From: Candidatus Cloacimonadota bacterium
GTDB lineage: Bacteria > Cloacimonadota > Cloacimonadia > Cloacimonadales > TCS61
Direction of reading: 5' to 3'
Assembly (NCBI GenBank): GCA_018645365.1
Contig: JABGOP010000001.1
Location: 80,118 to 144,117 of the forward strand
DNA: 64,000 bases
Shown here: in pieces, positions 1 to 64,000 of the stretch
Layout of the letters: the number at the start of each line of letters is the position of its first letter
How positions within the stretch are numbered: position 1 is the first letter of the stretch
Program-made: the position numbers and the translations under genes
The notes under the pieces: model-generated
Told to the model about the DNA's origin: nothing
What the model saw: the letters and a program-made list of their open reading frames with translations, nothing else
Database searches by the model: none

Positions 1-17
1 CAAAAATTTTTACTGGT

Positions 18-647
18 ATGATAATGAATAGAATTGAAACTGAAATTTTTGAAAAACACCCTAAGCTTCGCCATATTGTAAGTCTTAGTACTCCAAAATG
101 GGTAAAAGCAGAAATTCTTGATTTTGAGCGTTATGATAGACAAAATTATACAAATTTAGTAACTAAGGTTAAGGTAATTGATGATTTAAGTGGTGAAATG
201 TTAACAGATGAACTTACCATTGTGATTAGCGGATCAACAGAAAAGATGTTTCCAGATAGCGGAAAAGCTCAATTTCAACGAGGAAAAACATTCTTAATAG
301 CATCAGGACCAACTTTTTTAAACACAATAACAAAAAATATAGAATACGATGGAAATTTGTTAGATACAAATAACCCTATCATATTTTATACTTCCGCAAT
401 ACATTGTTTCGAGGTTATAGATGATGAATTCACTTGGGAACGAGGAGGATATCGAGTTTTGCAATTCTTTTTATTTGCTGGTAAGGTGGTACCCTGGAAT
501 CATCTAATTCTTGATAATCCCAGCGTACCTAGTGTGTTTGGAACAAAAATAAGTTATCAAATCGTGCGAGACCGTCTTACCGAGCAAATGGATTTTTTGC
601 GACAATACAAAGATGTAAAATTGAATAATAAAAAAGATGAATATTAG
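18..647 (+). CDS. hypothetical protein, first of a tandem paralogue pair
   Basis: 209-aa ORF with no family recognised. Shares a KVKV(I/L)D..G-E...E..IVI core and a near-identical C-terminal tail (YKDVKLNNKKDEY vs YKDVKLNNKRDGH) with the next ORF. Confidence 0.55.
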   Translation: MIMNRIETEIFEKHPKLRHIVSLSTPKWVKAEILDFERYDRQNYTNLVTKVKVIDDLSGEMLTDELTIVISGSTEKMFPDSGKAQFQRGKTFLIASGPTFLNTITKNIEYDGNLLDTNNPIIFYTSAIHCFEVIDDEFTWERGGYRVLQFFLFAGKVVPWNHLILDNPSVPSVFGTKISYQIVRDRLTEQMDFLRQYKDVKLNNKKDEY

Positions 648-665
648 ATTATAACGAGGGCAAAA
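606..665 (+). repeat. copy A of a 60-nt conserved 3' junction (last 13 codons, stop, and 18 nt downstream)
   Basis: Hand alignment with 1801-1860 gives 53/60 identical positions. Similarity begins abruptly and continues past the TAG at 645-647. Confidence 0.8.
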
Positions 666-690
666 AATTACTAAAAACAGGAAAAAGCTT

Positions 691-1842
691 ATGTTAAAAA
701 AGGTGAATTTACTAATTATGCTATTTTGTATTGTAATGTTATTTGGGGTAGAATTAGATAAACCACACAACATTATGCCCCAGAAATTGAAATATAATGA
801 ACTACCAGAAAATTATCCGAAAGAGTTGGATGAGTTATTTAATTTTCATTATGCTATGGTAAAAGAAATGGCAAAAATTGACACAGTTACAGAAAGAGAG
901 GAAAGATGGCTTTTATTACAAAAGTACAAATCAACTTTGCCATACGAGACAAAAATTAAATTAGCCTATTTAAGCTGGTTGGCGAAACAAAAAATAACAA
1001 AATACTACTATGAGTATAGGTGGATAAATTGTTTATCAAAATTTTATGTTGGCGAACATTTTTCTCTTGCCGAAATCAAAAAACTTTCGATTATGCCATG
1101 TACAGCTTACGATGTTAAGACTCATGGAGAATTTATATTTCCAGAGGTGCATTTTAAGGAAATTGCCGATAAATTTGTTGATTATGAACACTGGATGAAA
1201 AAGTGTTTTTTAAAAGTTAAAATTGTAAAACTAGAAAAAAAAGACGATAAATCAGCATATGTGAAGATGAAGGTGCTAGATAGCATTGGTGATGAGTTTG
1301 AAGAAAAAGAGATTATTGTTATAGCTAAGAGTAAATACGATAGACGGAAAAAAGAATACAATCTCTTTGAAGAAGGTTCAAATTATGTCGTTCCTATAAT
1401 GCTTTCATATCGCAATCCTGAGCATGATTTATTTGAATTTGAGGGCAAGCAGTACTATATTCACAACACATATTTAGTGTCTTATGCTTCATCTTACGAA
1501 CTAGACGAAAACGATGTTATGAAGATATATGCGCCTCGCCCACCATACGGTTTTGATGTCTCAGTACAACATACAAGTTTGTGGACTTTATTGGAATTAA
1601 AAGCATTTGTAGATTGGGATGACAGAGAACAATTTTTTTTGGAACATGGACTCCCCTTCTGGATTCATAAATATAAAGCTGGTGAGCTTAATCGTGAAGA
1701 GATGTATGGAGCGATCGCTCTTTCATATCGAAGTTTTTCTAAAGTACCTTATGAGCAATTTAAGGAAAAATTAGAAGAACCAATTAACTACCTAAAACTG
1801 TATAAAGATGTAAAATTGAATAATAAAAGAGATGGACATTAG
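691..1842 (+). CDS. hypothetical protein, second of a tandem paralogue pair (possible signal/anchor)
   Basis: 383-aa ORF with a hydrophobic N-terminus (LLIMLFCIVMLFGV). The C-terminal half resembles ORF 18-647 and has the same tail motif. Confidence 0.55.
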   Translation: MLKKVNLLIMLFCIVMLFGVELDKPHNIMPQKLKYNELPENYPKELDELFNFHYAMVKEMAKIDTVTEREERWLLLQKYKSTLPYETKIKLAYLSWLAKQKITKYYYEYRWINCLSKFYVGEHFSLAEIKKLSIMPCTAYDVKTHGEFIFPEVHFKEIADKFVDYEHWMKKCFLKVKIVKLEKKDDKSAYVKMKVLDSIGDEFEEKEIIVIAKSKYDRRKKEYNLFEEGSNYVVPIMLSYRNPEHDLFEFEGKQYYIHNTYLVSYASSYELDENDVMKIYAPRPPYGFDVSVQHTSLWTLLELKAFVDWDDREQFFLEHGLPFWIHKYKAGELNREEMYGAIALSYRSFSKVPYEQFKEKLEEPINYLKLYKDVKLNNKRDGH

Positions 1843-1860
1843 GTTATAATGAAGGCAAAA
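1801..1860 (+). repeat. copy B of the 60-nt conserved 3' junction
   Basis: 53/60 identity to 606-665, with TAG at 1840-1842 in the same relative position. Confidence 0.8.
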
Positions 1861-1864
1861 TAAT

Positions 1865-2317
1865 ATGATTCCTGAAATTACCCTTTGGATGTCAGAATTC
1901 ATCATCAACTATGGTTTCATTGCACTTTTAATTAGTTCATTTATTTGTGCTACCATTTTTCCCGCAAGCTCTGTAGCTATTTTATTTGTAGCATTATCAG
2001 CTGGAATGGAACCAATTTCTGCAGTAATTTCATCTTCAATTGGCAATTGTTTAGGTTGCGTTTTTAATTATTACTTAGGCAGAATCATCGGCAATCCACT
2101 CCTCCCGAAATTACAAAAATCAAAAAATGGTGAAAAAGCCATTCGGTATGTTAAAAAATATGGAACTTACAGTTTATACTTAGCGTGGACACCATTTCTT
2201 GGTGACCCAATCACAATTGCCGCCGGAATTTTCAAAATAACTTTTGTTAAATTCGTCTTAATTGTTTTTTCTTTCCGAATTTTTTTCTACATCATTGTGA
2301 TGTTATTCTATATTTAA
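1865..2317 (+). CDS. YqaA/DedA-family small membrane protein
   Basis: 150 aa and polytopic. The N-terminal region (ATIFPASSVAILFVAL...NYYLGR) resembles the YqaA / SNARE-associated family. Confidence 0.5.
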   Translation: MIPEITLWMSEFIINYGFIALLISSFICATIFPASSVAILFVALSAGMEPISAVISSSIGNCLGCVFNYYLGRIIGNPLLPKLQKSKNGEKAIRYVKKYGTYSLYLAWTPFLGDPITIAAGIFKITFVKFVLIVFSFRIFFYIIVMLFYI

Positions 2318-3204
2318 GCACTCACCACACCGAGCACCATTGATAAAAATTTCGTTTCGGCGGTATCTGCACGAGATGCAATCAAAATAGGAACTTTGGC
2401 ACCCATAACCACATGAGCAACACGATATTTGCAATAATAAGTTAATGATTTTCCAAAGATATTCCCAGCTTCGATATTGGGAACCACTAACACGTCTGCA
2501 TTTCCAGCAACTTCAGATTTTATATTTTTAACTTTTGCTGATTCTTCATCAATTGCAACATCGAAAGCCAATGGACCGAAAACAACACAATTTGGAAACT
2601 CTGCTAACTTTTCTGTAATAATTTGAGCATCCACGGTTGCTGGCATTTTTGGATTTACCACTTCTACCGCAGCCAAAAGTGCAACCTTTGGGTTTGGAAT
2701 TTCTAATGAATGAGCAACTTTTACAGCATTTTTTATAATTGAAATTTTATCTTCCACGTTAGGGTATAAATTTATCCCCCCATCACTCATTAAAATCAGT
2801 TTTTGGAGGTGTTCATAAATGAGCACATCGCTTAATTTCTCGTCACTTCGCAAACCGACTTCTTTATCTAAAACTGCCTTCAATAGCGTTGCCGTTGGAC
2901 ATTTTCCTTTCAAAATAATATCCGCTTTACCCTCTCTGACTGCTTTCACAGATTTTTGGGCAGCTACCTCCAAATCGTTGCCAGCATCAATAATCTCAAA
3001 ATCATCCTTGATTTCTGGAACATTCTCGCTCAAATAATTTTCGATAAAAACCTTATCGCCCACCAATAAACTATTGGCGATATTTTCCATTTTTGCCAAA
3101 ATTGCCGCATCCAAAACCGACGCTGTTTGTGCTGCAGTAATGACGACTGTTTTATTTTTCATACTTTTTGCTTTTTCTAAAAGCTCATTAAAATTACGAA
3201 TCAT
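2314..3204 (-). CDS. ptb: phosphate butyryltransferase / phosphate acetyltransferase (PTA_PTB family)
   Basis: Full-length similarity to Ptb-type phosphotransacylases (MIRNFNELLEKAK..., ...LVVPNIEAGNIFGKSL...ILIASRADT). I prefer the internal ATG at 3204, preceded by AAGAGG, over the ORF-track start at 3246. Confidence 0.75.
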   Translation of the reverse strand: MIRNFNELLEKAKSMKNKTVVITAAQTASVLDAAILAKMENIANSLLVGDKVFIENYLSENVPEIKDDFEIIDAGNDLEVAAQKSVKAVREGKADIILKGKCPTATLLKAVLDKEVGLRSDEKLSDVLIYEHLQKLILMSDGGINLYPNVEDKISIIKNAVKVAHSLEIPNPKVALLAAVEVVNPKMPATVDAQIITEKLAEFPNCVVFGPLAFDVAIDEESAKVKNIKSEVAGNADVLVVPNIEAGNIFGKSLTYYCKYRVAHVVMGAKVPILIASRADTAETKFLSMVLGVVSA

Positions 3205-3351
3205 TTTTACCTCTTTTAAGTTATTTCTTTCAAAGATGGGAATCAAATATCAGGATTTTAAGTCAAGTTTTTATTTTGTATAGAATTAAATTTCTTGACA
3301 CAAAACTCACTTATTTCCATTTGGAAAGAAATAAATTTTTAGTGGGGAAAT

Positions 3352-4287
3352 ATGGCTGTTTCAAAAAGATGGCACATCGCATTATCGACTACAAAGTCAG
3401 CAAAGCCTGTTCATGTAAGCATTCCGCAAAGTTTCGGAATCGTCTTATTAACAATGCTTATTGCTATTTTTGTGCTATTTTTAGGTTCCCTTTTTTACAT
3501 TACAAAAAATCAAAATAAAATTTCCACTGCCAAAAATTTAATTTTAGAAAATAAGCAATTACATCATAAATTAACCTATATTTCAACTCAAATTGATTCT
3601 ATTACATTAAAAATTCAATTGATGGAAAAATGGGAAAATAAAATCCGTTCAGATAAAAATTTTGACATTATAAATGAGGAAATCCGCCAAATGGGAACAG
3701 GTGGAATTCCAGTTATAGACACCACTTTTCATTCGATAGATGAAAACTTAAGCATAAACTATAATCTCACACTCAATAAAATTATTCAACTAAATAGTCG
3801 CACCGATTTCGACCTCGAAACACATCAAGAATTATTGACACAAGCTGATTTAAAAAAACTACTCTACTTAAATACTCCCTCTATCTATCCTACTTACGGT
3901 CGAATTTCAGATGGATTTGGTTGGCGAACCCATCCCATCACAAAAAAGCGATCCTTCCATAATGGACTTGATTTTGGCAACAAGGCAGGAACACCAATTT
4001 ACGCAACTGCCGATGGCGTGGTGAAACAAACTGGCTGCCAAAAACTTTTTGGAAAATACATCGCACTCGACCACCAATTTGGCTATCAAACAAATTATGC
4101 TCATCTTCACAAAGTGCTTATTAAAAAAGGTGACGAAGTCAAAAGAGGACAAATTATCGCAGAGATGGGAAACACGGGCAGATCTACCGGTGCACATTTA
4201 CACTACGAAGTGCTTCGATACAATAAATATCGAAACCCCTATAAATATTTAAACAAACTCGAAGATGACATCGTTATTTCAAAATAA
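3352..4287 (+). CDS. M23 (LytM-domain) peptidase, membrane anchored with a coiled-coil linker
   Basis: N-terminal TM segment. C-terminal motifs HNGLDFG...GTPIYATADGVV...GNTGRSTGAHLHYEV. Confidence 0.85.
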   Translation: MAVSKRWHIALSTTKSAKPVHVSIPQSFGIVLLTMLIAIFVLFLGSLFYITKNQNKISTAKNLILENKQLHHKLTYISTQIDSITLKIQLMEKWENKIRSDKNFDIINEEIRQMGTGGIPVIDTTFHSIDENLSINYNLTLNKIIQLNSRTDFDLETHQELLTQADLKKLLYLNTPSIYPTYGRISDGFGWRTHPITKKRSFHNGLDFGNKAGTPIYATADGVVKQTGCQKLFGKYIALDHQFGYQTNYAHLHKVLIKKGDEVKRGQIIAEMGNTGRSTGAHLHYEVLRYNKYRNPYKYLNKLEDDIVISK

Positions 4288-4298
4288 ACGGATAAAAT

Positions 4299-4502
4299 AT
4301 GAAAAATTTAAATTTTGAACAATCTTTAAAAAAGTTAGAAAAAATCGTCAAAACTCTTGAGAATGGCGTTGATGAATTGGATGCAATCGTGAGGCTTTTC
4401 GAGGAAGGTTCACAATTAGCAAAATATTGTAGTGAAAAATTAGAAAAAGTGGAAACTAAAATTGAAATCCTGAATGATAAACTTCAGCAAAAGGAAGCCT
4501 AA
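4299..4502 (+). CDS. xseB: exodeoxyribonuclease VII small subunit
   Basis: 67 aa with the typical XseB pattern (FEQSLKKLEKIV..LE....L...V.LFEEG..L...C..KL). Shows the conserved xseB-ispA synteny. Confidence 0.85.
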   Translation: MKNLNFEQSLKKLEKIVKTLENGVDELDAIVRLFEEGSQLAKYCSEKLEKVETKIEILNDKLQQKEA

Positions 4503-4503
4503 A

Positions 4504-5394
4504 ATGAGTGAAACAAAAATATTAAAAAAAAATTTAAGAGAAACAAAAGAACTGATAAATATTGAAATAGACCGCTTTTTACCACGAAAAGATGAATACC
4601 CAAAATTGATTCATAAAGCTTTGCGGCACACTCTTTTTGCTGGCGGCAAACGCATTCGGCCATATTTAATGGTGCAAACCTACAAATTATTCAAACAAGA
4701 TATTGAAAAAACATTTTATGTGGCTGGCGTTTTGGAGATGCTACACACATATACTTTGGTTCACGACGATTTACCAGAAATTGATAATGATGATTATCGA
4801 CGCGGCAAAAAGGCATGTCATGTGGAATATGGCTCTGATATCGCACTTCTTGCCGGCGATGCACTCTTGGTTTATGCTTTCAACGCGCTTGCAAAAGCTG
4901 ACATCGATTACCGTTTGAAATTCAAAATGATACAAGAATTAGCAGAAGAGTCTGGAAATAAGGGTTTAATCGGCGGTCAAATGGTGGACATAGAAAGTGA
5001 AGGGAAAAACATTACCAAAAAAACACTGCATTACATCCACCAAAACAAAACAGCACGCATGATAAATTTACCGATTAGATTTGGTTGTTATTTAGCAAAA
5101 GCTTCGGAAGAAGAAACGGCACGTTTAGAAAAATTTGGTGAAAAAATTGGGCTCGCATTTCAAATAGTTGATGATATTCTCGATGTTGAAGGAAATAAAA
5201 CCACCGTCGGAAAAAGCATCGGCAAAGATGAAAAATCAAAAAAAGCCACTTTCCCATCTATTTATGGCTTAGAGAAATCAAAAATAATGGCTGAAAAATT
5301 GATTACTGAAGCAAAAACATTACTCAAACCATTCGGTGAAGATGCAAAAATGATGAAAATGCTTTGCGATTTTATCTTAACCAGAAAATTCTAA
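4504..5394 (+). CDS. ispA: (E)-prenyl diphosphate synthase, probably farnesyl diphosphate synthase
   Basis: FARM DDLPEIDNDDYRRGK and SARM FQIVDDILD. A Tyr five residues before FARM (HTYTLVHDD) fits the FPP chain-length type. The ATG at 4504 directly follows the xseB stop; the ORF track offers 4474 as an alternative. Confidence 0.85.
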   Translation: MSETKILKKNLRETKELINIEIDRFLPRKDEYPKLIHKALRHTLFAGGKRIRPYLMVQTYKLFKQDIEKTFYVAGVLEMLHTYTLVHDDLPEIDNDDYRRGKKACHVEYGSDIALLAGDALLVYAFNALAKADIDYRLKFKMIQELAEESGNKGLIGGQMVDIESEGKNITKKTLHYIHQNKTARMINLPIRFGCYLAKASEEETARLEKFGEKIGLAFQIVDDILDVEGNKTTVGKSIGKDEKSKKATFPSIYGLEKSKIMAEKLITEAKTLLKPFGEDAKMMKMLCDFILTRKF

Positions 5395-5397
5395 AAT

Positions 5398-5829
5398 ATG
5401 AAAATTAAAATTCAAAAAATAACCAAAAACGCACTTCTCCCACAAAAAATGACAGAACATGCCGCAGGTTACGATTTGTATTCCGCTAATGACGAAAATA
5501 TTATGCTAAAACCAAGCTCCATCACGCTTGTTTCGACTGGAATAGCGATTAGTTTACCAATTGGCTACGAAGCTCAAATTCGACCAAGAAGCGGATTAGC
5601 CGTCAAAAACCAAATTGGAATTTTAAATTCACCTGGCACTATTGATGCTGATTATCGCGGGGAAATTAAGGTAATTCTCTTCAATTTTGGCAAAACTAAT
5701 TTCACTATCAAGCCTGCAATGCGTATCGCCCAAATGGTAATTTCCAAGCACGAAACCATCGAATTTGAACTTCATAAACAACTCGATGAAACCAGGCGCG
5801 GTGATGGCGGATTTGGTCACACAAAATAA
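5398..5829 (+). CDS. dut: dUTP diphosphatase
   Basis: 143 aa with AAGYDLYS, RPRSGLA, GTIDADYRGEI and the C-terminal RGDGGFGHT motif. Confidence 0.92.
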   Translation: MKIKIQKITKNALLPQKMTEHAAGYDLYSANDENIMLKPSSITLVSTGIAISLPIGYEAQIRPRSGLAVKNQIGILNSPGTIDADYRGEIKVILFNFGKTNFTIKPAMRIAQMVISKHETIEFELHKQLDETRRGDGGFGHTK

Positions 5830-5832
5830 TTT

Positions 5833-6423
5833 ATGCTGGCTGCCGTAAAACTCCCTTTTGGAAAAACCATTTTCCAATTTCAAAATGGTCACTCCATCAC
5901 TTCCGATTCTGCCAATTTGATAGATTTTGTCCTGAAAAACACGCCCCGCAAAAAACTTCGCATTTTAGAACTCGGAAGTGGCAACGGCATCGTCTCCATT
6001 ATGCTTTCACACTATCGCCCAAACTGGAAAATTATTGGCATAGATATTCAAGCAAAACTCGTGGAACTCTCCCTGAAAAATGCGCAAATAACAAATGCCA
6101 AAACTGAGTTTAGCGAAGCAGACTTACGCCATTTTCAATCGGAAAAATTTGACATTATTGTTTCAAATCCACCTTATTTTAAAAAAGATGAAGGCAGGAT
6201 AAGCCCTTTAGAAATACGAGCTTTAGCGCGTCATGAAATTTTATGCAACATGAACGATGTCCTCTTTTCTATTGAAAGAAACCTCAAAAATAGTGGCACC
6301 GCCTTTTTACTTTATCCCGAAAATAGACTGTTTGAATTAGAAAAAATCACAAAAAAGATTGACCTAAAAATTACTCAAAAAAAAGTTCTCTCGAATGCAA
6401 TAATCGTCTCAATAAAAAAATAG
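5833..6423 (+). CDS. class I SAM-dependent N6-adenine-type methyltransferase (TrmN6/YfiC-like)
   Basis: SAM-binding ILELGSGNGIVS and catalytic NPPYF motif. Confidence 0.6.
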   Translation: MLAAVKLPFGKTIFQFQNGHSITSDSANLIDFVLKNTPRKKLRILELGSGNGIVSIMLSHYRPNWKIIGIDIQAKLVELSLKNAQITNAKTEFSEADLRHFQSEKFDIIVSNPPYFKKDEGRISPLEIRALARHEILCNMNDVLFSIERNLKNSGTAFLLYPENRLFELEKITKKIDLKITQKKVLSNAIIVSIKK

Positions 6424-6431
6424 AGGAAGAT

Positions 6432-7211
6432 ATGAAAAGAGGTATTTTTTTACAGATATTCATAATTTTAATCATTTTGATTATTTGGAATCTTGCACAT
6501 CTTGGCTACGATTGGCAACGAGAACATTGTCAAACCGAATTATCCAAAATTCCAATGATTTTAATCTCAAGCGACGACAATGCTTTTAGCTCTCTAAAAA
6601 CCAAAATTGACACCTTGAACTTTATCAAAAGCGCTGTTATTCAAGCAGATTCAACCATTTCACAAAACTTATTACACACTTATGGGTTGGTCGGGATTGA
6701 AGAAATTTTATCAAATTTAACTTTGCCAAACATCATGAAAATCAAGTTTAATATCACTCATTTTGGAATATTACAAAAAGCAAAATTAGAAAAAATCATC
6801 TCCAAAAACCAAGAAGACATTATCCTGATTTACGATCATGATTTTTGGAAGGCTACACAAGTAAGACTAACTCTTCTCACTAAAGCTTATTATCTTCTAA
6901 ATGTATTTATCATCGCAGTTTTACTCTTTTTGACTATTTTTATAAGATTTCATTTTGCCATTATTTCCCAGGAAAAATGGAAAATAAAGCGCGCCCTTGG
7001 TGGCTCGCGAAAAAGCCGCGAAAAAAGTTTTTGGTTAACTTCGTTGTGGCTACTTTTAATCCCGTTCACCTTAATTTTCGGGGGTTATTTTGCAGTAAAC
7101 CATTTCGGGCTTTTAAAATTTGAAATTGCCACCTACAAATTTGGCATTGAGTTTGGCACACTTTTATTGATTATTTTAATTTCACGCATCACTTTACGGA
7201 AAACATTATGA
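6432..7211 (+). CDS. FtsX-like topology membrane protein (putative)
   Basis: One N-terminal TM, a roughly 130-aa extracytoplasmic domain, then three C-terminal TMs. No adjacent ftsE, so the family call is weak. Confidence 0.35.
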   Translation: MKRGIFLQIFIILIILIIWNLAHLGYDWQREHCQTELSKIPMILISSDDNAFSSLKTKIDTLNFIKSAVIQADSTISQNLLHTYGLVGIEEILSNLTLPNIMKIKFNITHFGILQKAKLEKIISKNQEDIILIYDHDFWKATQVRLTLLTKAYYLLNVFIIAVLLFLTIFIRFHFAIISQEKWKIKRALGGSRKSREKSFWLTSLWLLLIPFTLIFGGYFAVNHFGLLKFEIATYKFGIEFGTLLLIILISRITLRKTL

Positions 7212-7762
7212 AAAAACACGCACCTAATATTTTAACTATTTTTCGAGTTCTACTCGTACCCGTTTTTATTTGGTTAACCATTACAAATCACCCATTTTAT
7301 TGGGCTACAGCTGTTTTCATTGTCGCTAGCATTACCGATTATTTTGATGGGCTGCTCGCCCGAAAATTTAAAGTAATTTCAAATTTTGGAAAAATAATGG
7401 ACCCACTTGCCGACAAATTTTTGATAATTTCAGCCCTATTTGTCCTTTCACTAAAGTTGGATTATATTCATCTCAGTATCGTCATTATTATCATTTTTCG
7501 TGAAATTATCATCACAATTTTGCGAGGTTATTACGCAAGAAAAAATATCTTTATCGCAGCAAACATCTGGGGTAAATTGAAAACAATTTTTCAGCTTACT
7601 GGTATTATTTTTTGTCTCTTATTTACAACAGCAAAAAACTATATCTCATTCCCAAGAAATATTGAAAATTCAATCAATTTTAGCATTCAAGCATTTTTCT
7701 GGATTGTTGCAATTATCACTATTTTATCTGGTTTGAATTATTTTATCACCAAACAAAAGTGA
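7208..7762 (+). CDS. pgsA: CDP-diacylglycerol--glycerol-3-phosphate 3-phosphatidyltransferase
   Basis: CDP-alcohol phosphatidyltransferase signature DYFDGLLARKF....GKIMDPLADK. N-terminal NILTIFRVLLVP. Confidence 0.85.
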   Translation: MKKHAPNILTIFRVLLVPVFIWLTITNHPFYWATAVFIVASITDYFDGLLARKFKVISNFGKIMDPLADKFLIISALFVLSLKLDYIHLSIVIIIIFREIIITILRGYYARKNIFIAANIWGKLKTIFQLTGIIFCLLFTTAKNYISFPRNIENSINFSIQAFFWIVAIITILSGLNYFITKQK

Positions 7763-8769
7763 AATATCTTTTATCCATTTTACTGTTCATTTTTGGATGC
7801 TCGAAGGAAATAAAACCAACATCAAAACACACTGATCCGCATAAACCAATGTCTTGGGGACACAAACAAACCGTCTATGTTTTTGCTGATGATAATGTTT
7901 GGAAATATGCCAAAAAACCATTAATGGAAAACCTAGAACGCTTCCATTTCACAACTGAAAATGAAAGTTATTTTGAGTTAAAACGAGCCGAAAATATTGA
8001 ACAATTCTATAAGTTTAATAATCTCATATTTTTCTGTGATTGGCAATCTAACGACCAAATTTCGGAATATGTAAAAAAACAACTCGGCAAACAAATTGAA
8101 CCCGAAATCAAACGAAACTCTGTGGCAATTTATCCAAAAGATAATTTGTGGGCAAATGACCAATTTGTCCTTTTTTTAATCGGCGATAATGAACGAAACT
8201 TACTCACACTAAATTTAACCATGGCAAACAACATTTTTGAGTTGATGACCAACAAATTAAAACAACGCATCAAACATCAAATCTACAAAACACCTATTTA
8301 CTCGACATCTTCCTTCAAAAATTTAGCTTGGTCAGCCGAAATCCCCAAAAACTACATTCGCTATAAATCAGACAAAAACTTCACCTCATTTTTAGCCAGA
8401 TTAAGAAATAAGTCTGACCGCTATTTTAGTGTTTACTCAGAAAAAATTGACAAAGCAACATTCGGTCGAGAATGGTTAAAAATAAAGCGTGCTGAAATTA
8501 GCTGGAAATATTACGATGAAGATTTTTTCAAAGAAAAAGAGATAAAATTAGAGAAATATAACACCGCTGAATTTAACGGTTGGAAACTTTCTGGCAGATG
8601 GCAAAATCTTAAATATGCTGTCGGCGGAGCATTTCAAAGTTTCGCATTTTACGACGAAAAAAGCCAAACCGCATACCTCATCGATAATTCAGTTTATTTT
8701 CCAGAAGGATACAAACTTCAATCATTAATCGAGTTGGAAATTATTTCAAATTCATTTAAGTTAAAATAA
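7759..8769 (+). CDS. hypothetical lipoprotein (possibly DUF4837-like)
   Basis: Lipobox LFIFGCS. 336 aa. GTG start overlaps the pgsA stop. The family guess comes from overall resemblance only. Confidence 0.5.
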   Translation: MKYLLSILLFIFGCSKEIKPTSKHTDPHKPMSWGHKQTVYVFADDNVWKYAKKPLMENLERFHFTTENESYFELKRAENIEQFYKFNNLIFFCDWQSNDQISEYVKKQLGKQIEPEIKRNSVAIYPKDNLWANDQFVLFLIGDNERNLLTLNLTMANNIFELMTNKLKQRIKHQIYKTPIYSTSSFKNLAWSAEIPKNYIRYKSDKNFTSFLARLRNKSDRYFSVYSEKIDKATFGREWLKIKRAEISWKYYDEDFFKEKEIKLEKYNTAEFNGWKLSGRWQNLKYAVGGAFQSFAFYDEKSQTAYLIDNSVYFPEGYKLQSLIELEIISNSFKLK

Positions 8770-8841
8770 AAATCTTGACGAAATAGTTGCTGAAATTAAG
8801 TGTAATCGCGTTGCTAAAATGTGATGAATTTAGGAGAAAAA

Positions 8842-9663
8842 ATGAAGAAACTTGTTATTTTATTTGTAATTATTTGGGTAAGCTCAGTGCTTCACGCTTA
8901 CGAATTAAACCGCCTAATCGACTCTCCAACTGCGGGAATTTTACAGAAAGGTGAATCGGAAATTTCCGCAAAAATATACAAAAATAACGGACTGCTCATC
9001 GGAGCAAAAGTAGGTTTATTTCCACGCTTTATGTTTGGCGTAAACTACGGTGCCGAACAAATTGTTGGTAACGAAGAACCTATCTGGCACGAACGCGTGG
9101 AATTCAACGCAAAATTGCGCTTGATGGACGAATCCTTCACATATCCAGCCGTAGCAATCGGTTACGATTCGCAAGGGCACGGAAATTACATCGATGAAGC
9201 TGATTCCATAAAAAAAATAAATAACACAATAACCTCTGAACCTCAAAAAATAAAAAGATATGACATCAAATCGAAGGGTGTATATTTGGTGGCTAGCAAA
9301 AATTGGTCGTTTTTTGGAAATTTCGGCACGCATTTAGGTATAAATAAAACACTCGAAAGTGATGATAAAGATTTGAATGTTTTTTTGGGAATTGATAAAA
9401 CTTTAGGAAATATTTTGGTTTTAAATTGTGAGTATGACTTCGCGTGGAACGATAACGAGGAAGTTTTTTTAGAACAAATTGAAGAAAATTATTATCAAGA
9501 GGTCGAGATTGAAGGACGGGGTTATTTGAATTCATCGCTCGACATTCACTTTACTGAATATCTTATTTTGAAAATATCCTTTTTTGACATTTTGCACAAT
9601 AATAAAGTCAACGCTTCTGGTAGCGACAGAACGCTGACTTTACTCTACAGTATGACTTTCTAA
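8842..9663 (+). CDS. hypothetical secreted / outer-membrane protein
   Basis: Signal peptide MKKLVILFVIIWVSSVLHA. The ATG at 8842 is preceded by AGGAGA. Ends in a beta-strand-like aromatic C-terminus (LLYSMTF). Confidence 0.55.
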   Translation: MKKLVILFVIIWVSSVLHAYELNRLIDSPTAGILQKGESEISAKIYKNNGLLIGAKVGLFPRFMFGVNYGAEQIVGNEEPIWHERVEFNAKLRLMDESFTYPAVAIGYDSQGHGNYIDEADSIKKINNTITSEPQKIKRYDIKSKGVYLVASKNWSFFGNFGTHLGINKTLESDDKDLNVFLGIDKTLGNILVLNCEYDFAWNDNEEVFLEQIEENYYQEVEIEGRGYLNSSLDIHFTEYLILKISFFDILHNNKVNASGSDRTLTLLYSMTF

Positions 9664-9666
9664 AGT

Positions 9667-10746
9667 ATGCGAATTTTTACCATCTTGTTGATTGGCATGA
9701 TTTTGGGGTGCTCACAAAACAATACCCAAAAACCACAAATAATTAAATCGTTGAATTACCAAGCACTCAATTATTTTTCTTTATACGAAACCGCCGTCCA
9801 GCAAAATGATTTCACGTCAGCTGTTGAGCTTCTGAAGTTAGCAAACGATGCGGACTCAACCAATATTTATCTCAAAGAAGAGATGATGACATTTCTTTTT
9901 GACCTTGGTTATTTTGATGCAAGAATTCAACCGACTATCCTTAGTTTTGGCAAACAATATTTAGAGCAAGATGCAACTTCACCACTTATTCTTAAAATCC
10001 TCTTTTTGGTCGCAACAAACTTAATTGATGTTCCTACTACTCTCATCGTAGCGGAGAAAATGGCAGAAGAAGATAAAGATCAACTGTTTTACGAAAGGTT
10101 GGGGGATATCTATCTAATAAACAATGATGTAGAAAATGCCCAAAAAGCGTATGATGCACGCGAAATAAAAGATCCAACCACAAACGCCATTATTGCCTAT
10201 TTCTACTATTATGCCCAAAATGATTCACTGGCAACCATATACCTCCAGAAAGAAATTGATGAAAACAAGGAACCAGCTCCAGATATTTTCATTTTTGATT
10301 CGTACATCAATGAAAAAACAAACAATATAGAACAAATAATCAAAAATTTGAAAATCGCTAAAAAATTGTATCCTGAAAATCCATCTATCTTGAATACTTT
10401 CGGTTATTTCATTGCCGATTACCAGCTTTCTGAAATGTACCCCAAAGCAGAAAATATGATTTTGAAAGCACTCGCAAGCGAGCCGGAAAACACGACGATT
10501 TGGGACAGTTTAGCGTGGCTATATTTTCAACAACAAGAATACAAAAAAGCACTTTCGGCAATGCAAAAAGTAATCGAAAACGAAATTACACACTCCGAAA
10601 TTGCGTATCATTTGGGTGAAATTTTTTTGAAACTAAATAAACTTGACGATGCTAAAAAATATCTTAACCTTGCTGTTCAGATAAATGATGATGAAAAAAC
10701 CGTGCTGCTTTCACAAAAATTAATTAAAATAAATTTTGAGGAGTAA
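9667..10746 (+). CDS. TPR-repeat lipoprotein
   Basis: Lipobox MILGCS. TPR-like repeats include WDSLAWLYFQQQEYKKALSAMQKV and AYHLGEIFLKLNKLDDAKKYLNLA. Confidence 0.6.
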   Translation: MRIFTILLIGMILGCSQNNTQKPQIIKSLNYQALNYFSLYETAVQQNDFTSAVELLKLANDADSTNIYLKEEMMTFLFDLGYFDARIQPTILSFGKQYLEQDATSPLILKILFLVATNLIDVPTTLIVAEKMAEEDKDQLFYERLGDIYLINNDVENAQKAYDAREIKDPTTNAIIAYFYYYAQNDSLATIYLQKEIDENKEPAPDIFIFDSYINEKTNNIEQIIKNLKIAKKLYPENPSILNTFGYFIADYQLSEMYPKAENMILKALASEPENTTIWDSLAWLYFQQQEYKKALSAMQKVIENEITHSEIAYHLGEIFLKLNKLDDAKKYLNLAVQINDDEKTVLLSQKLIKINFEE

Positions 10747-10748
10747 AA

Positions 10749-10922
10749 ATGAAATTTGAATTCACAAAAGCAAATTATTTCTTGCTATCGATCGCAATTT
10801 TAACCACAATAGCTGGCTACATCGTGATGACAACTGGCGATAAAACACTTTCAACCATCTTATTGATCGTGGCTTATGCTATTTTGTTTCCAATCGCAAT
10901 TATTTTCAAAACCAAAAAATAG
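10749..10922 (+). CDS. small two-TM membrane protein (DUF3098-like), absent from the ORF track
   Basis: 57-codon ORF read by hand: MKFEFTKANYFLLSIAILTTIAGYIVMTTGDKTLSTILLIVAYAILFPIAIIFKTKK. It exactly fills the gap between neighbouring genes. Confidence 0.5.
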   Translation: MKFEFTKANYFLLSIAILTTIAGYIVMTTGDKTLSTILLIVAYAILFPIAIIFKTKK

Positions 10923-10925
10923 ACG

Positions 10926-11813
10926 ATGCCAAAAAGCTATCTTTCGGAAGAATTTGTTGCCACAATCGATAAATTTAATCTACGTGCAAAACTAATCGTA
11001 GAAGGCTTTATCGTCGGTTTACACAAATCACCGTATCACGGTTTTAGCGTAGAATTTTCCGACCACCGCCAGTACATTCCCGGCGATGCAATCCGTAATA
11101 TAGATTGGAAGGTTTATGCCAAAACGAACCGCTATTACATCAAACGATACGAAGAAGAAACAAACCTCAAGTCGTACATTCTTGTTGACCACAGTGCTTC
11201 GATGGGCTATGCTTCAAACAAAACATCTAAATTAGAATACGCCAAAACTTTCGCATCTGCCCTCGCTTATCTGATGCTTTCACAACAAGATGCCGTTGGA
11301 TTACTAAGCTATACAAATAAAATTACAAACTACCTGCCACCGCGTTCAATGAAATCCTATTTGAATGTCATTTTTAAAGAATTACACAACCTGCAACCTA
11401 CAGAAACCACCCAGACCGCAGAAGTTTTGCACTCACTTGCAGACCGCATTAAAAAACGCGGACTGATAATTCTAATTTCTGATATGCTCGATGACCCTGA
11501 TAAAATTTTGCAAGGGCTACAACATTTCCGTCATCAAAAACACGAAGTAATTTTGTTTCACATTCAAGATAAGCAAGAAATGAATTTCGATTTCAAAAAT
11601 GAAACTGAGTTTGTGGATAGCGAAACGGGTGAAAAAATTACTGTAAACCCGTGGCAAATTAAGAAAGATTACCTCGCAACCTTAGAAAAAAACACAACTT
11701 ATCTCAAAACAAAATGCCACACATCTTTCATCGAATACAACCCGATAACGACCGCAACCCCATTTGAAGATAATCTTTTACAATACCTCATCAAGCGGAT
11801 GAAATTGGGATAG
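10926..11813 (+). CDS. DUF58 domain protein (vWA-like, MoxR-associated family)
   Basis: HKSPYHGFSVEFSDHRQYIPGDAIRNIDWKVYAKTNRYYIKRYEEETN is the characteristic DUF58 block. Confidence 0.8.
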   Translation: MPKSYLSEEFVATIDKFNLRAKLIVEGFIVGLHKSPYHGFSVEFSDHRQYIPGDAIRNIDWKVYAKTNRYYIKRYEEETNLKSYILVDHSASMGYASNKTSKLEYAKTFASALAYLMLSQQDAVGLLSYTNKITNYLPPRSMKSYLNVIFKELHNLQPTETTQTAEVLHSLADRIKKRGLIILISDMLDDPDKILQGLQHFRHQKHEVILFHIQDKQEMNFDFKNETEFVDSETGEKITVNPWQIKKDYLATLEKNTTYLKTKCHTSFIEYNPITTATPFEDNLLQYLIKRMKLG

Positions 11814-11849
11814 CATTAACAATAAATAAGCACACTGAAACAATATCTG

Positions 11850-11876
11850 GGTACCCTTGTTTTACTTTAGGGTACC
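11850..11876 (+). terminator. hairpin after the DUF58 gene (8-bp stem GGTACCCT/AGGGTACC, 11-nt loop)
   Basis: Perfect inverted repeat read in the sequence. It is followed by an A/T-rich stretch, not a clean T-run. Confidence 0.4.
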
Positions 11877-12074
11877 TTAAAATAAAATATAAGAACCATA
11901 AAATAATATAATAGTACTTATAAATTACTACACAGAACGTATTTTCAATATAATGGTTCTATTATATTATATCTCGGAACTCATTAAGATTATAACAGTA
12001 CTTTAAAATAATATCTTGACAAAGAGATAAATAAACATACCATCGTCTTATTGATAGATTACAGGAGGATTAAT

Positions 12075-12191
12075 ATGGGACGACTAAGGAAAACTGATTC
12101 AAACACACCGAAGCTTGCAAAGGCTCGCTTGGCTGGCGGCATGCAACACGGAAATGTTGACAGCCATCAGAGGTATTTACGGTCGAGATAG
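12075..12191 (+). CDS. 38-codon basic mini-ORF with a strong Shine-Dalgarno (possibly a gene remnant)
   Basis: AGGAGG lies 6 nt upstream of the ATG. Peptide MGRLRKTDSNTPKLAKARLAGGMQHGNVDSHQRYLRSR. It lies in a locally GC-rich patch, and a second frame is open across the same stretch (see findings). Confidence 0.3.
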   Translation: MGRLRKTDSNTPKLAKARLAGGMQHGNVDSHQRYLRSR

Positions 12192-12249
12192 CAACGAATA
12201 TGAAAAAAGCGGTGGAACACGATATTCAGAACGAAAGAGGAGAAAAATT

Positions 12250-13074
12250 TTATAAAGAGTTTATCCATCTCGCACATTTTCCAGACGGCAAATCATTCCC
12301 TTTCCCAGATTTAATCGTTAAATTTAAGGTTTCTATTTTTCCATTCCTTAGTTTTGGCAATTTAGCTAATTCGTGCTCCAATTCCGTTAATCCAAAATTT
12401 TTATCGTGGCACGACAATATCATAAATTCAGGCTTTTCACTCAAAAGTTCGTTCACTAATTTCATTAACTCTGGCAAATCTCGTCCAATTTTCCAAGTTG
12501 CACCCTTTTTCCCACGCCCAAAAGCAGGTGGGTCCAAAATTATGCCATCATAAACTACCTCGCGTTTTATTTCACGCTTCAAAAATGCAAAAATATCATC
12601 TACCAGCCAGCGAATATTATTTTTCTCCAAATGGGAAAGTTGGCAGTTTTGTTTTGCCCAATTCACACTGCTCGAAGTAGCATCTATGTGCGTTACTACT
12701 GTTTTTGAGGAAGATGCAAATAGGGTGGCAACACCGGTATAGGCAAATCCATTTAAAATATTTAACGGCCTTTTTGTGGTTGAAACTATTTTTTCTAACC
12801 ATCGCCAATTTGTTAATTGTTCGGGAAAAATACCTATTTGGCGGTTTGGCGAAAGCTTTAGTTCAAATTGGAAATTATTTATTTTGAAGTTTGGTAATTC
12901 GTTTTTTTTTGCCCAATTATTTTCTTTTTTGTCAAACATTGCGTGGTAATTTTGCCAAACCTGAGAAGAAAGTTTTCGCTTCCAACTCGCCTGCATAGAT
13001 GGTCTACGAATTATCACATCATCGATTTGCTCTAATTTTTCAAATTCACCACAATCAAGTAATTTATAGTTCAT
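12250..13074 (-). CDS. class I SAM-dependent methyltransferase (RlmI/RlmK-like catalytic domain)
   Basis: GFAYTGVATLFAS (SAM-binding loop) and YDGIILDPPAFGRG motifs. Confidence 0.6.
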   Translation of the reverse strand: MNYKLLDCGEFEKLEQIDDVIIRRPSMQASWKRKLSSQVWQNYHAMFDKKENNWAKKNELPNFKINNFQFELKLSPNRQIGIFPEQLTNWRWLEKIVSTTKRPLNILNGFAYTGVATLFASSSKTVVTHIDATSSSVNWAKQNCQLSHLEKNNIRWLVDDIFAFLKREIKREVVYDGIILDPPAFGRGKKGATWKIGRDLPELMKLVNELLSEKPEFMILSCHDKNFGLTELEHELAKLPKLRNGKIETLNLTIKSGKGNDLPSGKCARWINSL

Positions 13075-14092
13075 CGAGTTGTTCGGTAATTTTTTTTACC
13101 TCTTCCGCCCGATCTTTTGAGGTAATGAGAATGGCATCATCTGTCTCCACCACCACCAAATTTTCTACTCCAATTAATGCTACAAATTTTGTTGATTTCA
13201 CATAATTATTTTTACTATCTACCGTTGCATTGTTACATTTTAACACATTTTCATTCTCATCTTTTCGCGAAACATCATAAAGCGATTTCCAACTTCCTAC
13301 ATCACTCCAACCATAATCAACCGGTACTACAACTCGTTTTTCGGCTTTTTCCATTATGCCAATATCGATCGGAATACGTGGCATTTGATGATATTCTTTT
13401 TCGATTGATGCATCTATTCCCCATTTTTTTTCAATTGCTGAAAATAGGACAAAAATTTGCGGTTGATGATTTGCAAAAGCATTCAAAATAGTCTCAAGTT
13501 TCCACAAAAACATCCCACTATTCCAAAAAAAATTCCCATTTTTCAAAAATTTTTCGGCAGTTTCATAATTCGGTTTTTCTTTGAATTTATTTACTTCAAA
13601 AACTTCCTTATTAACTTTATTTCCACTTTCTATGTATCCATAACCAGTGGCTGGATATGTAGGTTTAATACCAAATGTAACGAGATTTTCGTCATTCGCA
13701 GCGTTACTACCAACTTCGATTGTTCGATGAAATTCTTCCACATTCGCGATAAGATGATCAGCTGGCAAAACAAACATTTTTTCATTTTTGGGATATTTTT
13801 GGGAAAGGTACAAAGCACTAAGCGCAATGCACGGTGCGGTATTCATTCCAAACGGCTCCACAATGATGTTTTCGGGCGGAAGCTGTGGCAAATGTTCTTT
13901 CGTTAATTCTACTTGCGATGCCGCCGTCACGATGTAAATATCGTCTATTTTGAATTTTGGGAATAAGCGTTCAACCGTCATTTGCAACATCGATTTTTCG
14001 GATAATATTTTTAAGAATTGTTTTGGTTTTTCTTTTTTTGAAAGTGGCCAAAATCTAGAACCAACACCGCCAGCCATAATTAATGCAATCAT
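13064..14092 (-). CDS. manC: mannose-1-phosphate guanylyltransferase
   Basis: N-terminal LIMAGGVGSRFWPLS...KQFL nucleotidyltransferase signature. Length and remaining sequence fit the short ManC form. Confidence 0.8.
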   Translation of the reverse strand: MIALIMAGGVGSRFWPLSKKEKPKQFLKILSEKSMLQMTVERLFPKFKIDDIYIVTAASQVELTKEHLPQLPPENIIVEPFGMNTAPCIALSALYLSQKYPKNEKMFVLPADHLIANVEEFHRTIEVGSNAANDENLVTFGIKPTYPATGYGYIESGNKVNKEVFEVNKFKEKPNYETAEKFLKNGNFFWNSGMFLWKLETILNAFANHQPQIFVLFSAIEKKWGIDASIEKEYHQMPRIPIDIGIMEKAEKRVVVPVDYGWSDVGSWKSLYDVSRKDENENVLKCNNATVDSKNNYVKSTKFVALIGVENLVVVETDDAILITSKDRAEEVKKITEQLDEL

Positions 14093-14103
14093 TTTTCACC
14101 TCA

Positions 14104-14697
14104 TTATTCGCGCGTATCTAATACATTTACATCGTTCGAAATTTGAAAACCAAAAATATCTTTTGGTAATTTTTGGTTAATTTTCACATCAGAAAAAATG
14201 TATTCAACGCTGTTTTCATTTTCGTCAATTATTGTTATTTTTGCGATTAAATCCTCTGAAATTTCTACAATTATTTGTGAATTTTCAGAATTTATCAGTT
14301 TTATTATTTGCAATTTTTCGGAATTATTCAGAATTTCTTTTTTGGAGTTATGCCAATATTTCGACAAAATATCTTGCGGTCGAATGGCAGTGTCATCGTT
14401 ATTCGAGATCATCGCCTGCTTAGAAACATCATCGTATATAACTACCGCACTGTCCGATACAATAAGTTTTTGTCCAGCAGGTTCCACATAATCTAAAAGT
14501 AAATTATGTAAATTATAATAGATTTTTCCGCTTGATATTTTACTAATATCTGCCTCTTGCCAAAAATTGTATTGTGTAAAGACTGCCTCATAACTTTCTA
14601 TTCTTTCATAAGTTACACATAACTGTTCATAAATATTTTCTAACGGTTGTGCAAAAAGAGACATTGCAAAAAGCAAAAATAAACTAACTATTTTCAT
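14104..14697 (-). CDS. lolA: LolA-like outer-membrane lipoprotein carrier protein
   Basis: Signal peptide, about 200 aa, and the conserved ftsK-lolA synteny (14-nt overlap with ftsK). Confidence 0.5.
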   Translation of the reverse strand: MKIVSLFLLFAMSLFAQPLENIYEQLCVTYERIESYEAVFTQYNFWQEADISKISSGKIYYNLHNLLLDYVEPAGQKLIVSDSAVVIYDDVSKQAMISNNDDTAIRPQDILSKYWHNSKKEILNNSEKLQIIKLINSENSQIIVEISEDLIAKITIIDENENSVEYIFSDVKINQKLPKDIFGFQISNDVNVLDTRE

Positions 14698-16912
14698 ATT
14701 TTTTTACCTCTTCTTCTGTTGCCAAAACTTCGCGGGATTTACTGCCAACATGTGGCCCAACAATGCCTGCCTGTTCCAACATATCTACCAAGCGACCGGC
14801 ACGCGCGTAACCAATTTTGAAATGCCGTTGCAACATTGAAACAGATGCTGAACCAGCTGAAACAACTGATAATGCGGCTTCTGGAAACAATTCGTCATCG
14901 TATTTAAAGTCAGAATGAATCGTGTTTTCCGCTTTGATTATCTTGATTTCATCGATTGGTTTTGGCTGAGTTTTCAAATATTTTACCGTTTCATTGACCT
15001 CATCTGGCTCAATATATGCACCGTGAATTCTCACCGAGCTTTCAGCACCAGGCGCAATGAATAAGCTATCCCCCATTCCGAGAAGGCGTTCGGCACCGTT
15101 TGTGTCGATAATGACACGAGAATCAATTTTAGTAGAAACCTTGAAGGCAATTCGGGAAGGAAAATTCGCTTTAATTAAACCAGTTATCACCTTTATTGAT
15201 GGGCGTTGCGTCGCCAAAATAAGATGAATTCCAATCGCACGAGCCATTTGTGCTAAGCGCGTAATTGGTCTTTCCACTTCGCGTCCAATTGTCATCATTA
15301 AATCAGCCAATTCATCAACGATAATAACGATAAATGGTAATGAGTTATCCTCAGTTTCGTTTTCTGAATCGCTTTGTTTTTCCTTCAGCTTGGCTATTTT
15401 TTCATTATAAGACTTTAAATCTTTAACTTTATATTTCTGTAAAAGTTCGTATCTTTTTTCCATCTCTAAAACACCCCATTCCAAAACTGCTAAGGCATCT
15501 TCGTTATTCGTTACAACTTGCTGAATCAAGTGTGGAATTCCTTCATAGCCAGAGAGTTCAATCCGTTTTGGATCTATCAATATGAAGCGTACTTCTTCTG
15601 GCGTAGCCCGAAATAAAATAGAATTAATAATGGTGTTCACACAAACGCTTTTTCCAGAACCTGTTGCACCCGCAATAAGAAGGTGGGGCATTTTAGCAAG
15701 GTCGGCTACCATTGCTTTTCCGGCAATATCTTTACCCAGTGCAATTGCAAGCTTGCTCTTCATATTAATCATCTCTTTTGAATTAAGGACTTCTTTCAGC
15801 CAAATCACATCACGACTCATATTCGGAATTTCGATACCTACCAGTCCACGACCGGGAATTGGAGCTTGAATACGTAAACTTTTTGCTTTGATGGCCAATG
15901 CCAAATCATCTGCGAGCGATTGAAAAGTACTTACCTTCACCCCCGGCGCCGGTTCAATCTCATACTGCGTAATAATCGGCCCGATATTCACATTTTTAAC
16001 TTCGGCTTCCACATTAAATTCAGCTAATTTTTCGATTAAAATCTTGCTGATTTTTTTGATATTTTCTTCGATAACTGCACGATTTTTACTTGATATTTCT
16101 TTACTCGTTAAAAAATGATTTATGCTTGGAATCACATAATCTACCCGAGAATTATTGGAAATTTCACTCTTATTTTGCGTGAAAATTCTTTTTGGAAGTG
16201 GCTTTTTTTCTATAATTTTTTCTATTGGTTCAGCGTGATCAATAATATTTAACTTTTTCTCTTTTTTCGGTTTTGAAATTTTTGCTGGTTTTTGTTTAAG
16301 CCTTTTAATCAATTTAATGATAAGATTAAACATTTTACTTAAACCTATCCATATTTTCTGAAAAAATAATGCCACATTTTCTACTTCAAAAATTATTAAA
16401 AGCGATGCTATCATCACGATTGACGAAATTATTATGGTACCAGTTGTGTCAAAAAGTCGCCTCATAAAGCCCAAAATCACAAAAGGAATGAAGCCTACAA
16501 CTCCTTTGTTTATAGCCGTTCCAGAACTAACTGCAAACAATAAAATGTTCGCAAAAAAAGTGAAAATTATGAAAAAAATCGTTTTAATAACTGGGTGTTT
16601 TTCGTTACGCAAAAAAATAGCGAAAAATGATAATAACGCCAAGCCAACAAAAAAAGTAACACTAAAATATTGCCCAAAAATAATAATAATCCAATAGCCA
16701 ACAGTCGCTCCAAATGGTCCGATTGGATTAGATACTTCTGGAAAATCTAATTTTAGAATTTGCATAAAATTTAATTGTGCATTCTGGATAATCTTATAAT
16801 CTACTTGAACCGTTTCAAATTTAACAAAAAGTGAGACAACAATTAAAATTGAAAGTAGAAAAATAACAGCACTCACAAAAACTCGCCAAAATTCATTTTT
16901 TTTTTCGACCAT
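14684..16912 (-). CDS. ftsK: DNA translocase FtsK
   Basis: N-terminal TM helices, Walker A GATGSGKS, Walker B IVDELADLMM, and the C-terminal gamma domain LQRHFKIGYARAGRLVDMLEQAGIVG. Confidence 0.95.
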   Translation of the reverse strand: MVEKKNEFWRVFVSAVIFLLSILIVVSLFVKFETVQVDYKIIQNAQLNFMQILKLDFPEVSNPIGPFGATVGYWIIIIFGQYFSVTFFVGLALLSFFAIFLRNEKHPVIKTIFFIIFTFFANILLFAVSSGTAINKGVVGFIPFVILGFMRRLFDTTGTIIISSIVMIASLLIIFEVENVALFFQKIWIGLSKMFNLIIKLIKRLKQKPAKISKPKKEKKLNIIDHAEPIEKIIEKKPLPKRIFTQNKSEISNNSRVDYVIPSINHFLTSKEISSKNRAVIEENIKKISKILIEKLAEFNVEAEVKNVNIGPIITQYEIEPAPGVKVSTFQSLADDLALAIKAKSLRIQAPIPGRGLVGIEIPNMSRDVIWLKEVLNSKEMINMKSKLAIALGKDIAGKAMVADLAKMPHLLIAGATGSGKSVCVNTIINSILFRATPEEVRFILIDPKRIELSGYEGIPHLIQQVVTNNEDALAVLEWGVLEMEKRYELLQKYKVKDLKSYNEKIAKLKEKQSDSENETEDNSLPFIVIIVDELADLMMTIGREVERPITRLAQMARAIGIHLILATQRPSIKVITGLIKANFPSRIAFKVSTKIDSRVIIDTNGAERLLGMGDSLFIAPGAESSVRIHGAYIEPDEVNETVKYLKTQPKPIDEIKIIKAENTIHSDFKYDDELFPEAALSVVSAGSASVSMLQRHFKIGYARAGRLVDMLEQAGIVGPHVGSKSREVLATEEEVKKYENS

Positions 16913-16932
16913 ACCCTCTCACTTTTCAGCAA

Positions 16933-18006
16933 TTACACACTGAATCTAATGTTCAAAATATCACCATCTTTTAGGAGATAATTTTTTCCTTCAAGGCGGA
17001 ATAAACCTTTTTCTCGAATCTTCTTTTCATCTCCAATATTCACTAAATCTTCGTAAGAAAAACACTCCGCCCGAATAAATCCACGCGCTAAATCGGAATG
17101 AATTGTGCCAGCCGCATCAACCGCATTATCACCATTTTGAATCGTCCACGCACGCACTTCATCGGTACCAACGGTAAAAAAACTAATGTAGCCGAGTAAT
17201 TCATAAGATAGTTTTGTAATGCGGTTTTGTGCCGATTCACTAATGCCAATATCACTCATAAATTCTTTTGCATCTTCATTTGAAAGATTGTTCAATTCCA
17301 TTTCAAAATTTCCCGCAAATTCTGCAACTTTGCTTTGTTTTTCTATCTCTTTCAGTAGATTTCCATTATTACCAAAATTCGTTTCGTCTGAATTCACAAT
17401 TACCAAAATCGGTTTTTGAGTGATAAATTGAAATCCTTTTATCGCCTTTTTTTCCTCTTTTGAAAACTCCAGCTTTCTAACTGGAATTTCACTATTTAAT
17501 CCATCTAAAATTTTTATAATTGCATTTTTTTCAATTAGCAAAGATTGGTCTTTTATACCTCTTTTTTGTGATAATTCAATATTTTGCAACCTTTTTTCGG
17601 CAATTATTAAATCAGAAATAATCAATTCTGATTTAATTTTTTCGATATCTCCCAAAACATCAGGTACTCCCAAGACACCTGAAATTATTTCATCTTCAAA
17701 ATTTCTAACTACCAAAACAATTGCGTCTGTCGTTTTGAGAAGTGCCAATAAATTGCTCGGAAAACCACCGCTTTCATTACCAGATAAGCCAGCAAAATCG
17801 ATGTATTCAATGTTAGCATAAATCGTTTTTTGGGGGTTATATATTTCCGATAATTTTGTTATTCTCGCATCAACTACATTTACCAAGCCTAAATTTGGCT
17901 CAATTTTACCACTCGTGAACGATGCTGTTTCTATATTTTGCCCCGTTAGCGCATTGAAAATTGTGGTTTTGCCTGAATTTTGTAATCCTAAAATGCCTAA
18001 TTTCAT
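16933..18006 (-). CDS. ychF: ribosome-binding ATPase YchF
   Basis: G1 GLQNSGKTTIFNALTG, a coiled-coil insertion, and a C-terminal TGS-like domain. Confidence 0.9.
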   Translation of the reverse strand: MKLGILGLQNSGKTTIFNALTGQNIETASFTSGKIEPNLGLVNVVDARITKLSEIYNPQKTIYANIEYIDFAGLSGNESGGFPSNLLALLKTTDAIVLVVRNFEDEIISGVLGVPDVLGDIEKIKSELIISDLIIAEKRLQNIELSQKRGIKDQSLLIEKNAIIKILDGLNSEIPVRKLEFSKEEKKAIKGFQFITQKPILVIVNSDETNFGNNGNLLKEIEKQSKVAEFAGNFEMELNNLSNEDAKEFMSDIGISESAQNRITKLSYELLGYISFFTVGTDEVRAWTIQNGDNAVDAAGTIHSDLARGFIRAECFSYEDLVNIGDEKKIREKGLFRLEGKNYLLKDGDILNIRFSV

Positions 18007-18731
18007 TTTCTTCCTTTTTTTGCTATATTTTTAAGTGACGCAATTTCATTTGGTTTCAAAATTCGCCACATTCCAATTGGCAAATTGCCTAGTTTCATAC
18101 TACCAATTTGTAGTCTTTTTAATTTTACAACTTTTGAATTTACGCTTTTCAACATTCTTCTGATTTGCCTTTTTCTACCTTCATGGATGGTAATTTTTAA
18201 CACCGTTACATCGTTTTTTGAACTTTCCTTAAACACGATTGCCGGCTTTGTTTTTTTACCATCAATTACTATTCCAGTTCGTAATTTTCCCATTTGTCCA
18301 TCATCTATTTTACCAGAAACTGTAACTTTGTATAATTTCGACAATTTATAACGCGGATGAATAATTTGGTTAGCGAAATCACCATCGTTAGTTAAAAGCA
18401 ATAAACCTTCTGACTGATAATCGAGGCGACCTATTGCAAAAAGATGAACATTAAAATCAGGAACAAGATCGAATACTGTTTTTCTGCCAAATTCATCATT
18501 TGATGTTACTAAGTAATTTGGTGGTTTATTCAGCATTAAATAAATATTGTCTGATTCTACTTTCAAAATTTTTCCGTCAAATTTCACAATATCTTTTTCA
18601 CTATCAACTTTAAAACTCAATTCTGTGATAATTTTATCGTTTACCACGATTTTTCCGTCCAAAATATGTTGCTCAACTTTTCGTCTTGAGCCCACATTAC
18701 ACATTGCGAGAAATTTATTTATTCTTACCAT
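18003..18731 (-). CDS. pseudouridine synthase, RsuA/RluB family
   Basis: N-terminal S4 domain (RINKFLAMCNVGSRRKVEQ) and catalytic GRLDYQSEGLLLLTNDG. Confidence 0.88.
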   Translation of the reverse strand: MVRINKFLAMCNVGSRRKVEQHILDGKIVVNDKIITELSFKVDSEKDIVKFDGKILKVESDNIYLMLNKPPNYLVTSNDEFGRKTVFDLVPDFNVHLFAIGRLDYQSEGLLLLTNDGDFANQIIHPRYKLSKLYKVTVSGKIDDGQMGKLRTGIVIDGKKTKPAIVFKESSKNDVTVLKITIHEGRKRQIRRMLKSVNSKVVKLKRLQIGSMKLGNLPIGMWRILKPNEIASLKNIAKKGRK

Positions 18732-19237
18732 TCTTCCAAACTATTTTTAATTATTTGCTCAAAAAGAGCCTTAAATATTCGATTTTGTGCTTCTATTTCT
18801 GTTTTCGCTATCAATTCCATTGCATCACCGCTTTCATCTTCATTAACATCAGAATTAGAATATTTTTCTGATAAAATTAATGATTTTTTTTGCCAAATCA
18901 TCTCATTATTTAATAAATCTGTGAAGGTTACATCAAGTAAAATCCTAACCTCATACTCATCTACATTTCCCTCACCATACTCCAATATTCTTTTAGAATA
19001 ATCTAATATTTTCCCTTCTATTTTACAATCTGCATCCACATTTATCAATTTTAACCTTGCTTCATTTTGGAATTTATCAACCAAAATTCCATCAAGCATC
19101 TCTTCTAACTCATATTCAGTTGTAATATTTTCGAAAACAAAAACATTGATGGATTTCAAATGAGAAAACCCACTCGTATAAACTGAATAACTGCATCCAA
19201 CAACAATAACCATCATAAAATAACATATCTTTTTCAT
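18725..19237 (-). CDS. lipoprotein, possibly LptE-like
   Basis: Lipobox VVGCS. The size and the IxVxxFEN pattern are reminiscent of LptE. This is a weak call. Confidence 0.4.
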   Translation of the reverse strand: MKKICYFMMVIVVGCSYSVYTSGFSHLKSINVFVFENITTEYELEEMLDGILVDKFQNEARLKLINVDADCKIEGKILDYSKRILEYGEGNVDEYEVRILLDVTFTDLLNNEMIWQKKSLILSEKYSNSDVNEDESGDAMELIAKTEIEAQNRIFKALFEQIIKNSLEEW

Positions 19238-19343
19238 AGTTCTTTACAATTAATTCATCTCTTTTATGTCAAGACTTTTACACTATAACTTGACAAATTG
19301 TTATTTGAATTTGCTTTTGTCGCATAAAAATTAGGAGGATTTG

Positions 19344-20009
19344 ATGGAAAATAATCTACTGACTTTGAAAAAAGCGGCTTCTTTATTGAAGGTAACAGAT
19401 TCGGTAATTAGTGAAATGATAAATTCTGGAGTTTTTCAAATAACTACAGAAAGAGGTGTAAAAAAAATCAAGAAAGAAGAGATTGATGACTGGCTCGCGA
19501 ATTTAAAAGAGTCTGAACTCGAAGATTTAGCGTTAAAAAAATCAATCAAACGCTTTGGTGATTATTTTTGCAAAACTAATATTCTTACAAAGTTTGATGC
19601 AAATAATAAATATGAAGCAATCGGTGAAATGGCAAAATTCACAAAACAACAAAAAATAGTGAAAGATCATCGATGGTTGTACAAAGTACTCATCGCACGC
19701 GAGGAACTTATTTCAACCGCTATTGGCGATGGTGTAGCCCTTTTACATCCGCGTCAAATAAGAACAACAAAAATAGAAAAACCTACCATTTTATTGGGCC
19801 GCTCAACAACAGCAATCGAATTTGACGCCATCGATGAAAAACCAGTTGATTTATTTTTCGTACTACTTCTACATAACGACGCACAACATCTTTTTGCAAT
19901 AAGTTATCTTTCGAGGTTATTGAGAGATCGTAAAATAATTGAAAAAATTAGAAAAGCAAAAACAAATAAAGACATTCATGCACTATTAATCCAAAAAAAC
20001 AAAAAATAG
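19344..20009 (+). CDS. HTH (excisionase/MerR-type) fused to a PTS EIIA type-2 (PtsN-like) domain
   Basis: N-terminal LLTLKKAASLLKVTDSVISEMINSG. EIIA-2 active-site region GDGVALLHPR. AGGAGG lies 5 nt before the ATG at 19344. Confidence 0.7.
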   Translation: MENNLLTLKKAASLLKVTDSVISEMINSGVFQITTERGVKKIKKEEIDDWLANLKESELEDLALKKSIKRFGDYFCKTNILTKFDANNKYEAIGEMAKFTKQQKIVKDHRWLYKVLIAREELISTAIGDGVALLHPRQIRTTKIEKPTILLGRSTTAIEFDAIDEKPVDLFFVLLLHNDAQHLFAISYLSRLLRDRKIIEKIRKAKTNKDIHALLIQKNKK

Positions 20010-20036
20010 ATGTTTCACGTGAAACATCTATTTTTT
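20007..20036. terminator. bidirectional terminator: perfect 24-nt palindrome TAGATGTTTCACGTGAAACATCTA plus a T-run
   Basis: 12-bp arms. The stop codons of both convergent genes (TAG 20007-20009 and complement of 20028-20030) sit inside the stem. TTTTTT follows on the plus strand, and an A-rich run precedes it. Confidence 0.75.
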
Positions 20037-21175
20037 GCTATCACGAATCCATCTTAATGCACGCCAATAATTACTTGATGAATTCCATAAAATATAACCA
20101 TCTGCATGGACATTTCGCACGGCTTCTATCTGTGATAAAATATACTCTTCGTTATAATTTACTCTATACCCAAATGCCTGAATATATGGAATAACTTTGC
20201 ATTCTGAATGCTTTTGTGCTAATTTCGTAGCTTGGTAGGTAATGTAGTATGGTTCATTCTCTATATTTTCCCTGTGTCCAAAATTTGAATTAAAGTGAGA
20301 TGAGTATAACATCGGGTGAATAGCATCGAGAACTTGCGTTATTCTCCGTATATTTTGACCCGTATTTGACACATCCACTGCGCGCTGCCAAGCGACAATG
20401 GCAAACACATCTGCAGTTAATTTAACCCCATAATCCTTACAAATCAATTGCAAACCCTTAATAAAATCAACAATAATATCTTCTTTGTTGCGGAAAACAT
20501 ACAGTGAATCTGAAACACTTAACAATGAATCTTCTTTTTGAAAATAAAATTTTGCGGCCGACAATTTTCCGCCCGTGGGAAATCGAATGTAATCAAGTTG
20601 AATTTCATCAACTCCATTTTTGCAAACATATTGAACTAAATCCTGCAATCTTTGTTGCACTTTTGGGTGTGATGAATCTAACCATGACGCTTTTCTTCGT
20701 TTACTTTCGCGCCAAGCTGTGGAATCTACCTTTTGGGGTCGTAATGTGCTATCTATTTTCGCTACATATTGGTCATGAAACATAACTATGCGAGCAACTG
20801 CCTTCATATTGCGGGCGTGAAGCGCATCGGCTACGTCATTAATGTCAATTATCGGTTTTATGTTTTCTCGCGACAGGGGCTCTATTTGGGGGTAATTAAC
20901 GAAGATATCACCATCCATGTTTTTTACGTCGAAAACTACCGTATTTATTCCAGCTTCTGAAGCACTATCTAAAATGGTTTGAAATTTTTTGGAAGCAACC
21001 GTCCAACCAGTTAAATAAATTCCTTCCGTAAAATCTGGATCTGCAAATATTTCTGTTTGCTTAATTTCAACTTTTGAAGATTCCTCTCCTAGAACACCTT
21101 GAACATTATTTTTTTTACTTGGTTTATCGCACCCTATCAATAAAAAAAGTAAGAAAATAAAAATTGAAATCTTCA

Positions 21176-21176
<1 letters not shown>
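20028..21176 (-). CDS. putative glycoside-hydrolase-like TIM-barrel lipoprotein (DUF4015-like)
   Basis: Lipobox LLIGCD. GINTVVFDVKNMDG and VDEIQLDYIRFP blocks resemble the DUF4015 family. The start shares nt 21176 with the atpC stop. Confidence 0.55.
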
Positions 21177-23836
<2,660 letters not shown>

Positions 23837-23844
23837 AAATTATC

Positions 23845-25344
23845 CTAAAATTTCTGCAAAACCTCTTCGCAAATTTTACGCATCTCTTCTTTTCGCTCAT
23901 CAGTTAATTTACCTTTCACCATTTCGACCATAAAATCTTGATATTTCAAATCGAGAGTTGAGAAAAGTTCTTCTTCCACTTTCTTCACATCGTTAATTTC
24001 CACTTTATCCAAAAATCCTTCATTTGCCATAAAAATAATGAATATTTGCTTTGCAACTGGAAGTGGTGAATATTGATTTTGTTTCAAAATCTCTACCAAT
24101 CGTTCACCACGACGCAACTGATTTTGTGTGATTTGATCAAGATCAGAACCAAATTTAGCAAATGCCTTCAACTCATCATATTGAGCTAAATTCAATCGAA
24201 GCTGACCAACTACATTTTTCATCGCTTTAATTTGAGCAGAACCACCCACACGAGATACCGAAAGTCCAGCATTAATCGCAGGTTTCACGCCTGAATGAAA
24301 AAGACGGCTTCCTAAATAAATTTGCCCATCTGTAATGGAAATCACATTCGTAGGAATATAAGCTGTAATATCATCAGCTTGAGTTTCAATAATCGGAAGT
24401 GCTGTTAACGAACCGCCACCCAATTTGTCATTTAACTTAGAAGCGCGCTCCAAAAGGCGTGAATGAAGGTAAAATACATCACCTGGATATGCCTCGCGTC
24501 CCGGCGGTCTTCGTAGTAAAAGCGAAAGTTCACGATACGCCACCGCATGCTTAGAAAGATCATCATAAACAATGAGGGCGTGTTGACCTTTATCGCGGAA
24601 ATATTCCCCCATCGAAGCACCTGAATATGGCGATAAATACTGCAATGATGATGAATCTGATGCTGATGCTGAAACAATTACAGTATATTCCATTGCACCG
24701 TGTGATTCCAATATTTTTACTAATTTTGCAATCGATGATTTTTTCTGTCCAATTGCAACATAAATGCACACTACATCTGTATTTTTTTGATTTATTATCG
24801 TGTCAATAGCGATGGCTGTTTTACCTGTTTGACGGTCACCAATAATTAGTTCGCGTTGACCTCTACCAATTGGGATCATCGCATCAACCGATTTTAAACC
24901 TGTTTGTAACGGTTCTTTTACCGGCTGTCTTTGAATAATCCCCAAAGCTTTTCGTTCAACCTTAAAATGATCATCTGGCACAATTTCACCTTTACCATCA
25001 ATTGGTTGCCCAAGAGCATTTACCACGCGCCCTAAAACATTTTTCCCGACTGGAACCTCTAAAATTCGTTTCGTTCTTTTGGCAATGTCGCCCTCTTTAA
25101 CTTTGTGTGTTTCACCAAAAAGGATACATCCCACATTATCTTCTTCCAAGTTCAAAGCCATTCCCACAACGCCATTTGGGAATTCAATCATCTCACCCGC
25201 CATCACATTTTCCATGCCATAAACGCGCGCGATACCATCACCAACCTGAACCACTTTTCCTGTTTCGGCGATATCTATTTCAAATTTGAAATTTTTGATT
25301 TTTTCTTTCAAAATTGCACTTATTTCGTCTGGTTGTATTTTCAT
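23845..25344 (-). CDS. atpA: F-type ATP synthase alpha subunit
   Basis: GDRQTGKTA Walker A and full-length similarity. Confidence 0.97.
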
Positions 25345-25352
25345 ACTGACCT

Positions 25353-25880
25353 CTATCTTTTTATTAATTTTATCAAGTTATTTTTGATTGAACCGTCGAT
25401 TGATATAGATTCTGTCTCAGCTACAAAACCACCAATTATCTCGGGCTGAATTTGAACTGTCAAAACAATTTTTTTTTGTAAAATATCGCTAATTTTTACA
25501 GAAATTTTTGCCATCATTTCGTCAGATTGTTGACGAGCTATTTTCAGCAAGACCTTTATTTTTCCGTTCTCATTCAAAATTTTAACTTCCAAATCATCTA
25601 AAATTTTTGAAATAATTCTAAAACGATTTTTCTTCACCAGAATTTCAAATAAATTCGACCAAATATCTTGAAATAGTAAATTTGGGGGAATTTGCTTAAC
25701 CAATTCAATGCGATTTTTTCGCGAAAACAAAAGGGAATCTGCCGATTTTGCCAAATTACTGCTTTGATTAAAGAGCTGTTGTAATACATTAATGTCACAC
25801 AAAATACCATTATAATCTTTCGGCTCGACACAACCAATTATCGCTTTTGAGTAACGCTCTGCAACTAATTTATTCTTCAT
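25353..25880 (-). CDS. atpH: F-type ATP synthase delta (OSCP) subunit
   Basis: 175 aa, located between atpF and atpA. ERYSKAI start and a C-terminal IGGFV....SIDGSIKN block. Confidence 0.8.
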
Positions 25881-26355
25881 TTTTATCGTCAGAAATTATT
25901 TTACTAATCATCTTTTTATCGTTTTCTACATCGATTTTTTCAGAAAGAAACTTTGCGGATAACTCAGTCACTAATTCACTCAAATCACCCTCAATTTCCT
26001 TCATTACCTTATCGCGCTCGTGAGCTAATTGGTCTTCCGTATCTTTGAGGATTTTCTTCTCTTGTGTGTGAGCATTATCCACAATTTCGGAAGCCTGCTT
26101 ATCTGCATCTCGTTTCGCCAATTGCTTCATTTTTCGAATATCTTCGGCAGACTGCTTTAGCTCTTCATGCTTTTGCTCGACTAATTTTTCCGATTTCACT
26201 TTATTTCCAGAAGCATCATCAATATCGGAAGCAATTTTTTGCTCACGCTCGGCGAGAAACTTCTTAATCGGTTTGTAAAGCATCTTATTCAAAACAATTA
26301 GCAATAAAATAAAATTCAAAATAACGATGATAAAAGCATAATTTATACTTATCAT
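25870..26355 (-). CDS. atpF: F-type ATP synthase b subunit
   Basis: Single N-terminal TM followed by a long charged helix. The ATG at 26355 lies behind GGGAGAGGG; the ORF-track TTG at 26367 is an alternative. Confidence 0.85.
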   Translation of the reverse strand: MISINYAFIIVILNFILLLIVLNKMLYKPIKKFLAEREQKIASDIDDASGNKVKSEKLVEQKHEELKQSAEDIRKMKQLAKRDADKQASEIVDNAHTQEKKILKDTEDQLAHERDKVMKEIEGDLSELVTELSAKFLSEKIDVENDKKMISKIISDDKNEE

Positions 26356-26378
26356 ACCCTCTCCCAATAATTAAAATT

Positions 26379-26633
26379 TTATGTTGAGAATATCAAAAGA
26401 AGTGCAATTACAAGTGAATAGATACCAGTAGATTCTGATACAGCCTGACCAACAAGCATTGTTCGTGTAATTAAACTTGCATTTTCGGGCGAGCGTGCAA
26501 TTCCTTCACAGGCTTTTCCAGCCACAAAACCTTCACCGACTCCGGGTCCCAATGCACCCATTCCCATACATAAACCAGCTCCTAATAATGCTGATGCCTT
26601 CACAATTCCTGCTGCTAATGTGATGTTTTCCAT
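26379..26633 (-). CDS. atpE: F-type ATP synthase c subunit (monomeric hairpin)
   Basis: 84 aa. GALGPGVGEGFVAGKA helix 1, RSPE loop, and VGQAVSESTGIYSLVIALLLIF helix 2. Confidence 0.95.
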   Translation of the reverse strand: MENITLAAGIVKASALLGAGLCMGMGALGPGVGEGFVAGKACEGIARSPENASLITRTMLVGQAVSESTGIYSLVIALLLIFST

Positions 26634-26661
26634 GTTTCCTCCGTTTATCTTTTTATATTTT

Positions 26662-27408
26662 TTATACTGCGAATATCAATAAAAATGCCACAACTAATGA
26701 ATAAATCGCCGTTGATTCCGATACGGCTGCACCTACAAACATTGTTCTCATGATGGAAGCTTTTTCATCTGGAAAACGCCCAATCATATTATTTGCCCTA
26801 CCGGCCACATAGCCAATTCCAGCACCCGGTCCAATCGTGCCAAAACCAATAGACAAGCCCGCTCCCAAGAACGCGACCGATTTGAATATAAGGCGTCCAA
26901 TTGAAATACCTTCTTCCGGATTAGGAACTGAATAAAGTAAGAGCAGTGAAACAACTAACGCAAAAATTGCCGAAGTTTGCGAAAGTGCCTGACCAATCAA
27001 CATATTCCCCATTATCGCATTACTGTGTTTAGGCATTCTTGCGATAGATTTACACGCCTCGCCGCCAGAATAACCCGCCCCAATTGATGGGCCGATCGAG
27101 CCAATTCCAATCGCTACACCAGCAGATAAAAGAGCTGCTACTTTAAACCAACCGCCCTCCGCAACATCGAAACCACCGTAAATAAGTAGCATCGAGACAA
27201 CTAACGCAAAAATTCCAGCCGTTTGGGCTGCTGCTTGACCAATCAGCATTGTGCGAAAAATTGATTCGTTTGCTTTCGGCTGAGTCACGATTGCTTTTGC
27301 ACCTTCACCAGCAATAATCCCTGAACCAATCCCAGTAGTAACAGCACCGATTCCAACGCTAATTCCTGCTCCCAAATACGCCGCAATTCTAATATATTCA
27401 ACCATCAT
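26662..27408 (-). CDS. triplicated c-subunit: three fused c hairpins (six predicted TM helices) in one polypeptide
   Basis: 248 aa. Three consecutive units of about 80 aa, each alignable to the neighbouring atpE. The ion-binding position is Q62, Q144 and E231. Confidence 0.85.
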   Translation of the reverse strand: MMVEYIRIAAYLGAGISVGIGAVTTGIGSGIIAGEGAKAIVTQPKANESIFRTMLIGQAAAQTAGIFALVVSMLLIYGGFDVAEGGWFKVAALLSAGVAIGIGSIGPSIGAGYSGGEACKSIARMPKHSNAIMGNMLIGQALSQTSAIFALVVSLLLLYSVPNPEEGISIGRLIFKSVAFLGAGLSIGFGTIGPGAGIGYVAGRANNMIGRFPDEKASIMRTMFVGAAVSESTAIYSLVVAFLLIFAV

Positions 27409-27411
27409 TTT

Positions 27412-28326
27412 CTACTCCGAAATTTCCACACCGATGTAGGTGAGAGCTAACATTGTGAACACAAACGCTTGGATTGTTCCTACAAAAATTCCAAAAAATA
27501 AGTTTAATCCAACCGGGAAAACTATAAACTTTACCAACGATGAAACAACCAAAATGATGATTGCACCGCCCAATACATTTCCAAAAAGTCGGAATGATAT
27601 CGAAACAACCTTAGAGATTTCACCAACCAAATCCAAAATAAAAAGTGGGTTCTTGATTGGATTAAAATAATTTTGTAAATGATGCCATAATCCCTTTACT
27701 TTTATGGCGGTTGCGTGAACTACAACTACCGCTATAAAACCTAATCCAAGCGGAACATTCAAGTTTCTCGTTGGCTCCATAAACCCTGGAATTGGCACTA
27801 ATCCAATCATATTACACACCCAAATAAAAATGAATAGCGTAACGATGTAAGGCGTAAAGTGACGCTTCTCTTTCCCGAGAGTTTCCACCACAAATTCTTC
27901 CAGTAACACATAAATCATTTCGAACATAATTTGCGGTTTAGATGGCCTTGTGAAAAGTTTTTTACGAATTAAATAAGCCATCAAAAGCAACACCATATCT
28001 ACAATTAATAACATTCGTAAAAGATTAAAGGTGCCAACTGCTGTTGCCTCTCCAAATATTGTTTTGAAAAAATTATAAATTTTTTCGGAGTTATAAATTT
28101 TGGGTATTTCACCGATTTGACGGTAATGTTCATCAATTTGAAATTCTTCTGTAATTTTTTCTTGAAGATCGAAGTGAGTTGCTTCATTTTTGACGATAAA
28201 CTTACCGTCATCAAAGCCTATTTTCAGCTCTTTACTGAAATTACCAGAAAATGCCACAATCGCAATTTCAATTGCGATAAAAATCAAAAAAATCTTCAAT
28301 GTCGGACTTAACTTCTTTTTTGCCAT
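27412..28326 (-). CDS. atpB: F-type ATP synthase a subunit
   Basis: Polytopic. Conserved SFRLFGNVLGG (essential Arg) and the C-terminal helices. Has a long N-terminal extension. Confidence 0.9.
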   Translation of the reverse strand: MAKKKLSPTLKIFLIFIAIEIAIVAFSGNFSKELKIGFDDGKFIVKNEATHFDLQEKITEEFQIDEHYRQIGEIPKIYNSEKIYNFFKTIFGEATAVGTFNLLRMLLIVDMVLLLMAYLIRKKLFTRPSKPQIMFEMIYVLLEEFVVETLGKEKRHFTPYIVTLFIFIWVCNMIGLVPIPGFMEPTRNLNVPLGLGFIAVVVVHATAIKVKGLWHHLQNYFNPIKNPLFILDLVGEISKVVSISFRLFGNVLGGAIIILVVSSLVKFIVFPVGLNLFFGIFVGTIQAFVFTMLALTYIGVEISE

Positions 28327-28336
28327 CTTATCCCTT

Positions 28337-28696
28337 TTATTTTTTCATTTTCAAATAAATTTCATATAGATAAATCGCCATTTGGGAAGACATTAACCCT
28401 AATCCAAAAGTGATTATATTCGGTTTCACAACCCCCATAATAATCAGCGTATAGACCATCAAAAACATATAACGCAAAAGCGAATTTTTCACTGTCTTAA
28501 TTTTTGTTTTTGAAGGAAATAAGTCTAAATTTTTTGCCAAATTCATTGCCAACCACCAAAAGCTAATTGCACTCGCAACTGAACCCAAAATCCAACCTAA
28601 CGCATCCTTAAAAAACAAAGGCAAAATCGAAATAGCAATCACATCTGTCAAGAAAATTATAAATATTACACACTGAACATATTTGATAGTGTTCAT
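28337..28696 (-). CDS. atpI: ATP synthase subunit I-like membrane protein
   Basis: 119 aa and polytopic, positioned immediately upstream of atpB. Confidence 0.5.
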   Translation of the reverse strand: MNTIKYVQCVIFIIFLTDVIAISILPLFFKDALGWILGSVASAISFWWLAMNLAKNLDLFPSKTKIKTVKNSLLRYMFLMVYTLIIMGVVKPNIITFGLGLMSSQMAIYLYEIYLKMKK

Positions 28697-28926
28697 GTTT
28701 TTTTTTTCAAAATCCTATAAGCCATAAAAATTCCTAAAAATACACCCAAAATAACACCGAAAGGAATCAGTTTACCACCAAAAGCAAATTTTCTGTCCAA
28801 AAATAAAAAGATTAAAAACATAAATAACATTGAACCGATAACCGTCAAACCCAATTGTGAAACCATCTCAAAATAGACAATAATCTCTTTATTTTGAAGT
28901 TTATTTAGATTCAATTTTTTCTTCAT
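28693..28926 (-). CDS. AtpZ/AtpI-family small membrane protein
   Basis: 77 aa with two TMs, at the head of the atp operon. Overlaps atpI by 4 nt. Confidence 0.5.
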   Translation of the reverse strand: MKKKLNLNKLQNKEIIVYFEMVSQLGLTVIGSMLFMFLIFLFLDRKFAFGGKLIPFGVILGVFLGIFMAYRILKKKT

Positions 28927-29257
28927 TTTTCATCTTACTAGCACCATTAAAAATAGCACCGGAATGGATTTTTACAATTTTAGCCACCACATCGCCCTGT
29001 AAATTAGCGGAACTATTCAATTCTAAACCACTCTCTACCGTTACATTGCCAGATACATTCCCAGCAATAAGACATTCAGACGCAACAATGCTACCTTTTA
29101 CACTGCCAAATTCACTTACTGTTATGAATCCATCTGACTCTACATTTCCCTCTATTTTTCCATCAATACGAAGACCGCCAATGGCTTTCAAATCACCTAT
29201 AAATTCACTATCTTCCCCTATAATCGTAGAAAGTTCTATTCTTCTATTTCGTGCCAA
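28901..29257 (-). CDS. bactofilin (polymer-forming cytoskeletal protein)
   Basis: Repetitive beta-helix pattern: IGEDSEFIGDLKAIGGLRIDGKIEGNVESDGFITVSEFGSVKGSIVASECLIAGNVSGNV. TTG start follows AGGAGG. The 3' end overlaps the AtpZ-like gene by 26 nt. Confidence 0.85.
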   Translation of the reverse strand: MARNRRIELSTIIGEDSEFIGDLKAIGGLRIDGKIEGNVESDGFITVSEFGSVKGSIVASECLIAGNVSGNVTVESGLELNSSANLQGDVVAKIVKIHSGAIFNGASKMKNEEKIESK

Positions 29258-29310
29258 AATGCCTCCTTTTGGTGTTTCATAACGAGATAAACTCGCAACT
29301 TAACTAAATG

Positions 29311-29943
29311 TTAATATTCTAATATTTCTAATTTATCATCCGTAATTAGCTCAATACTTTTCCCGTCTTTGATAATTTCAAAATGCAAATGTGGGGCAGA
29401 GCTAAAACCAGTATTGCCAATTTTAGCTATCTGTTGTCCTTTTTTTACAAACTCGTTTTTTGTCGCAAAAATTTCGGATAGATGTGCATAAAATGTGATG
29501 TAGTCAAAATGATTGACCAGTATAGATTTGCCGAAATATTCATCTTCGTAAATTGAAATTATAACACCAGATGCTGCGGCAATTACGGGCGTTCCAGTTG
29601 GTGCAGCATAATCGACCGCCGGATGCTTTTTACTGTATTTTTGACTAATCGCATAATCACCTTCAATTGGACATAAATTTGGCATAAAATCATTCTTTAT
29701 TAGCTTCTTTTTTTTTATGCTCTCAACGGTAATTAATGATATTTCTGATTTTTCGGAAGTGATGTATCTTTTTAAAAGTTGACGGATTTGCTGGTCATTT
29801 TTTTTGTCATTTTTTTCTATTGATAGCAATTCTGACAGTTTCCAAAACTCACTTTTACATTCTTGAATTTGCTGTTTCATTTTATCATTTTGAATTAATA
29901 AACCAACCAAAAAAATACTTAAAATTACGATGATTATTTTCAT
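29311..29943 (-). CDS. M23 peptidase, membrane anchored
   Basis: N-terminal TM. HPAVDYAAPTGTPVIAAASGVI and GNTGFSSAPHLHFEI motifs. Confidence 0.85.
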   Translation of the reverse strand: MKIIIVILSIFLVGLLIQNDKMKQQIQECKSEFWKLSELLSIEKNDKKNDQQIRQLLKRYITSEKSEISLITVESIKKKKLIKNDFMPNLCPIEGDYAISQKYSKKHPAVDYAAPTGTPVIAAASGVIISIYEDEYFGKSILVNHFDYITFYAHLSEIFATKNEFVKKGQQIAKIGNTGFSSAPHLHFEIIKDGKSIELITDDKLEILEY

Positions 29944-30785
29944 TTTTTAAGTTTTTCGATTATTTGTTGTAATTTCTCGAAAGATTTGTAATGAATTGTA
30001 ATTTTACCAAAATTTTCTTTGCCAATAATCTTGATTTTTGTTTGAAAAATATCTGCTAATTCAGTTTCGAATTTGTTAAATTGTTGTGATTGTGGAGCGG
30101 TTGCTTTTTTAGAAAAATCTCTATTTTTCATCTTTTTTGCGGTCTCTTCTGCTTTTCGAACCGACATTTTATGTTTCAAAATCGTATCCGCAAAATCTTG
30201 TCGCAAATGTTCTTCTACCTGCAAAATAGTGCGGGCGTGCCCTGTCGATAATTTCTTTTTTAAAATTAATTTCTGAATATTACCATTTAGCTTCAATAAT
30301 CGAATTAAATTGGTAACGGTGGCACGATCTTTTGCTACCATTTTGGCAATTTGACCATGCGTTAAGCCAAAATCTTCACTCAGTTTTTGATATGCTTTTG
30401 CTTCCTCTATCGCACTTAAATTCTCACGTTGCACGTTTTCGATGATAGCAAATTGCAGTTGTTCTTTCGGTGAAACAGAGCGAATTATTACTGGAATTTC
30501 GGTAAATCCAGCAATTTTGGAAGCTTCCAAGCGCCTTTCACCCGCAATTAACTCATACTTTGAATTGTCTTTTTTGGTAACAATTATCGGTTGAATAATA
30601 CCACTTTCTCGTAAAGAATTTGCCAATTCTTCCAATTTTTCTTGATCAAATTCGATGCGTGGCTGAAACTTATTCGGCGAAATATCTGCAACTTTTACGG
30701 TTGTAATTCCGGTTGTTTTATCCACCGATTCCGAGCTTGAACCGATGAGTGCATCTAAACCTTTTCCCAGTCTTGAGTTTTTCAT
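29940..30785 (-). CDS. parB: chromosome partitioning protein ParB
   Basis: ParB box LIAGERRLEAS and HTH region LTHGQIAKMVAKDRATVTN. Located downstream of parA. Confidence 0.93.
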   Translation of the reverse strand: MKNSRLGKGLDALIGSSSESVDKTTGITTVKVADISPNKFQPRIEFDQEKLEELANSLRESGIIQPIIVTKKDNSKYELIAGERRLEASKIAGFTEIPVIIRSVSPKEQLQFAIIENVQRENLSAIEEAKAYQKLSEDFGLTHGQIAKMVAKDRATVTNLIRLLKLNGNIQKLILKKKLSTGHARTILQVEEHLRQDFADTILKHKMSVRKAEETAKKMKNRDFSKKATAPQSQQFNKFETELADIFQTKIKIIGKENFGKITIHYKSFEKLQQIIEKLKK

Positions 30786-31537
30786 CTTAGAATTACCTCC
30801 TTTGCCAAAGCCAGGTAATTTACCGCACCACGTGACTTTATGTCATAATGGAAAATAGATTTTCCAAAACTAGGCGCTTCACTTAATTTCACACTACGGT
30901 GAACAACTGTATCAAAAACTTGTTCGCGAAAATACCTTCTCACCTCTTTCGCAACCTGCTGAGACAAATTTAATCTTTTATCGTAAAGAGTCAAAACCAC
31001 TCCCAAAATATTTAAATTTGTGTTCAAATTTCGCTTTATCAAACGCACCGTGTTGATGAGTTGACTAACACCCTCAAGGGCGTAATATTCACACTGAATC
31101 GGGATAATCACATCGCTACAAGCAGAAAGTGCATTGACGGTAAGAAGCCCCAAAGATGGTGGACAGTCGAGCAAAATATAGTCGTAATTTGCTTCAATTT
31201 TCTGGAGAATTTTCTTCAGTTTATACTCGCGTGAAAATTCTTTTACAAGTTCAATTTCGGCACCCGTTAAGTCCATATTTGAAGATATAACATCTAAGTG
31301 TTTCAAGATTGGAGACGGCTTTATCACCTCCGCTATCTCAGTTTTACCAATTAGTGCCTCATAAATATTGGGGCTTTTTTTTTCGACACCGACTCCACTT
31401 GAAGCATTCCCTTGTGGGTCAAAATCTACTAAAAGTGTCTTTTTCTCAAAAATCGCCAAGGCTGATGCTAAATTTATGGCAGTTGTGGTCTTGCCTACAC
31501 CGCCCTTTTGGTTTACAATCGCAATTATTTTTGCCAT
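30782..31537 (-). CDS. parA: chromosome partitioning ATPase ParA/Soj
   Basis: Deviant Walker A NQKGGVGKTTTAINLA and DCPPSLG. Confidence 0.95.
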   Translation of the reverse strand: MAKIIAIVNQKGGVGKTTTAINLASALAIFEKKTLLVDFDPQGNASSGVGVEKKSPNIYEALIGKTEIAEVIKPSPILKHLDVISSNMDLTGAEIELVKEFSREYKLKKILQKIEANYDYILLDCPPSLGLLTVNALSACSDVIIPIQCEYYALEGVSQLINTVRLIKRNLNTNLNILGVVLTLYDKRLNLSQQVAKEVRRYFREQVFDTVVHRSVKLSEAPSFGKSIFHYDIKSRGAVNYLALAKEVILR

Positions 31538-31547
31538 AATTTTTCAA

Positions 31548-32153
31548 TTATTTCCTTATTCGAACTATTTTTCTCTCGCCGATTTCAGGGTGGCTTACAT
31601 TAAATATTTCCACTTTTGTGAATTGTTCCACATCATCCATTTTTTTGCTTTTATACAAAATTATTTCACCATCATCTTTCAATAACTTCAACATCCATTT
31701 TTTGAATTTTGGCAAAATTTTCACCGAACGACAGACAATTACATCAAACGATTTAAGCCACTCTTCATCCATATCTTCGAGCCGTGAAACAATCGTGAAA
31801 CATCTTTTTAAGTCAAGTTTTTTAATTATTTTTTCTACCGACTGCATCTTTTTTTGTCTCGAATCCAACAAATAAACTTCTGCATTTGGGTATAATATCT
31901 TGAGTGGAATTCCAGGTAAACCTCCACCTGTTCCAAAATCGAGAATTTTTTTATTCGAAAAATCGAAATGCTCAGTTAACAAAATAGAGTCTAAAAAGTG
32001 AATTGTCCAAAAATCTTCAGGGTTTGTTTTGCGAGAAACAAGGTTAATCATGGCGTTTTCTTCTAACAAAAATTGATGATATTTTTGGAAAAGTTCCATC
32101 TTCTTTTCTTTTGATATTTTCTTTAAATAATTTCTAAAAATTTCTTTTTTCAT
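31548..32153 (-). CDS. rsmG: 16S rRNA (guanine527-N7)-methyltransferase RsmG
   Basis: DFGTGGGLPGIPL SAM motif and rsmG-parA-parB synteny. I prefer the ATG at 32153, because the TTG at 32180 abuts a TTGACA box. Confidence 0.85.
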   Translation of the reverse strand: MKKEIFRNYLKKISKEKKMELFQKYHQFLLEENAMINLVSRKTNPEDFWTIHFLDSILLTEHFDFSNKKILDFGTGGGLPGIPLKILYPNAEVYLLDSRQKKMQSVEKIIKKLDLKRCFTIVSRLEDMDEEWLKSFDVIVCRSVKILPKFKKWMLKLLKDDGEIILYKSKKMDDVEQFTKVEIFNVSHPEIGERKIVRIRK

Positions 32154-32206
32154 AACTTGCACACTGCTATTTTTAGACAATTGATGTCAAGTGGAAAATG
32201 TGGAAT

Positions 32207-34513
32207 TTATTTCTTCAAACGCACCTTAAACTTTCGGATACACCGATTACCATTTTTATCGATAACTTCCAAAATGTGATTGCCTTCTGAAAAAGTAATT
32301 GCCTTGCTATGCTTGGTGGTAGATGTACCCAGATAAATATCATCTAAATACCAAAAAACTGTACTTTTTTTCTTTTGATGAACAAGTTTTACCGTTATTT
32401 TTTGTAATTTTCCGCCGATATCTCGTGGAATCCACAAGCAACTATTTTCGATTGGATAAGTGATTTCAATAAAATTATGATGTGGATGGGTTGTACATTT
32501 TTCGTTATGGGGTGGCAACTTGGAAATATTGTGACCACACTCATGCAAATATTGCGTAATGTGAGGCGGATAAATCGACACATTTTTACTTTTATAACTG
32601 TCCGCATCCCAACACATCGAACAAACCTCGTTTTCGTCAGTTTCTGAAACAAATATCTTTTGATGATACGGACACTTTTTTACAGTTTTGTTAATGTTGG
32701 GTGATAAAACCCACAGCGTATCAGAACAATTTACACCCGCCAGAAATCCTGTTTCTTTGCAAATCCCAATATAATTCATCTCTTCGGAAGGTATTTCGAA
32801 CCACTTTGCTGTTTTTGGAAGCGAGTTATAAATATCAAACAAAATTGGCCCCGCAGACCGTGCACCGCCAATAGCCGGATTTCCTTCGCCGGTAAAGTTT
32901 CCCACCCAAACCGCAATTGTCCAGTCGGGACTAACGCCAACTGCCCACGCATCGCGATTGCCAAAGCTTGTACCAGTTTTCCACGAAAGAGGGTATTGAT
33001 TTTCGTATTGATGCCAATAAAATTCATCACCTGGACGCTTTAACTTTTTTAAAATATCCAAAGTAAGATAACACGCCCCCGGACTTAAAATTGGTTGTTT
33101 AAATTGTTTCTCAATGTCAGATTCAATGATTTTCAAAGCCGAGAACTTACCATAATTTGCCAGTCCACGATACAACATTGCCAAATCATATAAATTTGTT
33201 TCTGCACCACCAATAATTAATGAAAGACCGTAATCACCTGCATTTCGAAAGAGAGTGCTCACGCCAGCAGATTGCAAAAAATTATAAAAATCTGCAATTC
33301 CATAGGTATTCAAAAGTCGAACTGCTGGTATATTTTTAGAATAAATCAACGCATTTTCCGCTGTTATCAACCCTTCAAATTTATGGTCGGCATTTTCTGG
33401 TGAAAAAGAACCAAAATAAGTGGGCACATCTTTAATTAATGTTTGTGGAAGAATAATGCCATCCTCAATGCAAAGTGCATATAAAAATGGTTTTAGGATC
33501 GAGCCAGATGACCGCGATGCTTTCACGCCATCTACCTGACCACCAAATTCATTATCCCAAAAATTTTGTGAACCAATGTAGCCTCGAATTTTTCCAGTTT
33601 TTGTTTCGACGATAATCGCGGCAGCATTATTTACACCCTGCATTTTTTGCAATACATTATATTGCTTAATTATCTTTTCTGTCTTTTTTTGAATTTCGTT
33701 ATTAATCGTGCTTTTAACTGATTTTCCGCGATATTTATTATGTAAACTTCTCGCAATATGATTAGCTTTTTGTTCAATTATATAGATTTTTTTCGGAGTT
33801 GGTTCACGCACGCTGAGTGTAAAAGTTTCTGCATCTATCACATTTTTTTCAAAAAGCATTTTCAATAATTTATTGCGTTTTGCGATTAATTTTTCCTGGT
33901 TTTTCCCGGGTGAAATAATGGCAGGAGAATTGGGCAAAATTGCCAAAGTTGCGGCTTCTCCCCAACTGAGTTGCTCTGGTTTTTTGCGAAAATATTTGAA
34001 TGATGCCGCCTGAAATCCGATAATATTTCCACCGTACGGAGCGTTATCGAGATACATTTGCAAAATTTCATCTTTTGAAAAACGGGTTTCAATTTTTATT
34101 GCTAGCAAAATTTCCCTAAATTTATACCAATATGTGCGTGCTTTGGGATTGGAAATTCTCGCCAATTGCATCGTGATGGTACTACCACCACTCATAATTT
34201 TTCGATAACGAATATTCAAGTAAAGACCACGAAAAAGTGCCAACGGATTTACGCCAAAATGAGAATAAAAATGTTTATCTTCGAAGGTAAGAACTGCTAG
34301 TTTTAACTTTCGTGGAATAACAATAGTTGTATCGGGTGGAAAGCACCATTGCTCATTTTTATTCAAAAAAGAGTGTAGAATTTCGCCATTTTCTGCAAAA
34401 ATAACGGTACCATATTTTTCTGGTGAAAAAAGAGGCTTCAGCGGAAAAAGTAAATAAATTCCCAAAAACAAAATCGGCATAATCAACATAAAAAGAATAA
34501 TTATTTTTTTCAT
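32207..34513 (-). CDS. pbpC: penicillin-binding protein 1C
   Basis: GT51 motifs FEDKHFYSHFGVNP and GGSTITMQLAR. Transpeptidase motifs SILKP (SxxK) and KTGTS. Has the C-terminal PBP1C-type domain. The ATG at 34513 follows AGGAG. Confidence 0.9.
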   Translation of the reverse strand: MKKIIILFMLIMPILFLGIYLLFPLKPLFSPEKYGTVIFAENGEILHSFLNKNEQWCFPPDTTIVIPRKLKLAVLTFEDKHFYSHFGVNPLALFRGLYLNIRYRKIMSGGSTITMQLARISNPKARTYWYKFREILLAIKIETRFSKDEILQMYLDNAPYGGNIIGFQAASFKYFRKKPEQLSWGEAATLAILPNSPAIISPGKNQEKLIAKRNKLLKMLFEKNVIDAETFTLSVREPTPKKIYIIEQKANHIARSLHNKYRGKSVKSTINNEIQKKTEKIIKQYNVLQKMQGVNNAAAIIVETKTGKIRGYIGSQNFWDNEFGGQVDGVKASRSSGSILKPFLYALCIEDGIILPQTLIKDVPTYFGSFSPENADHKFEGLITAENALIYSKNIPAVRLLNTYGIADFYNFLQSAGVSTLFRNAGDYGLSLIIGGAETNLYDLAMLYRGLANYGKFSALKIIESDIEKQFKQPILSPGACYLTLDILKKLKRPGDEFYWHQYENQYPLSWKTGTSFGNRDAWAVGVSPDWTIAVWVGNFTGEGNPAIGGARSAGPILFDIYNSLPKTAKWFEIPSEEMNYIGICKETGFLAGVNCSDTLWVLSPNINKTVKKCPYHQKIFVSETDENEVCSMCWDADSYKSKNVSIYPPHITQYLHECGHNISKLPPHNEKCTTHPHHNFIEITYPIENSCLWIPRDIGGKLQKITVKLVHQKKKSTVFWYLDDIYLGTSTTKHSKAITFSEGNHILEVIDKNGNRCIRKFKVRLKK

Positions 34514-34609
34514 TCTGACTCCTTTTGATTGAATTAACAAAAAGAAAAAACGCCAAAGCCACAAACGGGAGAATTTTCAAATAACTTCGACGTTTTTCCG
34601 AGTTGCATT

Positions 34610-37600
34610 TTACTTCACAACTCTAATTTTTAGAGAAGGTAAATTGGCACTAACTTCGCTGTTATACATTGCTTCACAAAGAGTTGACGGAAGTGTAAAC
34701 TCACCGATTGTTACCGCATTCAATTTCACGAGAAAATATTTAGCAGAGTTGCCACGCATATCAAAAAACCACATAATTCGATCATCGCGAATATCCACAA
34801 AATCTTCTTGTCTGAGTATTTTATCTTTGAATTTCGTCTGTTCTTCATCAAGTAAACGCATGTTTTCAATTTCCCAACCAGACGGCAAAATTTGGTTTAA
34901 AGCTATTTCATCGATAGCATGCCTATCTTTATTTTCCACTTTGAAAAATCCGTAAAAAATTGTATTTTGCTTCAATTCAGTTGGATTAATCACTTTTTTA
35001 TCTTCCGAATACCATGCCACATCTACAAAAATGCCATTTTGCTTTTTCTTATTTTTGGGATTCAGAGGAACACCGCTCCAATTCATTGTCGCAAAAATTT
35101 TTTCCAGTTTTGAATTACTATCAAGTCGAATTTTTACCGTTTTCCCGAAAGAATTAGGGATGTTTTTGGAAACTAAAAACTCATCTGAATCGAAAGTAAT
35201 TTTTTCGCCATTTGGCAAATACATTTTACCTTTTAATTTTGCATCTTCATTAAATTGAGCAAAATTGCGATTAATATATTTTCCCAAAGCAAGCAACACA
35301 TAACCAGTTGTGTGAGTAGAATACCAATCTTTGGTTGAAATTTTGCGCACAATTTCTCGATACATTTCTTCAGATTTCTTTTGTTCGTCCATTATAATTA
35401 GAGCATCTAAAATCATTGCTTTATCACGCAATGTGCTGCCGTAAGTGCCGCCAAATTCCGAAAAATTCAGTACTTTCAAACCTGTTGTTTGGGCAATTTT
35501 TTCGGCAGTTCGTGAAATACCCGCCAATTTGTAAGATGCAGCCAACAACCAACGCTCCACATCACTCATTTGACCAAGCTCATTTTCTTTCAGCAAATTC
35601 ATCGCACCAATTTCCGCATTATCGGAAAGCGCCAAAACATACAAACGGTAAACGCGAGTTTTCAAATTTTCCACTTGTGAGTTTGTAATTGCCATCGACT
35701 GTTGAAATTTGACCCAATTTGCCAGAAGTTCAGAAGGCACAAAATAACCAAGCCTTTGTGCTTCCACGAGAAAATGTCCCGCATAATTTGTATTCCATTT
35801 TGAAACCCCCAAACCACCAGGCCAATATGAAAATCCTCCGTTCGGCTGTTGAAATTTACGCAATCGCTGAATTCCCATGTTGATATTTTTGTCAATCTCC
35901 TCATTCGTGGTTTGTGCATTTTTCAAAAAAGATTTTAAGTATAATTGTGGAAAAACAGCTGATGTCGTCTGTTCAAGACAACCATACGGGTATTGCATCA
36001 ACCAATTTAAGCGATGAGAAAGATTTACTTTTGGCATTCTTGCAATCGTGATTGTCGCTTCATTTGTCCCTTTTATACCATCATTGGGGATTTTAAAGAT
36101 AATTTCTTCGCCTCTTTTACACTCTTTTTCGGTGAAATTGGAAAGACGTGGAGAATTTGGTCGAGAAGCAATTTCTATTTTGTAAAAAGCTTCAAAATTT
36201 TCGGAAATTGCCCTTACTGTAATATTTCCAATGCCAATTTCGTTTTTTACGCGTAAATTAAAAGCAACATCTTGTTCACCAATTTTTGGAAAAAATGCTG
36301 CTTTATCGTGTTCGCCAACTATTTGAAGCGGACCATCAACTTCAATACTTACGCTCACATTTTTGATTTTCTCATTTGTGGCAAAAACTGTAACCGGGAG
36401 TTGAAACTCATCTTGTGGCGCAACTACTCGCGGTACAGTTGGCAAAACCATCAATTCACTTTTTACGGGCACTGTTTTTTCTGCCATTCCGTATTTTTCT
36501 TTTTTAGCTGAAAGAACCATCACCCGCACTGCTCCAACATATTCAGGTAACTCAAAATCGATTTTCGCATAACCACCTTCATCTGTTTGAAGTGGACCTT
36601 TGAACATTGAAATTGACTTAAATCGCTTTGCTTTAATCGGTGATAATTGATTATCGTCACAAATCCCATAATCACCTCCAACCGAAAATGTTTTGAAAAT
36701 ATCACCCTTATTGGCTCCAATTATTTGCCCATAATTATCAAAGGTATCTACTCCCAAACGCAATTTTTTGTAAAATTCCAGCCATGCGCTTGGTGTCTTA
36801 AAATTAGTTAAACCAAGTAAACCTTCATCAACTACCGCAATCGTAAATTGTGTTTGCTCCCGATTTTCAGTTTGAATTTCACACGAAAATTTTTGATTTG
36901 GTTTCAATTCATTTGGCATTTTAATGTTTAATTTTTGATGAGTAGAGCTATCTTCCACCATAATTGGAACCACACCGAACATTCGAATTGGGCAATCATT
37001 TTCTGTTTGTTTGTGCGGTTGAATTACCGAAACGGAACAGTAAATATTTGGTACCATTTCTTTGGTTATCGGTATCTTTATCGTGGTTTGCTCACCATTT
37101 GGCTCACTCCAATAATTTTTCAAAATTTTATCAGCTTTTTCGAGCATTACAAGAACTTCACTCTCTTTTGAAGCAGAAAAAGTAATGGTTGCGATTTCAC
37201 CAACTGTATATTTTGGTTTATCCGCTTTAATTGTAAGAATTCCAGCATTTTGCATCCCACCTTCATTTCCGCCCCAATATGAAACATAGCTAAAAACAGC
37301 AGCAGAATGACCTTTTTTGGTGGATTTATGAGTAATTTCAATAAGGTATTCTCCTCTTGTTTCTGGAGTAAATTCAAAATAGTGTGGCGCTAACGCGGAA
37401 GAAATTTTTTCCTCAAAAATAAGCTCTGTTTCAGAATCAGTTTTGAAATGCAACCGTGCATAATCACGCGAATCATATTCCCACCACCAATATCTATTAT
37501 TCTTGTAAATGCAAACTTGAAGCTCTTCTCCCACTTTCGGTTGACCATCTTTATCAACTAATATAACATTTGCAGAAAATGGTATTCCAATTTTGCTCCA

Positions 37601-40081
37601 TTTGTCCGACAATGACTCGATGCCAACATAATATTCATAAGGATCAATGTGAAGAAGCTGATTTTTTTTGCTTGAACGACCGCCTTTTTCGAAAACTTCC
37701 GCTTTAATTTTTGCAGTAATAGCAGACGGCACATTTGTTAAATATGGCATTTTCCAGCCAACCTGAAGCATTCCATCATCATTCAAAAAACCATCAAAGA
37801 TTTTTTGATTAAGTGTTTTAAAAATAACCGTTTCGTTACCAAAAAAATAAGTTTTATACTTTGAAAATCTCTTGTTTTGGTGAATAATTTTTGTTTTAAG
37901 AATCGCCTTCAAACCAGCTGCTGGATTGCCAAATAAATAAGCAGATGATAGTGCGATATCGACCACCTTATCCTTCGCTGAAAAGTTCTCTTTTTCCATT
38001 TTAAAATTTATTTTAAGGCGTTCTGGCACAACAGTTTCGATTTTTAATTTATGATAAAAAGTGCTGTTGCCTACCCTTATTTGAACATTCCACCTACCCG
38101 TTAAATCTTCTGAATCGGTTTGATATTTCAAATTGTAAAAACCGTCTTCCGCAGTTTTCAATATTTGTTCAAAAACCAGTTGATTTTTGGGATTGAATAT
38201 TTTTATTTCAACGGGATGATTATCGGGAAATGTATCATTTGCATTTCTCGCTATTATCGAAATATTGACAGCATCACCAGGTCGATAAACCCCACGTTCT
38301 GTGTAGATGAAAACTCGTGTTCCGCCACTTTCAGATTGCACTCCGCCCACATCAAAAGTAGAAAGATTCCAACCCATTTCATCAAGCGTCAAAATACTTT
38401 TGTGCTCATTAAATTCCGCTTCTACAAAAAACACATTAGCGCCATTTTTGGCAAAACTCACTCGTCCAGCTTTGTTTGTAATCAATTCCTCAATAACCTG
38501 ATTTTGGTAACTCTTCAATCTAACTTTTACATTTTGCATTGGTTGAGCAGTCAAAATATTGTTCACAAAAACAATATACTCATCACTTGTTTTTTTGTAA
38601 GTTATTCCCATATCGGTAATTATGAGTGGTTTTACAATTTTCCCATGCTTATGATAATAACCATTTTTCATTGGATTTGTATAGTAGTCAGAACTGTAAT
38701 AATTTTCATCAACTTCTTGCAAACCACTATATAGAATATCATCTTTCGTAAATGATATCTCAATGACAAACAGCCCTTTTTTTGTCGGTGCAATCAAGTC
38801 ACTCAAATCAAGTTCGTGTTGCAACCACTTATTTTTGGTTTTATCACCAATAATGAGTTTTTTTTCAATAATATCCACCCCAACTCGCTTAAAATGCCAA
38901 GAGCCATAGCCATTATGTCTATTTTTATTGCTGTTTAGCTTTTCATTTTGTATGAAAAAGCCGATATTAGATTCGTAAACTTCCTTAATTTTGAGGGTTA
39001 CGGCTTTCACATTTAATGTGCGAAAACAAATTTTATTTTCGTTTGAGGACGGCAATAACATTCCATCATTCGAAAAAATTATTTGTGGTTTTTGGTCACT
39101 AAAATGGAATTTTTTCTTAAATTCAGATACTGTCTTGATGCCAAATTTATTGGAAATACCTGCATTTACGATTACTGAATAACTTTCGCCAAGCTTGAAA
39201 TCTCCGGTTACAATGATTTTTTTACCGATTTTTTTTGTCTCGATTTTCAAATAAGGTTGTACCGAAATTAAACCAGTAATGTCTTGTTGAGAATTTAATT
39301 CATCAGAAAAATCTAGTACAATCGTTGGAAATTGATTATCAAATTTACGGTAAACATTAATCAACTTCATCTCGTGCAATGAGCTTAAACTGAATTTTCT
39401 TTCAAAATTTTCTAATAATTTGAGATTTTTTTTCTCAATTTTTAATGTAAATTCTTTTTCCACATCGGCTCTCTCAACAATCTGCGATTTAAATAAAAAT
39501 TGCTTTGAAGCACCTTCAATTTCCAACTGAATAACCTTATTTCCAATTTTGCATGAAAGTGCTTTTTTGACAGTCGCTAAGTCTGTGGGAATATTGAATT
39601 TAATTTCACCTTCATATCGTAAATTTTTATTCCCGGCATCTGTGTAGATAAAATCGGCATCAAAAAAAATCAATTCACGACCAATAATTTCAAAATCAAA
39701 ATGGAATGATTTTTTCATCAATATCCTACGAAAGATTACATCAAGAACAAGCTCACATTGATATTTTTTTCGCATTTTGAGAGGCTCTTGAGGAATAAAT
39801 TTCAAAGTCTGGCGATCACTCCAAATAGTTTTTCCTTCAATTTTCGGTGAAAATTTAAAAACTTCCTCTTTGGGGGCAGTTCCAATCTGTTCAGATGTTA
39901 TCATCTCGTTCACAAAACGAACCTGAATGGGAGTATTTGGCATAATTTTTCCACTTGTAATTTGATTTATGTAGTGAGCAGCTTCTTGAATATTTCGCAT
40001 TTCGTTTGGTTTTTTATCGCAACCAAAAAATAAAAATACACTCAAAAAAACTATAATTACCGTTTTCCATTGCTGTTTCAT
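34610..40081 (-). CDS. bacterial alpha-2-macroglobulin family lipoprotein (thioester-containing)
   Basis: 1823 aa. Lipobox LFFGCD, thioester motif YPYGCLEQTTS, and the classic adjacency to pbpC. Confidence 0.9.
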   Translation of the reverse strand: MKQQWKTVIIVFLSVFLFFGCDKKPNEMRNIQEAAHYINQITSGKIMPNTPIQVRFVNEMITSEQIGTAPKEEVFKFSPKIEGKTIWSDRQTLKFIPQEPLKMRKKYQCELVLDVIFRRILMKKSFHFDFEIIGRELIFFDADFIYTDAGNKNLRYEGEIKFNIPTDLATVKKALSCKIGNKVIQLEIEGASKQFLFKSQIVERADVEKEFTLKIEKKNLKLLENFERKFSLSSLHEMKLINVYRKFDNQFPTIVLDFSDELNSQQDITGLISVQPYLKIETKKIGKKIIVTGDFKLGESYSVIVNAGISNKFGIKTVSEFKKKFHFSDQKPQIIFSNDGMLLPSSNENKICFRTLNVKAVTLKIKEVYESNIGFFIQNEKLNSNKNRHNGYGSWHFKRVGVDIIEKKLIIGDKTKNKWLQHELDLSDLIAPTKKGLFVIEISFTKDDILYSGLQEVDENYYSSDYYTNPMKNGYYHKHGKIVKPLIITDMGITYKKTSDEYIVFVNNILTAQPMQNVKVRLKSYQNQVIEELITNKAGRVSFAKNGANVFFVEAEFNEHKSILTLDEMGWNLSTFDVGGVQSESGGTRVFIYTERGVYRPGDAVNISIIARNANDTFPDNHPVEIKIFNPKNQLVFEQILKTAEDGFYNLKYQTDSEDLTGRWNVQIRVGNSTFYHKLKIETVVPERLKINFKMEKENFSAKDKVVDIALSSAYLFGNPAAGLKAILKTKIIHQNKRFSKYKTYFFGNETVIFKTLNQKIFDGFLNDDGMLQVGWKMPYLTNVPSAITAKIKAEVFEKGGRSSKKNQLLHIDPYEYYVGIESLSDKWSKIGIPFSANVILVDKDGQPKVGEELQVCIYKNNRYWWWEYDSRDYARLHFKTDSETELIFEEKISSALAPHYFEFTPETRGEYLIEITHKSTKKGHSAAVFSYVSYWGGNEGGMQNAGILTIKADKPKYTVGEIATITFSASKESEVLVMLEKADKILKNYWSEPNGEQTTIKIPITKEMVPNIYCSVSVIQPHKQTENDCPIRMFGVVPIMVEDSSTHQKLNIKMPNELKPNQKFSCEIQTENREQTQFTIAVVDEGLLGLTNFKTPSAWLEFYKKLRLGVDTFDNYGQIIGANKGDIFKTFSVGGDYGICDDNQLSPIKAKRFKSISMFKGPLQTDEGGYAKIDFELPEYVGAVRVMVLSAKKEKYGMAEKTVPVKSELMVLPTVPRVVAPQDEFQLPVTVFATNEKIKNVSVSIEVDGPLQIVGEHDKAAFFPKIGEQDVAFNLRVKNEIGIGNITVRAISENFEAFYKIEIASRPNSPRLSNFTEKECKRGEEIIFKIPNDGIKGTNEATITIARMPKVNLSHRLNWLMQYPYGCLEQTTSAVFPQLYLKSFLKNAQTTNEEIDKNINMGIQRLRKFQQPNGGFSYWPGGLGVSKWNTNYAGHFLVEAQRLGYFVPSELLANWVKFQQSMAITNSQVENLKTRVYRLYVLALSDNAEIGAMNLLKENELGQMSDVERWLLAASYKLAGISRTAEKIAQTTGLKVLNFSEFGGTYGSTLRDKAMILDALIIMDEQKKSEEMYREIVRKISTKDWYSTHTTGYVLLALGKYINRNFAQFNEDAKLKGKMYLPNGEKITFDSDEFLVSKNIPNSFGKTVKIRLDSNSKLEKIFATMNWSGVPLNPKNKKKQNGIFVDVAWYSEDKKVINPTELKQNTIFYGFFKVENKDRHAIDEIALNQILPSGWEIENMRLLDEEQTKFKDKILRQEDFVDIRDDRIMWFFDMRGNSAKYFLVKLNAVTIGEFTLPSTLCEAMYNSEVSANLPSLKIRVVK

Positions 40082-40093
40082 TTTTCCTCCTAT

Positions 40094-40570
40094 CTATCTT
40101 ACTTTTAGCACTAAATAATCGGAAATATTGAGAAATTTTTGTTTAATTTCATCTCCGATTTTTTTCGCTTCGTCGCTTCTATAAAAACCGTTTAATCTCA
40201 ATCGATGATACATCGTTCCAACGCTATTTTTCTTGCTCGAAATATTGGTTTCATAACCAGATTTTTTTAGTTTTTCTTGTTCTTTTTTTAAGCGAGATTT
40301 ATCCGTCACGCAAGAAAGTTGCAAAACATAATTTCGTGATAGCGCTTGCAATGAATCATTTTCTACCACAATATTTATTGAATCAATCATTGTCTCGGTC
40401 ACTTCGATTTTATTTTTTTTTTGCGATTTTAATTGTGTGACTATTTCTGGAACTTCTTCAACATAATCGACCAATAAAATTTCTTCTTCAAATGATAAAT
40501 CTTCCGCAATTTCGTGTTTTGCACAACCAAAAAACATCGCAATTAGCGATAATATTATTAAGTTTTTCAT
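40094..40570 (-). CDS. SPOR-domain lipoprotein
   Basis: Lipobox MFFGCA. The C-terminal SPOR-like block reads YVLQLSCVTDKSRLKKEQEKLKKSGYETNI...YHRLRLNGFYRSDEAKKIGDEIK. Confidence 0.65.
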   Translation of the reverse strand: MKNLIILSLIAMFFGCAKHEIAEDLSFEEEILLVDYVEEVPEIVTQLKSQKKNKIEVTETMIDSINIVVENDSLQALSRNYVLQLSCVTDKSRLKKEQEKLKKSGYETNISSKKNSVGTMYHRLRLNGFYRSDEAKKIGDEIKQKFLNISDYLVLKVR

Positions 40571-40620
40571 CGTTTCTCCTTTGAGGAGCGTACACTTCTG
40601 CACGCCCCTCCATTATTTAA

Positions 40621-41073
40621 TTACAACACTTTTTGAATCCAAACATCATCGATTGAGGCAATTTTTGATTTGATTTCATCACCAATTTTCTTTGCATCTG
40701 AAATATTGAAAATATTGGACAAACGCAATCTGTACCAATTTTCGCCATTAACCACTTTTTTCACTGTTTTGGTTTTGAAACCAAGCTTTTGCAATTCCGA
40801 ACGAACTGCATCCAAATCAGTTGCTTTTTGAGATGCAAATATTTGAATTTCATACTCTTGCGGTTTAGTATTCACAGCGATATCTGCCTCTTTTTCAACA
40901 AATTCAAACGATTCAATTTCCTCCATTTCGACATCTTCTTCCAATTCTGATTCCACAATTTCAGTTTCAAAACCAGTAAACACATCTGCCTTTTCCTCTT
41001 CCTTACCACACCCCTGGACTATCGCGAGCATTGCCACTAAAATCGCGATTACAACTAACATTCTTCGTTTCAT
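40621..41073 (-). CDS. SPOR-domain lipoprotein (paralogue of the previous gene)
   Basis: Lipobox VQGCG, an acidic linker, and a SPOR-like block YEIQIFASQKATDLDAVRSELQKLGFKT...WYRLRLSNIFNISDAKKIGDEIK. Confidence 0.65.
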   Translation of the reverse strand: MKRRMLVVIAILVAMLAIVQGCGKEEEKADVFTGFETEIVESELEEDVEMEEIESFEFVEKEADIAVNTKPQEYEIQIFASQKATDLDAVRSELQKLGFKTKTVKKVVNGENWYRLRLSNIFNISDAKKIGDEIKSKIASIDDVWIQKVL

Positions 41074-41085
41074 TTTTTCCTCCTT

Positions 41086-41646
41086 TTAGTTATTTTGAAC
41101 GGTGAATGTATCAACTTCGTTAATTTCGATATTTTTTCTCATTTTTCTAGTTCCATATTCGCTAATGAATTCTTTAATGTCCTGATCATTCGAGAAAATA
41201 GTATCATTCAGAGAGAGAATTTTTAGTGTAATTTCATTGAAATCTCTGTTCTGCTTGGTATTCAAACCTGCCATTTCTGAACGTAATTCTGCGAGTTGTT
41301 TTTGGTAATTTTTGTTTTGAATTTGGTCTTTCTTTGAGTTTTCTGCGAAATTTTTAACTAATTTTTCGATTTGCGAATTGGAATTTGCGATATTTTCATT
41401 CAATGCAGTCTCAATTCTGACAATTAATTGATTTTGTGTATTCAATTCTGCCAAAAGTTGACGCTGTGCATTTTGCAATTTTTCGATATTTTTCTTGTTT
41501 TGCTTTTCAAATGCACCCATTCTTTGGGACTGCGTTCCTAAATCTTGTCTTCCTCTTTGAATCTGACTGTAAGTTTCCAAGCCTGCCACCCCGAGCAATG
41601 CTAATACCAAAACAATTAGCACCGTGTTTAAATTTGTTCGTAACAT
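41086..41646 (-). CDS. membrane-anchored coiled-coil protein
   Basis: N-terminal TM (VLIVLVLALLGVAGL) followed by Q/N/K-rich heptad-like sequence. AGGAGG precedes the start. Confidence 0.6.
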   Translation of the reverse strand: MLRTNLNTVLIVLVLALLGVAGLETYSQIQRGRQDLGTQSQRMGAFEKQNKKNIEKLQNAQRQLLAELNTQNQLIVRIETALNENIANSNSQIEKLVKNFAENSKKDQIQNKNYQKQLAELRSEMAGLNTKQNRDFNEITLKILSLNDTIFSNDQDIKEFISEYGTRKMRKNIEINEVDTFTVQNN

Positions 41647-41945
41647 GATAACCTCCTTTTCTTTTTTTGTTTTTTGTTTTTCACATCACAATTATGTTAG
41701 TAGCAATTTCCGTTCCATCTGGAAATATTTTTTCTAATCTATTGTATTGAAGGCAGTTATGCTTATTTTATTGAAACCCCAAGCTTCAAGTTTTTAGTGT
41801 TTTTTATAATATTTATGTCTTGTCGCAATATTTATGTTATGTGGCGATGACACATAATTCATCTTCTTTCAACTATAAATTGACAAAGATGTTTGTTTTT
41901 TTTTTATTGAGCATAATTAAATTTTATTCATTTTAGGGAGTTTTA

Positions 41946-43148
41946 ATGAAATCTATTCTACTGATTTTAGGCGTTTTATTTTCGGTTTCTATTTTTGCTA
42001 ATTCCATCTTTTCGTTTGATGGAATGCCCGAAAAAAATTATGGTGCAGATATTTATTCCGCTGGTATGGGCGATTGTGGTGCTGCCGATTTATTTCGTGT
42101 TAATGCAAACTTTTCCAATCCGTCGATTGCAACATCAACCAATAAAGTGATGTTTTCTACCGGTGGAGAATTGGGTTATTTTTGGTACACAAATTCAAAT
42201 AATAATTTCCGCGATGATGGCTTAGTTTTACCTTATTTTTCAATTGCTGTTCCAATTCAAAATCACCGATTTGGGTTTAGCTTCAATTCAATAAGTTCTG
42301 GAAATTTACAAACTGAAGGGACCATAAGCTTCCAAGACTCAATAAATTACACTTTAACAAACACAATAAAGTCGAATCTATTTAAAACAAGTATTCTTTA
42401 TGCACATAAAAATAATTTCGCTAATTTAGGTATTTCGATAGACTATTATTTGGGGCATCGTACCCGAAGTTGGCAACTCGATTTTGAAGATGATGGCTTT
42501 ACTGATGCAAAATACGAACACGAGAAAATATTCAAGAACGTGGGGTTTACTGCTGGAATCAGTAAAAGAGCAAAAAACTTTGCGTATGGACTTTCGTATT
42601 CATCACAGGTTAAATTAGGTGGCGATGAATACTTCAAATTCGACCATTATCCAGAGGTTGATACTCTTTATCTCGACCCACATTCTTTTGTAGCGCCTGC
42701 CGAAATTTCAAATTCTTTTACTTTTAAATTTTCAAAACACTTCAAAACTTCAGTTGATTTCAATTATGAACTTTGGGACAATACAGATTTGTCTTCTGAA
42801 AATACTTATCGTGTTGGCTGCGGTTTTGCTTTTGAACCTTCGCGCTCTGAAAATAAGTGGTACAGACGAATTCCATTGCGATTTGGTGGATATTATCGCG
42901 AATTGCCATTCAAAATAAATGACAAAATAATCTTGGAAAAAGCTGTTACTTTTGGTTTGACAATTCCACTTAAATTTTCTGATAAAAAAATAGATATTGC
43001 CGTAAAATATTTAACGCGTGGGAATATTGAAAAACACGATGTTGAAGATAACGCACTCACTTTTTCGTTTGGAATAACCGGTTTTGATATTTTTGGAAAA
43101 CGCGTTCGCAAAACCGCGCCGCGAGAAATCCCCAAAGCGAGTAAATAG
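41946..43148 (+). CDS. outer-membrane beta-barrel protein (FadL/PorV-like class)
   Basis: Signal peptide, an N-terminal AGMGDCGAA....NPS motif typical of this OMP class, and alternating beta-strand pattern throughout. Confidence 0.5.
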   Translation: MKSILLILGVLFSVSIFANSIFSFDGMPEKNYGADIYSAGMGDCGAADLFRVNANFSNPSIATSTNKVMFSTGGELGYFWYTNSNNNFRDDGLVLPYFSIAVPIQNHRFGFSFNSISSGNLQTEGTISFQDSINYTLTNTIKSNLFKTSILYAHKNNFANLGISIDYYLGHRTRSWQLDFEDDGFTDAKYEHEKIFKNVGFTAGISKRAKNFAYGLSYSSQVKLGGDEYFKFDHYPEVDTLYLDPHSFVAPAEISNSFTFKFSKHFKTSVDFNYELWDNTDLSSENTYRVGCGFAFEPSRSENKWYRRIPLRFGGYYRELPFKINDKIILEKAVTFGLTIPLKFSDKKIDIAVKYLTRGNIEKHDVEDNALTFSFGITGFDIFGKRVRKTAPREIPKASK

Positions 43149-44716
43149 TGAAATTTCACTGGAATTATAATTATTTAAAAGAAGAGAACCCCTTCAAGCA
43201 AATAATGGAAAACAGAAATATGGCAGAATCTTTTTTAGAATTATCAATCTCTGACATTCCAGATTTCAAACTCATGAAGGACATCTCAAAAGCAGCAAGT
43301 CGCATCATTAAAGCCGTTCAACAAAAAGAAAAAATCTTCATTTTTGGTCACGACGATGTAGACGGCATTACATCTACCTACATTCTCTTTAATTTTTTGG
43401 GAAAAATTGGCTCGCAAAATCACTACTGTTTCATTCCGAATCGATTAACCGACCATCATGGAATTCAACAAAATTTCATTCAAAAAGTAACCGACGAAAA
43501 TGCTAATTTAATCATCACTGTTGACGGTGGAATTTCTGATTTTGAAGCAATTGAACATCTTCAAAACAATTTGTGTGATGTAATTATTACCGACCATCAC
43601 ATTGTGCAACACAGTGTTCCAAAAGCGTTTGCGGTTGTAAACCCAAAACAACATGACTGCGATTTTCCATTTAAAATGATGGCAGGAGTTGGCGTTGTTT
43701 ATTTTCTTCTCAAAATGATGGCGGAAAAATTATCAATTAGCATTGATAAAAATTATCTTTTTTGGGTAGCAGCTGGTACGATTGCTGACAAAGTACCACT
43801 CCGTAATACAAACCGGATTTTAGTCAAAGAAGTTTTGGAAAACTGGACATCTTTTGATGATGATACTTTGAAAAATTTGGATGATTATTTGTGTGCTCCT
43901 CTAAATTTCACAGAACGATTACGAATCATCAAATTTATCAATCGACTTTTCTCAAACGGCAGACTGCCAGACGGACAAAATTTGGCATTGGAACTACTTC
44001 TCACCGAAGAATCTGAGCAAAAACCAATAATTTATCAGCTTTTTGCAAAAGCAACAGACGCAAAGAAAAAGAAAAATGATGTCAATCTAATAATCAAAAA
44101 TATAACCGAAAATATTATTGATGACCATTTCATTTTCGTTGATTTTGAAAATAAAATTCCCATTGAATTTGCTGGTCATTCTGCATCGAAAATTGTAAAA
44201 AAGCACAAAATTCCAGCAATTATCATAAAACCCAAAAACGGTATCTTTGCAGGCGAAGCAAGAAGTGCGGGCAGATTTAATTTAATGGATGCTTTTGAAT
44301 ATTGTAAGAGCTCATTAATTCAGTTTGGTGGGCACGCAAAAGCAGCTGGATTCACCATCGAAAAAGAAAATTTGGAGATGTTTCAAGCTAAATTTAAAGC
44401 ATATCTTCAAACTCAAAAAAATATTCTATTTGAGAATGAAACCATTAAAATCGATGCTATTTTAGACGCTGAAGACATTGAATATTTAGATGAATATATA
44501 CAAATGGAATACAATTTACTGCAACCGATTGGGCAGGGTAACGTAACGCCACATTTTCTCATTAAAAATTTCCTACCAAAACGGGATGTAAATAAAATAA
44601 AAATAAATTTTCGTAACACCGACATTAAGCACGATCATCATTACGCCGTAATCGTAAAATGGAGTGGAAAATCATTTAATGTGGTCGATTACAGAAAAGC
44701 AAATTACCTTTTATAA
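43148..44716 (+). CDS. recJ: DHH-family single-stranded-DNA exonuclease RecJ-like
   Basis: Motifs FGHDDVDGITS, TVDGG, ITDHH and DHHA1 GGHAKAAGFT. Confidence 0.75.
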   Translation: MKFHWNYNYLKEENPFKQIMENRNMAESFLELSISDIPDFKLMKDISKAASRIIKAVQQKEKIFIFGHDDVDGITSTYILFNFLGKIGSQNHYCFIPNRLTDHHGIQQNFIQKVTDENANLIITVDGGISDFEAIEHLQNNLCDVIITDHHIVQHSVPKAFAVVNPKQHDCDFPFKMMAGVGVVYFLLKMMAEKLSISIDKNYLFWVAAGTIADKVPLRNTNRILVKEVLENWTSFDDDTLKNLDDYLCAPLNFTERLRIIKFINRLFSNGRLPDGQNLALELLLTEESEQKPIIYQLFAKATDAKKKKNDVNLIIKNITENIIDDHFIFVDFENKIPIEFAGHSASKIVKKHKIPAIIIKPKNGIFAGEARSAGRFNLMDAFEYCKSSLIQFGGHAKAAGFTIEKENLEMFQAKFKAYLQTQKNILFENETIKIDAILDAEDIEYLDEYIQMEYNLLQPIGQGNVTPHFLIKNFLPKRDVNKIKINFRNTDIKHDHHYAVIVKWSGKSFNVVDYRKANYLL

Positions 44717-44729
44717 ACTGGAGAAATAG

Positions 44730-44900
44730 ATGAAAATTATCAAAAATTTATGCGATATTTGTGGAACTTGCGTTGCTGTTTGCCCGGCTGACGCGATTAT
44801 TGTTTCCGAATTTGAAGTTGTGATAAATAATCAAAAATGCACAAATTGTTCAAACTGTTTGAAAGTTTGCCCAATCAAGGCAATCAAAGAGGGTGAATAA
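44730..44900 (+). CDS. 2x[4Fe-4S] ferredoxin (56 aa, absent from the ORF track)
   Basis: Read by hand: MKIIKNLCDICGTCVAVCPADAIIVSEFEVVINNQKCTNCSNCLKVCPIKAIKEGE, with two CxxCxxCxxxCP motifs. Its TAA overlaps the next ATG. Confidence 0.8.
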   Translation: MKIIKNLCDICGTCVAVCPADAIIVSEFEVVINNQKCTNCSNCLKVCPIKAIKEGE

Positions 44901-46090
44901 TGAAAAATAAGTATGATGTAATCGTTATCGGTGGCGGTCCCGCTGGGAGTGTGGCGGCAAAATTTGCGTCAGAAAATGGAGCATCTGTTCTTCTTTTGGA
45001 GCGCGACCGCGAAGCAGGAATTCCTGTTAGATGTGCTGAGGGCGTTTCTTTAAAGGGAATCGCACCATTCATCGAAATTGACAAAAGATGGATTGCCGCC
45101 CAAATTGATGTAGCAACTCTTTTTGCCCCCAACGGTGAAAGTGCAAAAATGCATAACAATGGAACGGGACTGGTTTTGGAGCGCAGAATTTTTGACACTG
45201 CCCTTTGCGAAGAAGCAGTAAAATTTGGCGTGGAATTTGTAACAAAAGCAGATGCTATTGATTTAACTTGGAAAAATGGTAAAATCTCGGGCGTTAAAAT
45301 AAATTATTTGAACGAAATCCTAGAGATAGAATGTGATGTCGTTATTGGTGCTGATGGCGTGGAATCACGCGTAGGGAGATGGGCTGGCATCAAAACGAAT
45401 GTAGCACTCAAAGATATCGACACTTGCATCCAATACACCTTATCGGGAATTGACATCGAAGAAAATGCGTGCGAATTTTACTTTGGAAGAGATGTCTCGC
45501 CTGGCGGCTATGTGTGGGTTTTTCCAAAAAATAAAAATACGGCAAATGTCGGAATTGGATTAGCTGGTCATTTTTCACACGCAAAAGGACCCAAAAAATT
45601 TCTCGATGAATTCATTCAAAAACGCTTTCCAAACGGACAAAAAATATATACTGTTTGTGGTGGTGTAACCACGGCGGACACATTGCCGGAAATTGTGCAC
45701 GACAACATTATGTTAGTTGGCGATGCGGCACGACAAGTGAATCCCATTACTGGCGGCGGAATCGTGCAGGGAATGATTGCGGGAAGCATCGCTGGGAAAG
45801 TCGCCGCAGAAGCCGTTCAAAAGAAAAAATTTAACAAGAAATTCCTAAAAAAATACCGAAAAGAATGGGATAAAAAAATTGGCAATAATCAAAAGGTGAT
45901 GTATAAAATCAAAGAAAAAGTTTTGGAAATGGGTGATGAAAAATTCAATTCTCTCGTTAAAATTTGCCAAAATATTCCAGCCGACAAATTTACTGTAAAA
46001 GCACTCTTTAGCGAAGCAGTAAAAGATGACCCAAGATTAGTTTTAGAAATTGCTAAAACATTCGTCAAAAGTAAATTAAAGCTGAAATGA
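44900..46090 (+). CDS. geranylgeranyl reductase family FAD-dependent oxidoreductase
   Basis: YDVIVIGGGPAGSVAAKFASENGASVLLLER dinucleotide fold, RCAEG, GDAARQVNPITGGGI, and about 400 aa. Confidence 0.8.
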   Translation: MKNKYDVIVIGGGPAGSVAAKFASENGASVLLLERDREAGIPVRCAEGVSLKGIAPFIEIDKRWIAAQIDVATLFAPNGESAKMHNNGTGLVLERRIFDTALCEEAVKFGVEFVTKADAIDLTWKNGKISGVKINYLNEILEIECDVVIGADGVESRVGRWAGIKTNVALKDIDTCIQYTLSGIDIEENACEFYFGRDVSPGGYVWVFPKNKNTANVGIGLAGHFSHAKGPKKFLDEFIQKRFPNGQKIYTVCGGVTTADTLPEIVHDNIMLVGDAARQVNPITGGGIVQGMIAGSIAGKVAAEAVQKKKFNKKFLKKYRKEWDKKIGNNQKVMYKIKEKVLEMGDEKFNSLVKICQNIPADKFTVKALFSEAVKDDPRLVLEIAKTFVKSKLKLK

Positions 46091-46674
46091 ATGCGATTCA
46101 AAAAAGAGAATTTGGTCGTAAATTTTTCCATTTTGGAACTATCGTAATTCCACTTTCATACAGGTATCTATTTGGCTTCAACAAAAAAACATTCGCGTTC
46201 TACCTTGCGTTGTTCACGCTACTCGTAATTATCGTCGAAATAGCACGCCTAAAACACAAAACTTTCAAAAAAATATTTAATGACTTTACGGGAATTTTGT
46301 TACGAAAACACGAATTTAACGACTTTACGGGCGCAACATATTTGACCATTTCATCTATTTTTTGTGTCATTATTTTCCCACCACAAATTGCTTTTTTAGC
46401 GATTTCCTTTTTGATAATTGGTGATACCCTGGCTGCATTAATTGGGATTCCATTTGGAAAAATGAAAATATTTGACGGTCAGAAAAGCTTTGAAGGAAGT
46501 TTAGCATGTTTTTTGGGATGTTTCTTGTTTGCCTTAATCTATATTGACCCACTCATTGCAACAGTAGGCGCAATCGCTGCCACCACCGCAGAAATATCAA
46601 ATATTCGTCTCGATGATAACATTAAAATCCCTATTTTTAGTGGTGCCCTTATGTGGCTAATTCAATTAATTTAA
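46087..46674 (+). CDS. polyprenol (dolichol/phytol-type) kinase family membrane protein
   Basis: Polytopic, 195 aa. IGDTLAALIGIPFGKMKIFDGQKSFEGSLACF matches the GD..A..(V/I)G..(F/W)G....(K)(S/T).(E/A)GS signature of prenol kinases in the CTP_transf_1 superfamily. Confidence 0.6.
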   Translation: MNAIQKREFGRKFFHFGTIVIPLSYRYLFGFNKKTFAFYLALFTLLVIIVEIARLKHKTFKKIFNDFTGILLRKHEFNDFTGATYLTISSIFCVIIFPPQIAFLAISFLIIGDTLAALIGIPFGKMKIFDGQKSFEGSLACFLGCFLFALIYIDPLIATVGAIAATTAEISNIRLDDNIKIPIFSGALMWLIQLI

Positions 46675-46686
46675 AAGGAAAAAATT

Positions 46687-47619
46687 ATGAAATTGTCGTT
46701 TGTAATTCCCGTTTTTAACGAACAAGATAGTTTGAAAATATTGCATTCTGAAATTTTGGAAAACATCAAAAAATATAAGTACGAAATCATCTTTATCGAT
46801 GATGGTAGCAACGATGACAGCTTCCAAATAATGACAGAACTAGCCAAAAAAGATGAAAATGTGAAAATCATTAAATTCCGTAAAAATTTTGGGAAATCTG
46901 CAGCTCTACAGACTGGATTTGATGTAGCAAATGGCGAAATTGTATTCACGATGGATGCAGACCTACAAGATAACCCTAAGGAAATTCCAAATTTTATTAC
47001 TAAAATCGAAGCTGGTTTCGACTTAGTCACTGGCTGGAAAGTCAAAAGAAGGGACCCAATTAATAAAACTTGGCCGTCAAAAATTTTTAACTCGGTAACT
47101 TCTAAAACTTTCGGATTAAAATTACACGACTACAATTGTGGCTTCAAAGCATATCAAAAATCAGTTATTAATGAAATTGATGTTTACGGTGAAATGCACC
47201 GCTACATTCCGGCACTGGCAATTGCAAAAGGTTTCACTGTTGCTGAGATTCCAATCGAGCATCGAAAACGCGAATTTGGTAAATCAAAATATGGTATAGA
47301 ACGCTATTTACGCGGATTTCTGGATCTCCTTACGGTAAAGCTCGTAACGGGTTACATTCGTAGTCCACTTTACCTTTTCGGTAGAATTGGTGCTACTTTC
47401 GGCTTAATTGGTCTAATTATCACAATCTACCTCTCCGTCATGAAGTTTTGGTTTTCGGCACCTCTTTCTAACCGCCCGCTTTTATACTTAGGCACACTTT
47501 TAATTATCATTGGTCTGCAATTTTTTTCCATCGGACTTTTGGGTGAATTAATCGTAAATCAAGGTCGTAATCATACAAAAAAAAAGAATATTTCAATTGA
47601 AAAAAGGATTAATCTATGA
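46687..47619 (+). CDS. GT2 polyprenyl-phosphate glycosyltransferase (DPM1/ALG5/GtrB-like)
   Basis: VIPVFNE, IIFIDDGSND, TMDADLQDNP, and two C-terminal TM helices. Confidence 0.8.
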   Translation: MKLSFVIPVFNEQDSLKILHSEILENIKKYKYEIIFIDDGSNDDSFQIMTELAKKDENVKIIKFRKNFGKSAALQTGFDVANGEIVFTMDADLQDNPKEIPNFITKIEAGFDLVTGWKVKRRDPINKTWPSKIFNSVTSKTFGLKLHDYNCGFKAYQKSVINEIDVYGEMHRYIPALAIAKGFTVAEIPIEHRKREFGKSKYGIERYLRGFLDLLTVKLVTGYIRSPLYLFGRIGATFGLIGLIITIYLSVMKFWFSAPLSNRPLLYLGTLLIIIGLQFFSIGLLGELIVNQGRNHTKKKNISIEKRINL

Positions 47620-48968
47620 AAAGTCATTTGAAAAAATTCATTGCCAAAATGGAGGTTGAAAATCCCAATGAACTTGTTATTCAGTCTTTCACAAATTCTT
47701 ATTACAAAATATTGGAAGGTGCAACTGGAAAAATTTCTGAAAATGAAATTGAACAACCAGCTTCAAATAATTTAACAAATTATGATGAACTAAGTGAAAT
47801 TAATTCCGCATTTTTAGGAAAATTAGCTGTCATAAAGCTAAACGGTGGGCTGGGCACAAGCATGGGATTAAATGAGCCAAAATCGCTTATAAAGATAAAA
47901 AATAACTTGAATTTTCTTGATATCATTGCTCGTCAAATTTTGCATTTACGCAACCATTCCCAAAAAGATATTCCACTTTTATTTATGCACAGTTTCAACA
48001 CACGCAAAAAATCACTTGATTATTTAAAAAAATATTCGAACCTCAAAAATGATGATATTCCACTCGATTTTATGCAAAATAAATTTCCAAAAATCAAGCA
48101 ATCTAACCTTTCACCGTTAAATAATCAAAACGAAAATCTAAATTGGAATCCGCCTGGTCATGGTGAAATTTATCTTGTTTTAGCAATCTCAGGCATTCTC
48201 GACAAATTGATAAAAAACGGTTTTGAATATGTATTTATATCCAATGCTGACAATCTGGGTGCCGTTGTTGATGAAAAAATTTTAACCCATTTTGCAAGCA
48301 ACAATATTCCCTTCTTGATGGAGGTTTGCAACCGTACCGAAATGGATAAAAAAGGAGGACACTTGGCGCAAACAAAAAGCGGACAATTGCTCTTGCGTGA
48401 ATCTGCTCAATGCCCCAAAAATGAACTTGAAAATTTCCAGAATATTGATATTTTTTCATACTTCAACACAAATAATTTGTGGATAAACCTGAAATCATTA
48501 AAGCAAAGATTATACGAAAAACGCTTTCATTTGCCATTATCGATGATTTTAAACTCCAAAACAGTGGACGGTGAAAAAGTATATCAGGTTGAATCAGCAA
48601 TGGGATCCGCCATTAGTGTTTTCAAAAATTCGAAAGCGATTATCGTGAACCGTAATCGTTTTATTCCCGTGAAAACAACTAATGATTTATTAATTGTTTG
48701 GAGTGATGTTTTTCGACTTTCAGAAAATTTTAAATTAATCTCCCAAGTCCCAAAAATTCCAAAAATCAATTTAGATACAAAATTTTATCAAAATTATGCA
48801 GACTTCGAAATGCGTTTTCAAAAAGGTGTTCCATCACTAAAAAAATGTAACCAAATAGAGGTTAATGGCGATGTTTTTTGGGGGGAAAATGTGAAAATTT
48901 CTGGAAAAAATGTGAAAATTAGCCACTCTACAACGACATTTTTAGAAAATATTACCCTAAATCAGTAA
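47616..48968 (+). CDS. UTP--glucose-1-phosphate uridylyltransferase, UDPGP (eukaryote-type) family
   Basis: LAVIKLNGGLGTSMG signature, NPPGHGEIY, and a beta-helix-like C-terminus. Confidence 0.8.
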   Translation: MKSHLKKFIAKMEVENPNELVIQSFTNSYYKILEGATGKISENEIEQPASNNLTNYDELSEINSAFLGKLAVIKLNGGLGTSMGLNEPKSLIKIKNNLNFLDIIARQILHLRNHSQKDIPLLFMHSFNTRKKSLDYLKKYSNLKNDDIPLDFMQNKFPKIKQSNLSPLNNQNENLNWNPPGHGEIYLVLAISGILDKLIKNGFEYVFISNADNLGAVVDEKILTHFASNNIPFLMEVCNRTEMDKKGGHLAQTKSGQLLLRESAQCPKNELENFQNIDIFSYFNTNNLWINLKSLKQRLYEKRFHLPLSMILNSKTVDGEKVYQVESAMGSAISVFKNSKAIIVNRNRFIPVKTTNDLLIVWSDVFRLSENFKLISQVPKIPKINLDTKFYQNYADFEMRFQKGVPSLKKCNQIEVNGDVFWGENVKISGKNVKISHSTTTFLENITLNQ

Positions 48969-49807
48969 TTTATACTAAACTCGTTTTCGCGATTAATCTC
49001 CGCTAATATTTTTTTGAATGCATCGTTGTAAATTTGACGAACTCGCTCACGGGAAAGACTTAAAATTCTGCCTATTTCCGCAAAATTTTGCGGTGATTCA
49101 TCATTCAAACCAAAATACAAACCAATTATTTTGTGCTCTCGTTCCGAAAGTTTTTTTAACGATTCCGAAACTTGTTTTTTTTGTTTTTCACGATAGTATA
49201 ATTTTTGTGGATCATTCTCCACTTTGGTCGCTAAAATATCAGCAAAAGTCCGCTCACTTGTATTTGTACCATCAATTTTCTGTTCTATAGAAAGCGTCGC
49301 TGTAACTTCTCGTTTCGTTTTTTCGATAAGCGATACAGTCAATTTCGTCTTTTCGGCAATTTCATTTACAGTCGGAATTCTACCACTTTCCTCAAAAATA
49401 TCTTTTTCTGCCTTGGTGATTTTCTTTGCTAAATTATTTTTACTCAACGGTATTTTAATGATATTTGTTTTTTCGGCAATTGCGAAAAGAATTCGCTGTT
49501 TAATCCACCAAACCGCATAAGAAATCAGTTTATTGTCGGAATTTATGTCATATTTTTCGATGGCTTTTATCAAACCAATGTTGCCTTCACTAATAAGTTC
49601 TGAAAGCGTTAAACCCCGATTTTGATATTTTGTAGCCACCTTTACAACAAATTTCAAATTTGATTCAATCAATTTCCGTTGTGCGGAAAAATCTCCATTT
49701 TTTGATTTAATAGCTAATTCATGTTCCGCTTTTTTAGTTAGGGGCTGAATGTTCGCAATGTCTTTCAAATATTTTTGCAATGCAGCATCTTCAAATACAT
49801 TTTCCAT
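48962..49807 (-). CDS. RpoD-family sigma-70 factor, short form lacking region 1.1
   Basis: Region 1.2/2 LQKYLKDI...ESNLKFVVKVATKYQNRGLTLSELISEGNIGLIKAIEKYD, 2.4 ISYAVWWIKQRI, and region 4 EIGRILSLSRERVRQI. The architecture matches the short Bacteroidetes-type primary sigma. Confidence 0.85.
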   Translation of the reverse strand: MENVFEDAALQKYLKDIANIQPLTKKAEHELAIKSKNGDFSAQRKLIESNLKFVVKVATKYQNRGLTLSELISEGNIGLIKAIEKYDINSDNKLISYAVWWIKQRILFAIAEKTNIIKIPLSKNNLAKKITKAEKDIFEESGRIPTVNEIAEKTKLTVSLIEKTKREVTATLSIEQKIDGTNTSERTFADILATKVENDPQKLYYREKQKKQVSESLKKLSEREHKIIGLYFGLNDESPQNFAEIGRILSLSRERVRQIYNDAFKKILAEINRENEFSINY

Positions 49808-49815
49808 AAAAACCC

Positions 49816-50112
49816 TTAATTTTGAAACTCGTTTTTGTGATCATAGATAAAATCCAAAAGTTCATCGTTATTCATTCCTAATTTTTTAGAAAGTGCAAAA
49901 ACCATCTTTACACCAGAAAGATTCATCCCCAATTCTTGCGTAAGTGTAATTATAATAGTGATCTTATTGATGTTTTCTTTTGAAAAAAACCGAGTATTAT
50001 TTGCAGAACGAGTTGGTTTTATCAATTCTTTACTTTCATAAGTCCGAATTGTTTGATCGTGAATTCCCAGTTTTTTTGATACTTCTCCAATTTTAAATAA
50101 TTTTTTTTTCAT
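49816..50112 (-). CDS. MerR-family transcriptional regulator (HspR-like)
   Basis: LFKIGEVSKKLGIHDQTIRTYESKELIKPTRSANNTRFFSKENI HTH block. 98 aa. Confidence 0.8.
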   Translation of the reverse strand: MKKKLFKIGEVSKKLGIHDQTIRTYESKELIKPTRSANNTRFFSKENINKITIIITLTQELGMNLSGVKMVFALSKKLGMNNDELLDFIYDHKNEFQN

Positions 50113-50121
50113 TATTTTCCC

Positions 50122-51021
50122 CTAAAATTTTGGTAATACTTTTCGCGGGTTTATTGCTGTTCCATTTTCACGATATTCAAAGTGCAAATGTGAACCGGTT
50201 GCAACTCCTGTTTCTCCGACCGAAGCAATCGGCTGCCCGCGTTTCACATTTTCACCCAATCGCACGAAATTCGCATCATTGTGTGCATACACACTCATCG
50301 CATAATTTTCATGTTTCAAAATAACCACATTCCCATAACCGCGTTGCTTACCGACATAAACCACTTGCCCCGCTAAACATGCATAAATAGGGTCTCCGAT
50401 TGGTGCGGCAATGTCAATACCTTTGTGGGGCAGTCCGTTTCGAAGTCCAAATTCAGAAGTCACCGTCCCCCTTAATGGAAGAAATAATTCATTTTTTGAA
50501 GTTTGCTTAACTTCTTTTATTACCCTTATTGCTTTTTTTTCTGTTTTTTGTGGTTCTTGTTTTTCTTTTTGAAAAATGTTTTTTTTCTCATTTTGAATAG
50601 CGGCATTTAATTTAATCCGCATCCCGCTCTTCAATTGATAATCTACCAATTCATTATAGTCTAATATCTCTAAAATGCTGAGGTTATACATTTTCGCAAT
50701 GTGGTGAACTGTTTCTTTTGGCTTCACAATATGAATCCCAGATTGTGGAATTTTACGCATTGTTACAAATCTATTTTTCGATGGTTTTTGCGGATATAGA
50801 TATATTTTTTGACCAACATAAATTTTGTCCGATTTTAAATTATTAAACAATTTAATTTTTTCGATTGAAAGAGAATATTTTTGAGAAATATTTGAAATCA
50901 CCTCATTTTTTTTGACAATGTGATAATCGTCAGATTTCGTGAGATAAACAGGATTTGATGACATTCCCAAAATCATCATCGTGAAAAATAAACTTACAAG
51001 TATCTTTGCTTTTTTATCCAT
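50122..51021 (-). CDS. LysM(x2)-M23 peptidoglycan hydrolase
   Basis: Two LysM repeats (HIVKKNEVISNISQKYSLSIEKIKLFNNL..., HIVKPKETVHHIAKMYNLSILEILDYNEL...). M23 motifs HKGIDIAAPIGDPIYA and GETGVATGSHLHFEY. Confidence 0.88.
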   Translation of the reverse strand: MDKKAKILVSLFFTMMILGMSSNPVYLTKSDDYHIVKKNEVISNISQKYSLSIEKIKLFNNLKSDKIYVGQKIYLYPQKPSKNRFVTMRKIPQSGIHIVKPKETVHHIAKMYNLSILEILDYNELVDYQLKSGMRIKLNAAIQNEKKNIFQKEKQEPQKTEKKAIRVIKEVKQTSKNELFLPLRGTVTSEFGLRNGLPHKGIDIAAPIGDPIYACLAGQVVYVGKQRGYGNVVILKHENYAMSVYAHNDANFVRLGENVKRGQPIASVGETGVATGSHLHFEYRENGTAINPRKVLPKF

Positions 51022-51072
51022 TTATCCTCAAATTATTTTTTGATGAACACACAAAATATGAGCGAGGTCTTG

Positions 51073-52449
51073 TCAAATATTTTTGTGTTTTTCCAGTCTG
51101 TAAATTTCATTTGCGAGCGATTGTTTGTCTTTAAATTTAAGGATTTTCGCAATTTTTTCACGATTATCGTTATATTTTGTCCGCAAATGCGCCATCACTT
51201 CCGCTTTCATCGGATGCACAATGCCACCGTATTTCAAAAAATTATTTTCTAAAAGCTCAAGCACATCCCAAATAACTTCAGTCGTAAATCCTTGAATTAT
51301 TTGCTGCTCTTCTTCTGGTTTTTGAAAACATAACCTTAACTCATTTGAATTTGCGGCCAACATCTTTATCATCGCTTGATAAACGATTTTTTGAAGCTCA
51401 CGCATATTTCCTGGAAACTCATATTTTTTTAATTGGTGAAGCAAGTTTTCATTCAAAGAAATCATTTTTGTATCTGAATTTATCGCGTGTTCTCGTAAAA
51501 ATCGATTTGCAAAAATAGCAATCATAATCTCTAAATCTTCCGGCGTTTGACGCAATGGCGGAATGCTTATTTCTGCTCCCTTCAAGCGATAATACATATC
51601 TTCTCGAAAAGTATCATTTTTCACTTCGTCTAATAAATTACGATTGGTCGCGTAAATAAACCGCGGACTTATCTTAATCTCTTCAACGGAACCAACTTTC
51701 AAAATACGCTTTCGCTGAATTGCACGCAATAATTTAGCTTGCTGACTGAGTGGTAAATCGCCAATTTCGTCTAAAAATAGAATGCCTTTGTTTGCTTTCT
51801 CAAAAACGCCCATTTTACCATTTTTATCGGCACCGGTAAATGCTCCAGCTTTGTATCCAAACATTTCACTTTCGAAGAGGGATTCTGGGATTCCTGCACA
51901 ATTTTGCGTTACAAAATCACCCTTGAGTCCACTTAATTCATAAAGAGCTTTCGCCATAATTCCCTTTCCTGTTCCATTTTCGCCAAGAATTAAAACATCT
52001 GTGGTGATTTTTTCTGCGTAAAATTTGAGTAATTTGTAATTTTGTTGAAGTTGCATATTTTTTGAAATTATTATCCGTGAAAAATCTTTCAAGAAAAGCT
52101 GTAAAGCAACATGAAAATACTCTTCGTTACCTTTGGGAATAAATAAGTCTATTCCACTTTGATACGCTCGAAAAATCGTGTCGAAATCATCCCTGTACGA
52201 ACGCGCAATTATCTTCGTTTGACCATTTTTTTTTAAAGATTTTATCAGTTTGAAAACATCTTCATTATCGGTCAATTCTAAAATTACTAAATTCATCATA
52301 AATTTTTGAGTCAAATTAAATGCCCCGTTTAATGAATTTGTGAAAACACAATTTTCCACACTTTTAGTAGTTTTTTGAGGAGAAACTTCAGTATCAAAAT
52401 AAAGTACTTTTCCGTTAAATTCTTTTAGTATTTTCTCGATTTTTTGCAT
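51073..52449 (-). CDS. sigma-54-dependent transcriptional activator (bEBP) with a degenerate receiver-like N-domain
   Basis: AAA+ Walker A GENGTGKG, GAFTGA loop (YKAGAFTGAD), ESEMFGY, and a C-terminal Fis-like HTH (REKIAKILKFKDKQSLANEIYRL). The N-domain lacks the canonical DD and phospho-Asp (VLYFDTE, LVILELTD). Confidence 0.85.
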   Translation of the reverse strand: MQKIEKILKEFNGKVLYFDTEVSPQKTTKSVENCVFTNSLNGAFNLTQKFMMNLVILELTDNEDVFKLIKSLKKNGQTKIIARSYRDDFDTIFRAYQSGIDLFIPKGNEEYFHVALQLFLKDFSRIIISKNMQLQQNYKLLKFYAEKITTDVLILGENGTGKGIMAKALYELSGLKGDFVTQNCAGIPESLFESEMFGYKAGAFTGADKNGKMGVFEKANKGILFLDEIGDLPLSQQAKLLRAIQRKRILKVGSVEEIKISPRFIYATNRNLLDEVKNDTFREDMYYRLKGAEISIPPLRQTPEDLEIMIAIFANRFLREHAINSDTKMISLNENLLHQLKKYEFPGNMRELQKIVYQAMIKMLAANSNELRLCFQKPEEEQQIIQGFTTEVIWDVLELLENNFLKYGGIVHPMKAEVMAHLRTKYNDNREKIAKILKFKDKQSLANEIYRLEKHKNI

Positions 52450-52460
52450 TAAAAACCTCT

Positions 52461-54353
52461 TTATTTTATTTCAGGAAAATCAAACGATTCGGAAATTCTC
52501 ACATTTTTTGGTGTGATAAAATGCTGGAATAATTGGCACGAAAGTGCGTATAAAAACAGTCCATTTTTTAAATGTTCGGCGTCTGTTTTTTTCTGATAAT
52601 CTCGCAATTCATAAAACGACCGCAAAAGTAAGGCGGCACAAAGTGACAACAAAAATCCCTTTTGTGAGTTTTGCGATAAATTTTGCGGAATTGTCTCTTT
52701 TATTATTTCCCAAAAACCATTCAAGTGAAATGTGGATTCCGTTTTCGTAGAAAGGCCACTCACTAAATCAACTATTTGTGGGATTATTTTAAATGCACTT
52801 TTGTGGTTTTTCTTTGATAATTTTGCCAACATAAAATTTTGCATCACACATGAAATTAAAAAAGTTAAATCATAAAATAAAATCGTTTCACGCGTTTTCT
52901 CAAAATCAATTAAAACAAATTTTTTACTCGGTAACTGAATGATATTTTCGGTATTTAAATCACCCTGAATCGGATAGTAGTGTAAATTAAAAGCATCATT
53001 ATTCCATTTCTTCTCTTGAACATAAAAAGAAATATTCGGATATAATTTCCCGTCAATATTGATAAATCGTGATCTCTTTTTAATACCCACTTTTTGCCAA
53101 TTAAATTTTTGTATCTCATCAATTTTAAGTTCCAAAATATGCCAAAAATGTTCACGCGTGGTTTTGAACTTCACACAGTCAAGCGTATTTAATTTTCTTT
53201 CGTACATTTTCCGTAATTCTGCAAAAACTGCCAAACCTGTTTGATATTCTTTCTCTAAGTTTTCTTGCAGTGTGCAGACATTTTTGGTGTTTTTCTTGTC
53301 AGCAAAAAAAGTAAATAATAGGCTCGTCTGCATTTGTGGTTTGGTCAAGTTTATGTCGCTTATTAACACTGTTTTGCATGGTACGACATCTTCCGATTGC
53401 CAATATTTTCGGAATAATTTGTAGCCATTTATTTCGCGTAATAAATTATTATTGGTTATTTTTTTAAGATTATTTTGCTCAATTTTTAATACTGCAAAAT
53501 GCAGAAAATTTTCGTTTTGCATGATAACTTCTGCAAGAAAAACAAGAGCACCAGAATGCCCAGATTTCATTTTTTTGATAATATTTATATTTTTAATTTT
53601 TAGATTTTCATTATTCAAACGCAAAATTATTTGCTCAATATTTAAATCTACTTTATCTAATCTATTTTTGTGCATCTTACAATGTTTTGTCAGTTCTTCT
53701 ATTTTTTTCCGACAAATTATTGCATATTCAAAGTTTTCACTTTCTTGGAAAACATCTTCCAATTTTTGCCAAATTTCAACATTTTTTGAATCTATATTTT
53801 TGGCACATTCAAGTTTTGTAATCGCACTTGAAAAGTTTTTTTTCTTTCTCTCTTGTTTTGCATCCAAAAGAAGACTATCTATCTTTCTTTTTTTTAACAT
53901 AAAATTTAACATCTTCTGGGTAATCAATAAAATAAAAAACAAAATTGCTGATAAAATAATTTGTTTTTTATACAATTTCATTATTTTTAAACCATTTTTG
54001 AAAAATATTTTCCAATTATTATCTAGTTTACGGAAGTTTGTTCTTTCAATAAAATGTCCATCATCCAAAATTTTAATATTATGGCTTTTATGAGGAAGGA
54101 TTTCGATTAACAATAGTTCTCTGATCTCATCGTTTACAATGATGGAAAGTTCCATTGTGCCTACTTTCCTCTCCCAATTTAAAATACCACTATTTCCCAA
54201 AGTCCCTATCATTTCATTGCCATCTTTAATCGTAAAAGTTATGTTTGACACACTTGAAACAGTTAATGAAACCATCGAAGTTTTATCTAAAATAGGTATT
54301 TTATGGGAACAAGAAATCATTAAAATCAAACCCAAAAATAACCATTTTTTCAT
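52461..54353 (-). CDS. membrane-spanning lipoprotein with a cytoplasmic protein-kinase/APH-fold domain
   Basis: Lipobox LMISCS, an exo-domain of about 120 aa, and a TM (IILSAILFFILLITQ). Kinase-like motifs in order: SGHSGALVF (G-loop), FAVLKI (Lys), IQGDLNTENII (catalytic loop), VLIDFE (metal-binding). Confidence 0.55.
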   Translation of the reverse strand: MKKWLFLGLILMISCSHKIPILDKTSMVSLTVSSVSNITFTIKDGNEMIGTLGNSGILNWERKVGTMELSIIVNDEIRELLLIEILPHKSHNIKILDDGHFIERTNFRKLDNNWKIFFKNGLKIMKLYKKQIILSAILFFILLITQKMLNFMLKKRKIDSLLLDAKQERKKKNFSSAITKLECAKNIDSKNVEIWQKLEDVFQESENFEYAIICRKKIEELTKHCKMHKNRLDKVDLNIEQIILRLNNENLKIKNINIIKKMKSGHSGALVFLAEVIMQNENFLHFAVLKIEQNNLKKITNNNLLREINGYKLFRKYWQSEDVVPCKTVLISDINLTKPQMQTSLLFTFFADKKNTKNVCTLQENLEKEYQTGLAVFAELRKMYERKLNTLDCVKFKTTREHFWHILELKIDEIQKFNWQKVGIKKRSRFINIDGKLYPNISFYVQEKKWNNDAFNLHYYPIQGDLNTENIIQLPSKKFVLIDFEKTRETILFYDLTFLISCVMQNFMLAKLSKKNHKSAFKIIPQIVDLVSGLSTKTESTFHLNGFWEIIKETIPQNLSQNSQKGFLLSLCAALLLRSFYELRDYQKKTDAEHLKNGLFLYALSCQLFQHFITPKNVRISESFDFPEIK

Positions 54354-54542
54354 TTTTACTCCCAAATTGCATTAACGAATAAAATTCGCATTGCTTAAAT
54401 AGACGGAGCACATTATCCTTAATTTATGTCAAGAAATTAATCGACATAATGTTTTTTTCTTGCCAGATATGGTGTTGTTTTATTTTTGACTGTCCTTGTG
54501 CTACTTTAAATTTTGTAGCAATTTATTAAAAAGGGAGGGGTT

Positions 54543-55103
54543 ATGGCATCGACTTCCGATATTAAAAATGGAATGATTTTCAAGTTTAAGCATGGTCTTT
54601 ACGAGGTTGTGGAATTTTTACATGTGAAACCTGGTAAGGGTGCAGCATTTGTAAGAACTAAACTTAAAAATGTGGAAACTGGAAAAGTAATTGACAACAC
54701 TTTCCGAACTAGCGAAAAGTTAGAAGAAGTTAGGGTTGAAAAACATAAAAAAGAGTATCTCTATTTTGATGGCACTTTTTATGTTTTCATGGATACCACC
54801 ACCTATGAACAAGTTCAAGTTCCCAAAAAAGTGGTTGGAGATTTAGATAAATATTTAATCGAAAATATGGAAGTTACAATGAAGGTTGGACCTGACGAGA
54901 GTATTCTTGCAATGGAACCTCCAATTACGGTTATTCAGGAAATCACAGATTGCGAACCAAATGTGAAGGGAAATTCAGCATCCGTAAGTGGAAAAAATGC
55001 AACCACAAATACTGGATTAGATATCACGGTTCCATTTTTCATTGAAATTGGTGATAAAATAAAAATTGATACTCGTACTGGCGAGTACATGGAAAGAATC
55101 TAA
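54543..55103 (+). CDS. efp: elongation factor P
   Basis: SDIKNGMIFKF..GLYEVVEFLHVKPGKGAAFVRTKLKNVETGKV. 186 aa. Confidence 0.95.
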   Translation: MASTSDIKNGMIFKFKHGLYEVVEFLHVKPGKGAAFVRTKLKNVETGKVIDNTFRTSEKLEEVRVEKHKKEYLYFDGTFYVFMDTTTYEQVQVPKKVVGDLDKYLIENMEVTMKVGPDESILAMEPPITVIQEITDCEPNVKGNSASVSGKNATTNTGLDITVPFFIEIGDKIKIDTRTGEYMERI

Positions 55104-55118
55104 CAGAAGGAGTATATT

Positions 55119-55325
55119 ATGGCAAAAGGTCGTTCATTTGGGGCTAAATTAGCCCACGAGGCAAGTGCGGAAGGTAAAATCATTTGTTCAAAATGCAATA
55201 CTGAAGTAAAAAAAATCAAACTTGTAAAAGCAGCAAAATCAAAAAATGATGGTTGGTTACCAAAATATGGTTTCGTTGATATTTGTAAATGTAACGAAAA
55301 AGATATTTTGGCTGGAAAGGTTTAA
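55119..55325 (+). CDS. small Cys-containing hypothetical protein
   Basis: 68 aa with an AGGAG RBS. CSKC...CKC cysteine pairs suggest a zinc-ribbon-like fold. No family recognised. Confidence 0.5.
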   Translation: MAKGRSFGAKLAHEASAEGKIICSKCNTEVKKIKLVKAAKSKNDGWLPKYGFVDICKCNEKDILAGKV

Positions 55326-55349
55326 AATAATACTTTAACCGAAACAAAA

Positions 55350-55402
55350 ACCCTCTTGTCACAACGATGAGAGGGTCTTTGCGTGAGAACGCAAAAGAGG
55401 GT
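55350..55402 (+). promoter_or_regulatory. two tandem hairpins, with an anti-SD/SD duplication, in front of the PorV-like gene
   Basis: ACCCTCT (55350-56) pairs with AGAGGGT (55370-76). TTTGCGT-GAGA-ACGCAAA forms the second hairpin (55378-95). A second AGAGGGT copy (55396-402) is the SD of the ATG at 55407. Confidence 0.4.
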
Positions 55403-55406
55403 AAAA

Positions 55407-56303
55407 ATGAGAAAATATTTTTTTGCATTAACGCTTATGTTGGGATTATTTTCGCTAAACGCTTCCCCAAATGGAGAATATGGTTTTCAAATTTTGAAAA
55501 TTAGCTCGGGAACAGATGCAACTGCACTCGCTGAAACTGGTGCTGTTGTGTCCAAAAATGCCTTTGGTTTTATGCAAAATCCAGCAAGCGGTTTATTTCA
55601 AAAAACAAAAACTATTTCAACCGCTAACAACTCTTGGATTTTCGGGACAGCCATAAATAGCACTGCCTATTTAAATTCAGATGGAAAATCTGCTTTTGCG
55701 TGTGGATATCGTTTTCTCGATTATGGCAAGTTGATTAACTACGATGATACAGCCCAGCCAGATGGAGAATTCCATCCACTCGATTTTATTTTATCCTTCA
55801 ATTTTGCACGACGAATTTCACCAAACCACTACACTGGCATTACGCTAAACACACTTTTCGAAAAAATTGATTCTGAGTCAAGTTTTGGTTACGCCTTTGA
55901 CCTCGGCTACATCTACCTGCCGCCAATTCAAAATTTAACAATCATAACCGCTTTGAAAAATATCGGCTCCGCCACCAAAATGAAAAATGAAGGAATAATT
56001 TTACCTGTTTCGGGTGAACTCGCGATAAATTATAAATTTAGAGCCGAGCATATGACCATCTTTACGCCAGAAATTAAACTCATCAAAAATATCGATGAAA
56101 TAGCACGCGTAAATATGGGAATGAATGTAAATTTTCAAAACTTATTCGATCTAAAGATCGGTTACAAATTTAATCACGAAACACAATCAATTTCGGGCGG
56201 CGTAGATATTCATTTGAAAAAAATTACCGTTGGATACGCATTTTTACCTTTTAAATTTGAAATCGATGATGTGCATATGTTCGAATTATCGTATAAATTT
56301 TAA
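55407..56303 (+). CDS. PorV-like outer-membrane beta-barrel protein
   Basis: Signal peptide. FQILKISSGTDATALAETGAVVS...FMQNPAS resembles the PorV/PorQ-family N-terminal motif. Adjacent to a T9SS-CTD cargo gene. Confidence 0.55.
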   Translation: MRKYFFALTLMLGLFSLNASPNGEYGFQILKISSGTDATALAETGAVVSKNAFGFMQNPASGLFQKTKTISTANNSWIFGTAINSTAYLNSDGKSAFACGYRFLDYGKLINYDDTAQPDGEFHPLDFILSFNFARRISPNHYTGITLNTLFEKIDSESSFGYAFDLGYIYLPPIQNLTIITALKNIGSATKMKNEGIILPVSGELAINYKFRAEHMTIFTPEIKLIKNIDEIARVNMGMNVNFQNLFDLKIGYKFNHETQSISGGVDIHLKKITVGYAFLPFKFEIDDVHMFELSYKF

Positions 56304-56311
56304 AATGATTT

Positions 56312-59300
56312 ATGAAAAAATATCTTTTATTTGCGTTAATCTTAATTTTTCCAACAATCATTTTAGGATTAGATTTTGTCCCAAATCAACTGATATTTAA
56401 AACTGTTTTACCCAAAAACGCTGAAAATAATCACCTTCAATTAAATGATTTTGACGATTTTTTAACACAACATAATATTCAAAAAATTAAATCTATTCGA
56501 GCCAAAAAATATGATGAGTATTTTGTCGCAACCTTTGAAAATGACATAAATTGGGATGAAATTAAAAACTTAAAATTTGACGGAATTTCATATTTTCAAC
56601 CAAATTATTTGAATGAATTTCATGTTGTTCCAAATGACCCAAAATATTCTGACCAAATTGTCGATTTTCAAAATTGTAACATTCCACAAAGTTGGAATTA
56701 TACCGTTGGAAATCACGAAATAATCGTCGGAATTATCGATTCTGGCATTCATTTTAACCACCCAGATTTACAAAATAATGTTTTCATAAATGAAAATGAA
56801 ATACCAAATGACGGCATTGATAATGACAATAATGGCTACATCGACGATTGGCGTGGCTGGGATTTTGTGGATGCCCCCGAGCTTTACAGTATTGCCCTTG
56901 GCGATTTTACGGAACAAGATAACGATGCCTCTGACGAATTGAATCACGGCACTCATGTTGCCGGAATTATTGCGGCTGACACAAATAATAATGAAGGTAT
57001 TGGTGGTATTTGTTGGAATGTTTCGCTCCTACCGATTCGAGCTGGTTTCAAAACAATTGACGGAATGGGATATTTGCAAGATGATGATGCCGCCGCTGGA
57101 ATTATTTACGCTGCCGACATGGGAGCCGAGATAATAAATATCAGTTGGGGTGATGTAAATTTTTCCCAAATTATTGCCGATGCTTGCGATTATGCGGCTC
57201 AAAAAGGAGTTGTTATTGTCGCATCTGCTGGCAACGAAGGTTGTGGCGTTATCACTTACCCTGGAAAATTAGCATCCACAATTTCAGTCGGTGCGGTTGA
57301 TAAAACAAAAGAATTAACTTCGTTTTCCAGTTTCGGTTCGCAGCTTGATTTAGTTGCACCCGGAAAAGACATCATTAGTGCTTATGGTAACGAAGCAGAA
57401 AACCTATATTTTTCTCTTTCTGGCACCTCAATGTCTGCTCCATTTGTAAGTGCTGCAACTGCACTACTCCTTTCCGTAGAACCAAATTTAAGTAATCAAG
57501 AGGTGCGTGGAAAATTAATTTCCTCCACCATTGATCTCGGTGCGGTTGGTTTTGATAATTTTTATGGTAACGGACTTTTAGATATTTACAACTTACTCAC
57601 AAATAATAATTATCCCATTATTGAAATTTTATCGCCATTAGATAACACTGGAATTAGTGAAAATTTTGACATTTTTGGTACAGTAACTGCTCCAAATTTT
57701 TGGCGATATTCCGTCCAATATACATCTTCTCTACTACCCGAAATTGAAGATTGGGTCGATGTTGACGATGATAATCCTTTCTATTATTGTGCGGTCGAAA
57801 ACAACCATCTCGCCACTTTCAACATCAACACAATTCAAGATACAACCTACCAAATTAAAGTGGAATATTCAACAACCACAAATCAATTTTTTGCCGATAT
57901 TACCACCGTTCACGTAAATAGAGACGCTGCAATTTTTATTGATAGTTTGGCTACTGTTATGAAAAGATATTCTGGTGAAAACCCACACTATTTTTTACAA
58001 TCAGTTTTTGACGAAAAAGTGTTTTTGAAAATAAAAGCACCGCCCTCTACAGAATATTTTTTGGCAACAAATTCTGCTGATTCTATCCAAATTTGTGAAA
58101 TCCCAAACCACTATAATGGTAGCGATAATGTTGCCATAAAAGCAATTAATCTTGCTGGATTAGAAACAATAATTGAGAATGAAAACAACTATTTTTTTGA
58201 ACCAAATTATCAATCAATCAACACCCATTCTTTTACGCAAAACACTTTCGGTGCAAATGAACTAACCGCAATTCGCAAAACTCACGATTTCAATGAAAAT
58301 GGAAAAAACGAAATCATCGCACTCCTTGGAAATACCGAAGAATCCCGCATACTTACTACCGTTGAAATTAATGAAAACAATACCCCTAATCTGACAAATT
58401 TCTTTTTGGAAGAAATTTGGCCACACGATTTGGGCGACTCAAATAACGACGGAAAATTTGAAATTTTTGGAATTCAAAACAGTCGTCCGGTAATTTACGA
58501 CTACACCATTCCAGATGTCACATATCCAAACATCATCGTTACGGTTGACACCATTACCGCTTACGGTGGAAACTTCTGCGATTATAACAACGATGGCATT
58601 GACGATTTAATCGTCGTCGGCGATGTAAATTCAACCCGTCATTCATTAATTTTATACCGCAGATTGGAAGATGGTAGCTTTTTTTTAGACGGCGTTATTC
58701 CAAACACACTCACCGATGGCAAATTTGTTAACCGCGTTTATTGTGCTTTTCTGGATAATAATCCATTTATTGATATTTTAATTGCCGACAATAGGGGAAA
58801 TATCGTTATCTATGAAATCATTGAAGATGAACTTATTGCATCGTGGCAAACAAAGCTACCCGTCCAAGAAGCATATTATTTGGCAATTGGCAATTTTGAT
58901 GGTGAAGCGGGCAATGAATTTTGCGTCGGCGGATATATGTATGAACCGTCTCAACCTGAAAAATCGTTTTCATATTTTGCTTTTTTCAAATATGAAAGTA
59001 ACGCCTATAATTTAATTGACTACATTAGTTTTAGTGAAATTGAACCAAAAAATTCCATCGCAACAGCTGATTTTGACGGCGACGGCGATGATGAAATAGT
59101 TATTGCTGTTCCGCCTAATATTTATATTATCGACTACCAGAATGGTCATTATTTACCAATTTGGAAAGGTGAAACCGCCAAAACTTCACAAAATGTAATT
59201 GCCGCAAAATCAAAAACTGAGTCGGAAGATGGTTTTATTATTGCAAACATTCAAAATGGAGAAGAACTCTCTTCTTCAATCATAAAAATTGATATAGAAA

Positions 59301-60469
59301 ATATCAATTTTAGCGGTCCCACAACACCATCTTTTTTTGACGCAATTCCAATTGATTCCACGAAAATAAAACTCTCGTGGTTAGCTGATGATTTTGATTA
59401 TTTCAAAATATACAAAAAAGAAAATGACTCTATTGCATGCATCGATTCAACGATAAATTTATCGTTTATAGATAGCTTGTTAACCGCTGGTGACACCGTT
59501 TCATACCAAATCACAAAAATTGATTTATCGCTTTCACCTTGTGAAAGTTTACCAACAACATGGCAGGCAACTGCCCCCGTTTCCACCCCGAAAATAGTGG
59601 CAGCAAGAATGATTTCCCAACATTCATTACGCATTACTTTCGATGCACAATTGAGCAGTAATGCGACAAACATAAGCTACTACTTTGTCACGCCAACAAT
59701 GGGAAATCCAATCTCCGTAAATATAATCGAAAATAATTTTACGCTAATTTTACGCTTTAATAATTTTTTTTCAGCAGAAGATTATACGCTTTATTGTGAC
59801 GGACTTTCTGGCATAACTGGCATACTTGTTCAAGATTCTATTTCTATTGAATATTTGGCAGATACATTCGCGCCGGAAATAATCTTTTCCGAAACTTTGG
59901 ATAACAAAATCTTACGCCTTGTTTTTTCTGAAAAAATGAAAGCTGACTTAGCTGAAAATATCAATAATTACACTATGGTTCCACCAATTATTGATAATGA
60001 AAATGAGATTCAATCAATTGGGATTTCTGCCGATTCTATCGAAATTTTTCTAACTTTAAAAAATAAAATGCAACCCACAAACCAACAATATTTTTTAAAA
60101 ATAGATAATATAGAGGATGCAAATGGCAATGAAATTTCTAATTTTGGAAATAAATGTCATTTCGGCTTGACAAATTTTAATTTAAACAATCTTGTTGTTT
60201 ATCCAAATCCTCTTGACTTTACTAAAAGTAAGTGGAAAAAGATGAATTTTATCAACCTTCCGCTCGGAATATCTGGTAAAATCTTCATCTATGATTTGGT
60301 GGGAAATTTGATCTTTTTTGACGAAATTGAACTGTTTTCAAAAGAAAACCAATTTTACAGTTGGGACTGTAAAGATAATTTTGGTTTACAAATATCGTCG
60401 GGAATTTATTTTTATATTTTAAAAATGGGTGAACATTCCAAAAAGGGAAAGTTCATAATAATAAATTAG
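56312..60469 (+). CDS. S8 subtilisin-family serine protease with FG-GAP-like repeats and a T9SS-type C-terminal sorting domain
   Basis: Catalytic IIDSG (D143), NHGTHVAG (H212), SAGNEG (N308), SGTSMSAPF (S373). FG-GAP-like DxNxDGxxE repeats include CDYNNDGIDDLIVVGD and ADFDGDGDDEIVIA. C-terminus VVYPNPL....GKIFIYDLVGNLI....SGIYFYILKMG. Confidence 0.85.
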   Translation: MKKYLLFALILIFPTIILGLDFVPNQLIFKTVLPKNAENNHLQLNDFDDFLTQHNIQKIKSIRAKKYDEYFVATFENDINWDEIKNLKFDGISYFQPNYLNEFHVVPNDPKYSDQIVDFQNCNIPQSWNYTVGNHEIIVGIIDSGIHFNHPDLQNNVFINENEIPNDGIDNDNNGYIDDWRGWDFVDAPELYSIALGDFTEQDNDASDELNHGTHVAGIIAADTNNNEGIGGICWNVSLLPIRAGFKTIDGMGYLQDDDAAAGIIYAADMGAEIINISWGDVNFSQIIADACDYAAQKGVVIVASAGNEGCGVITYPGKLASTISVGAVDKTKELTSFSSFGSQLDLVAPGKDIISAYGNEAENLYFSLSGTSMSAPFVSAATALLLSVEPNLSNQEVRGKLISSTIDLGAVGFDNFYGNGLLDIYNLLTNNNYPIIEILSPLDNTGISENFDIFGTVTAPNFWRYSVQYTSSLLPEIEDWVDVDDDNPFYYCAVENNHLATFNINTIQDTTYQIKVEYSTTTNQFFADITTVHVNRDAAIFIDSLATVMKRYSGENPHYFLQSVFDEKVFLKIKAPPSTEYFLATNSADSIQICEIPNHYNGSDNVAIKAINLAGLETIIENENNYFFEPNYQSINTHSFTQNTFGANELTAIRKTHDFNENGKNEIIALLGNTEESRILTTVEINENNTPNLTNFFLEEIWPHDLGDSNNDGKFEIFGIQNSRPVIYDYTIPDVTYPNIIVTVDTITAYGGNFCDYNNDGIDDLIVVGDVNSTRHSLILYRRLEDGSFFLDGVIPNTLTDGKFVNRVYCAFLDNNPFIDILIADNRGNIVIYEIIEDELIASWQTKLPVQEAYYLAIGNFDGEAGNEFCVGGYMYEPSQPEKSFSYFAFFKYESNAYNLIDYISFSEIEPKNSIATADFDGDGDDEIVIAVPPNIYIIDYQNGHYLPIWKGETAKTSQNVIAAKSKTESEDGFIIANIQNGEELSSSIIKIDIENINFSGPTTPSFFDAIPIDSTKIKLSWLADDFDYFKIYKKENDSIACIDSTINLSFIDSLLTAGDTVSYQITKIDLSLSPCESLPTTWQATAPVSTPKIVAARMISQHSLRITFDAQLSSNATNISYYFVTPTMGNPISVNIIENNFTLILRFNNFFSAEDYTLYCDGLSGITGILVQDSISIEYLADTFAPEIIFSETLDNKILRLVFSEKMKADLAENINNYTMVPPIIDNENEIQSIGISADSIEIFLTLKNKMQPTNQQYFLKIDNIEDANGNEISNFGNKCHFGLTNFNLNNLVVYPNPLDFTKSKWKKMNFINLPLGISGKIFIYDLVGNLIFFDEIELFSKENQFYSWDCKDNFGLQISSGIYFYILKMGEHSKKGKFIIIN

Positions 60470-60478
60470 GAGAAAACG

Positions 60479-61291
60479 ATGTTATCATTAGACTGGAAAG
60501 ATAGATTAAAAAAAGATACAGTCGATTTTTTCGAACGAAAATTACCGAGTGGCGATTATGATATCGACATAATTTACAACGCCTACCCGGAGAGAATAGA
60601 TGGTCATGTTCCGCATGCGGTCATCACTTTTGTGGGAAAAATTATCGCCACAAAAATTCAGAAAAAGGCGGATCAGTATGTAGGTTTTCTTGATTATTTA
60701 ATCACAAAAAAAGGTGAAAATGGTAATATTATTTTTGCCCATATTTTGAACAAATCAATTAAAAATAATCCACTTTTTTTTCTACCGTACATCGAAAAGA
60801 CACTCTTTAGTTTAGAGGAACAAAAAACTTGTAATTTGATTATAAACAAAGTTTTTTATCCGCTTTTCACAAAAAATCCAGAACAATATTTGGACACAAT
60901 TATAGGCTGGTTAAAAAAAGATGATGAAATTTTAACTGAAAGTGTTGATAATATTTTGAAAAAATTCATAAAAAGTCGTCCTGATATGATTAAGCAAATT
61001 TTCGGAAAATTAGAAAACCTGTGGCTTTACGCTTCACCACAAATTTCAAAATTGAATGTGCATTTCCTCAAAAAAATCTACGATGTTGACCGTGATTTTT
61101 ATCATTCTATTTTTGCGAATTATAAAAATACGAGAAATCCTACTTTCGCACATATTTTGTGTGATGCTATCGTTTGCCACTCCGATGAAATTCAAATAAT
61201 GGTAGACAATTGGTCGCGAAGTGGAAACATCAAATTAAAAAAAATCGGACAACACGGTCAAAAAATTCTCAAAAAGCAAAAGAGGAAATAA
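60479..61291 (+). CDS. hypothetical helical (HEAT/armadillo-like?) protein
   Basis: 270-aa ORF with a good RBS (AGGAGA). No signal peptide and no motif recognised. Confidence 0.5.
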   Translation: MLSLDWKDRLKKDTVDFFERKLPSGDYDIDIIYNAYPERIDGHVPHAVITFVGKIIATKIQKKADQYVGFLDYLITKKGENGNIIFAHILNKSIKNNPLFFLPYIEKTLFSLEEQKTCNLIINKVFYPLFTKNPEQYLDTIIGWLKKDDEILTESVDNILKKFIKSRPDMIKQIFGKLENLWLYASPQISKLNVHFLKKIYDVDRDFYHSIFANYKNTRNPTFAHILCDAIVCHSDEIQIMVDNWSRSGNIKLKKIGQHGQKILKKQKRK

Positions 61292-61292
61292 C

Positions 61293-61763
61293 ATGGCAAA
61301 TTATATTACAAAAGAGGGAATGTTGCGGCTTAAAAATAAAATGCAACAATTGATTGCGGAACGACCCTCAATCATAAAGCAAGTCGTAACCGCCCGAGAA
61401 ATGGGCGATTTGAGCGAAAACGCAGAATATCACGCCGCCCGAGAACGACAACGCAATCTCGAAAATGACTATAATCGTCTCAAGGGTCGTATCGAAAAAT
61501 TACAGGTTTTAGATATTTCTAAAATCGCGAAAAATGCAGTTCGATTTGGTGCAAAAGTTACGGTAGAAGAATTGACAACTGGAAAAATCAAGAAATTATT
61601 TTTGGTCGGAGTTGATGAAATCTACGAAACAAAAGGTGATTACGAACGCACGTCCGTTCTGTCGCCAATCGGCAAAGCAATGATCGGCAAAAAAGTTGGT
61701 AATGATTACACCGTGAAAGCTCCTGTGGGAGACAAATATTTTAAAATTTTAGAAATTATTTAA
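61293..61763 (+). CDS. greA: transcription elongation factor GreA
   Basis: ITKEGMLRLKNKMQQL...AREMGDLSENAEYHAARERQ, plus a C-terminal FKBP-like domain. Confidence 0.93.
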   Translation: MANYITKEGMLRLKNKMQQLIAERPSIIKQVVTAREMGDLSENAEYHAARERQRNLENDYNRLKGRIEKLQVLDISKIAKNAVRFGAKVTVEELTTGKIKKLFLVGVDEIYETKGDYERTSVLSPIGKAMIGKKVGNDYTVKAPVGDKYFKILEII

Positions 61764-61773
61764 AAGGAAAATT

Positions 61774-63177
61774 ATGACAAAATTTAGTGATTTAGAAAAA
61801 AAGTTAACTTATTCTCGTAAAAACTTTTGGAACGAAGCTTCCAAAAAAGAACAAAAAAAAGCATTTGATTTTTCGAAGGGTTACAAATCTTTTTTAGATG
61901 AAGCAAAAACTGAACGCGAATCAATTAAATTTTTTGAAAAAAAATTAGAAAATTTGGGATTTACCAATTTCAAAAACAATAAAGTTTACCGTATCTCACG
62001 CAATAAAAACGCCGCTATCGCTGTCATCGGCAAAAAACCCATTGCTGATGGAGTAAATTTAATCGTTTCACACATAGACGCCCCTCGTGTTGACTTAAAG
62101 CAAAATCCGCTTTATGAAGATAGTTCCATCAAGTTTGGCATGATGAAAACACATTATTACGGCGGAATCAAAAAATATCAGTGGGTCTCCACACCTTTGG
62201 CATTGCACGGTGTTTTCGTCAAACAAAATGGGGAAGTTGTCAATGTTTCAATCGGTGAAGATGAAAACGACCCTGTTTTTGTGATGCCAGATTTATTGCC
62301 ACATTTAGCGAGAAAAGCCCAATATACACAAAAAATTGGAGATGCTATCAACGCTGGAAAAATGAATCTTGTTTTCAATTCCATTCCATTCAAAAATGAT
62401 GATGATAAGGTTAAAAATGCAATTAAATTAAATGCGCTTCATCTTTTGAATGAAAAATATGGCGTCATCGAAGCAAATTTTTTAAGTGCAGAATTGGAAC
62501 TCGTGCCAGCTGGAAAAGCACGTGATGTCGGCATCGACAGAAGTTTCGTTTTAGGATATGGACAAGATGATAGAATTTGTGCATACACTTCAGCGGAAGC
62601 AATTTTTAATATGAAAGATAGCGAAAAAACAGCCATTGTCTATCTTGCCGATAAAGAAGAGATTGGAAGCGACGGAAATACTGGTGCAAAATCTATTTTT
62701 ATCGTAGATTTTATTGCAGACTTACTCCATCATAATGGTGAAAAATCTGACAGCAAAACACTGCGTAAAACCCTCATTAAGAGCCAAATTTTATCGGCAG
62801 ATGTAAATGCTGGCATCAATCCAAACTACCCAGATGTGCATGAAAAAGAAAATGCGGTTCACCTCGGGTTTGGCGTAAGCGTAACCAAGTTTACTGGCTC
62901 CGGCGGAAAAGGTGGCTCAAACGATGCAAATGCAGAATTTAATGCTAAAATAATTTCCATTTTTAACGCTGAAAAGGTCAACTGGCAAATTGGTGCATTA
63001 GGTAAAGTTGATGAAGGTGGAGGTGGCACAATCGCTAAATTTATGGCAGAATATGGTGCAGAAGTTATCGACTGCGGACCGGGCTTATTGGGAATGCATT
63101 CCCTTTATGAACTTGCCAGCAAAGCAGATATCTACTCTTCATACAAGGCATATAAAGCATTTTTTGAAAAAGGGTAA
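61774..63177 (+). CDS. M18-family aminopeptidase
   Basis: 467 aa. SHIDAPRVDLK, GQDDRICAY and DKEEIGS blocks are typical of aminopeptidase 1 / M18. Confidence 0.65.
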   Translation: MTKFSDLEKKLTYSRKNFWNEASKKEQKKAFDFSKGYKSFLDEAKTERESIKFFEKKLENLGFTNFKNNKVYRISRNKNAAIAVIGKKPIADGVNLIVSHIDAPRVDLKQNPLYEDSSIKFGMMKTHYYGGIKKYQWVSTPLALHGVFVKQNGEVVNVSIGEDENDPVFVMPDLLPHLARKAQYTQKIGDAINAGKMNLVFNSIPFKNDDDKVKNAIKLNALHLLNEKYGVIEANFLSAELELVPAGKARDVGIDRSFVLGYGQDDRICAYTSAEAIFNMKDSEKTAIVYLADKEEIGSDGNTGAKSIFIVDFIADLLHHNGEKSDSKTLRKTLIKSQILSADVNAGINPNYPDVHEKENAVHLGFGVSVTKFTGSGGKGGSNDANAEFNAKIISIFNAEKVNWQIGALGKVDEGGGGTIAKFMAEYGAEVIDCGPGLLGMHSLYELASKADIYSSYKAYKAFFEKG

Positions 63178-63188
63178 AGGAGGTTATT

Positions 63189-63902
63189 TTGTATAAATAT
63201 CTCATGTTTTTAGGATTAATTGTATTGGGTTGTGCGGAAATAAAACCATCTGCAAATATGACTGCGGACAGAAAAATGCAAATCGCAGACGATTTTTTTC
63301 AAAAAGAAAAATATCATAAAGCAGTACCATTTTATAGTGATTTAGTTTTTGAACGAAATTCCATTTTCACTGCGGAAGCACAAATTAAATTGGCAAATTG
63401 CTATTTTTCCCAAAATAAATTCATGGAAGCAAGATTCGAATACGATGAATTGATGCGACTTTTCCCAGATAGTGAATATGCGGAATACGCACAGTTTCAG
63501 GTTGGGGTTTGCTACTTTAATGAAGCCCAAACTGCCCAATATACCCAAGAAGAAACAAAAATGTCAATTGCTATTTTTGATTCTTTTTTTGAAAAATTTG
63601 CGTACAGTGAATATACCAAAGACGCAATCGACTACATTCGAAAATGCCAATATAGGCTCCTCAAAAAAAAATATCACAATGGTTACATCTACTTCAAACT
63701 GTTCGATTACAGCTCTGCTTTAATGTATTTTGATGAAATTATTGAACTTGGGAATAATGATAATCTGGACAAAATGTCGCGTTATTATAAAATTTTAATC
63801 TCTCATAAAAGAGAAGAAGATGTTACCCAAATGACTAACTCTTTTCTTGGGAAATACCCAAAGAGCAAAGAAGCTGGAAAAATCATTAAAAACATAAAAT
63901 GA
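63189..63902 (+). CDS. bamD: BamD-like TPR lipoprotein (outer membrane protein assembly factor)
   Basis: TTG start 5 nt after AAAGGAGG. Lipobox VLGCA and TPR pattern (YHKAVPFYSDL..., KLANCYFSQNKFMEARFEYDELMRLFPDSEYAEYAQFQVGVCYF). Confidence 0.65.
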   Translation: MYKYLMFLGLIVLGCAEIKPSANMTADRKMQIADDFFQKEKYHKAVPFYSDLVFERNSIFTAEAQIKLANCYFSQNKFMEARFEYDELMRLFPDSEYAEYAQFQVGVCYFNEAQTAQYTQEETKMSIAIFDSFFEKFAYSEYTKDAIDYIRKCQYRLLKKKYHNGYIYFKLFDYSSALMYFDEIIELGNNDNLDKMSRYYKILISHKREEDVTQMTNSFLGKYPKSKEAGKIIKNIK

Positions 63903-64000
63903 AAATCGGGCTTTTCGGCGGTTCATTTAATCCCATTCACAATGGACACATTGCCGTCGCAAAATCTGTTTTCGAGGAGATAGATTTAGACCAAATTTGG
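63899..64000 (+). CDS. nadD: nicotinate-nucleotide adenylyltransferase (5' part, runs off the window)
   Basis: MKIGLFGGSFNPIHNGHIAVAK carries the (T/H)xGH nucleotidyltransferase motif. The ATG overlaps the bamD TGA. Confidence 0.8.
   Translation, partial: MKIGLFGGSFNPIHNGHIAVAKSVFEEIDLDQIW

Follow-up and report, generated by a model that had tools for sequence, protein, structure and literature searches.

Why should the operon of an F-type ATP synthase encode, directly before an ordinary one-hairpin subunit c, a second c protein in which three hairpins are fused and two of the three carboxylates of the ion sites are replaced by glutamine? This arrangement is found in the 64,000-nucleotide stretch of DNA from a Candidatus Cloacimonadota bacterium analysed here (the window; Table 1), and we refer to the fused protein as c3. 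The ion/ATP ratio is set by how many ion sites the c-ring presents per turn; it decides whether ATP can be synthesised near the thermodynamic limit, or how steep a gradient can be pumped. Judging from sequence comparison and from the analogy with a characterised ring, the two proteins probably share one rotor ring, which would carry fewer ions for each ATP. In the specific form that we favour, and that we consider rather likely, c3 and the monomeric c would build a heteromeric Na+ F1Fo ring in which c3 serves as an ion-poor spacer and lowers the Na+/ATP ratio.

Table 1. Features of the c3 locus and of the surrounding ATP synthase operon (positions in the window)
Feature	Position	Strand	Remarks
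c3, three fused hairpins, six TM helices	26662..27408	minus	ATG start, 248-aa ORF (roughly 25 kDa) without internal stops
c3 hairpin 1 (aa 1-84)	27157..27408	minus	Q62 codon (27223-27225) at carboxylate position
c3 hairpin 2 (aa 85-170)	26899..27156	minus	Q144 codon (26977-26979) at carboxylate position
c3 hairpin 3 (aa 171-248)	26665..26898	minus	E231 codon (26716-26718) at carboxylate position
atpE, one-hairpin c, 84 aa	26379..26633	minus	PF00137, one stretch; 8.6 kDa
atpB, subunit a, 304 aa	27412..28326	minus	PF00119 on aa 105-298
atpI	28337..28696	minus	PF03899
atpZ-like small membrane protein	28693..28926	minus	PF09527, 25.7 bits, just below the cutoff of 26.6
atpF, subunit b	25870..26367	minus	PF00430
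atpH	25353-25880	minus	assigned by reading the sequence (Walker motifs, order, sizes)
atpA	23845-25344	minus	assigned by reading the sequence (Walker motifs, order, sizes)
atpG	22985-23836	minus	assigned by reading the sequence (Walker motifs, order, sizes)
atpD	21564-22964	minus	assigned by reading the sequence (Walker motifs, order, sizes)
atpC	21176-21571	minus	assigned by reading the sequence (Walker motifs, order, sizes)

The first-pass annotation of this DNA had placed c3, a 248-aa ORF read as a fusion of three F-type c hairpins, between atpB and atpE (84 aa), and had expected three separate matches to the ATP-synt_C profile and six transmembrane helices; all of this was borne out. The ORF lies within a complete F-type operon, starting only 3 nt after the atpB stop codon, and the Pfam model PF00137 (ATP-synt_C) matches it in three separate stretches (142 bits, E 6e-42, cutoff 24). 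Six segments of the protein are hydrophobic, with E231 as the sole charged residue within any of them, and the AlphaFold2 model (mean pLDDT 93.8) consists of six long helices. The residue numbering given for the carboxylate position was likewise exact: in an alignment with the local atpE product and with the c subunits of Ilyobacter tartaricus and E. coli this column holds Q62, Q144 and E231 in c3 and E67 in the monomer. Hairpins 1 and 2 thus carry glutamine rather than an acidic residue, and hairpin 3 alone has a carboxylate halfway along helix 2.

An ORF of this kind might arise as an assembly or annotation artefact, by reading through three tandem atpE genes, or might be a decaying pseudogene. 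Pairwise identity between the hairpins of c3 is only 37-45%, however, which rules out recent tandem duplicates merged through a sequencing error. ORFs of equal length, with the linkers conserved, are present in 80 independent species genomes and in more than 100 protein clusters. Compared with its closest relative, c3 shows a dN/dS of 0.056 at a dS of 0.36, with values below 0.09 for each hairpin; this ratio is quantitative for that pair only (locus L001), as synonymous sites are saturated in all other relatives. c3 is under strong purifying selection, and its recurrence in 80 genomes together with a dN/dS of about 0.06 effectively refutes the artefact and pseudogene readings, to which we assign a negligible probability. 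The window itself is unverified raw sequence, and the relatives nearest to it are metagenome-assembled genomes.

Both its profile matches and its operon identify c3 as an F-type subunit c, and its hairpins are built accordingly, with a helix 1 rich in Gly, a polar loop on the cytoplasmic side and a hydrophobic helix 2. Several NCBIfam models for F0F1 subunit C match it in three stretches above their own cutoffs, with scores that are sums across the three hairpins. A V/A-type proteolipid acquired horizontally by an F-type operon might be suspected, as many V-type c subunits follow the top match in the Foldseek list, NCBIfam V-type K models match c3 weakly, and one review assigns a V-type ATP synthase to Cloacimonetes (PMC8892533). 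Yet the V-type K models score only 66.5, 53.5 and 40.1 against cutoffs of 211, 188 and 101, whereas the F0F1 c models pass; the best PDB sequence matches are all F-type c subunits, the operon is F-type, and hairpin 3 has 56% identity with the F-type monomer encoded beside it. A V/A-type origin is thus very improbable. An N-ATPase, with the order atpDCQRBEFAG and no delta subunit, was ruled out by the order atpZ-I-B-c3-c-F-H-A-G-D-C, in which c3 occupies the interval between atpB and atpF, and by the presence of delta (atpH). TIGR03322 passes on c3 only through the summing of three hairpins.

How much of an ion site c3 retains depends on residues from two hairpins. In the c-ring of Fusobacterium nucleatum the adjacent subunit supplies Val63, Ser66, Thr67 and Tyr70 (PMC3692424), and in NtpK of E. 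hirae the equivalent residues L61, T64, Q65 and Y68 belong to hairpin 1, whereas Q110 and E139 belong to hairpin 2 within one polypeptide (PMC10382590). By homology to NtpK, and from a sentence in a later paper, we infer that each site is completed by the hairpin on its N-terminal side. The monomeric c of the window has a two-carboxylate Na+ motif (E34 ... V-S-E67-S-T-G-I-Y), which is shared by 77 of 77 species with E/Q variation at position 32 only, and its site residues equal those of the F. nucleatum c11 ring (E32, V63, E65, S66, T67, Y70); that ring is homomeric, with no multi-hairpin partner described, whereas the window has c3.

The hairpins of c3 depart from this motif to different degrees. 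In the alignment, hairpin 1 has S29 at the position of the helix-1 ligand and presents an A/T/A/F face toward hairpin 2, hairpin 2 has A111 and presents L142/T145/S146/F149 toward hairpin 3, and hairpin 3 has I198, aligned with Q32 of I. tartaricus, but keeps a monomer-like face (V229/S232/T233/Y236). E231 thereby receives L/T/S/F from hairpin 2 where V/S/T/Y would be expected. With I198 on one side and this face on the other, the canonical Na+ coordination shell is therefore not retained, and E231 would be at best a non-canonical site with a degraded shell (Ile as helix-1 ligand, Phe for Tyr). The earlier claim of one ion site per six helices was correct in that the carboxylate is present, and overstated in that its Na+ shell is not intact.

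Conservation across the phylum follows the same division between the hairpins. A one-hairpin c directly follows the c3 gene at 77 of the 80 species loci from Cloacimonadota. Of the other three, two lie at the end of a contig, which leaves 77 of 78 informative loci, and in the remaining one (L069) an opposite-strand gene comes next. The first-pass annotation had proposed to look in relatives for the fusion and for Q/Q/E. The fusion recurs throughout these loci; E/Q/E looks like the ancestral pattern of the phylum, and the window sits in a derived Q/Q/E clade. In hairpin 1, positions 32 and 65 were lost jointly (E+E in 33 species, S+Q in 36). Hairpin 2 has Gln at the carboxylate position in 79 of 80 species, and Phe70 is found in both of these hairpins in all 80. 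Hairpin 3 has Ile at the helix-1 position in 79 of 80 species, and its face is almost invariant (Ser66 in 79, Thr67 in 77 and Tyr70 in 78 of 80) with either residue at position 65, which is Glu in 72 species and Gln in seven; the same three face residues are present in the monomeric c of 77 of 77 species. The residue corresponding to E231 changed to Gln at least three separate times among the relatives. Four species have a c3 without any carboxylate (Q/Q/Q in three, G/Q/Q in one) beside an intact partner c; such a c3 cannot couple ions alone.

The first-pass annotation had also compared c3 with c1 of Acetobacterium woodii, and this analogy holds, as c1 (4bem_J) is the best PDB match both by sequence (E 2e-25) and by fold (Foldseek E 7e-8). 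That both c types share one ring in A. woodii is known from the crystal structure 4BEM. Hairpin 1 of c1 has Glu with F70, and hairpin 2 has Gln with Y70, reading AVAQTTGIY. As in c3, Gln replaces Glu in the dead hairpin, and the arrangement of Phe70 on the first hairpin and of Thr/Thr/Tyr, kept on the last hairpin for the next subunit, is similar. The A. woodii ring, reported to consist of nine c2/3 and one c1 (PMC9171764), is the only hybrid F-type ring for which we found an experimental characterisation in the literature searched. In the operon described for A. woodii and Clostridium aceticum (PMC7911925) the multi-hairpin c of the hybrid rotor likewise follows directly after atpB and precedes a single-hairpin Na+-type c; the A. 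woodii operon has been expressed in E. coli from plasmid pKB3 (PMC9171764).

There are, on the other hand, clear differences between the two systems. c3 has three hairpins and six helices, compared to two hairpins and four transmembrane helices in the 'V-type like' c1; its lone carboxylate belongs to the last hairpin and has a degraded shell, whereas c1 has a full Q...ET site on the first; and it has two adjacent silent hairpins, whereas the A. woodii ring has one silent hairpin in eleven. The monomeric partners differ as well, with E...ES in the window and Q...ET in A. woodii. In a neighbour-joining tree of the short hairpin sequences (approximately 75 aa), calculated without bootstrap, the hairpins of c1 group with A. 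woodii c2, and those of c3 group together, which suggests that c3 may have originated independently of c1.

In the mechanism that we propose, c3 would belong to the rotor ring of an F1Fo ATP synthase coupled to Na+ and would assemble with monomeric c as A. woodii c1 does with c2/3. The Val/Ser/Thr/Tyr face of hairpin 3 would complete the Na+ site of the next monomer, while the two interfaces inside c3, with Gln for Glu, would bind no ion. Each c3 in the ring would then remove at least two, perhaps three, ion-coupled steps per turn and thereby lower the Na+/ATP ratio. We infer ring assembly, neighbour relations and the effect on stoichiometry from sequence, in particular from the conserved pairing of c3 with c, the existence of carboxylate-free c3 proteins and the monomer-like face of hairpin 3, whose near-invariant Ser/Thr/Tyr fits the docking of a spacer between monomers.

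Multi-hairpin c proteins could also form rings by themselves. E. coli reportedly copes with c subunits that have been fused artificially into dimers and trimers (Jones and Fillingame, 1998), and V-type and some archaeal rings are made solely of multi-hairpin proteolipids (PMC9171764). Rings of c3 only, for example four copies with 12 hairpins and four carboxylates, would mean that the operon encodes two alternative rotors with very different ion/ATP ratios, and where the pattern is E/Q/E, hairpin 1 could be served by the intact face on hairpin 3 of the preceding c3. In the clade of the window, however, hairpin 1 is dead (S29/Q62), so that the conserved Ser/Thr/Tyr face of hairpin 3 would serve nothing; Q/Q/Q and G/Q/Q variants could not function in such rings, and the monomer gene has been kept beside c3 at all but one informative locus. 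We therefore regard c3-only rings as unlikely.

Alternatively, c3 might not be part of the rotor at all, but act as a scaffold or template in c-ring assembly, as a regulator or brake of Fo, or simply persist as a passive conserved membrane protein. The repeated loss of carboxylates, including the minimum of three independent E-to-Q changes in hairpin 3, and a dN two to three times that of the monomeric c would be in line with such a role. Against this, the Gly-rich packing motifs of the inner helices, the Pro of the cytoplasmic loop, the hairpin lengths and the face of hairpin 3 are conserved as in a ring subunit, and the nearest characterised analogue, A. woodii c1, is a bona fide ring member. 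Moreover, the operon already encodes AtpI, which is described as an assembly factor rather than a subunit (PMC7911925). A non-rotor function is thus quite unlikely.

One argument against the mixed ring is mechanical. According to a secondary account of Mitome 2004 in PMC8809890, a Bacillus PS3 c10 ring engineered to carry one E56Q exchange made no ATP, and two or three adjacent silent hairpins would therefore be mechanically demanding. On a rough and speculative estimate, several consecutive silent hairpins might be passed more easily when ATP drives Na+ pumping than when ATP is synthesised under load.

Fused c proteins of this kind are not restricted to the Cloacimonadota. Metagenome-assembled genomes of Desulfobacterota encode a c of approximately 405 aa with five hairpins (c5) in the order atpZ-atpI-atpB-c5-c-atpF, i.e. 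in the same slot between atpB and a one-hairpin c. Its first hairpin has E32/E65 with F70, the inner hairpins have Gln, and the last has S-T-Y with Glu or Gln; hairpin 1 of c5 groups with hairpin 1 of c3 in the above-mentioned tree. Unlike c3, c5 has five hairpins, and its Fo genes are grouped in an operon of their own, which includes two b subunits. The triplicated A-type proteolipid of Methanocaldococcus jannaschii has three hairpins with two carboxylates and is presumed to form a homomeric A1Ao ring without a monomeric partner. By this description it resembles c3 in its three fused hairpins with partly kept carboxylates, and the ancestral-looking E/Q/E form also keeps two of three; c3, in contrast, is F-type and has an adjoining monomer gene. 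Archaeal c subunits in general have 1, 2, 3 or 13 hairpins (PMC9171764). For a three- or five-hairpin F-type c we found no description in the literature searched, whose coverage did not extend to the review on hybrid-rotor distribution and the A. woodii ring paper.

It is conceivable, and we put this forward tentatively, that the bacterial F-type rings of two or more phyla, Cloacimonadota and Desulfobacterota among them, contain a sector of three to five hairpins from one polypeptide, largely or wholly ion-silent and fitted seamlessly between Na+-binding monomers. These proteins would represent an undescribed family with an origin independent of A. woodii c1, with two, one or no sites per c3 within one phylum. 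If true, this would be a natural experiment on the lower limit of the ion/ATP ratio and on an a/c interface that has to cross several dead positions. A natural subunit like c3, present across a phylum and bringing two or three silent hairpins side by side, would strain current models of torque generation, as would c5 with up to four; both would offer ready-made constructs for testing the cooperation of c subunits. Cloacimonadota abound in anaerobic digesters and in anoxic waters, and the metabolic reconstructions of this phylum, which at present assume a standard Na+ F-type stoichiometry or even mis-state the ATPase type, would be affected.

Within the 64 kb, a Pfam search of about 30 further ORFs revealed only housekeeping genes and no Rnf, Nqr, decarboxylase pump or second ATPase, and a promoter and terminator scan of the operon gave sites no more frequent than in shuffled sequence. 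The atpB product has an N-terminal extension of about 100 aa and the conserved Arg within SFRLFGN, and the position of the atpZ-like gene is matched in two other loci (L081 and L082). The monomeric c gene is preceded by a GGAGG Shine-Dalgarno sequence, and in 58 of 72 species this signal is stronger for the monomer than for c3, which fits, as a weak argument, with c3 being the minor component.

The 248-aa subunit c encoded beside the 84-aa monomeric c (hereafter c3 and c) is a real, uninterrupted reading frame, as the first-pass annotation had reported. The three Pfam ATP-synt_C stretches (142 bits, E 6e-42) and six transmembrane helices that it expected were both recovered, the latter as six hydrophobic segments in a hydropathy scan and as six long helices in an AlphaFold2 model made from 16 homologues (mean pLDDT 93.8). 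An alignment of the three c3 hairpins with I. tartaricus c, E. coli c and the neighbouring monomer puts Q62, Q144 and E231 of c3, and E67 of the monomer, at the carboxylate position, exactly as numbered before, with no acidic residue there in hairpins 1 and 2; E231 is the only charged residue inside any hydrophobic segment of c3. Identity is 37-45% among the hairpins and 56% between hairpin 3 and the monomer. The observation of a three-hairpin, single-carboxylate c is confirmed, and its earlier interpretation mostly holds, subject to two qualifications: the ion site that remains appears to be non-canonical, and the heteromeric ring is something we infer.

The atp operon is complete and canonical, with its genes in the order of the first seven table rows, and only 3 nt separate the atpB stop codon from the downstream c3 start. 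The Shine-Dalgarno sequence of the monomer is stronger than that of c3 in 58 of 72 species (mean duplex energy -8.8 vs -6.3 kcal/mol). The atpB product (304 aa) matches its Pfam domain from residue 105 and thus carries an N-terminal extension of about 100 aa with one hydrophobic segment, which is also found at locus L069 (301 aa); the a subunits of the Desulfobacterota loci (223-224 aa) lack it.

A protein search retrieved well over 100 clusters of homologues of 246-255 aa, the named ones being Cloacimonadota or Cloacimonetes (57-100% identity). When one genome per species was scanned, 167 genomes proved to encode a relative, and the best 80 were analysed as loci; all of these are Cloacimonadota except one bin labelled Armatimonadota, and the closest, L001, is 96% identical. 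On this basis the window is assigned to a Cloacimonadota bacterium. The first-pass annotation had regarded related genomes as the place to look for the same fusion, and a one-hairpin c indeed directly follows c3 on the same strand at 77 of these 80 loci. Two exceptions are contig edges; at the third, L069 (5989-7903), the only informative locus among the 80 where c3 is not followed by monomeric c, an opposite-strand 365-aa gene and then the contig end follow, which may reflect insertion, rearrangement or misassembly. Compared with L001, dN/dS of c3 is 0.056 at a dS of 0.36 (0.07, 0.09 and 0.014 for hairpins 1, 2 and 3). In more distant pairs synonymous sites are saturated, and dN of c3 is low, at about 2-3 times that of the monomer. 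These low values indicate that selection maintains the gene in each of its hairpins, also in the two that lack a carboxylate. A sequencing artefact or a one-off event is ruled out by the 77/80 loci, the 37-45% identity between hairpins and the dN/dS of 0.056.

The residues at the carboxylate position of hairpins 1/2/3 vary among the best 80 of the 167 relatives: E/Q/E occurs in 34 species, Q/Q/E (the pattern of the window) in 32, G/Q/E in five, E/Q/Q and Q/Q/Q in three each, and G/Q/Q and E/E/E in one each, while one sequence is truncated. A matching range of patterns is seen in the 120 best protein clusters. In a midpoint-rooted neighbour-joining tree of c3 without support values, all deep branches are E/Q/E and Q/Q/E is a nested clade that includes the window; the single-carboxylate c3 therefore seems to descend from an ancestor with two carboxylates. 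Hairpin 3 changed from Glu to Gln at least three separate times on this tree. In four species c3 lacks any carboxylate (L007, L028 and L034, Q/Q/Q; L063, G/Q/Q) and is followed by an intact Na+-type monomer; carboxylate-free proteins are P0017, P0026, P0032, P0036, P0090 and P0096. The monomer has V63, E65, S66, T67 and Y70 (F. nucleatum c numbering) in 77 of 77 species, and E (73) or Q (4) at position 32; the structure solved for F. nucleatum has this two-carboxylate Na+ motif (PMC3692424).

The Na+ ligands in the F. nucleatum ring are Glu32 and Glu65 from one subunit and the Val63 oxygen and Ser66 from the adjacent one; Glu65 also forms hydrogen bonds with Tyr70 and Ser66, and a water molecule is kept in place by Thr67 (PMC3692424). 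Each site is thus two-sided, with an A side (32, 65) on one hairpin and a B side (63, 66, 67, 70) on its neighbour. The single-subunit pocket of E. hirae NtpK consists of L61, T64, Q65, Y68, Q110 and E139 (PMC10382590); the first four align with positions 63/66/67/70 of hairpin 1 and the last two with 32/65 of hairpin 2, so that the B side comes from the N-terminal neighbour. A. woodii c1, the two-hairpin, single-site subunit of a hybrid rotor, follows this rule: its hairpin 1 has E65 and F70, and its hairpin 2 has Q65 and T66/T67/Y70. Applied to c3, the rule predicts that the interface between a preceding subunit and hairpin 1 is dead in the window (S29, Q62) and complete in E/Q/E relatives; E32 and E65 of hairpin 1 are jointly present in 33 of the best 80 species and jointly lost as S/Q in 36. 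The interface from hairpin 1 to hairpin 2 would be dead everywhere (Q at the hairpin 2 carboxylate position in 79/80 species, F70 in hairpin 1 in 80/80). The interface from hairpin 2 to hairpin 3 keeps E231, with Ile as the helix-1 partner in 79/80 and L/T/S/F as the B side that hairpin 2 supplies. The earlier claim of one ion site per six helices holds as far as a carboxylate survives, and fails for the canonical Na+ shell, which is lost around that residue; the E231 site would accordingly be non-canonical. The face that hairpin 3 presents to the next subunit is V/S/T/Y in 77-79 of 80 species, irrespective of E or Q at position 65 of this hairpin. Within the Q/Q/E clade, monomeric c would be the only possible user of this face, since hairpin 1 of any following c3 is predicted to be dead, and among the arguments from sequence this one speaks most strongly for a heteromeric ring.

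On the best-supported reading, c3 would be present in a mixed Na+ ring as the minor constituent, each copy removing two or three ion-coupled steps. Purely for illustration, an assumed ring of 11 hairpins, as in the Na+ rings of F. nucleatum and A. woodii, with one c3 and eight monomers would carry 9 carboxylates per turn, or 3.0 ions per ATP vs 3.67 for a homomeric c11. One Glu-to-Gln replacement is enough to abolish ATP synthesis by an engineered Bacillus PS3 c10 ring (as cited in PMC8809890), so natural rings with silent hairpins must have adapted the a/c interface or neighbouring residues. We roughly estimate, by hand and not with a tool, a cost of about 14 kJ/mol for each hairpin step taken against a phosphorylation potential of about 50 kJ/mol, which would make several consecutive uncoupled steps hard for synthesis and harmless for hydrolysis (pumping). 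The 64-kb window gave no clue as to which direction the enzyme runs in, the remaining genes there being housekeeping ones.

The same searches returned five-hairpin proteins of 400-406 aa and one four-hairpin protein of 324 aa (P0110), some named Deltaproteobacteria or Desulfobacteraceae by their sources, with the patterns E/Q/Q/Q/Q, E/Q/Q/Q/E and E/Q/Q/E. At two Desulfobacterota loci the five-hairpin protein (c5) lies in the order atpZ-atpI-atpB-c5-c(82 aa)-atpF-atpF' and resembles c3 in its A/B logic, with S-T-Y retained on the final hairpin and E32/E65 together with F70 on the first. When single hairpins (about 75 residues) were placed in a neighbour-joining tree without bootstrap, hairpin 1 of c3 clustered with hairpin 1 of c5, the last c5 hairpin with monomers, and both hairpins of A. 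woodii c1 with A. woodii c2; these groupings suggest, as a lead, independent origins of c3/c5 and c1. Searching 1.84 billion representatives exhaustively and without a profile yielded 70 proteins at E up to 1e-30; among the best 150 matches are metagenomic proteins (P0121-P0269; P0184 and P0270) with 2, 3, 4, 5, 7, 8, 11 and 15 hairpins, including a large group of four-hairpin proteins of about 320 aa with the pattern E/Q/E/D. A 15-hairpin, all-Glu protein of 1139 aa named Promethearchaeota/Hodarchaeota (Asgard archaea) would amount to an entire rotor ring made of a single chain, which has been reported for Methanopyrus.

By sequence, the best solved relative of c3 is A. woodii c1 (4bem_J, E 2e-25, spanning c3 residues 5-161), followed by A. 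woodii c2, F. nucleatum c and I. tartaricus c; by fold it is again 4bem_J, then four-helix V-type proteolipids, and the fold search with the c3 model found no six-helix proteolipid structure. Hybrid rotors of c1 and c2 occur in A. woodii and C. aceticum (PMC7911925; PMC9171764), and a 2022 paper gives c subunits with 1, 2, 3 or 13 hairpins for archaea alone (PMC9171764). A three- or five-hairpin F-type c was not found described in the literature searched, whose scope excluded the Brandt and Mueller 2015 review and the A. woodii structure paper. The c3 arrangement is probably a form of the hybrid F-type rotor, conserved across one phylum and with a five-hairpin counterpart in a second. A V-type ATP synthase has been ascribed to Ca. 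Cloacimonetes in one review (PMC8892533), and a 'partial V/A-type ATPase' to one clade in a 2025 study (PMC12590816); an F-type Fo cluster is present at all 80 species loci (best 80 of 167). Automatic labelling of c3 as 'subunit c / V-type subunit K', of which a JGI name is an example, might contribute to the confusion of ATPase types.

Features of the window and of two c5 loci (L081, L082)
Feature	Position	Strand	Remarks
atpZ-like gene	28693..28926	minus	
atpI	28337..28696	minus	
atpB (subunit a)	27412..28326	minus	
c3	26662..27408	minus	ATG start; three ATP-synt_C stretches
c (84 aa)	26379..26633	minus	one ATP-synt_C match
atpF	25870..26367	minus	
atpH, atpA, atpG, atpD, atpC	21176..25880	minus	
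Shine-Dalgarno ahead of c3	within 27409-27440		GGAG
Shine-Dalgarno ahead of c	within 26634-26661		GGAGG
118-aa ORF	28901-29257	minus	bactofilin-like by eye
ParB-, ParA-, RsmG/GidB-like ORFs	29940-32180	minus	by eye
785-aa ORF	32207-34564	minus	PBP1C-type transglycosylase/transpeptidase-like by eye
Alpha-2-macroglobulin, 1823 aa	34610-40081	minus	Pfam A2M, bMG3/5/6/10, TED
Polyprenyl synthetase	4474-5394		
CDP-alcohol phosphatidyltransferase	7208-7762		
Geranylgeranyl-reductase-family protein	44900-46090		PF22578
c5, Desulfobacterota MAGs	L081 8001-9218; L082 8001-9215		404-405 aa; E/Q/Q/Q/E and E/Q/Q/Q/Q
Monomer c beside c5	L081 9290-9538; L082 9255-9503		82 aa

Upstream of the atpZ-like gene, and overlapping it by 26 nt, lies the 118-aa ORF with a repeated G-x-V/I-x-G beta-helix pattern. 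The ParB/ParA/RsmG-like arrangement directly upstream of the operon, itself preceded by an M23-like peptidase ORF (by eye), suggests a possible location close to the origin of the chromosome. The bacterial alpha-2-macroglobulin and the adjacent PBP1C-like ORF presumably represent the known A2M-PbpC pairing. A published proposal, cited in PMC8542988, is that FCB-group bacteria are able to make archaeal-type ether lipids, and the polyprenyl synthetase, CDP-alcohol phosphatidyltransferase and PF22578 protein of the window may bear on this proposal.

Follow-up and report, generated by a model that had tools for sequence, protein, structure and literature searches.

The locus consists of five genes encoded in the same direction within the window, the whole stretch of 64,000 nucleotides of a Candidatus Cloacimonadota genome that was analysed (Table 1). 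The positions and near-abutting ends given for these genes in a preliminary description were confirmed, as were its five family calls, with HMM searches for Fdx, GGR, GT2 and UGPase and with an hhalign comparison to plant phytol kinase VTE5 for the membrane protein K195. The ispA-type gene reported elsewhere in the window is likewise present.

Table 1. Position of the genes of the locus and of the ispA-type gene in the window.
Gene	Product	Position	Strand	Basis
Fdx	56-aa 2x[4Fe-4S] ferredoxin	44730..44900	+	Fer4_10, Fer4, cysteine motifs
GGR	396-aa FAD-dependent geranylgeranyl reductase, euryarchaeal type	44900..46090	+	GGR_cat, TIGR02032
K195	195-aa polytopic membrane protein, predicted SEC59/VTE5/DGK1 branch	46087..46674	+	hhalign vs VTE5
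GT2	310-aa predicted polyprenyl-phosphate glycosyltransferase, ArnC/GtrB/DPM1 type	46687..47619	+	PF00535, PDB matches
UGPase	450-aa eukaryote-type (UDPGP family) UTP-glucose-1-phosphate uridylyltransferase	47616..48968	+	PF01704
ispA-type gene		4474-5394 (ORF)		polyprenyl_synt 2.2e-59

The junctions were read directly. The stop of Fdx and the start of GGR overlap in TAATG, and ATGA overlaps are found at GGR/K195 and GT2/UGPase. Fdx is preceded by a gap of 13 nt with GGAG and GT2 by one of 12 nt with AAGGA. The BamG-like and RecJ genes located upstream are packed equally tightly (TAGTG overlap) and are equally conserved in order, so the limits of a functional unit cannot be drawn from packing alone. 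A scan for promoters and terminators gave nothing over chance level, with 30 promoter-like sites against 31.9 expected. No GT-C consumer, flippase or alpha-reductase was found within the window.

Fdx matched Fer4_10 (1.5e-13) and Fer4 (6.2e-13) and contains the motif CxxCxxCxxxCP twice, at residues 8 and 37. Wherever a locus of the 80-species Cloacimonadota set contains GGR, Fdx lies upstream of it; the same order is seen in a MAG from the Black Sea, where the flanks differ and a HicAB insertion is present. Fdx is likely the electron donor for GGR; the precedent cited earlier is correct, as the GGR of Methanosarcina acetivorans requires the ferredoxin encoded at its own locus. The reductase proved to be a genuine GGR of the archaeal type, with matches to GGR_cat (1.6e-28) and TIGR02032 (218 bits, cut-off 158.8). 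It aligned end to end with the Thermoplasma DGGGPL reductase 3OZ2, which has the same length (37% identity, E 3.8e-75), and the motifs GxGxxG, Cys45, RRIFD, PGGYVWVFP and LVGD are all present. On these family profiles, motifs and the Thermoplasma match, an unrelated flavin monooxygenase was rejected. The score of GGR was under all equivalog cut-offs (265 vs 780).

K195 showed no Pfam or NCBIfam match, even at E=10, and its assignment therefore needed profile-profile work; PF01148 was matched weakly by 15 of 30 relatives. The hhalign alignment with VTE5 ran end to end over 185 columns (97.4%, E 9e-12), and the two proteins have all three motifs in common: RKxxH, GDxxAxxxGxxxG...KSxEGS and E...DDNIxIP. 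The K195/VTE5 HMM score was about 50 bits over positions 7-189, at an identity of only about 21%. CdsA proteins, in contrast, aligned over 43-59 columns only, in the CTP-motif region (E. coli CdsA 1%, 47 columns; same-phylum CdsA 43 columns). The catalytic C-terminal signature of CdsA is absent from K195 and no similarity with CarS was detected. Given the full-length alignment with VTE5, CdsA and CarS were rejected as identities for K195, in line with its earlier description as a prenol kinase. The signature named in that description is present, but its spacer is 7 residues (G124-KMKIFDG-QKSFEG) and not 8; with the same 7-residue spacer K195 matches the DOLK CTP-site motif DxxAxxxGxxxGx8KKTxEG. 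The AF2 model is all-helical (pLDDT 91.8) and in Foldseek it retrieved only CdsA, with a TM of 0.40.

Judged from its sequence, K195 belongs to the SEC59/VTE5/DGK1 branch of CTP-dependent lipid-alcohol kinases, which includes yeast DGK1, and would use CTP and an isoprenoid alcohol. On sequence alone, its substrate could be a polyprenol, phytol/geranylgeraniol or diacylglycerol/archaeol. K195 is a member of a large uncharacterized bacterial kinase family, and one relative carries the JGI name ‘diacylglycerol kinase (CTP)’. Some distant relatives (35% identity) are fused to a GT21 domain. One such fusion (locus L089) lies about 3 kb from PcrB-GGR-Fdx-UbiA, another (L092) directly follows a CDP-alcohol phosphatidyltransferase gene, and a third has no lipid context. 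These surroundings hint that some members of the family, at least, act on glycerolipids or archaeol. Beyond Cloacimonadota and the L086 lineage no GT2 gene adjoins the K195-like ones, which can lie among housekeeping genes, as in SLT-K-SecA and FtsH-K.

GT2 matched PF00535 (Glycos_transf_2) at 1.4e-35. It carries the motif DADLQD, and its C-terminal part has two hydrophobic segments, at 227-258 and at 264-291. The models for ArnC (194 bits) and PgfS (160 bits) were both matched under their cut-offs. Because GT2 stays below every NCBIfam equivalog cut-off, its sugar and acceptor can only be predicted. Its matches in the PDB are ArnC (5.8e-49, residues 2-289), GtrB sll0501 (9e-31) and the Pyrococcus Dol-P-Man synthase (6e-20), and the full-length relatives all use polyprenyl phosphate as acceptor. 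The UGPase gene product is a true UGP, matching PF01704 (UDPGP) at 2.8e-136 and no NCBIfam model, with the motif KLNGGLGTSMG. It is 44% identical to Trypanosoma brucei UGPase 3GUE (E 4e-101), and matches to the human, yeast and plant enzymes range from 1e-83 to 1e-87, compared with only about 1e-8 for the UAP1 type.

Synteny was assessed in 80 species-representative Cloacimonadota genomes. The genes are linked in relatives, as had been expected: the complete five-gene block was found in 40 of the 80, down to a K195 identity of about 47%, and this recurrence is far beyond chance. K195 and GT2 are adjacent in 77 of the 80 loci, the exceptions being one contig end, one insertion and one unresolved case. 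Fdx-GGR is missing at 18 loci (15 fully assessable), where RecJ abuts K195. The UGPase gene is present at 41 loci and absent from 29 assessable ones, at which no sugar-related replacement gene was found. This gives 40 full loci, 14 without UGPase and 15 without both Fdx-GGR and UGPase, and no locus among the 80 has UGPase without GGR. The locus is thus made up of separable modules and is not the single unit first proposed, as K195-GT2 persists where the other genes are absent. In the L086 lineage, with a genome of about 1.55 Mb, the pair occurs under different flanks (SecA-K-GT2-Adk), with identities of 43% for K195 and 56% for GT2. Within Cloacimonadota the adjacency could largely be phylum-wide collinearity, as the same loci also keep BamG and RecJ in synteny.

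A Black Sea Cloacimonetes MAG shows the classical rpoN-uppS-cdsA-dxr arrangement, with canonical UppS and CdsA. A departure from the standard bacterial undecaprenyl-phosphate route, as claimed previously, was therefore overstated; since this MAG has its own CdsA and UppS, K195 adds a further function and polyprenol has a source. No CarS has been found in Cloacimonetes. GGGPS/DGGGPS were lost in the late-diverging Clade I of Cloacimonadota. The GGR-lacking loci appear to fall in this clade, and the distribution of GGR seems to track GGGPS/DGGGPS rather than K195-GT2. Saturation of archaeal-type ether lipids is also the role given to GGR by Villanueva et al. 2021 (PMC7852524). Both points weaken the earlier link between GGR and saturation of the carrier. 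In Haloferax volcanii a single GGR serves dolichol phosphate as well as diether lipids, and GGRs need an anionic head group.

The five genes probably serve to attach glucose to a phosphorylated lipid carrier of isoprenoid type. The chances seem to us about even that they do so as separable modules, in which K195-GT2(-UGPase) would make a polyprenyl-phosphate-glucose donor and Fdx-GGR would be an adjacent, separate module. K195 would phosphorylate a free isoprenoid alcohol, most likely polyprenol, with CTP at the cytoplasmic face, and GT2 would move a hexose from a UDP-sugar to the lipid monophosphate. In the lineage of the window, UGPase, predicted to be translationally coupled to GT2, would provide UDP-glucose, and the product would most likely be polyprenyl-phosphate-glucose. 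The polyprenyl-phosphate-hexose would be flipped and then act as periplasmic sugar donor for a GT-C enzyme encoded elsewhere. Since a Pol-P-sugar yields Pol-P rather than polyprenol once the sugar is donated, it is not obvious why a kinase would be needed. Fdx-GGR would be a ferredoxin-driven archaeal-type isoprenoid reductase of some lineages only. Its established candidate role is to saturate ether lipids of the archaeal type, which some Cloacimonadota are able to make; as in H. volcanii, it may also saturate the carrier. Overall, the interpretation in the preliminary description is partly supported, and we consider the locus moderately interesting.

A single dolichol-like pathway from all five genes is plausible, though we think it rather unlikely that GGR saturates the polyprenol that K195 phosphorylates and GT2 glucosylates with UDP-Glc from UGPase, to give saturated polyprenyl-phosphate-glucose. 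The overlaps at Fdx/GGR, GGR/K195 and GT2/UGPase agree with it, but overlaps are a property of this genome, shared by RecJ and BamG. The block kept in 40 species representatives and the restriction of UGPase to loci with GGR also speak for a joint pathway, whereas phylogeny alone may explain this nesting and the loci retaining K195-GT2 next to RecJ argue against it. Reduction of dolichol phosphate by GGR paralogs in H. volcanii is in its favour, and the kinase could supply the required anionic head group; the closest solved homolog of GGR is a glycerophospholipid reductase, however, and canonical UppS is present. A euryarchaeal-type GGR, compared with TACK-like FCB GGGPS/DGGGPS, suggests a history apart from the ether-lipid genes, although the lineages without GGR appear to be those that lost these genes.

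It is improbable, in our view, that K195 is a DGK1-like CTP-dependent diacylglycerol or archaeol kinase or, less likely, a CarS-like activator, with the locus and Fdx-GGR serving head groups of ether lipids or glycolipids. The kinship with DGK1, the JGI-named relative, the missing CarS and the adjoining GGR already assigned to ether lipids point this way, as do the fusions to a lipid-OH-type glycosyltransferase, two of them in lipid contexts; the fusions are distant, however, and the third lacks such a context. The partner in Cloacimonadota is of the ArnC/GtrB/DPMS type, with characterized relatives that use polyprenyl phosphate, and K195-GT2 is retained in lineages reported without GGGPS/DGGGPS. 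K195 also lacks the CdsA signature and detectable similarity to CarS, and a canonical CdsA is present. That BamG-RecJ-Fdx-GGR-K195-GT2-UGPase is a conserved order in a compact genome, with unrelated housekeeping roles, we find quite improbable. BamG and RecJ, whose functions are clearly unrelated, show the same synteny and overlaps as the rest, the promoter and terminator scan was at chance level, and K195-like genes elsewhere have housekeeping neighbours. Against this stand the recurrence of the K195-GT2 pair in the L086 lineage, where the flanks are wholly different, the natural fusions with glycosyltransferases and the direct biochemical fit of a predicted lipid-monophosphate producer, a lipid-monophosphate-using glycosyltransferase and a UDP-sugar producer side by side.

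The ‘archaeal lipid pathway’ described for Cloacimonetes by Villanueva et al. 2021 (PMC7852524) includes the same GGR gene. Their MAG NIOZ-UU2 is the source of locus L008, and the Fdx-(HicAB)-GGR ortholog is listed in their annotation table (PMC7852524); the neighbouring ferredoxin, K195, GT2 and UGPase are not discussed there. The archaeal lipid genes GGGPS and DGGGPS of Cloacimonetes are co-localized with each other and not with GGR. As in M. acetivorans, a small 2x[4Fe-4S] ferredoxin directly precedes GGR, and the full set of GGR motifs is present. Unlike in these archaea, the host is a bacterium and Fdx-GGR adjoins a kinase and GT2 instead of ether-lipid synthases. GT2 aligns over its full length with the bacterial GtrB, ArnC and PgfS synthases, including the C-terminal membrane hairpin. 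The known systems of this type draw on Und-P from UppS and UppP; to our knowledge, their partners are flippases and GT-C enzymes, and a CTP-type lipid kinase is not among them.

VTE5, the phytol kinase of plants and cyanobacteria, is the closest characterized relative of K195 found, but this organism has no chlorophyll or tocopherol metabolism and the partner of K195 is a polyprenyl-phosphate glycosyltransferase, not the phytyl-phosphate kinase VTE6. The eukaryotic supply of Dol-P-Glc and Dol-P-Man (SEC59/DOLK, then ALG5/DPM1, with UGPase) differs in several respects. DOLK has a reported fifteen or so transmembrane domains, whereas K195 is minimal with 195 aa; the reductase present is of the archaeal GGR type, and no SRD5A3-type alpha-reductase was found; the genes belong to a diderm bacterium that has canonical UppS; and many lineages have K195-GT2 without GGR or UGPase. 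It nevertheless relies on the same enzyme families as K195, GT2 and UGPase: a kinase of the CTP_transf_1 superfamily with the site DxxAxxxGxxxG...K(S/T)xEG, a DxD-motif GT2 lipid-phosphate hexosyltransferase, and a UDPGP-family UGPase, here 44% identical to the trypanosomatid enzyme.

Reading of the window confirmed the five ORFs that the preliminary description had joined into one dolichol-phosphate-glucose-like carrier cluster (see the table): a ferredoxin (Fdx), a geranylgeranyl reductase (GGR), a polytopic membrane protein of 195 aa (K195), a glycosyltransferase (GT2) and a UGPase (UGP). Fdx and GGR overlap in TAATG, and the GGR/K195 and GT2/UGP junctions are ATGA overlaps. Fdx is preceded by a 13-nt gap with GGAG and GT2 by a 12-nt gap with AAGGA. 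The BamG-like and RecJ genes upstream overlap in the same manner (TAGTG); the tight packing thus characterizes the genome and is not peculiar to these five genes. A consensus scan aimed at delimiting an operon gave no promoter or terminator signal above chance. Counterparts of the 281-aa ORF beyond UGP, at loci L002 and L003, carry sigma-70 domains, with a MerR-type ORF farther on. The window has a G+C content of about 34% and the close relatives of its proteins are all from Cloacimonadota, the nearest species-representative locus being L004 with 83-94% protein identity.

Features of the window and of comparison loci (L-numbers are genomic loci with a homolog of K195 or, for more distant relatives, a K195-like gene)
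Location	Strand	Feature	Remarks
window 4474-7762		ispA-type polyprenyl synthase, then dUTPase, methyltransferase, 259-aa ORF, PgsA-type CDP-alcohol phosphatidyltransferase	PgsA-type: 6e-41
window 13064-14092		ManC-type sugar-1-phosphate nucleotidyltransferase	
window 21564-25344		F-type ATP synthase alpha and beta subunits	
window 34610-40081	-	very large ORF, 1,823 aa	
window 41946-44716		BamG-like outer-membrane / beta-barrel-assembly protein and RecJ	directly upstream of Fdx; NF053685 1.6e-34, below cut-off (BamG-like)
window 44730-44900	+	Fdx	
window 44900-46090	+	GGR	
window 46087-46674	+	K195	
window 46687-47619	+	GT2	
window 47616-48968	+	UGP	
window 48962-49807	-	281-aa ORF	converges on UGP, 3' ends overlap 7 nt
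L015:2195-6559		FGE-sulfatase/PEGA protein, Bro-N and HEPN genes in GT2's place after K195	
L086:2936-8201		SecA-K195-GT2-adenylate kinase (Adk), LpxK nearby	sister lineage
L088:3533-10173		SLT-K195-like-SecA	example from high-GC soil/sediment lineage (L095-L138)
L089:147-8456		644-aa K195-like::GT21-type fusion, ~3 kb from divergent PcrB(GGGPS)-GGR-ferredoxin-UbiA cluster, also with 599-aa gene	59% G+C contig
L092:2708-5145		600-aa K195-like::GT21 fusion right after, and overlapping, 210-aa CDP-alcohol phosphatidyltransferase gene	
NODE_12935 (4981-6962)		HicA/HicB toxin-antitoxin pair between ferredoxin and GGR; gcvP / glycine-cleavage genes upstream of ferredoxin, in RecJ's place	Black Sea Cloacimonetes MAG (PMC7852524 supplementary table)

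The families assigned earlier to these genes were all upheld. Fdx contains two CxxCxxCxxxCP motifs with clear Fer4 matches. GGR passes TIGR02032 (218.4 bits against a cut-off of 158.8), matches the catalytic domain PF22578 (1.6e-28) and shares 37% identity along its whole length with the digeranylgeranylglycerophospholipid reductase of Thermoplasma acidophilum (3OZ2, E 3.8e-75), a far stronger match than to the Sulfolobus enzyme (~1e-28). The GxGxxG, RxxxD, PxxYxWxFP and LxGD motifs and the conserved Cys were all present in the sequence and its 3OZ2 alignment. GGR scored below the digeranylgeranylglycerophospholipid reductase equivalog cut-offs (NF041160, 265.5 against 780 bits; NF041080, 181 against 580) and misses every NCBIfam equivalog cut-off, so that its substrate specificity is not assignable. 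A ferredoxin requirement is given in a review for the GGR of Methanosarcina acetivorans.

GT2 (PF00535, 1.4e-35) has a DADLQD (DxD) motif and C-terminal hydrophobic segments at residues 227-258 and 264-291. Full-length alignments were obtained with ArnC (5.8e-49, residues 2-289), Synechocystis GtrB (9e-31) and the dolichol-phosphate mannose synthase of Pyrococcus (6e-20). As GT2 falls short of the equivalog cut-off (194 against 529), the sugar is not assigned. UGP is a member of the UDPGP family (PF01704, 2.8e-136, 454.9 bits against a cut-off of 22), with no NCBIfam model covering the window protein. Known UGPases matched it at 1e-83 to 4e-101 compared with ~1e-8 for UAP1, UDP-GlcNAc pyrophosphorylases being weaker by about 90 orders of magnitude. 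Its identity of 44% to the Trypanosoma brucei enzyme (3GUE) is unusual for a bacterial UGPase.

K195 itself matched no Pfam or NCBIfam model, PF01148 (CTP_transf_1) being absent even at E=10. PF01148 was matched weakly by 15 of 30 relatives (best E 5e-7), and in two more distant ones the match was limited to profile positions ~120-195. Their annotations are inconsistent, ranging from phosphatidate cytidylyltransferase through dolichol kinase, phytol kinase and PlsY to SEC59/DGK1/VTE5 family. A family profile of K195 (30 sequences) was therefore compared with an alignment of authentic plant phytol kinase (VTE5) sequences and with CdsA, the CDP-diglyceride synthase. With hhalign, VTE5 aligned over 185 columns, essentially the whole of K195 (97.4% probability, E 9.2e-12), pairing RKxxH in the N-terminal part, GDxxAxxxGxxxG...KSxxGS in the centre and AT..E...DDNIxxP in the C-terminal part. 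As controls, E. coli CdsA gave 1% probability over 47 columns and a Cloacimonetes CdsA (PMC7852524, supplement) aligned over 43 columns only. In hmmsearch with the K195 profile VTE5 scored ~50 bits (positions 7-189), against 25 bits for Thermotoga maritima CdsA, at positions 102-158 only, and 1.7 bits for E. coli CdsA. T. maritima CdsA was the sole match of the profile in PDB (E 0.03), covering ~56-59 residues at the CTP motif that both have in common. The AlphaFold model of K195 (pLDDT 91.8, all helical) retrieved only CdsA in Foldseek, as a remote match (TM 0.40).

The CTP site of K195 reads D113-xx-A116-xxx-G120-xxx-G124-x7-Q-K133-S-F-E136-G137, and D113, A116, G120, G124, K133, E136 and G137 are invariant in the 30 relatives. 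Its spacer of 7 is one shorter than the 8 in the published motif of dolichol kinase (DOLK), DxxAxxxGxxxG-x8-KKTxEG. The core of this site is common to CdsA, so the motif alone does not discriminate a kinase from CdsA. The C-terminal CdsA signature GD.xES..KR..G.KD.G..(L/I)PGHGG.LDR.D, seen in the E. coli, T. maritima and Cloacimonetes proteins, is absent from K195. Clustering with CDP-diglyceride synthases had been named in advance as the outcome that would speak against a prenol kinase; K195 instead sides with the prenol kinases, with 185 columns for VTE5 against 43-59 for CdsA. By sequence K195 falls, within the CTP_transf_1 superfamily, on the kinase branch with SEC59/DOLK, VTE5 and DGK1. 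Kinase activity itself is predicted, and which lipid alcohol would be phosphorylated is not readable from the sequence.

Two other roles were considered for K195. A K195-like relative in Bacteroidota sits after tilS-hpt-ftsH, where cdsA is found in some Bacteroidota, and for this reason K195 was considered as the organism's only CdsA. This was rejected in view of the canonical 272-aa CdsA of a Cloacimonetes MAG, encoded in the order rpoN-uppS-cdsA-dxr (PMC7852524, supplement), an arrangement which indicates that the phylum has both a true CdsA and the standard bacterial way to polyprenyl diphosphate. No CdsA or UppS was seen in the 1.19 Mb of loci collected here, which is uninformative since all loci represent one neighbourhood. 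CarS, the CDP-archaeol synthase, has been noted as absent in Cloacimonetes (PMC7852524). K195 as a member of the CarS family was rejected, no likeness being found in the sequence profile (PDB search, E<=10), the Pfam matches of the 30 members (E<=1) or Foldseek; as a functional analog of CarS it has a low probability.

The conservation of the block was assessed by tblastn with the window proteins in 80 GTDB species-representative loci with a K195 homolog, which are the best matches to the window K195 and so are biased toward the clade of the window. All 80 are from Cloacimonadota, two of them under an Armatimonadota label (L019 and L034). These two contain the Fdx-GGR-K195-GT2-UGP block, with Fdx, GGR and GT2 70-76% and K195 and UGP 52-59% identical to the window, and are probably mis-binned contigs. 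GT2 lies immediately 3' of K195 in 77/80 loci. Of the three others, L079 stops at the end of its contig, L015 has unrelated, mobile-looking genes inserted, and L045 has no evident cause. The L015 insertion looks like a mobile or defence element breaking an otherwise invariant pair.

The remaining genes were distributed in a modular way. Fdx-GGR and K195-GT2 occurred with UGP in 40 loci and without it in 14, while K195-GT2 stood alone, with RecJ abutting K195, in 15 loci, so that the pair is kept without Fdx-GGR in 15 fully assessable species. UGP without GGR was not found (0 loci). This distribution argues against the five genes forming one obligatory pathway. Where UGP was missing, the downstream genes encoded LolCDE-like ABC components, M3 peptidase, Era or hexapeptide transferases, and no substitute sugar-nucleotide gene was found 3' of GT2. 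BamG and RecJ likewise remain in synteny with K195 throughout the phylum, in loci without Fdx-GGR too, so adjacency within the phylum is by itself weak evidence. The K195-GT2 pair is supported independently by a sister lineage (L086, complete contigs of ~1.54-1.58 Mb), whose nearest relatives are Cloacimonadota and in which the pair lies between SecA and Adk, with K195 43% and GT2 56% identical to the window. Naturally occurring fusions of a K195-like domain with a glycosyltransferase point the same way.

The K195 family comprises 8,080 clusters at 50% identity, with members of ~195 aa, and has no NCBIfam model. In the literature searched, neither the K195-GT2 pairing nor the characterization of a prokaryotic member was found. 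Its placement in the kinase branch and the phylum-wide lock to a polyprenyl-phosphate glycosyltransferase give it a testable function, that of a bacterial CTP-dependent polyprenol kinase.

GGR has a history of its own in this phylum. The GGGP and DGGGP synthases of Cloacimonetes were shown to be active, and 'geranylgeranyl reductases closely related to Euryarchaeota' were listed as completing the archaeal-type pathway (Villanueva et al. 2021, PMC7852524). One MAG of that study, NIOZ-UU2, corresponds to locus L008 with the order RecJ-Fdx-GGR-K195-GT2-UGP. The arrangements in L008 and NODE_12935 show that Fdx and GGR stay paired under different flanks and that the GGR of the window type is the one meant by Villanueva et al. 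In their data GGGPS and DGGGPS co-localize with each other and not with GGR; the two synthases are TACK-like and GGR is euryarchaeal-like. The genomic setting of GGR is not discussed in that paper, which used GGR for a complete archaeal membrane-lipid pathway in Cloacimonetes. GGR lies here between Fdx on its upstream side and, on its downstream side, the genes for a lipid kinase, a lipid-phosphate glycosyltransferase and a UGPase, a setting that bears on the 'lipid divide' argument.

A pangenome preprint of 46 genomes reports GGGPS in 11 and DGGGPS in 14 of them, the engineered-system Clade I keeping both in deep-branching members only ('lost in later-diverging lineages'). LW2 Bin 38_2 (L039) and NIOZ-UU2, both GGGPS/DGGGPS-positive in the preprint, were GGR-positive here. 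The loci lacking GGR are from 'Cloacimonas sp.' and UBA-type genomes and look like late Clade I. According to the same preprint, the F-type ATP synthase that the window encodes typifies Clade II, the environmental clade. Qualitatively, Fdx-GGR tracks the ether-lipid genes and K195-GT2 is universal, which is suggestive only, as the datasets differ and the loci are biased to the clade of the window. For the latter reason a comparison of the GGR frequency (77%) in the 80 loci with the published 24-30% for GGGPS/DGGGPS is invalid and was discarded. Haloferax volcanii depends on one and the same GGR for saturated dolichol phosphate and for diether lipids, and the GGR of Cloacimonadota may likewise have a dual role.

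Farther from Cloacimonadota, K195-like genes stand alone among envelope or housekeeping genes. A high-GC soil/sediment lineage keeps a lytic transglycosylase (SLT) upstream of the gene in 27 of 31 assessable loci and SecA on the other side, SecA adjoining it also in L086 and L090. Further contexts include one from an archaeon and, in a Bacteroidota genome, FtsH-K. In P0199 (402 aa) a dephospho-CoA kinase (CoaE) is naturally fused to a C-terminal K195-like domain.

Two of the fusions of a K195-like domain with a glycosyltransferase suggest that glycerolipids or archaeol could be the substrates of some family members, as with DGK1, and make a glycerolipid a less likely candidate substrate for K195 as well. 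GT21 enzymes glycosylate lipid hydroxyls. The L089 fusion lies near a gene set of the archaeal ether-lipid type, whose GGR is 40% identical to that of the window, and the L092 fusion beside a CDP-alcohol phosphatidyltransferase provides a second link to glycerolipid head-group enzymes. The third K195-like::GT21 fusion has no lipid context, and a metagenome scan for relatives of the fusion protein P0230 returned none. Against this reading, the partner of K195 in Cloacimonadota is a GT2 of the polyprenyl-phosphate type, and K195-GT2 is kept where ether-lipid genes are reported lost.

Of the integrated interpretation in the preliminary description, one part stood. The logic of a kinase, a lipid-phosphate glycosyltransferase and a UGPase is well founded and, on the predicted activities, would be the best explanation of these genes, one of which we are about half convinced. 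That Fdx-GGR takes part in the same pathway, and that this pathway replaces the bacterial undecaprenyl route, was not established and appears unlikely. Pfam scans of ~27 window ORFs revealed no GT-C consumer and no SRD5A3-type family, and no flippase was found in the window.

A wider reading, which we regard as doubtful, would have a ferredoxin-driven, archaeal-type GGR of Cloacimonadota, and perhaps of other FCB-group bacteria, saturate a free isoprenoid alcohol that a minimal CTP-dependent kinase then phosphorylates, leading in the style of eukaryotes and archaea to a dolichol- or phytanyl-like phosphate-glucose as glycosyl carrier lipid. If true, the polyprenol kinase so far missing in prokaryotes would be found in the K195 family (~8,000 clusters), and the GGR cited for the 'archaeal membrane lipid pathway' would work in glycan-carrier chemistry, in place of ether lipids or in addition to them.
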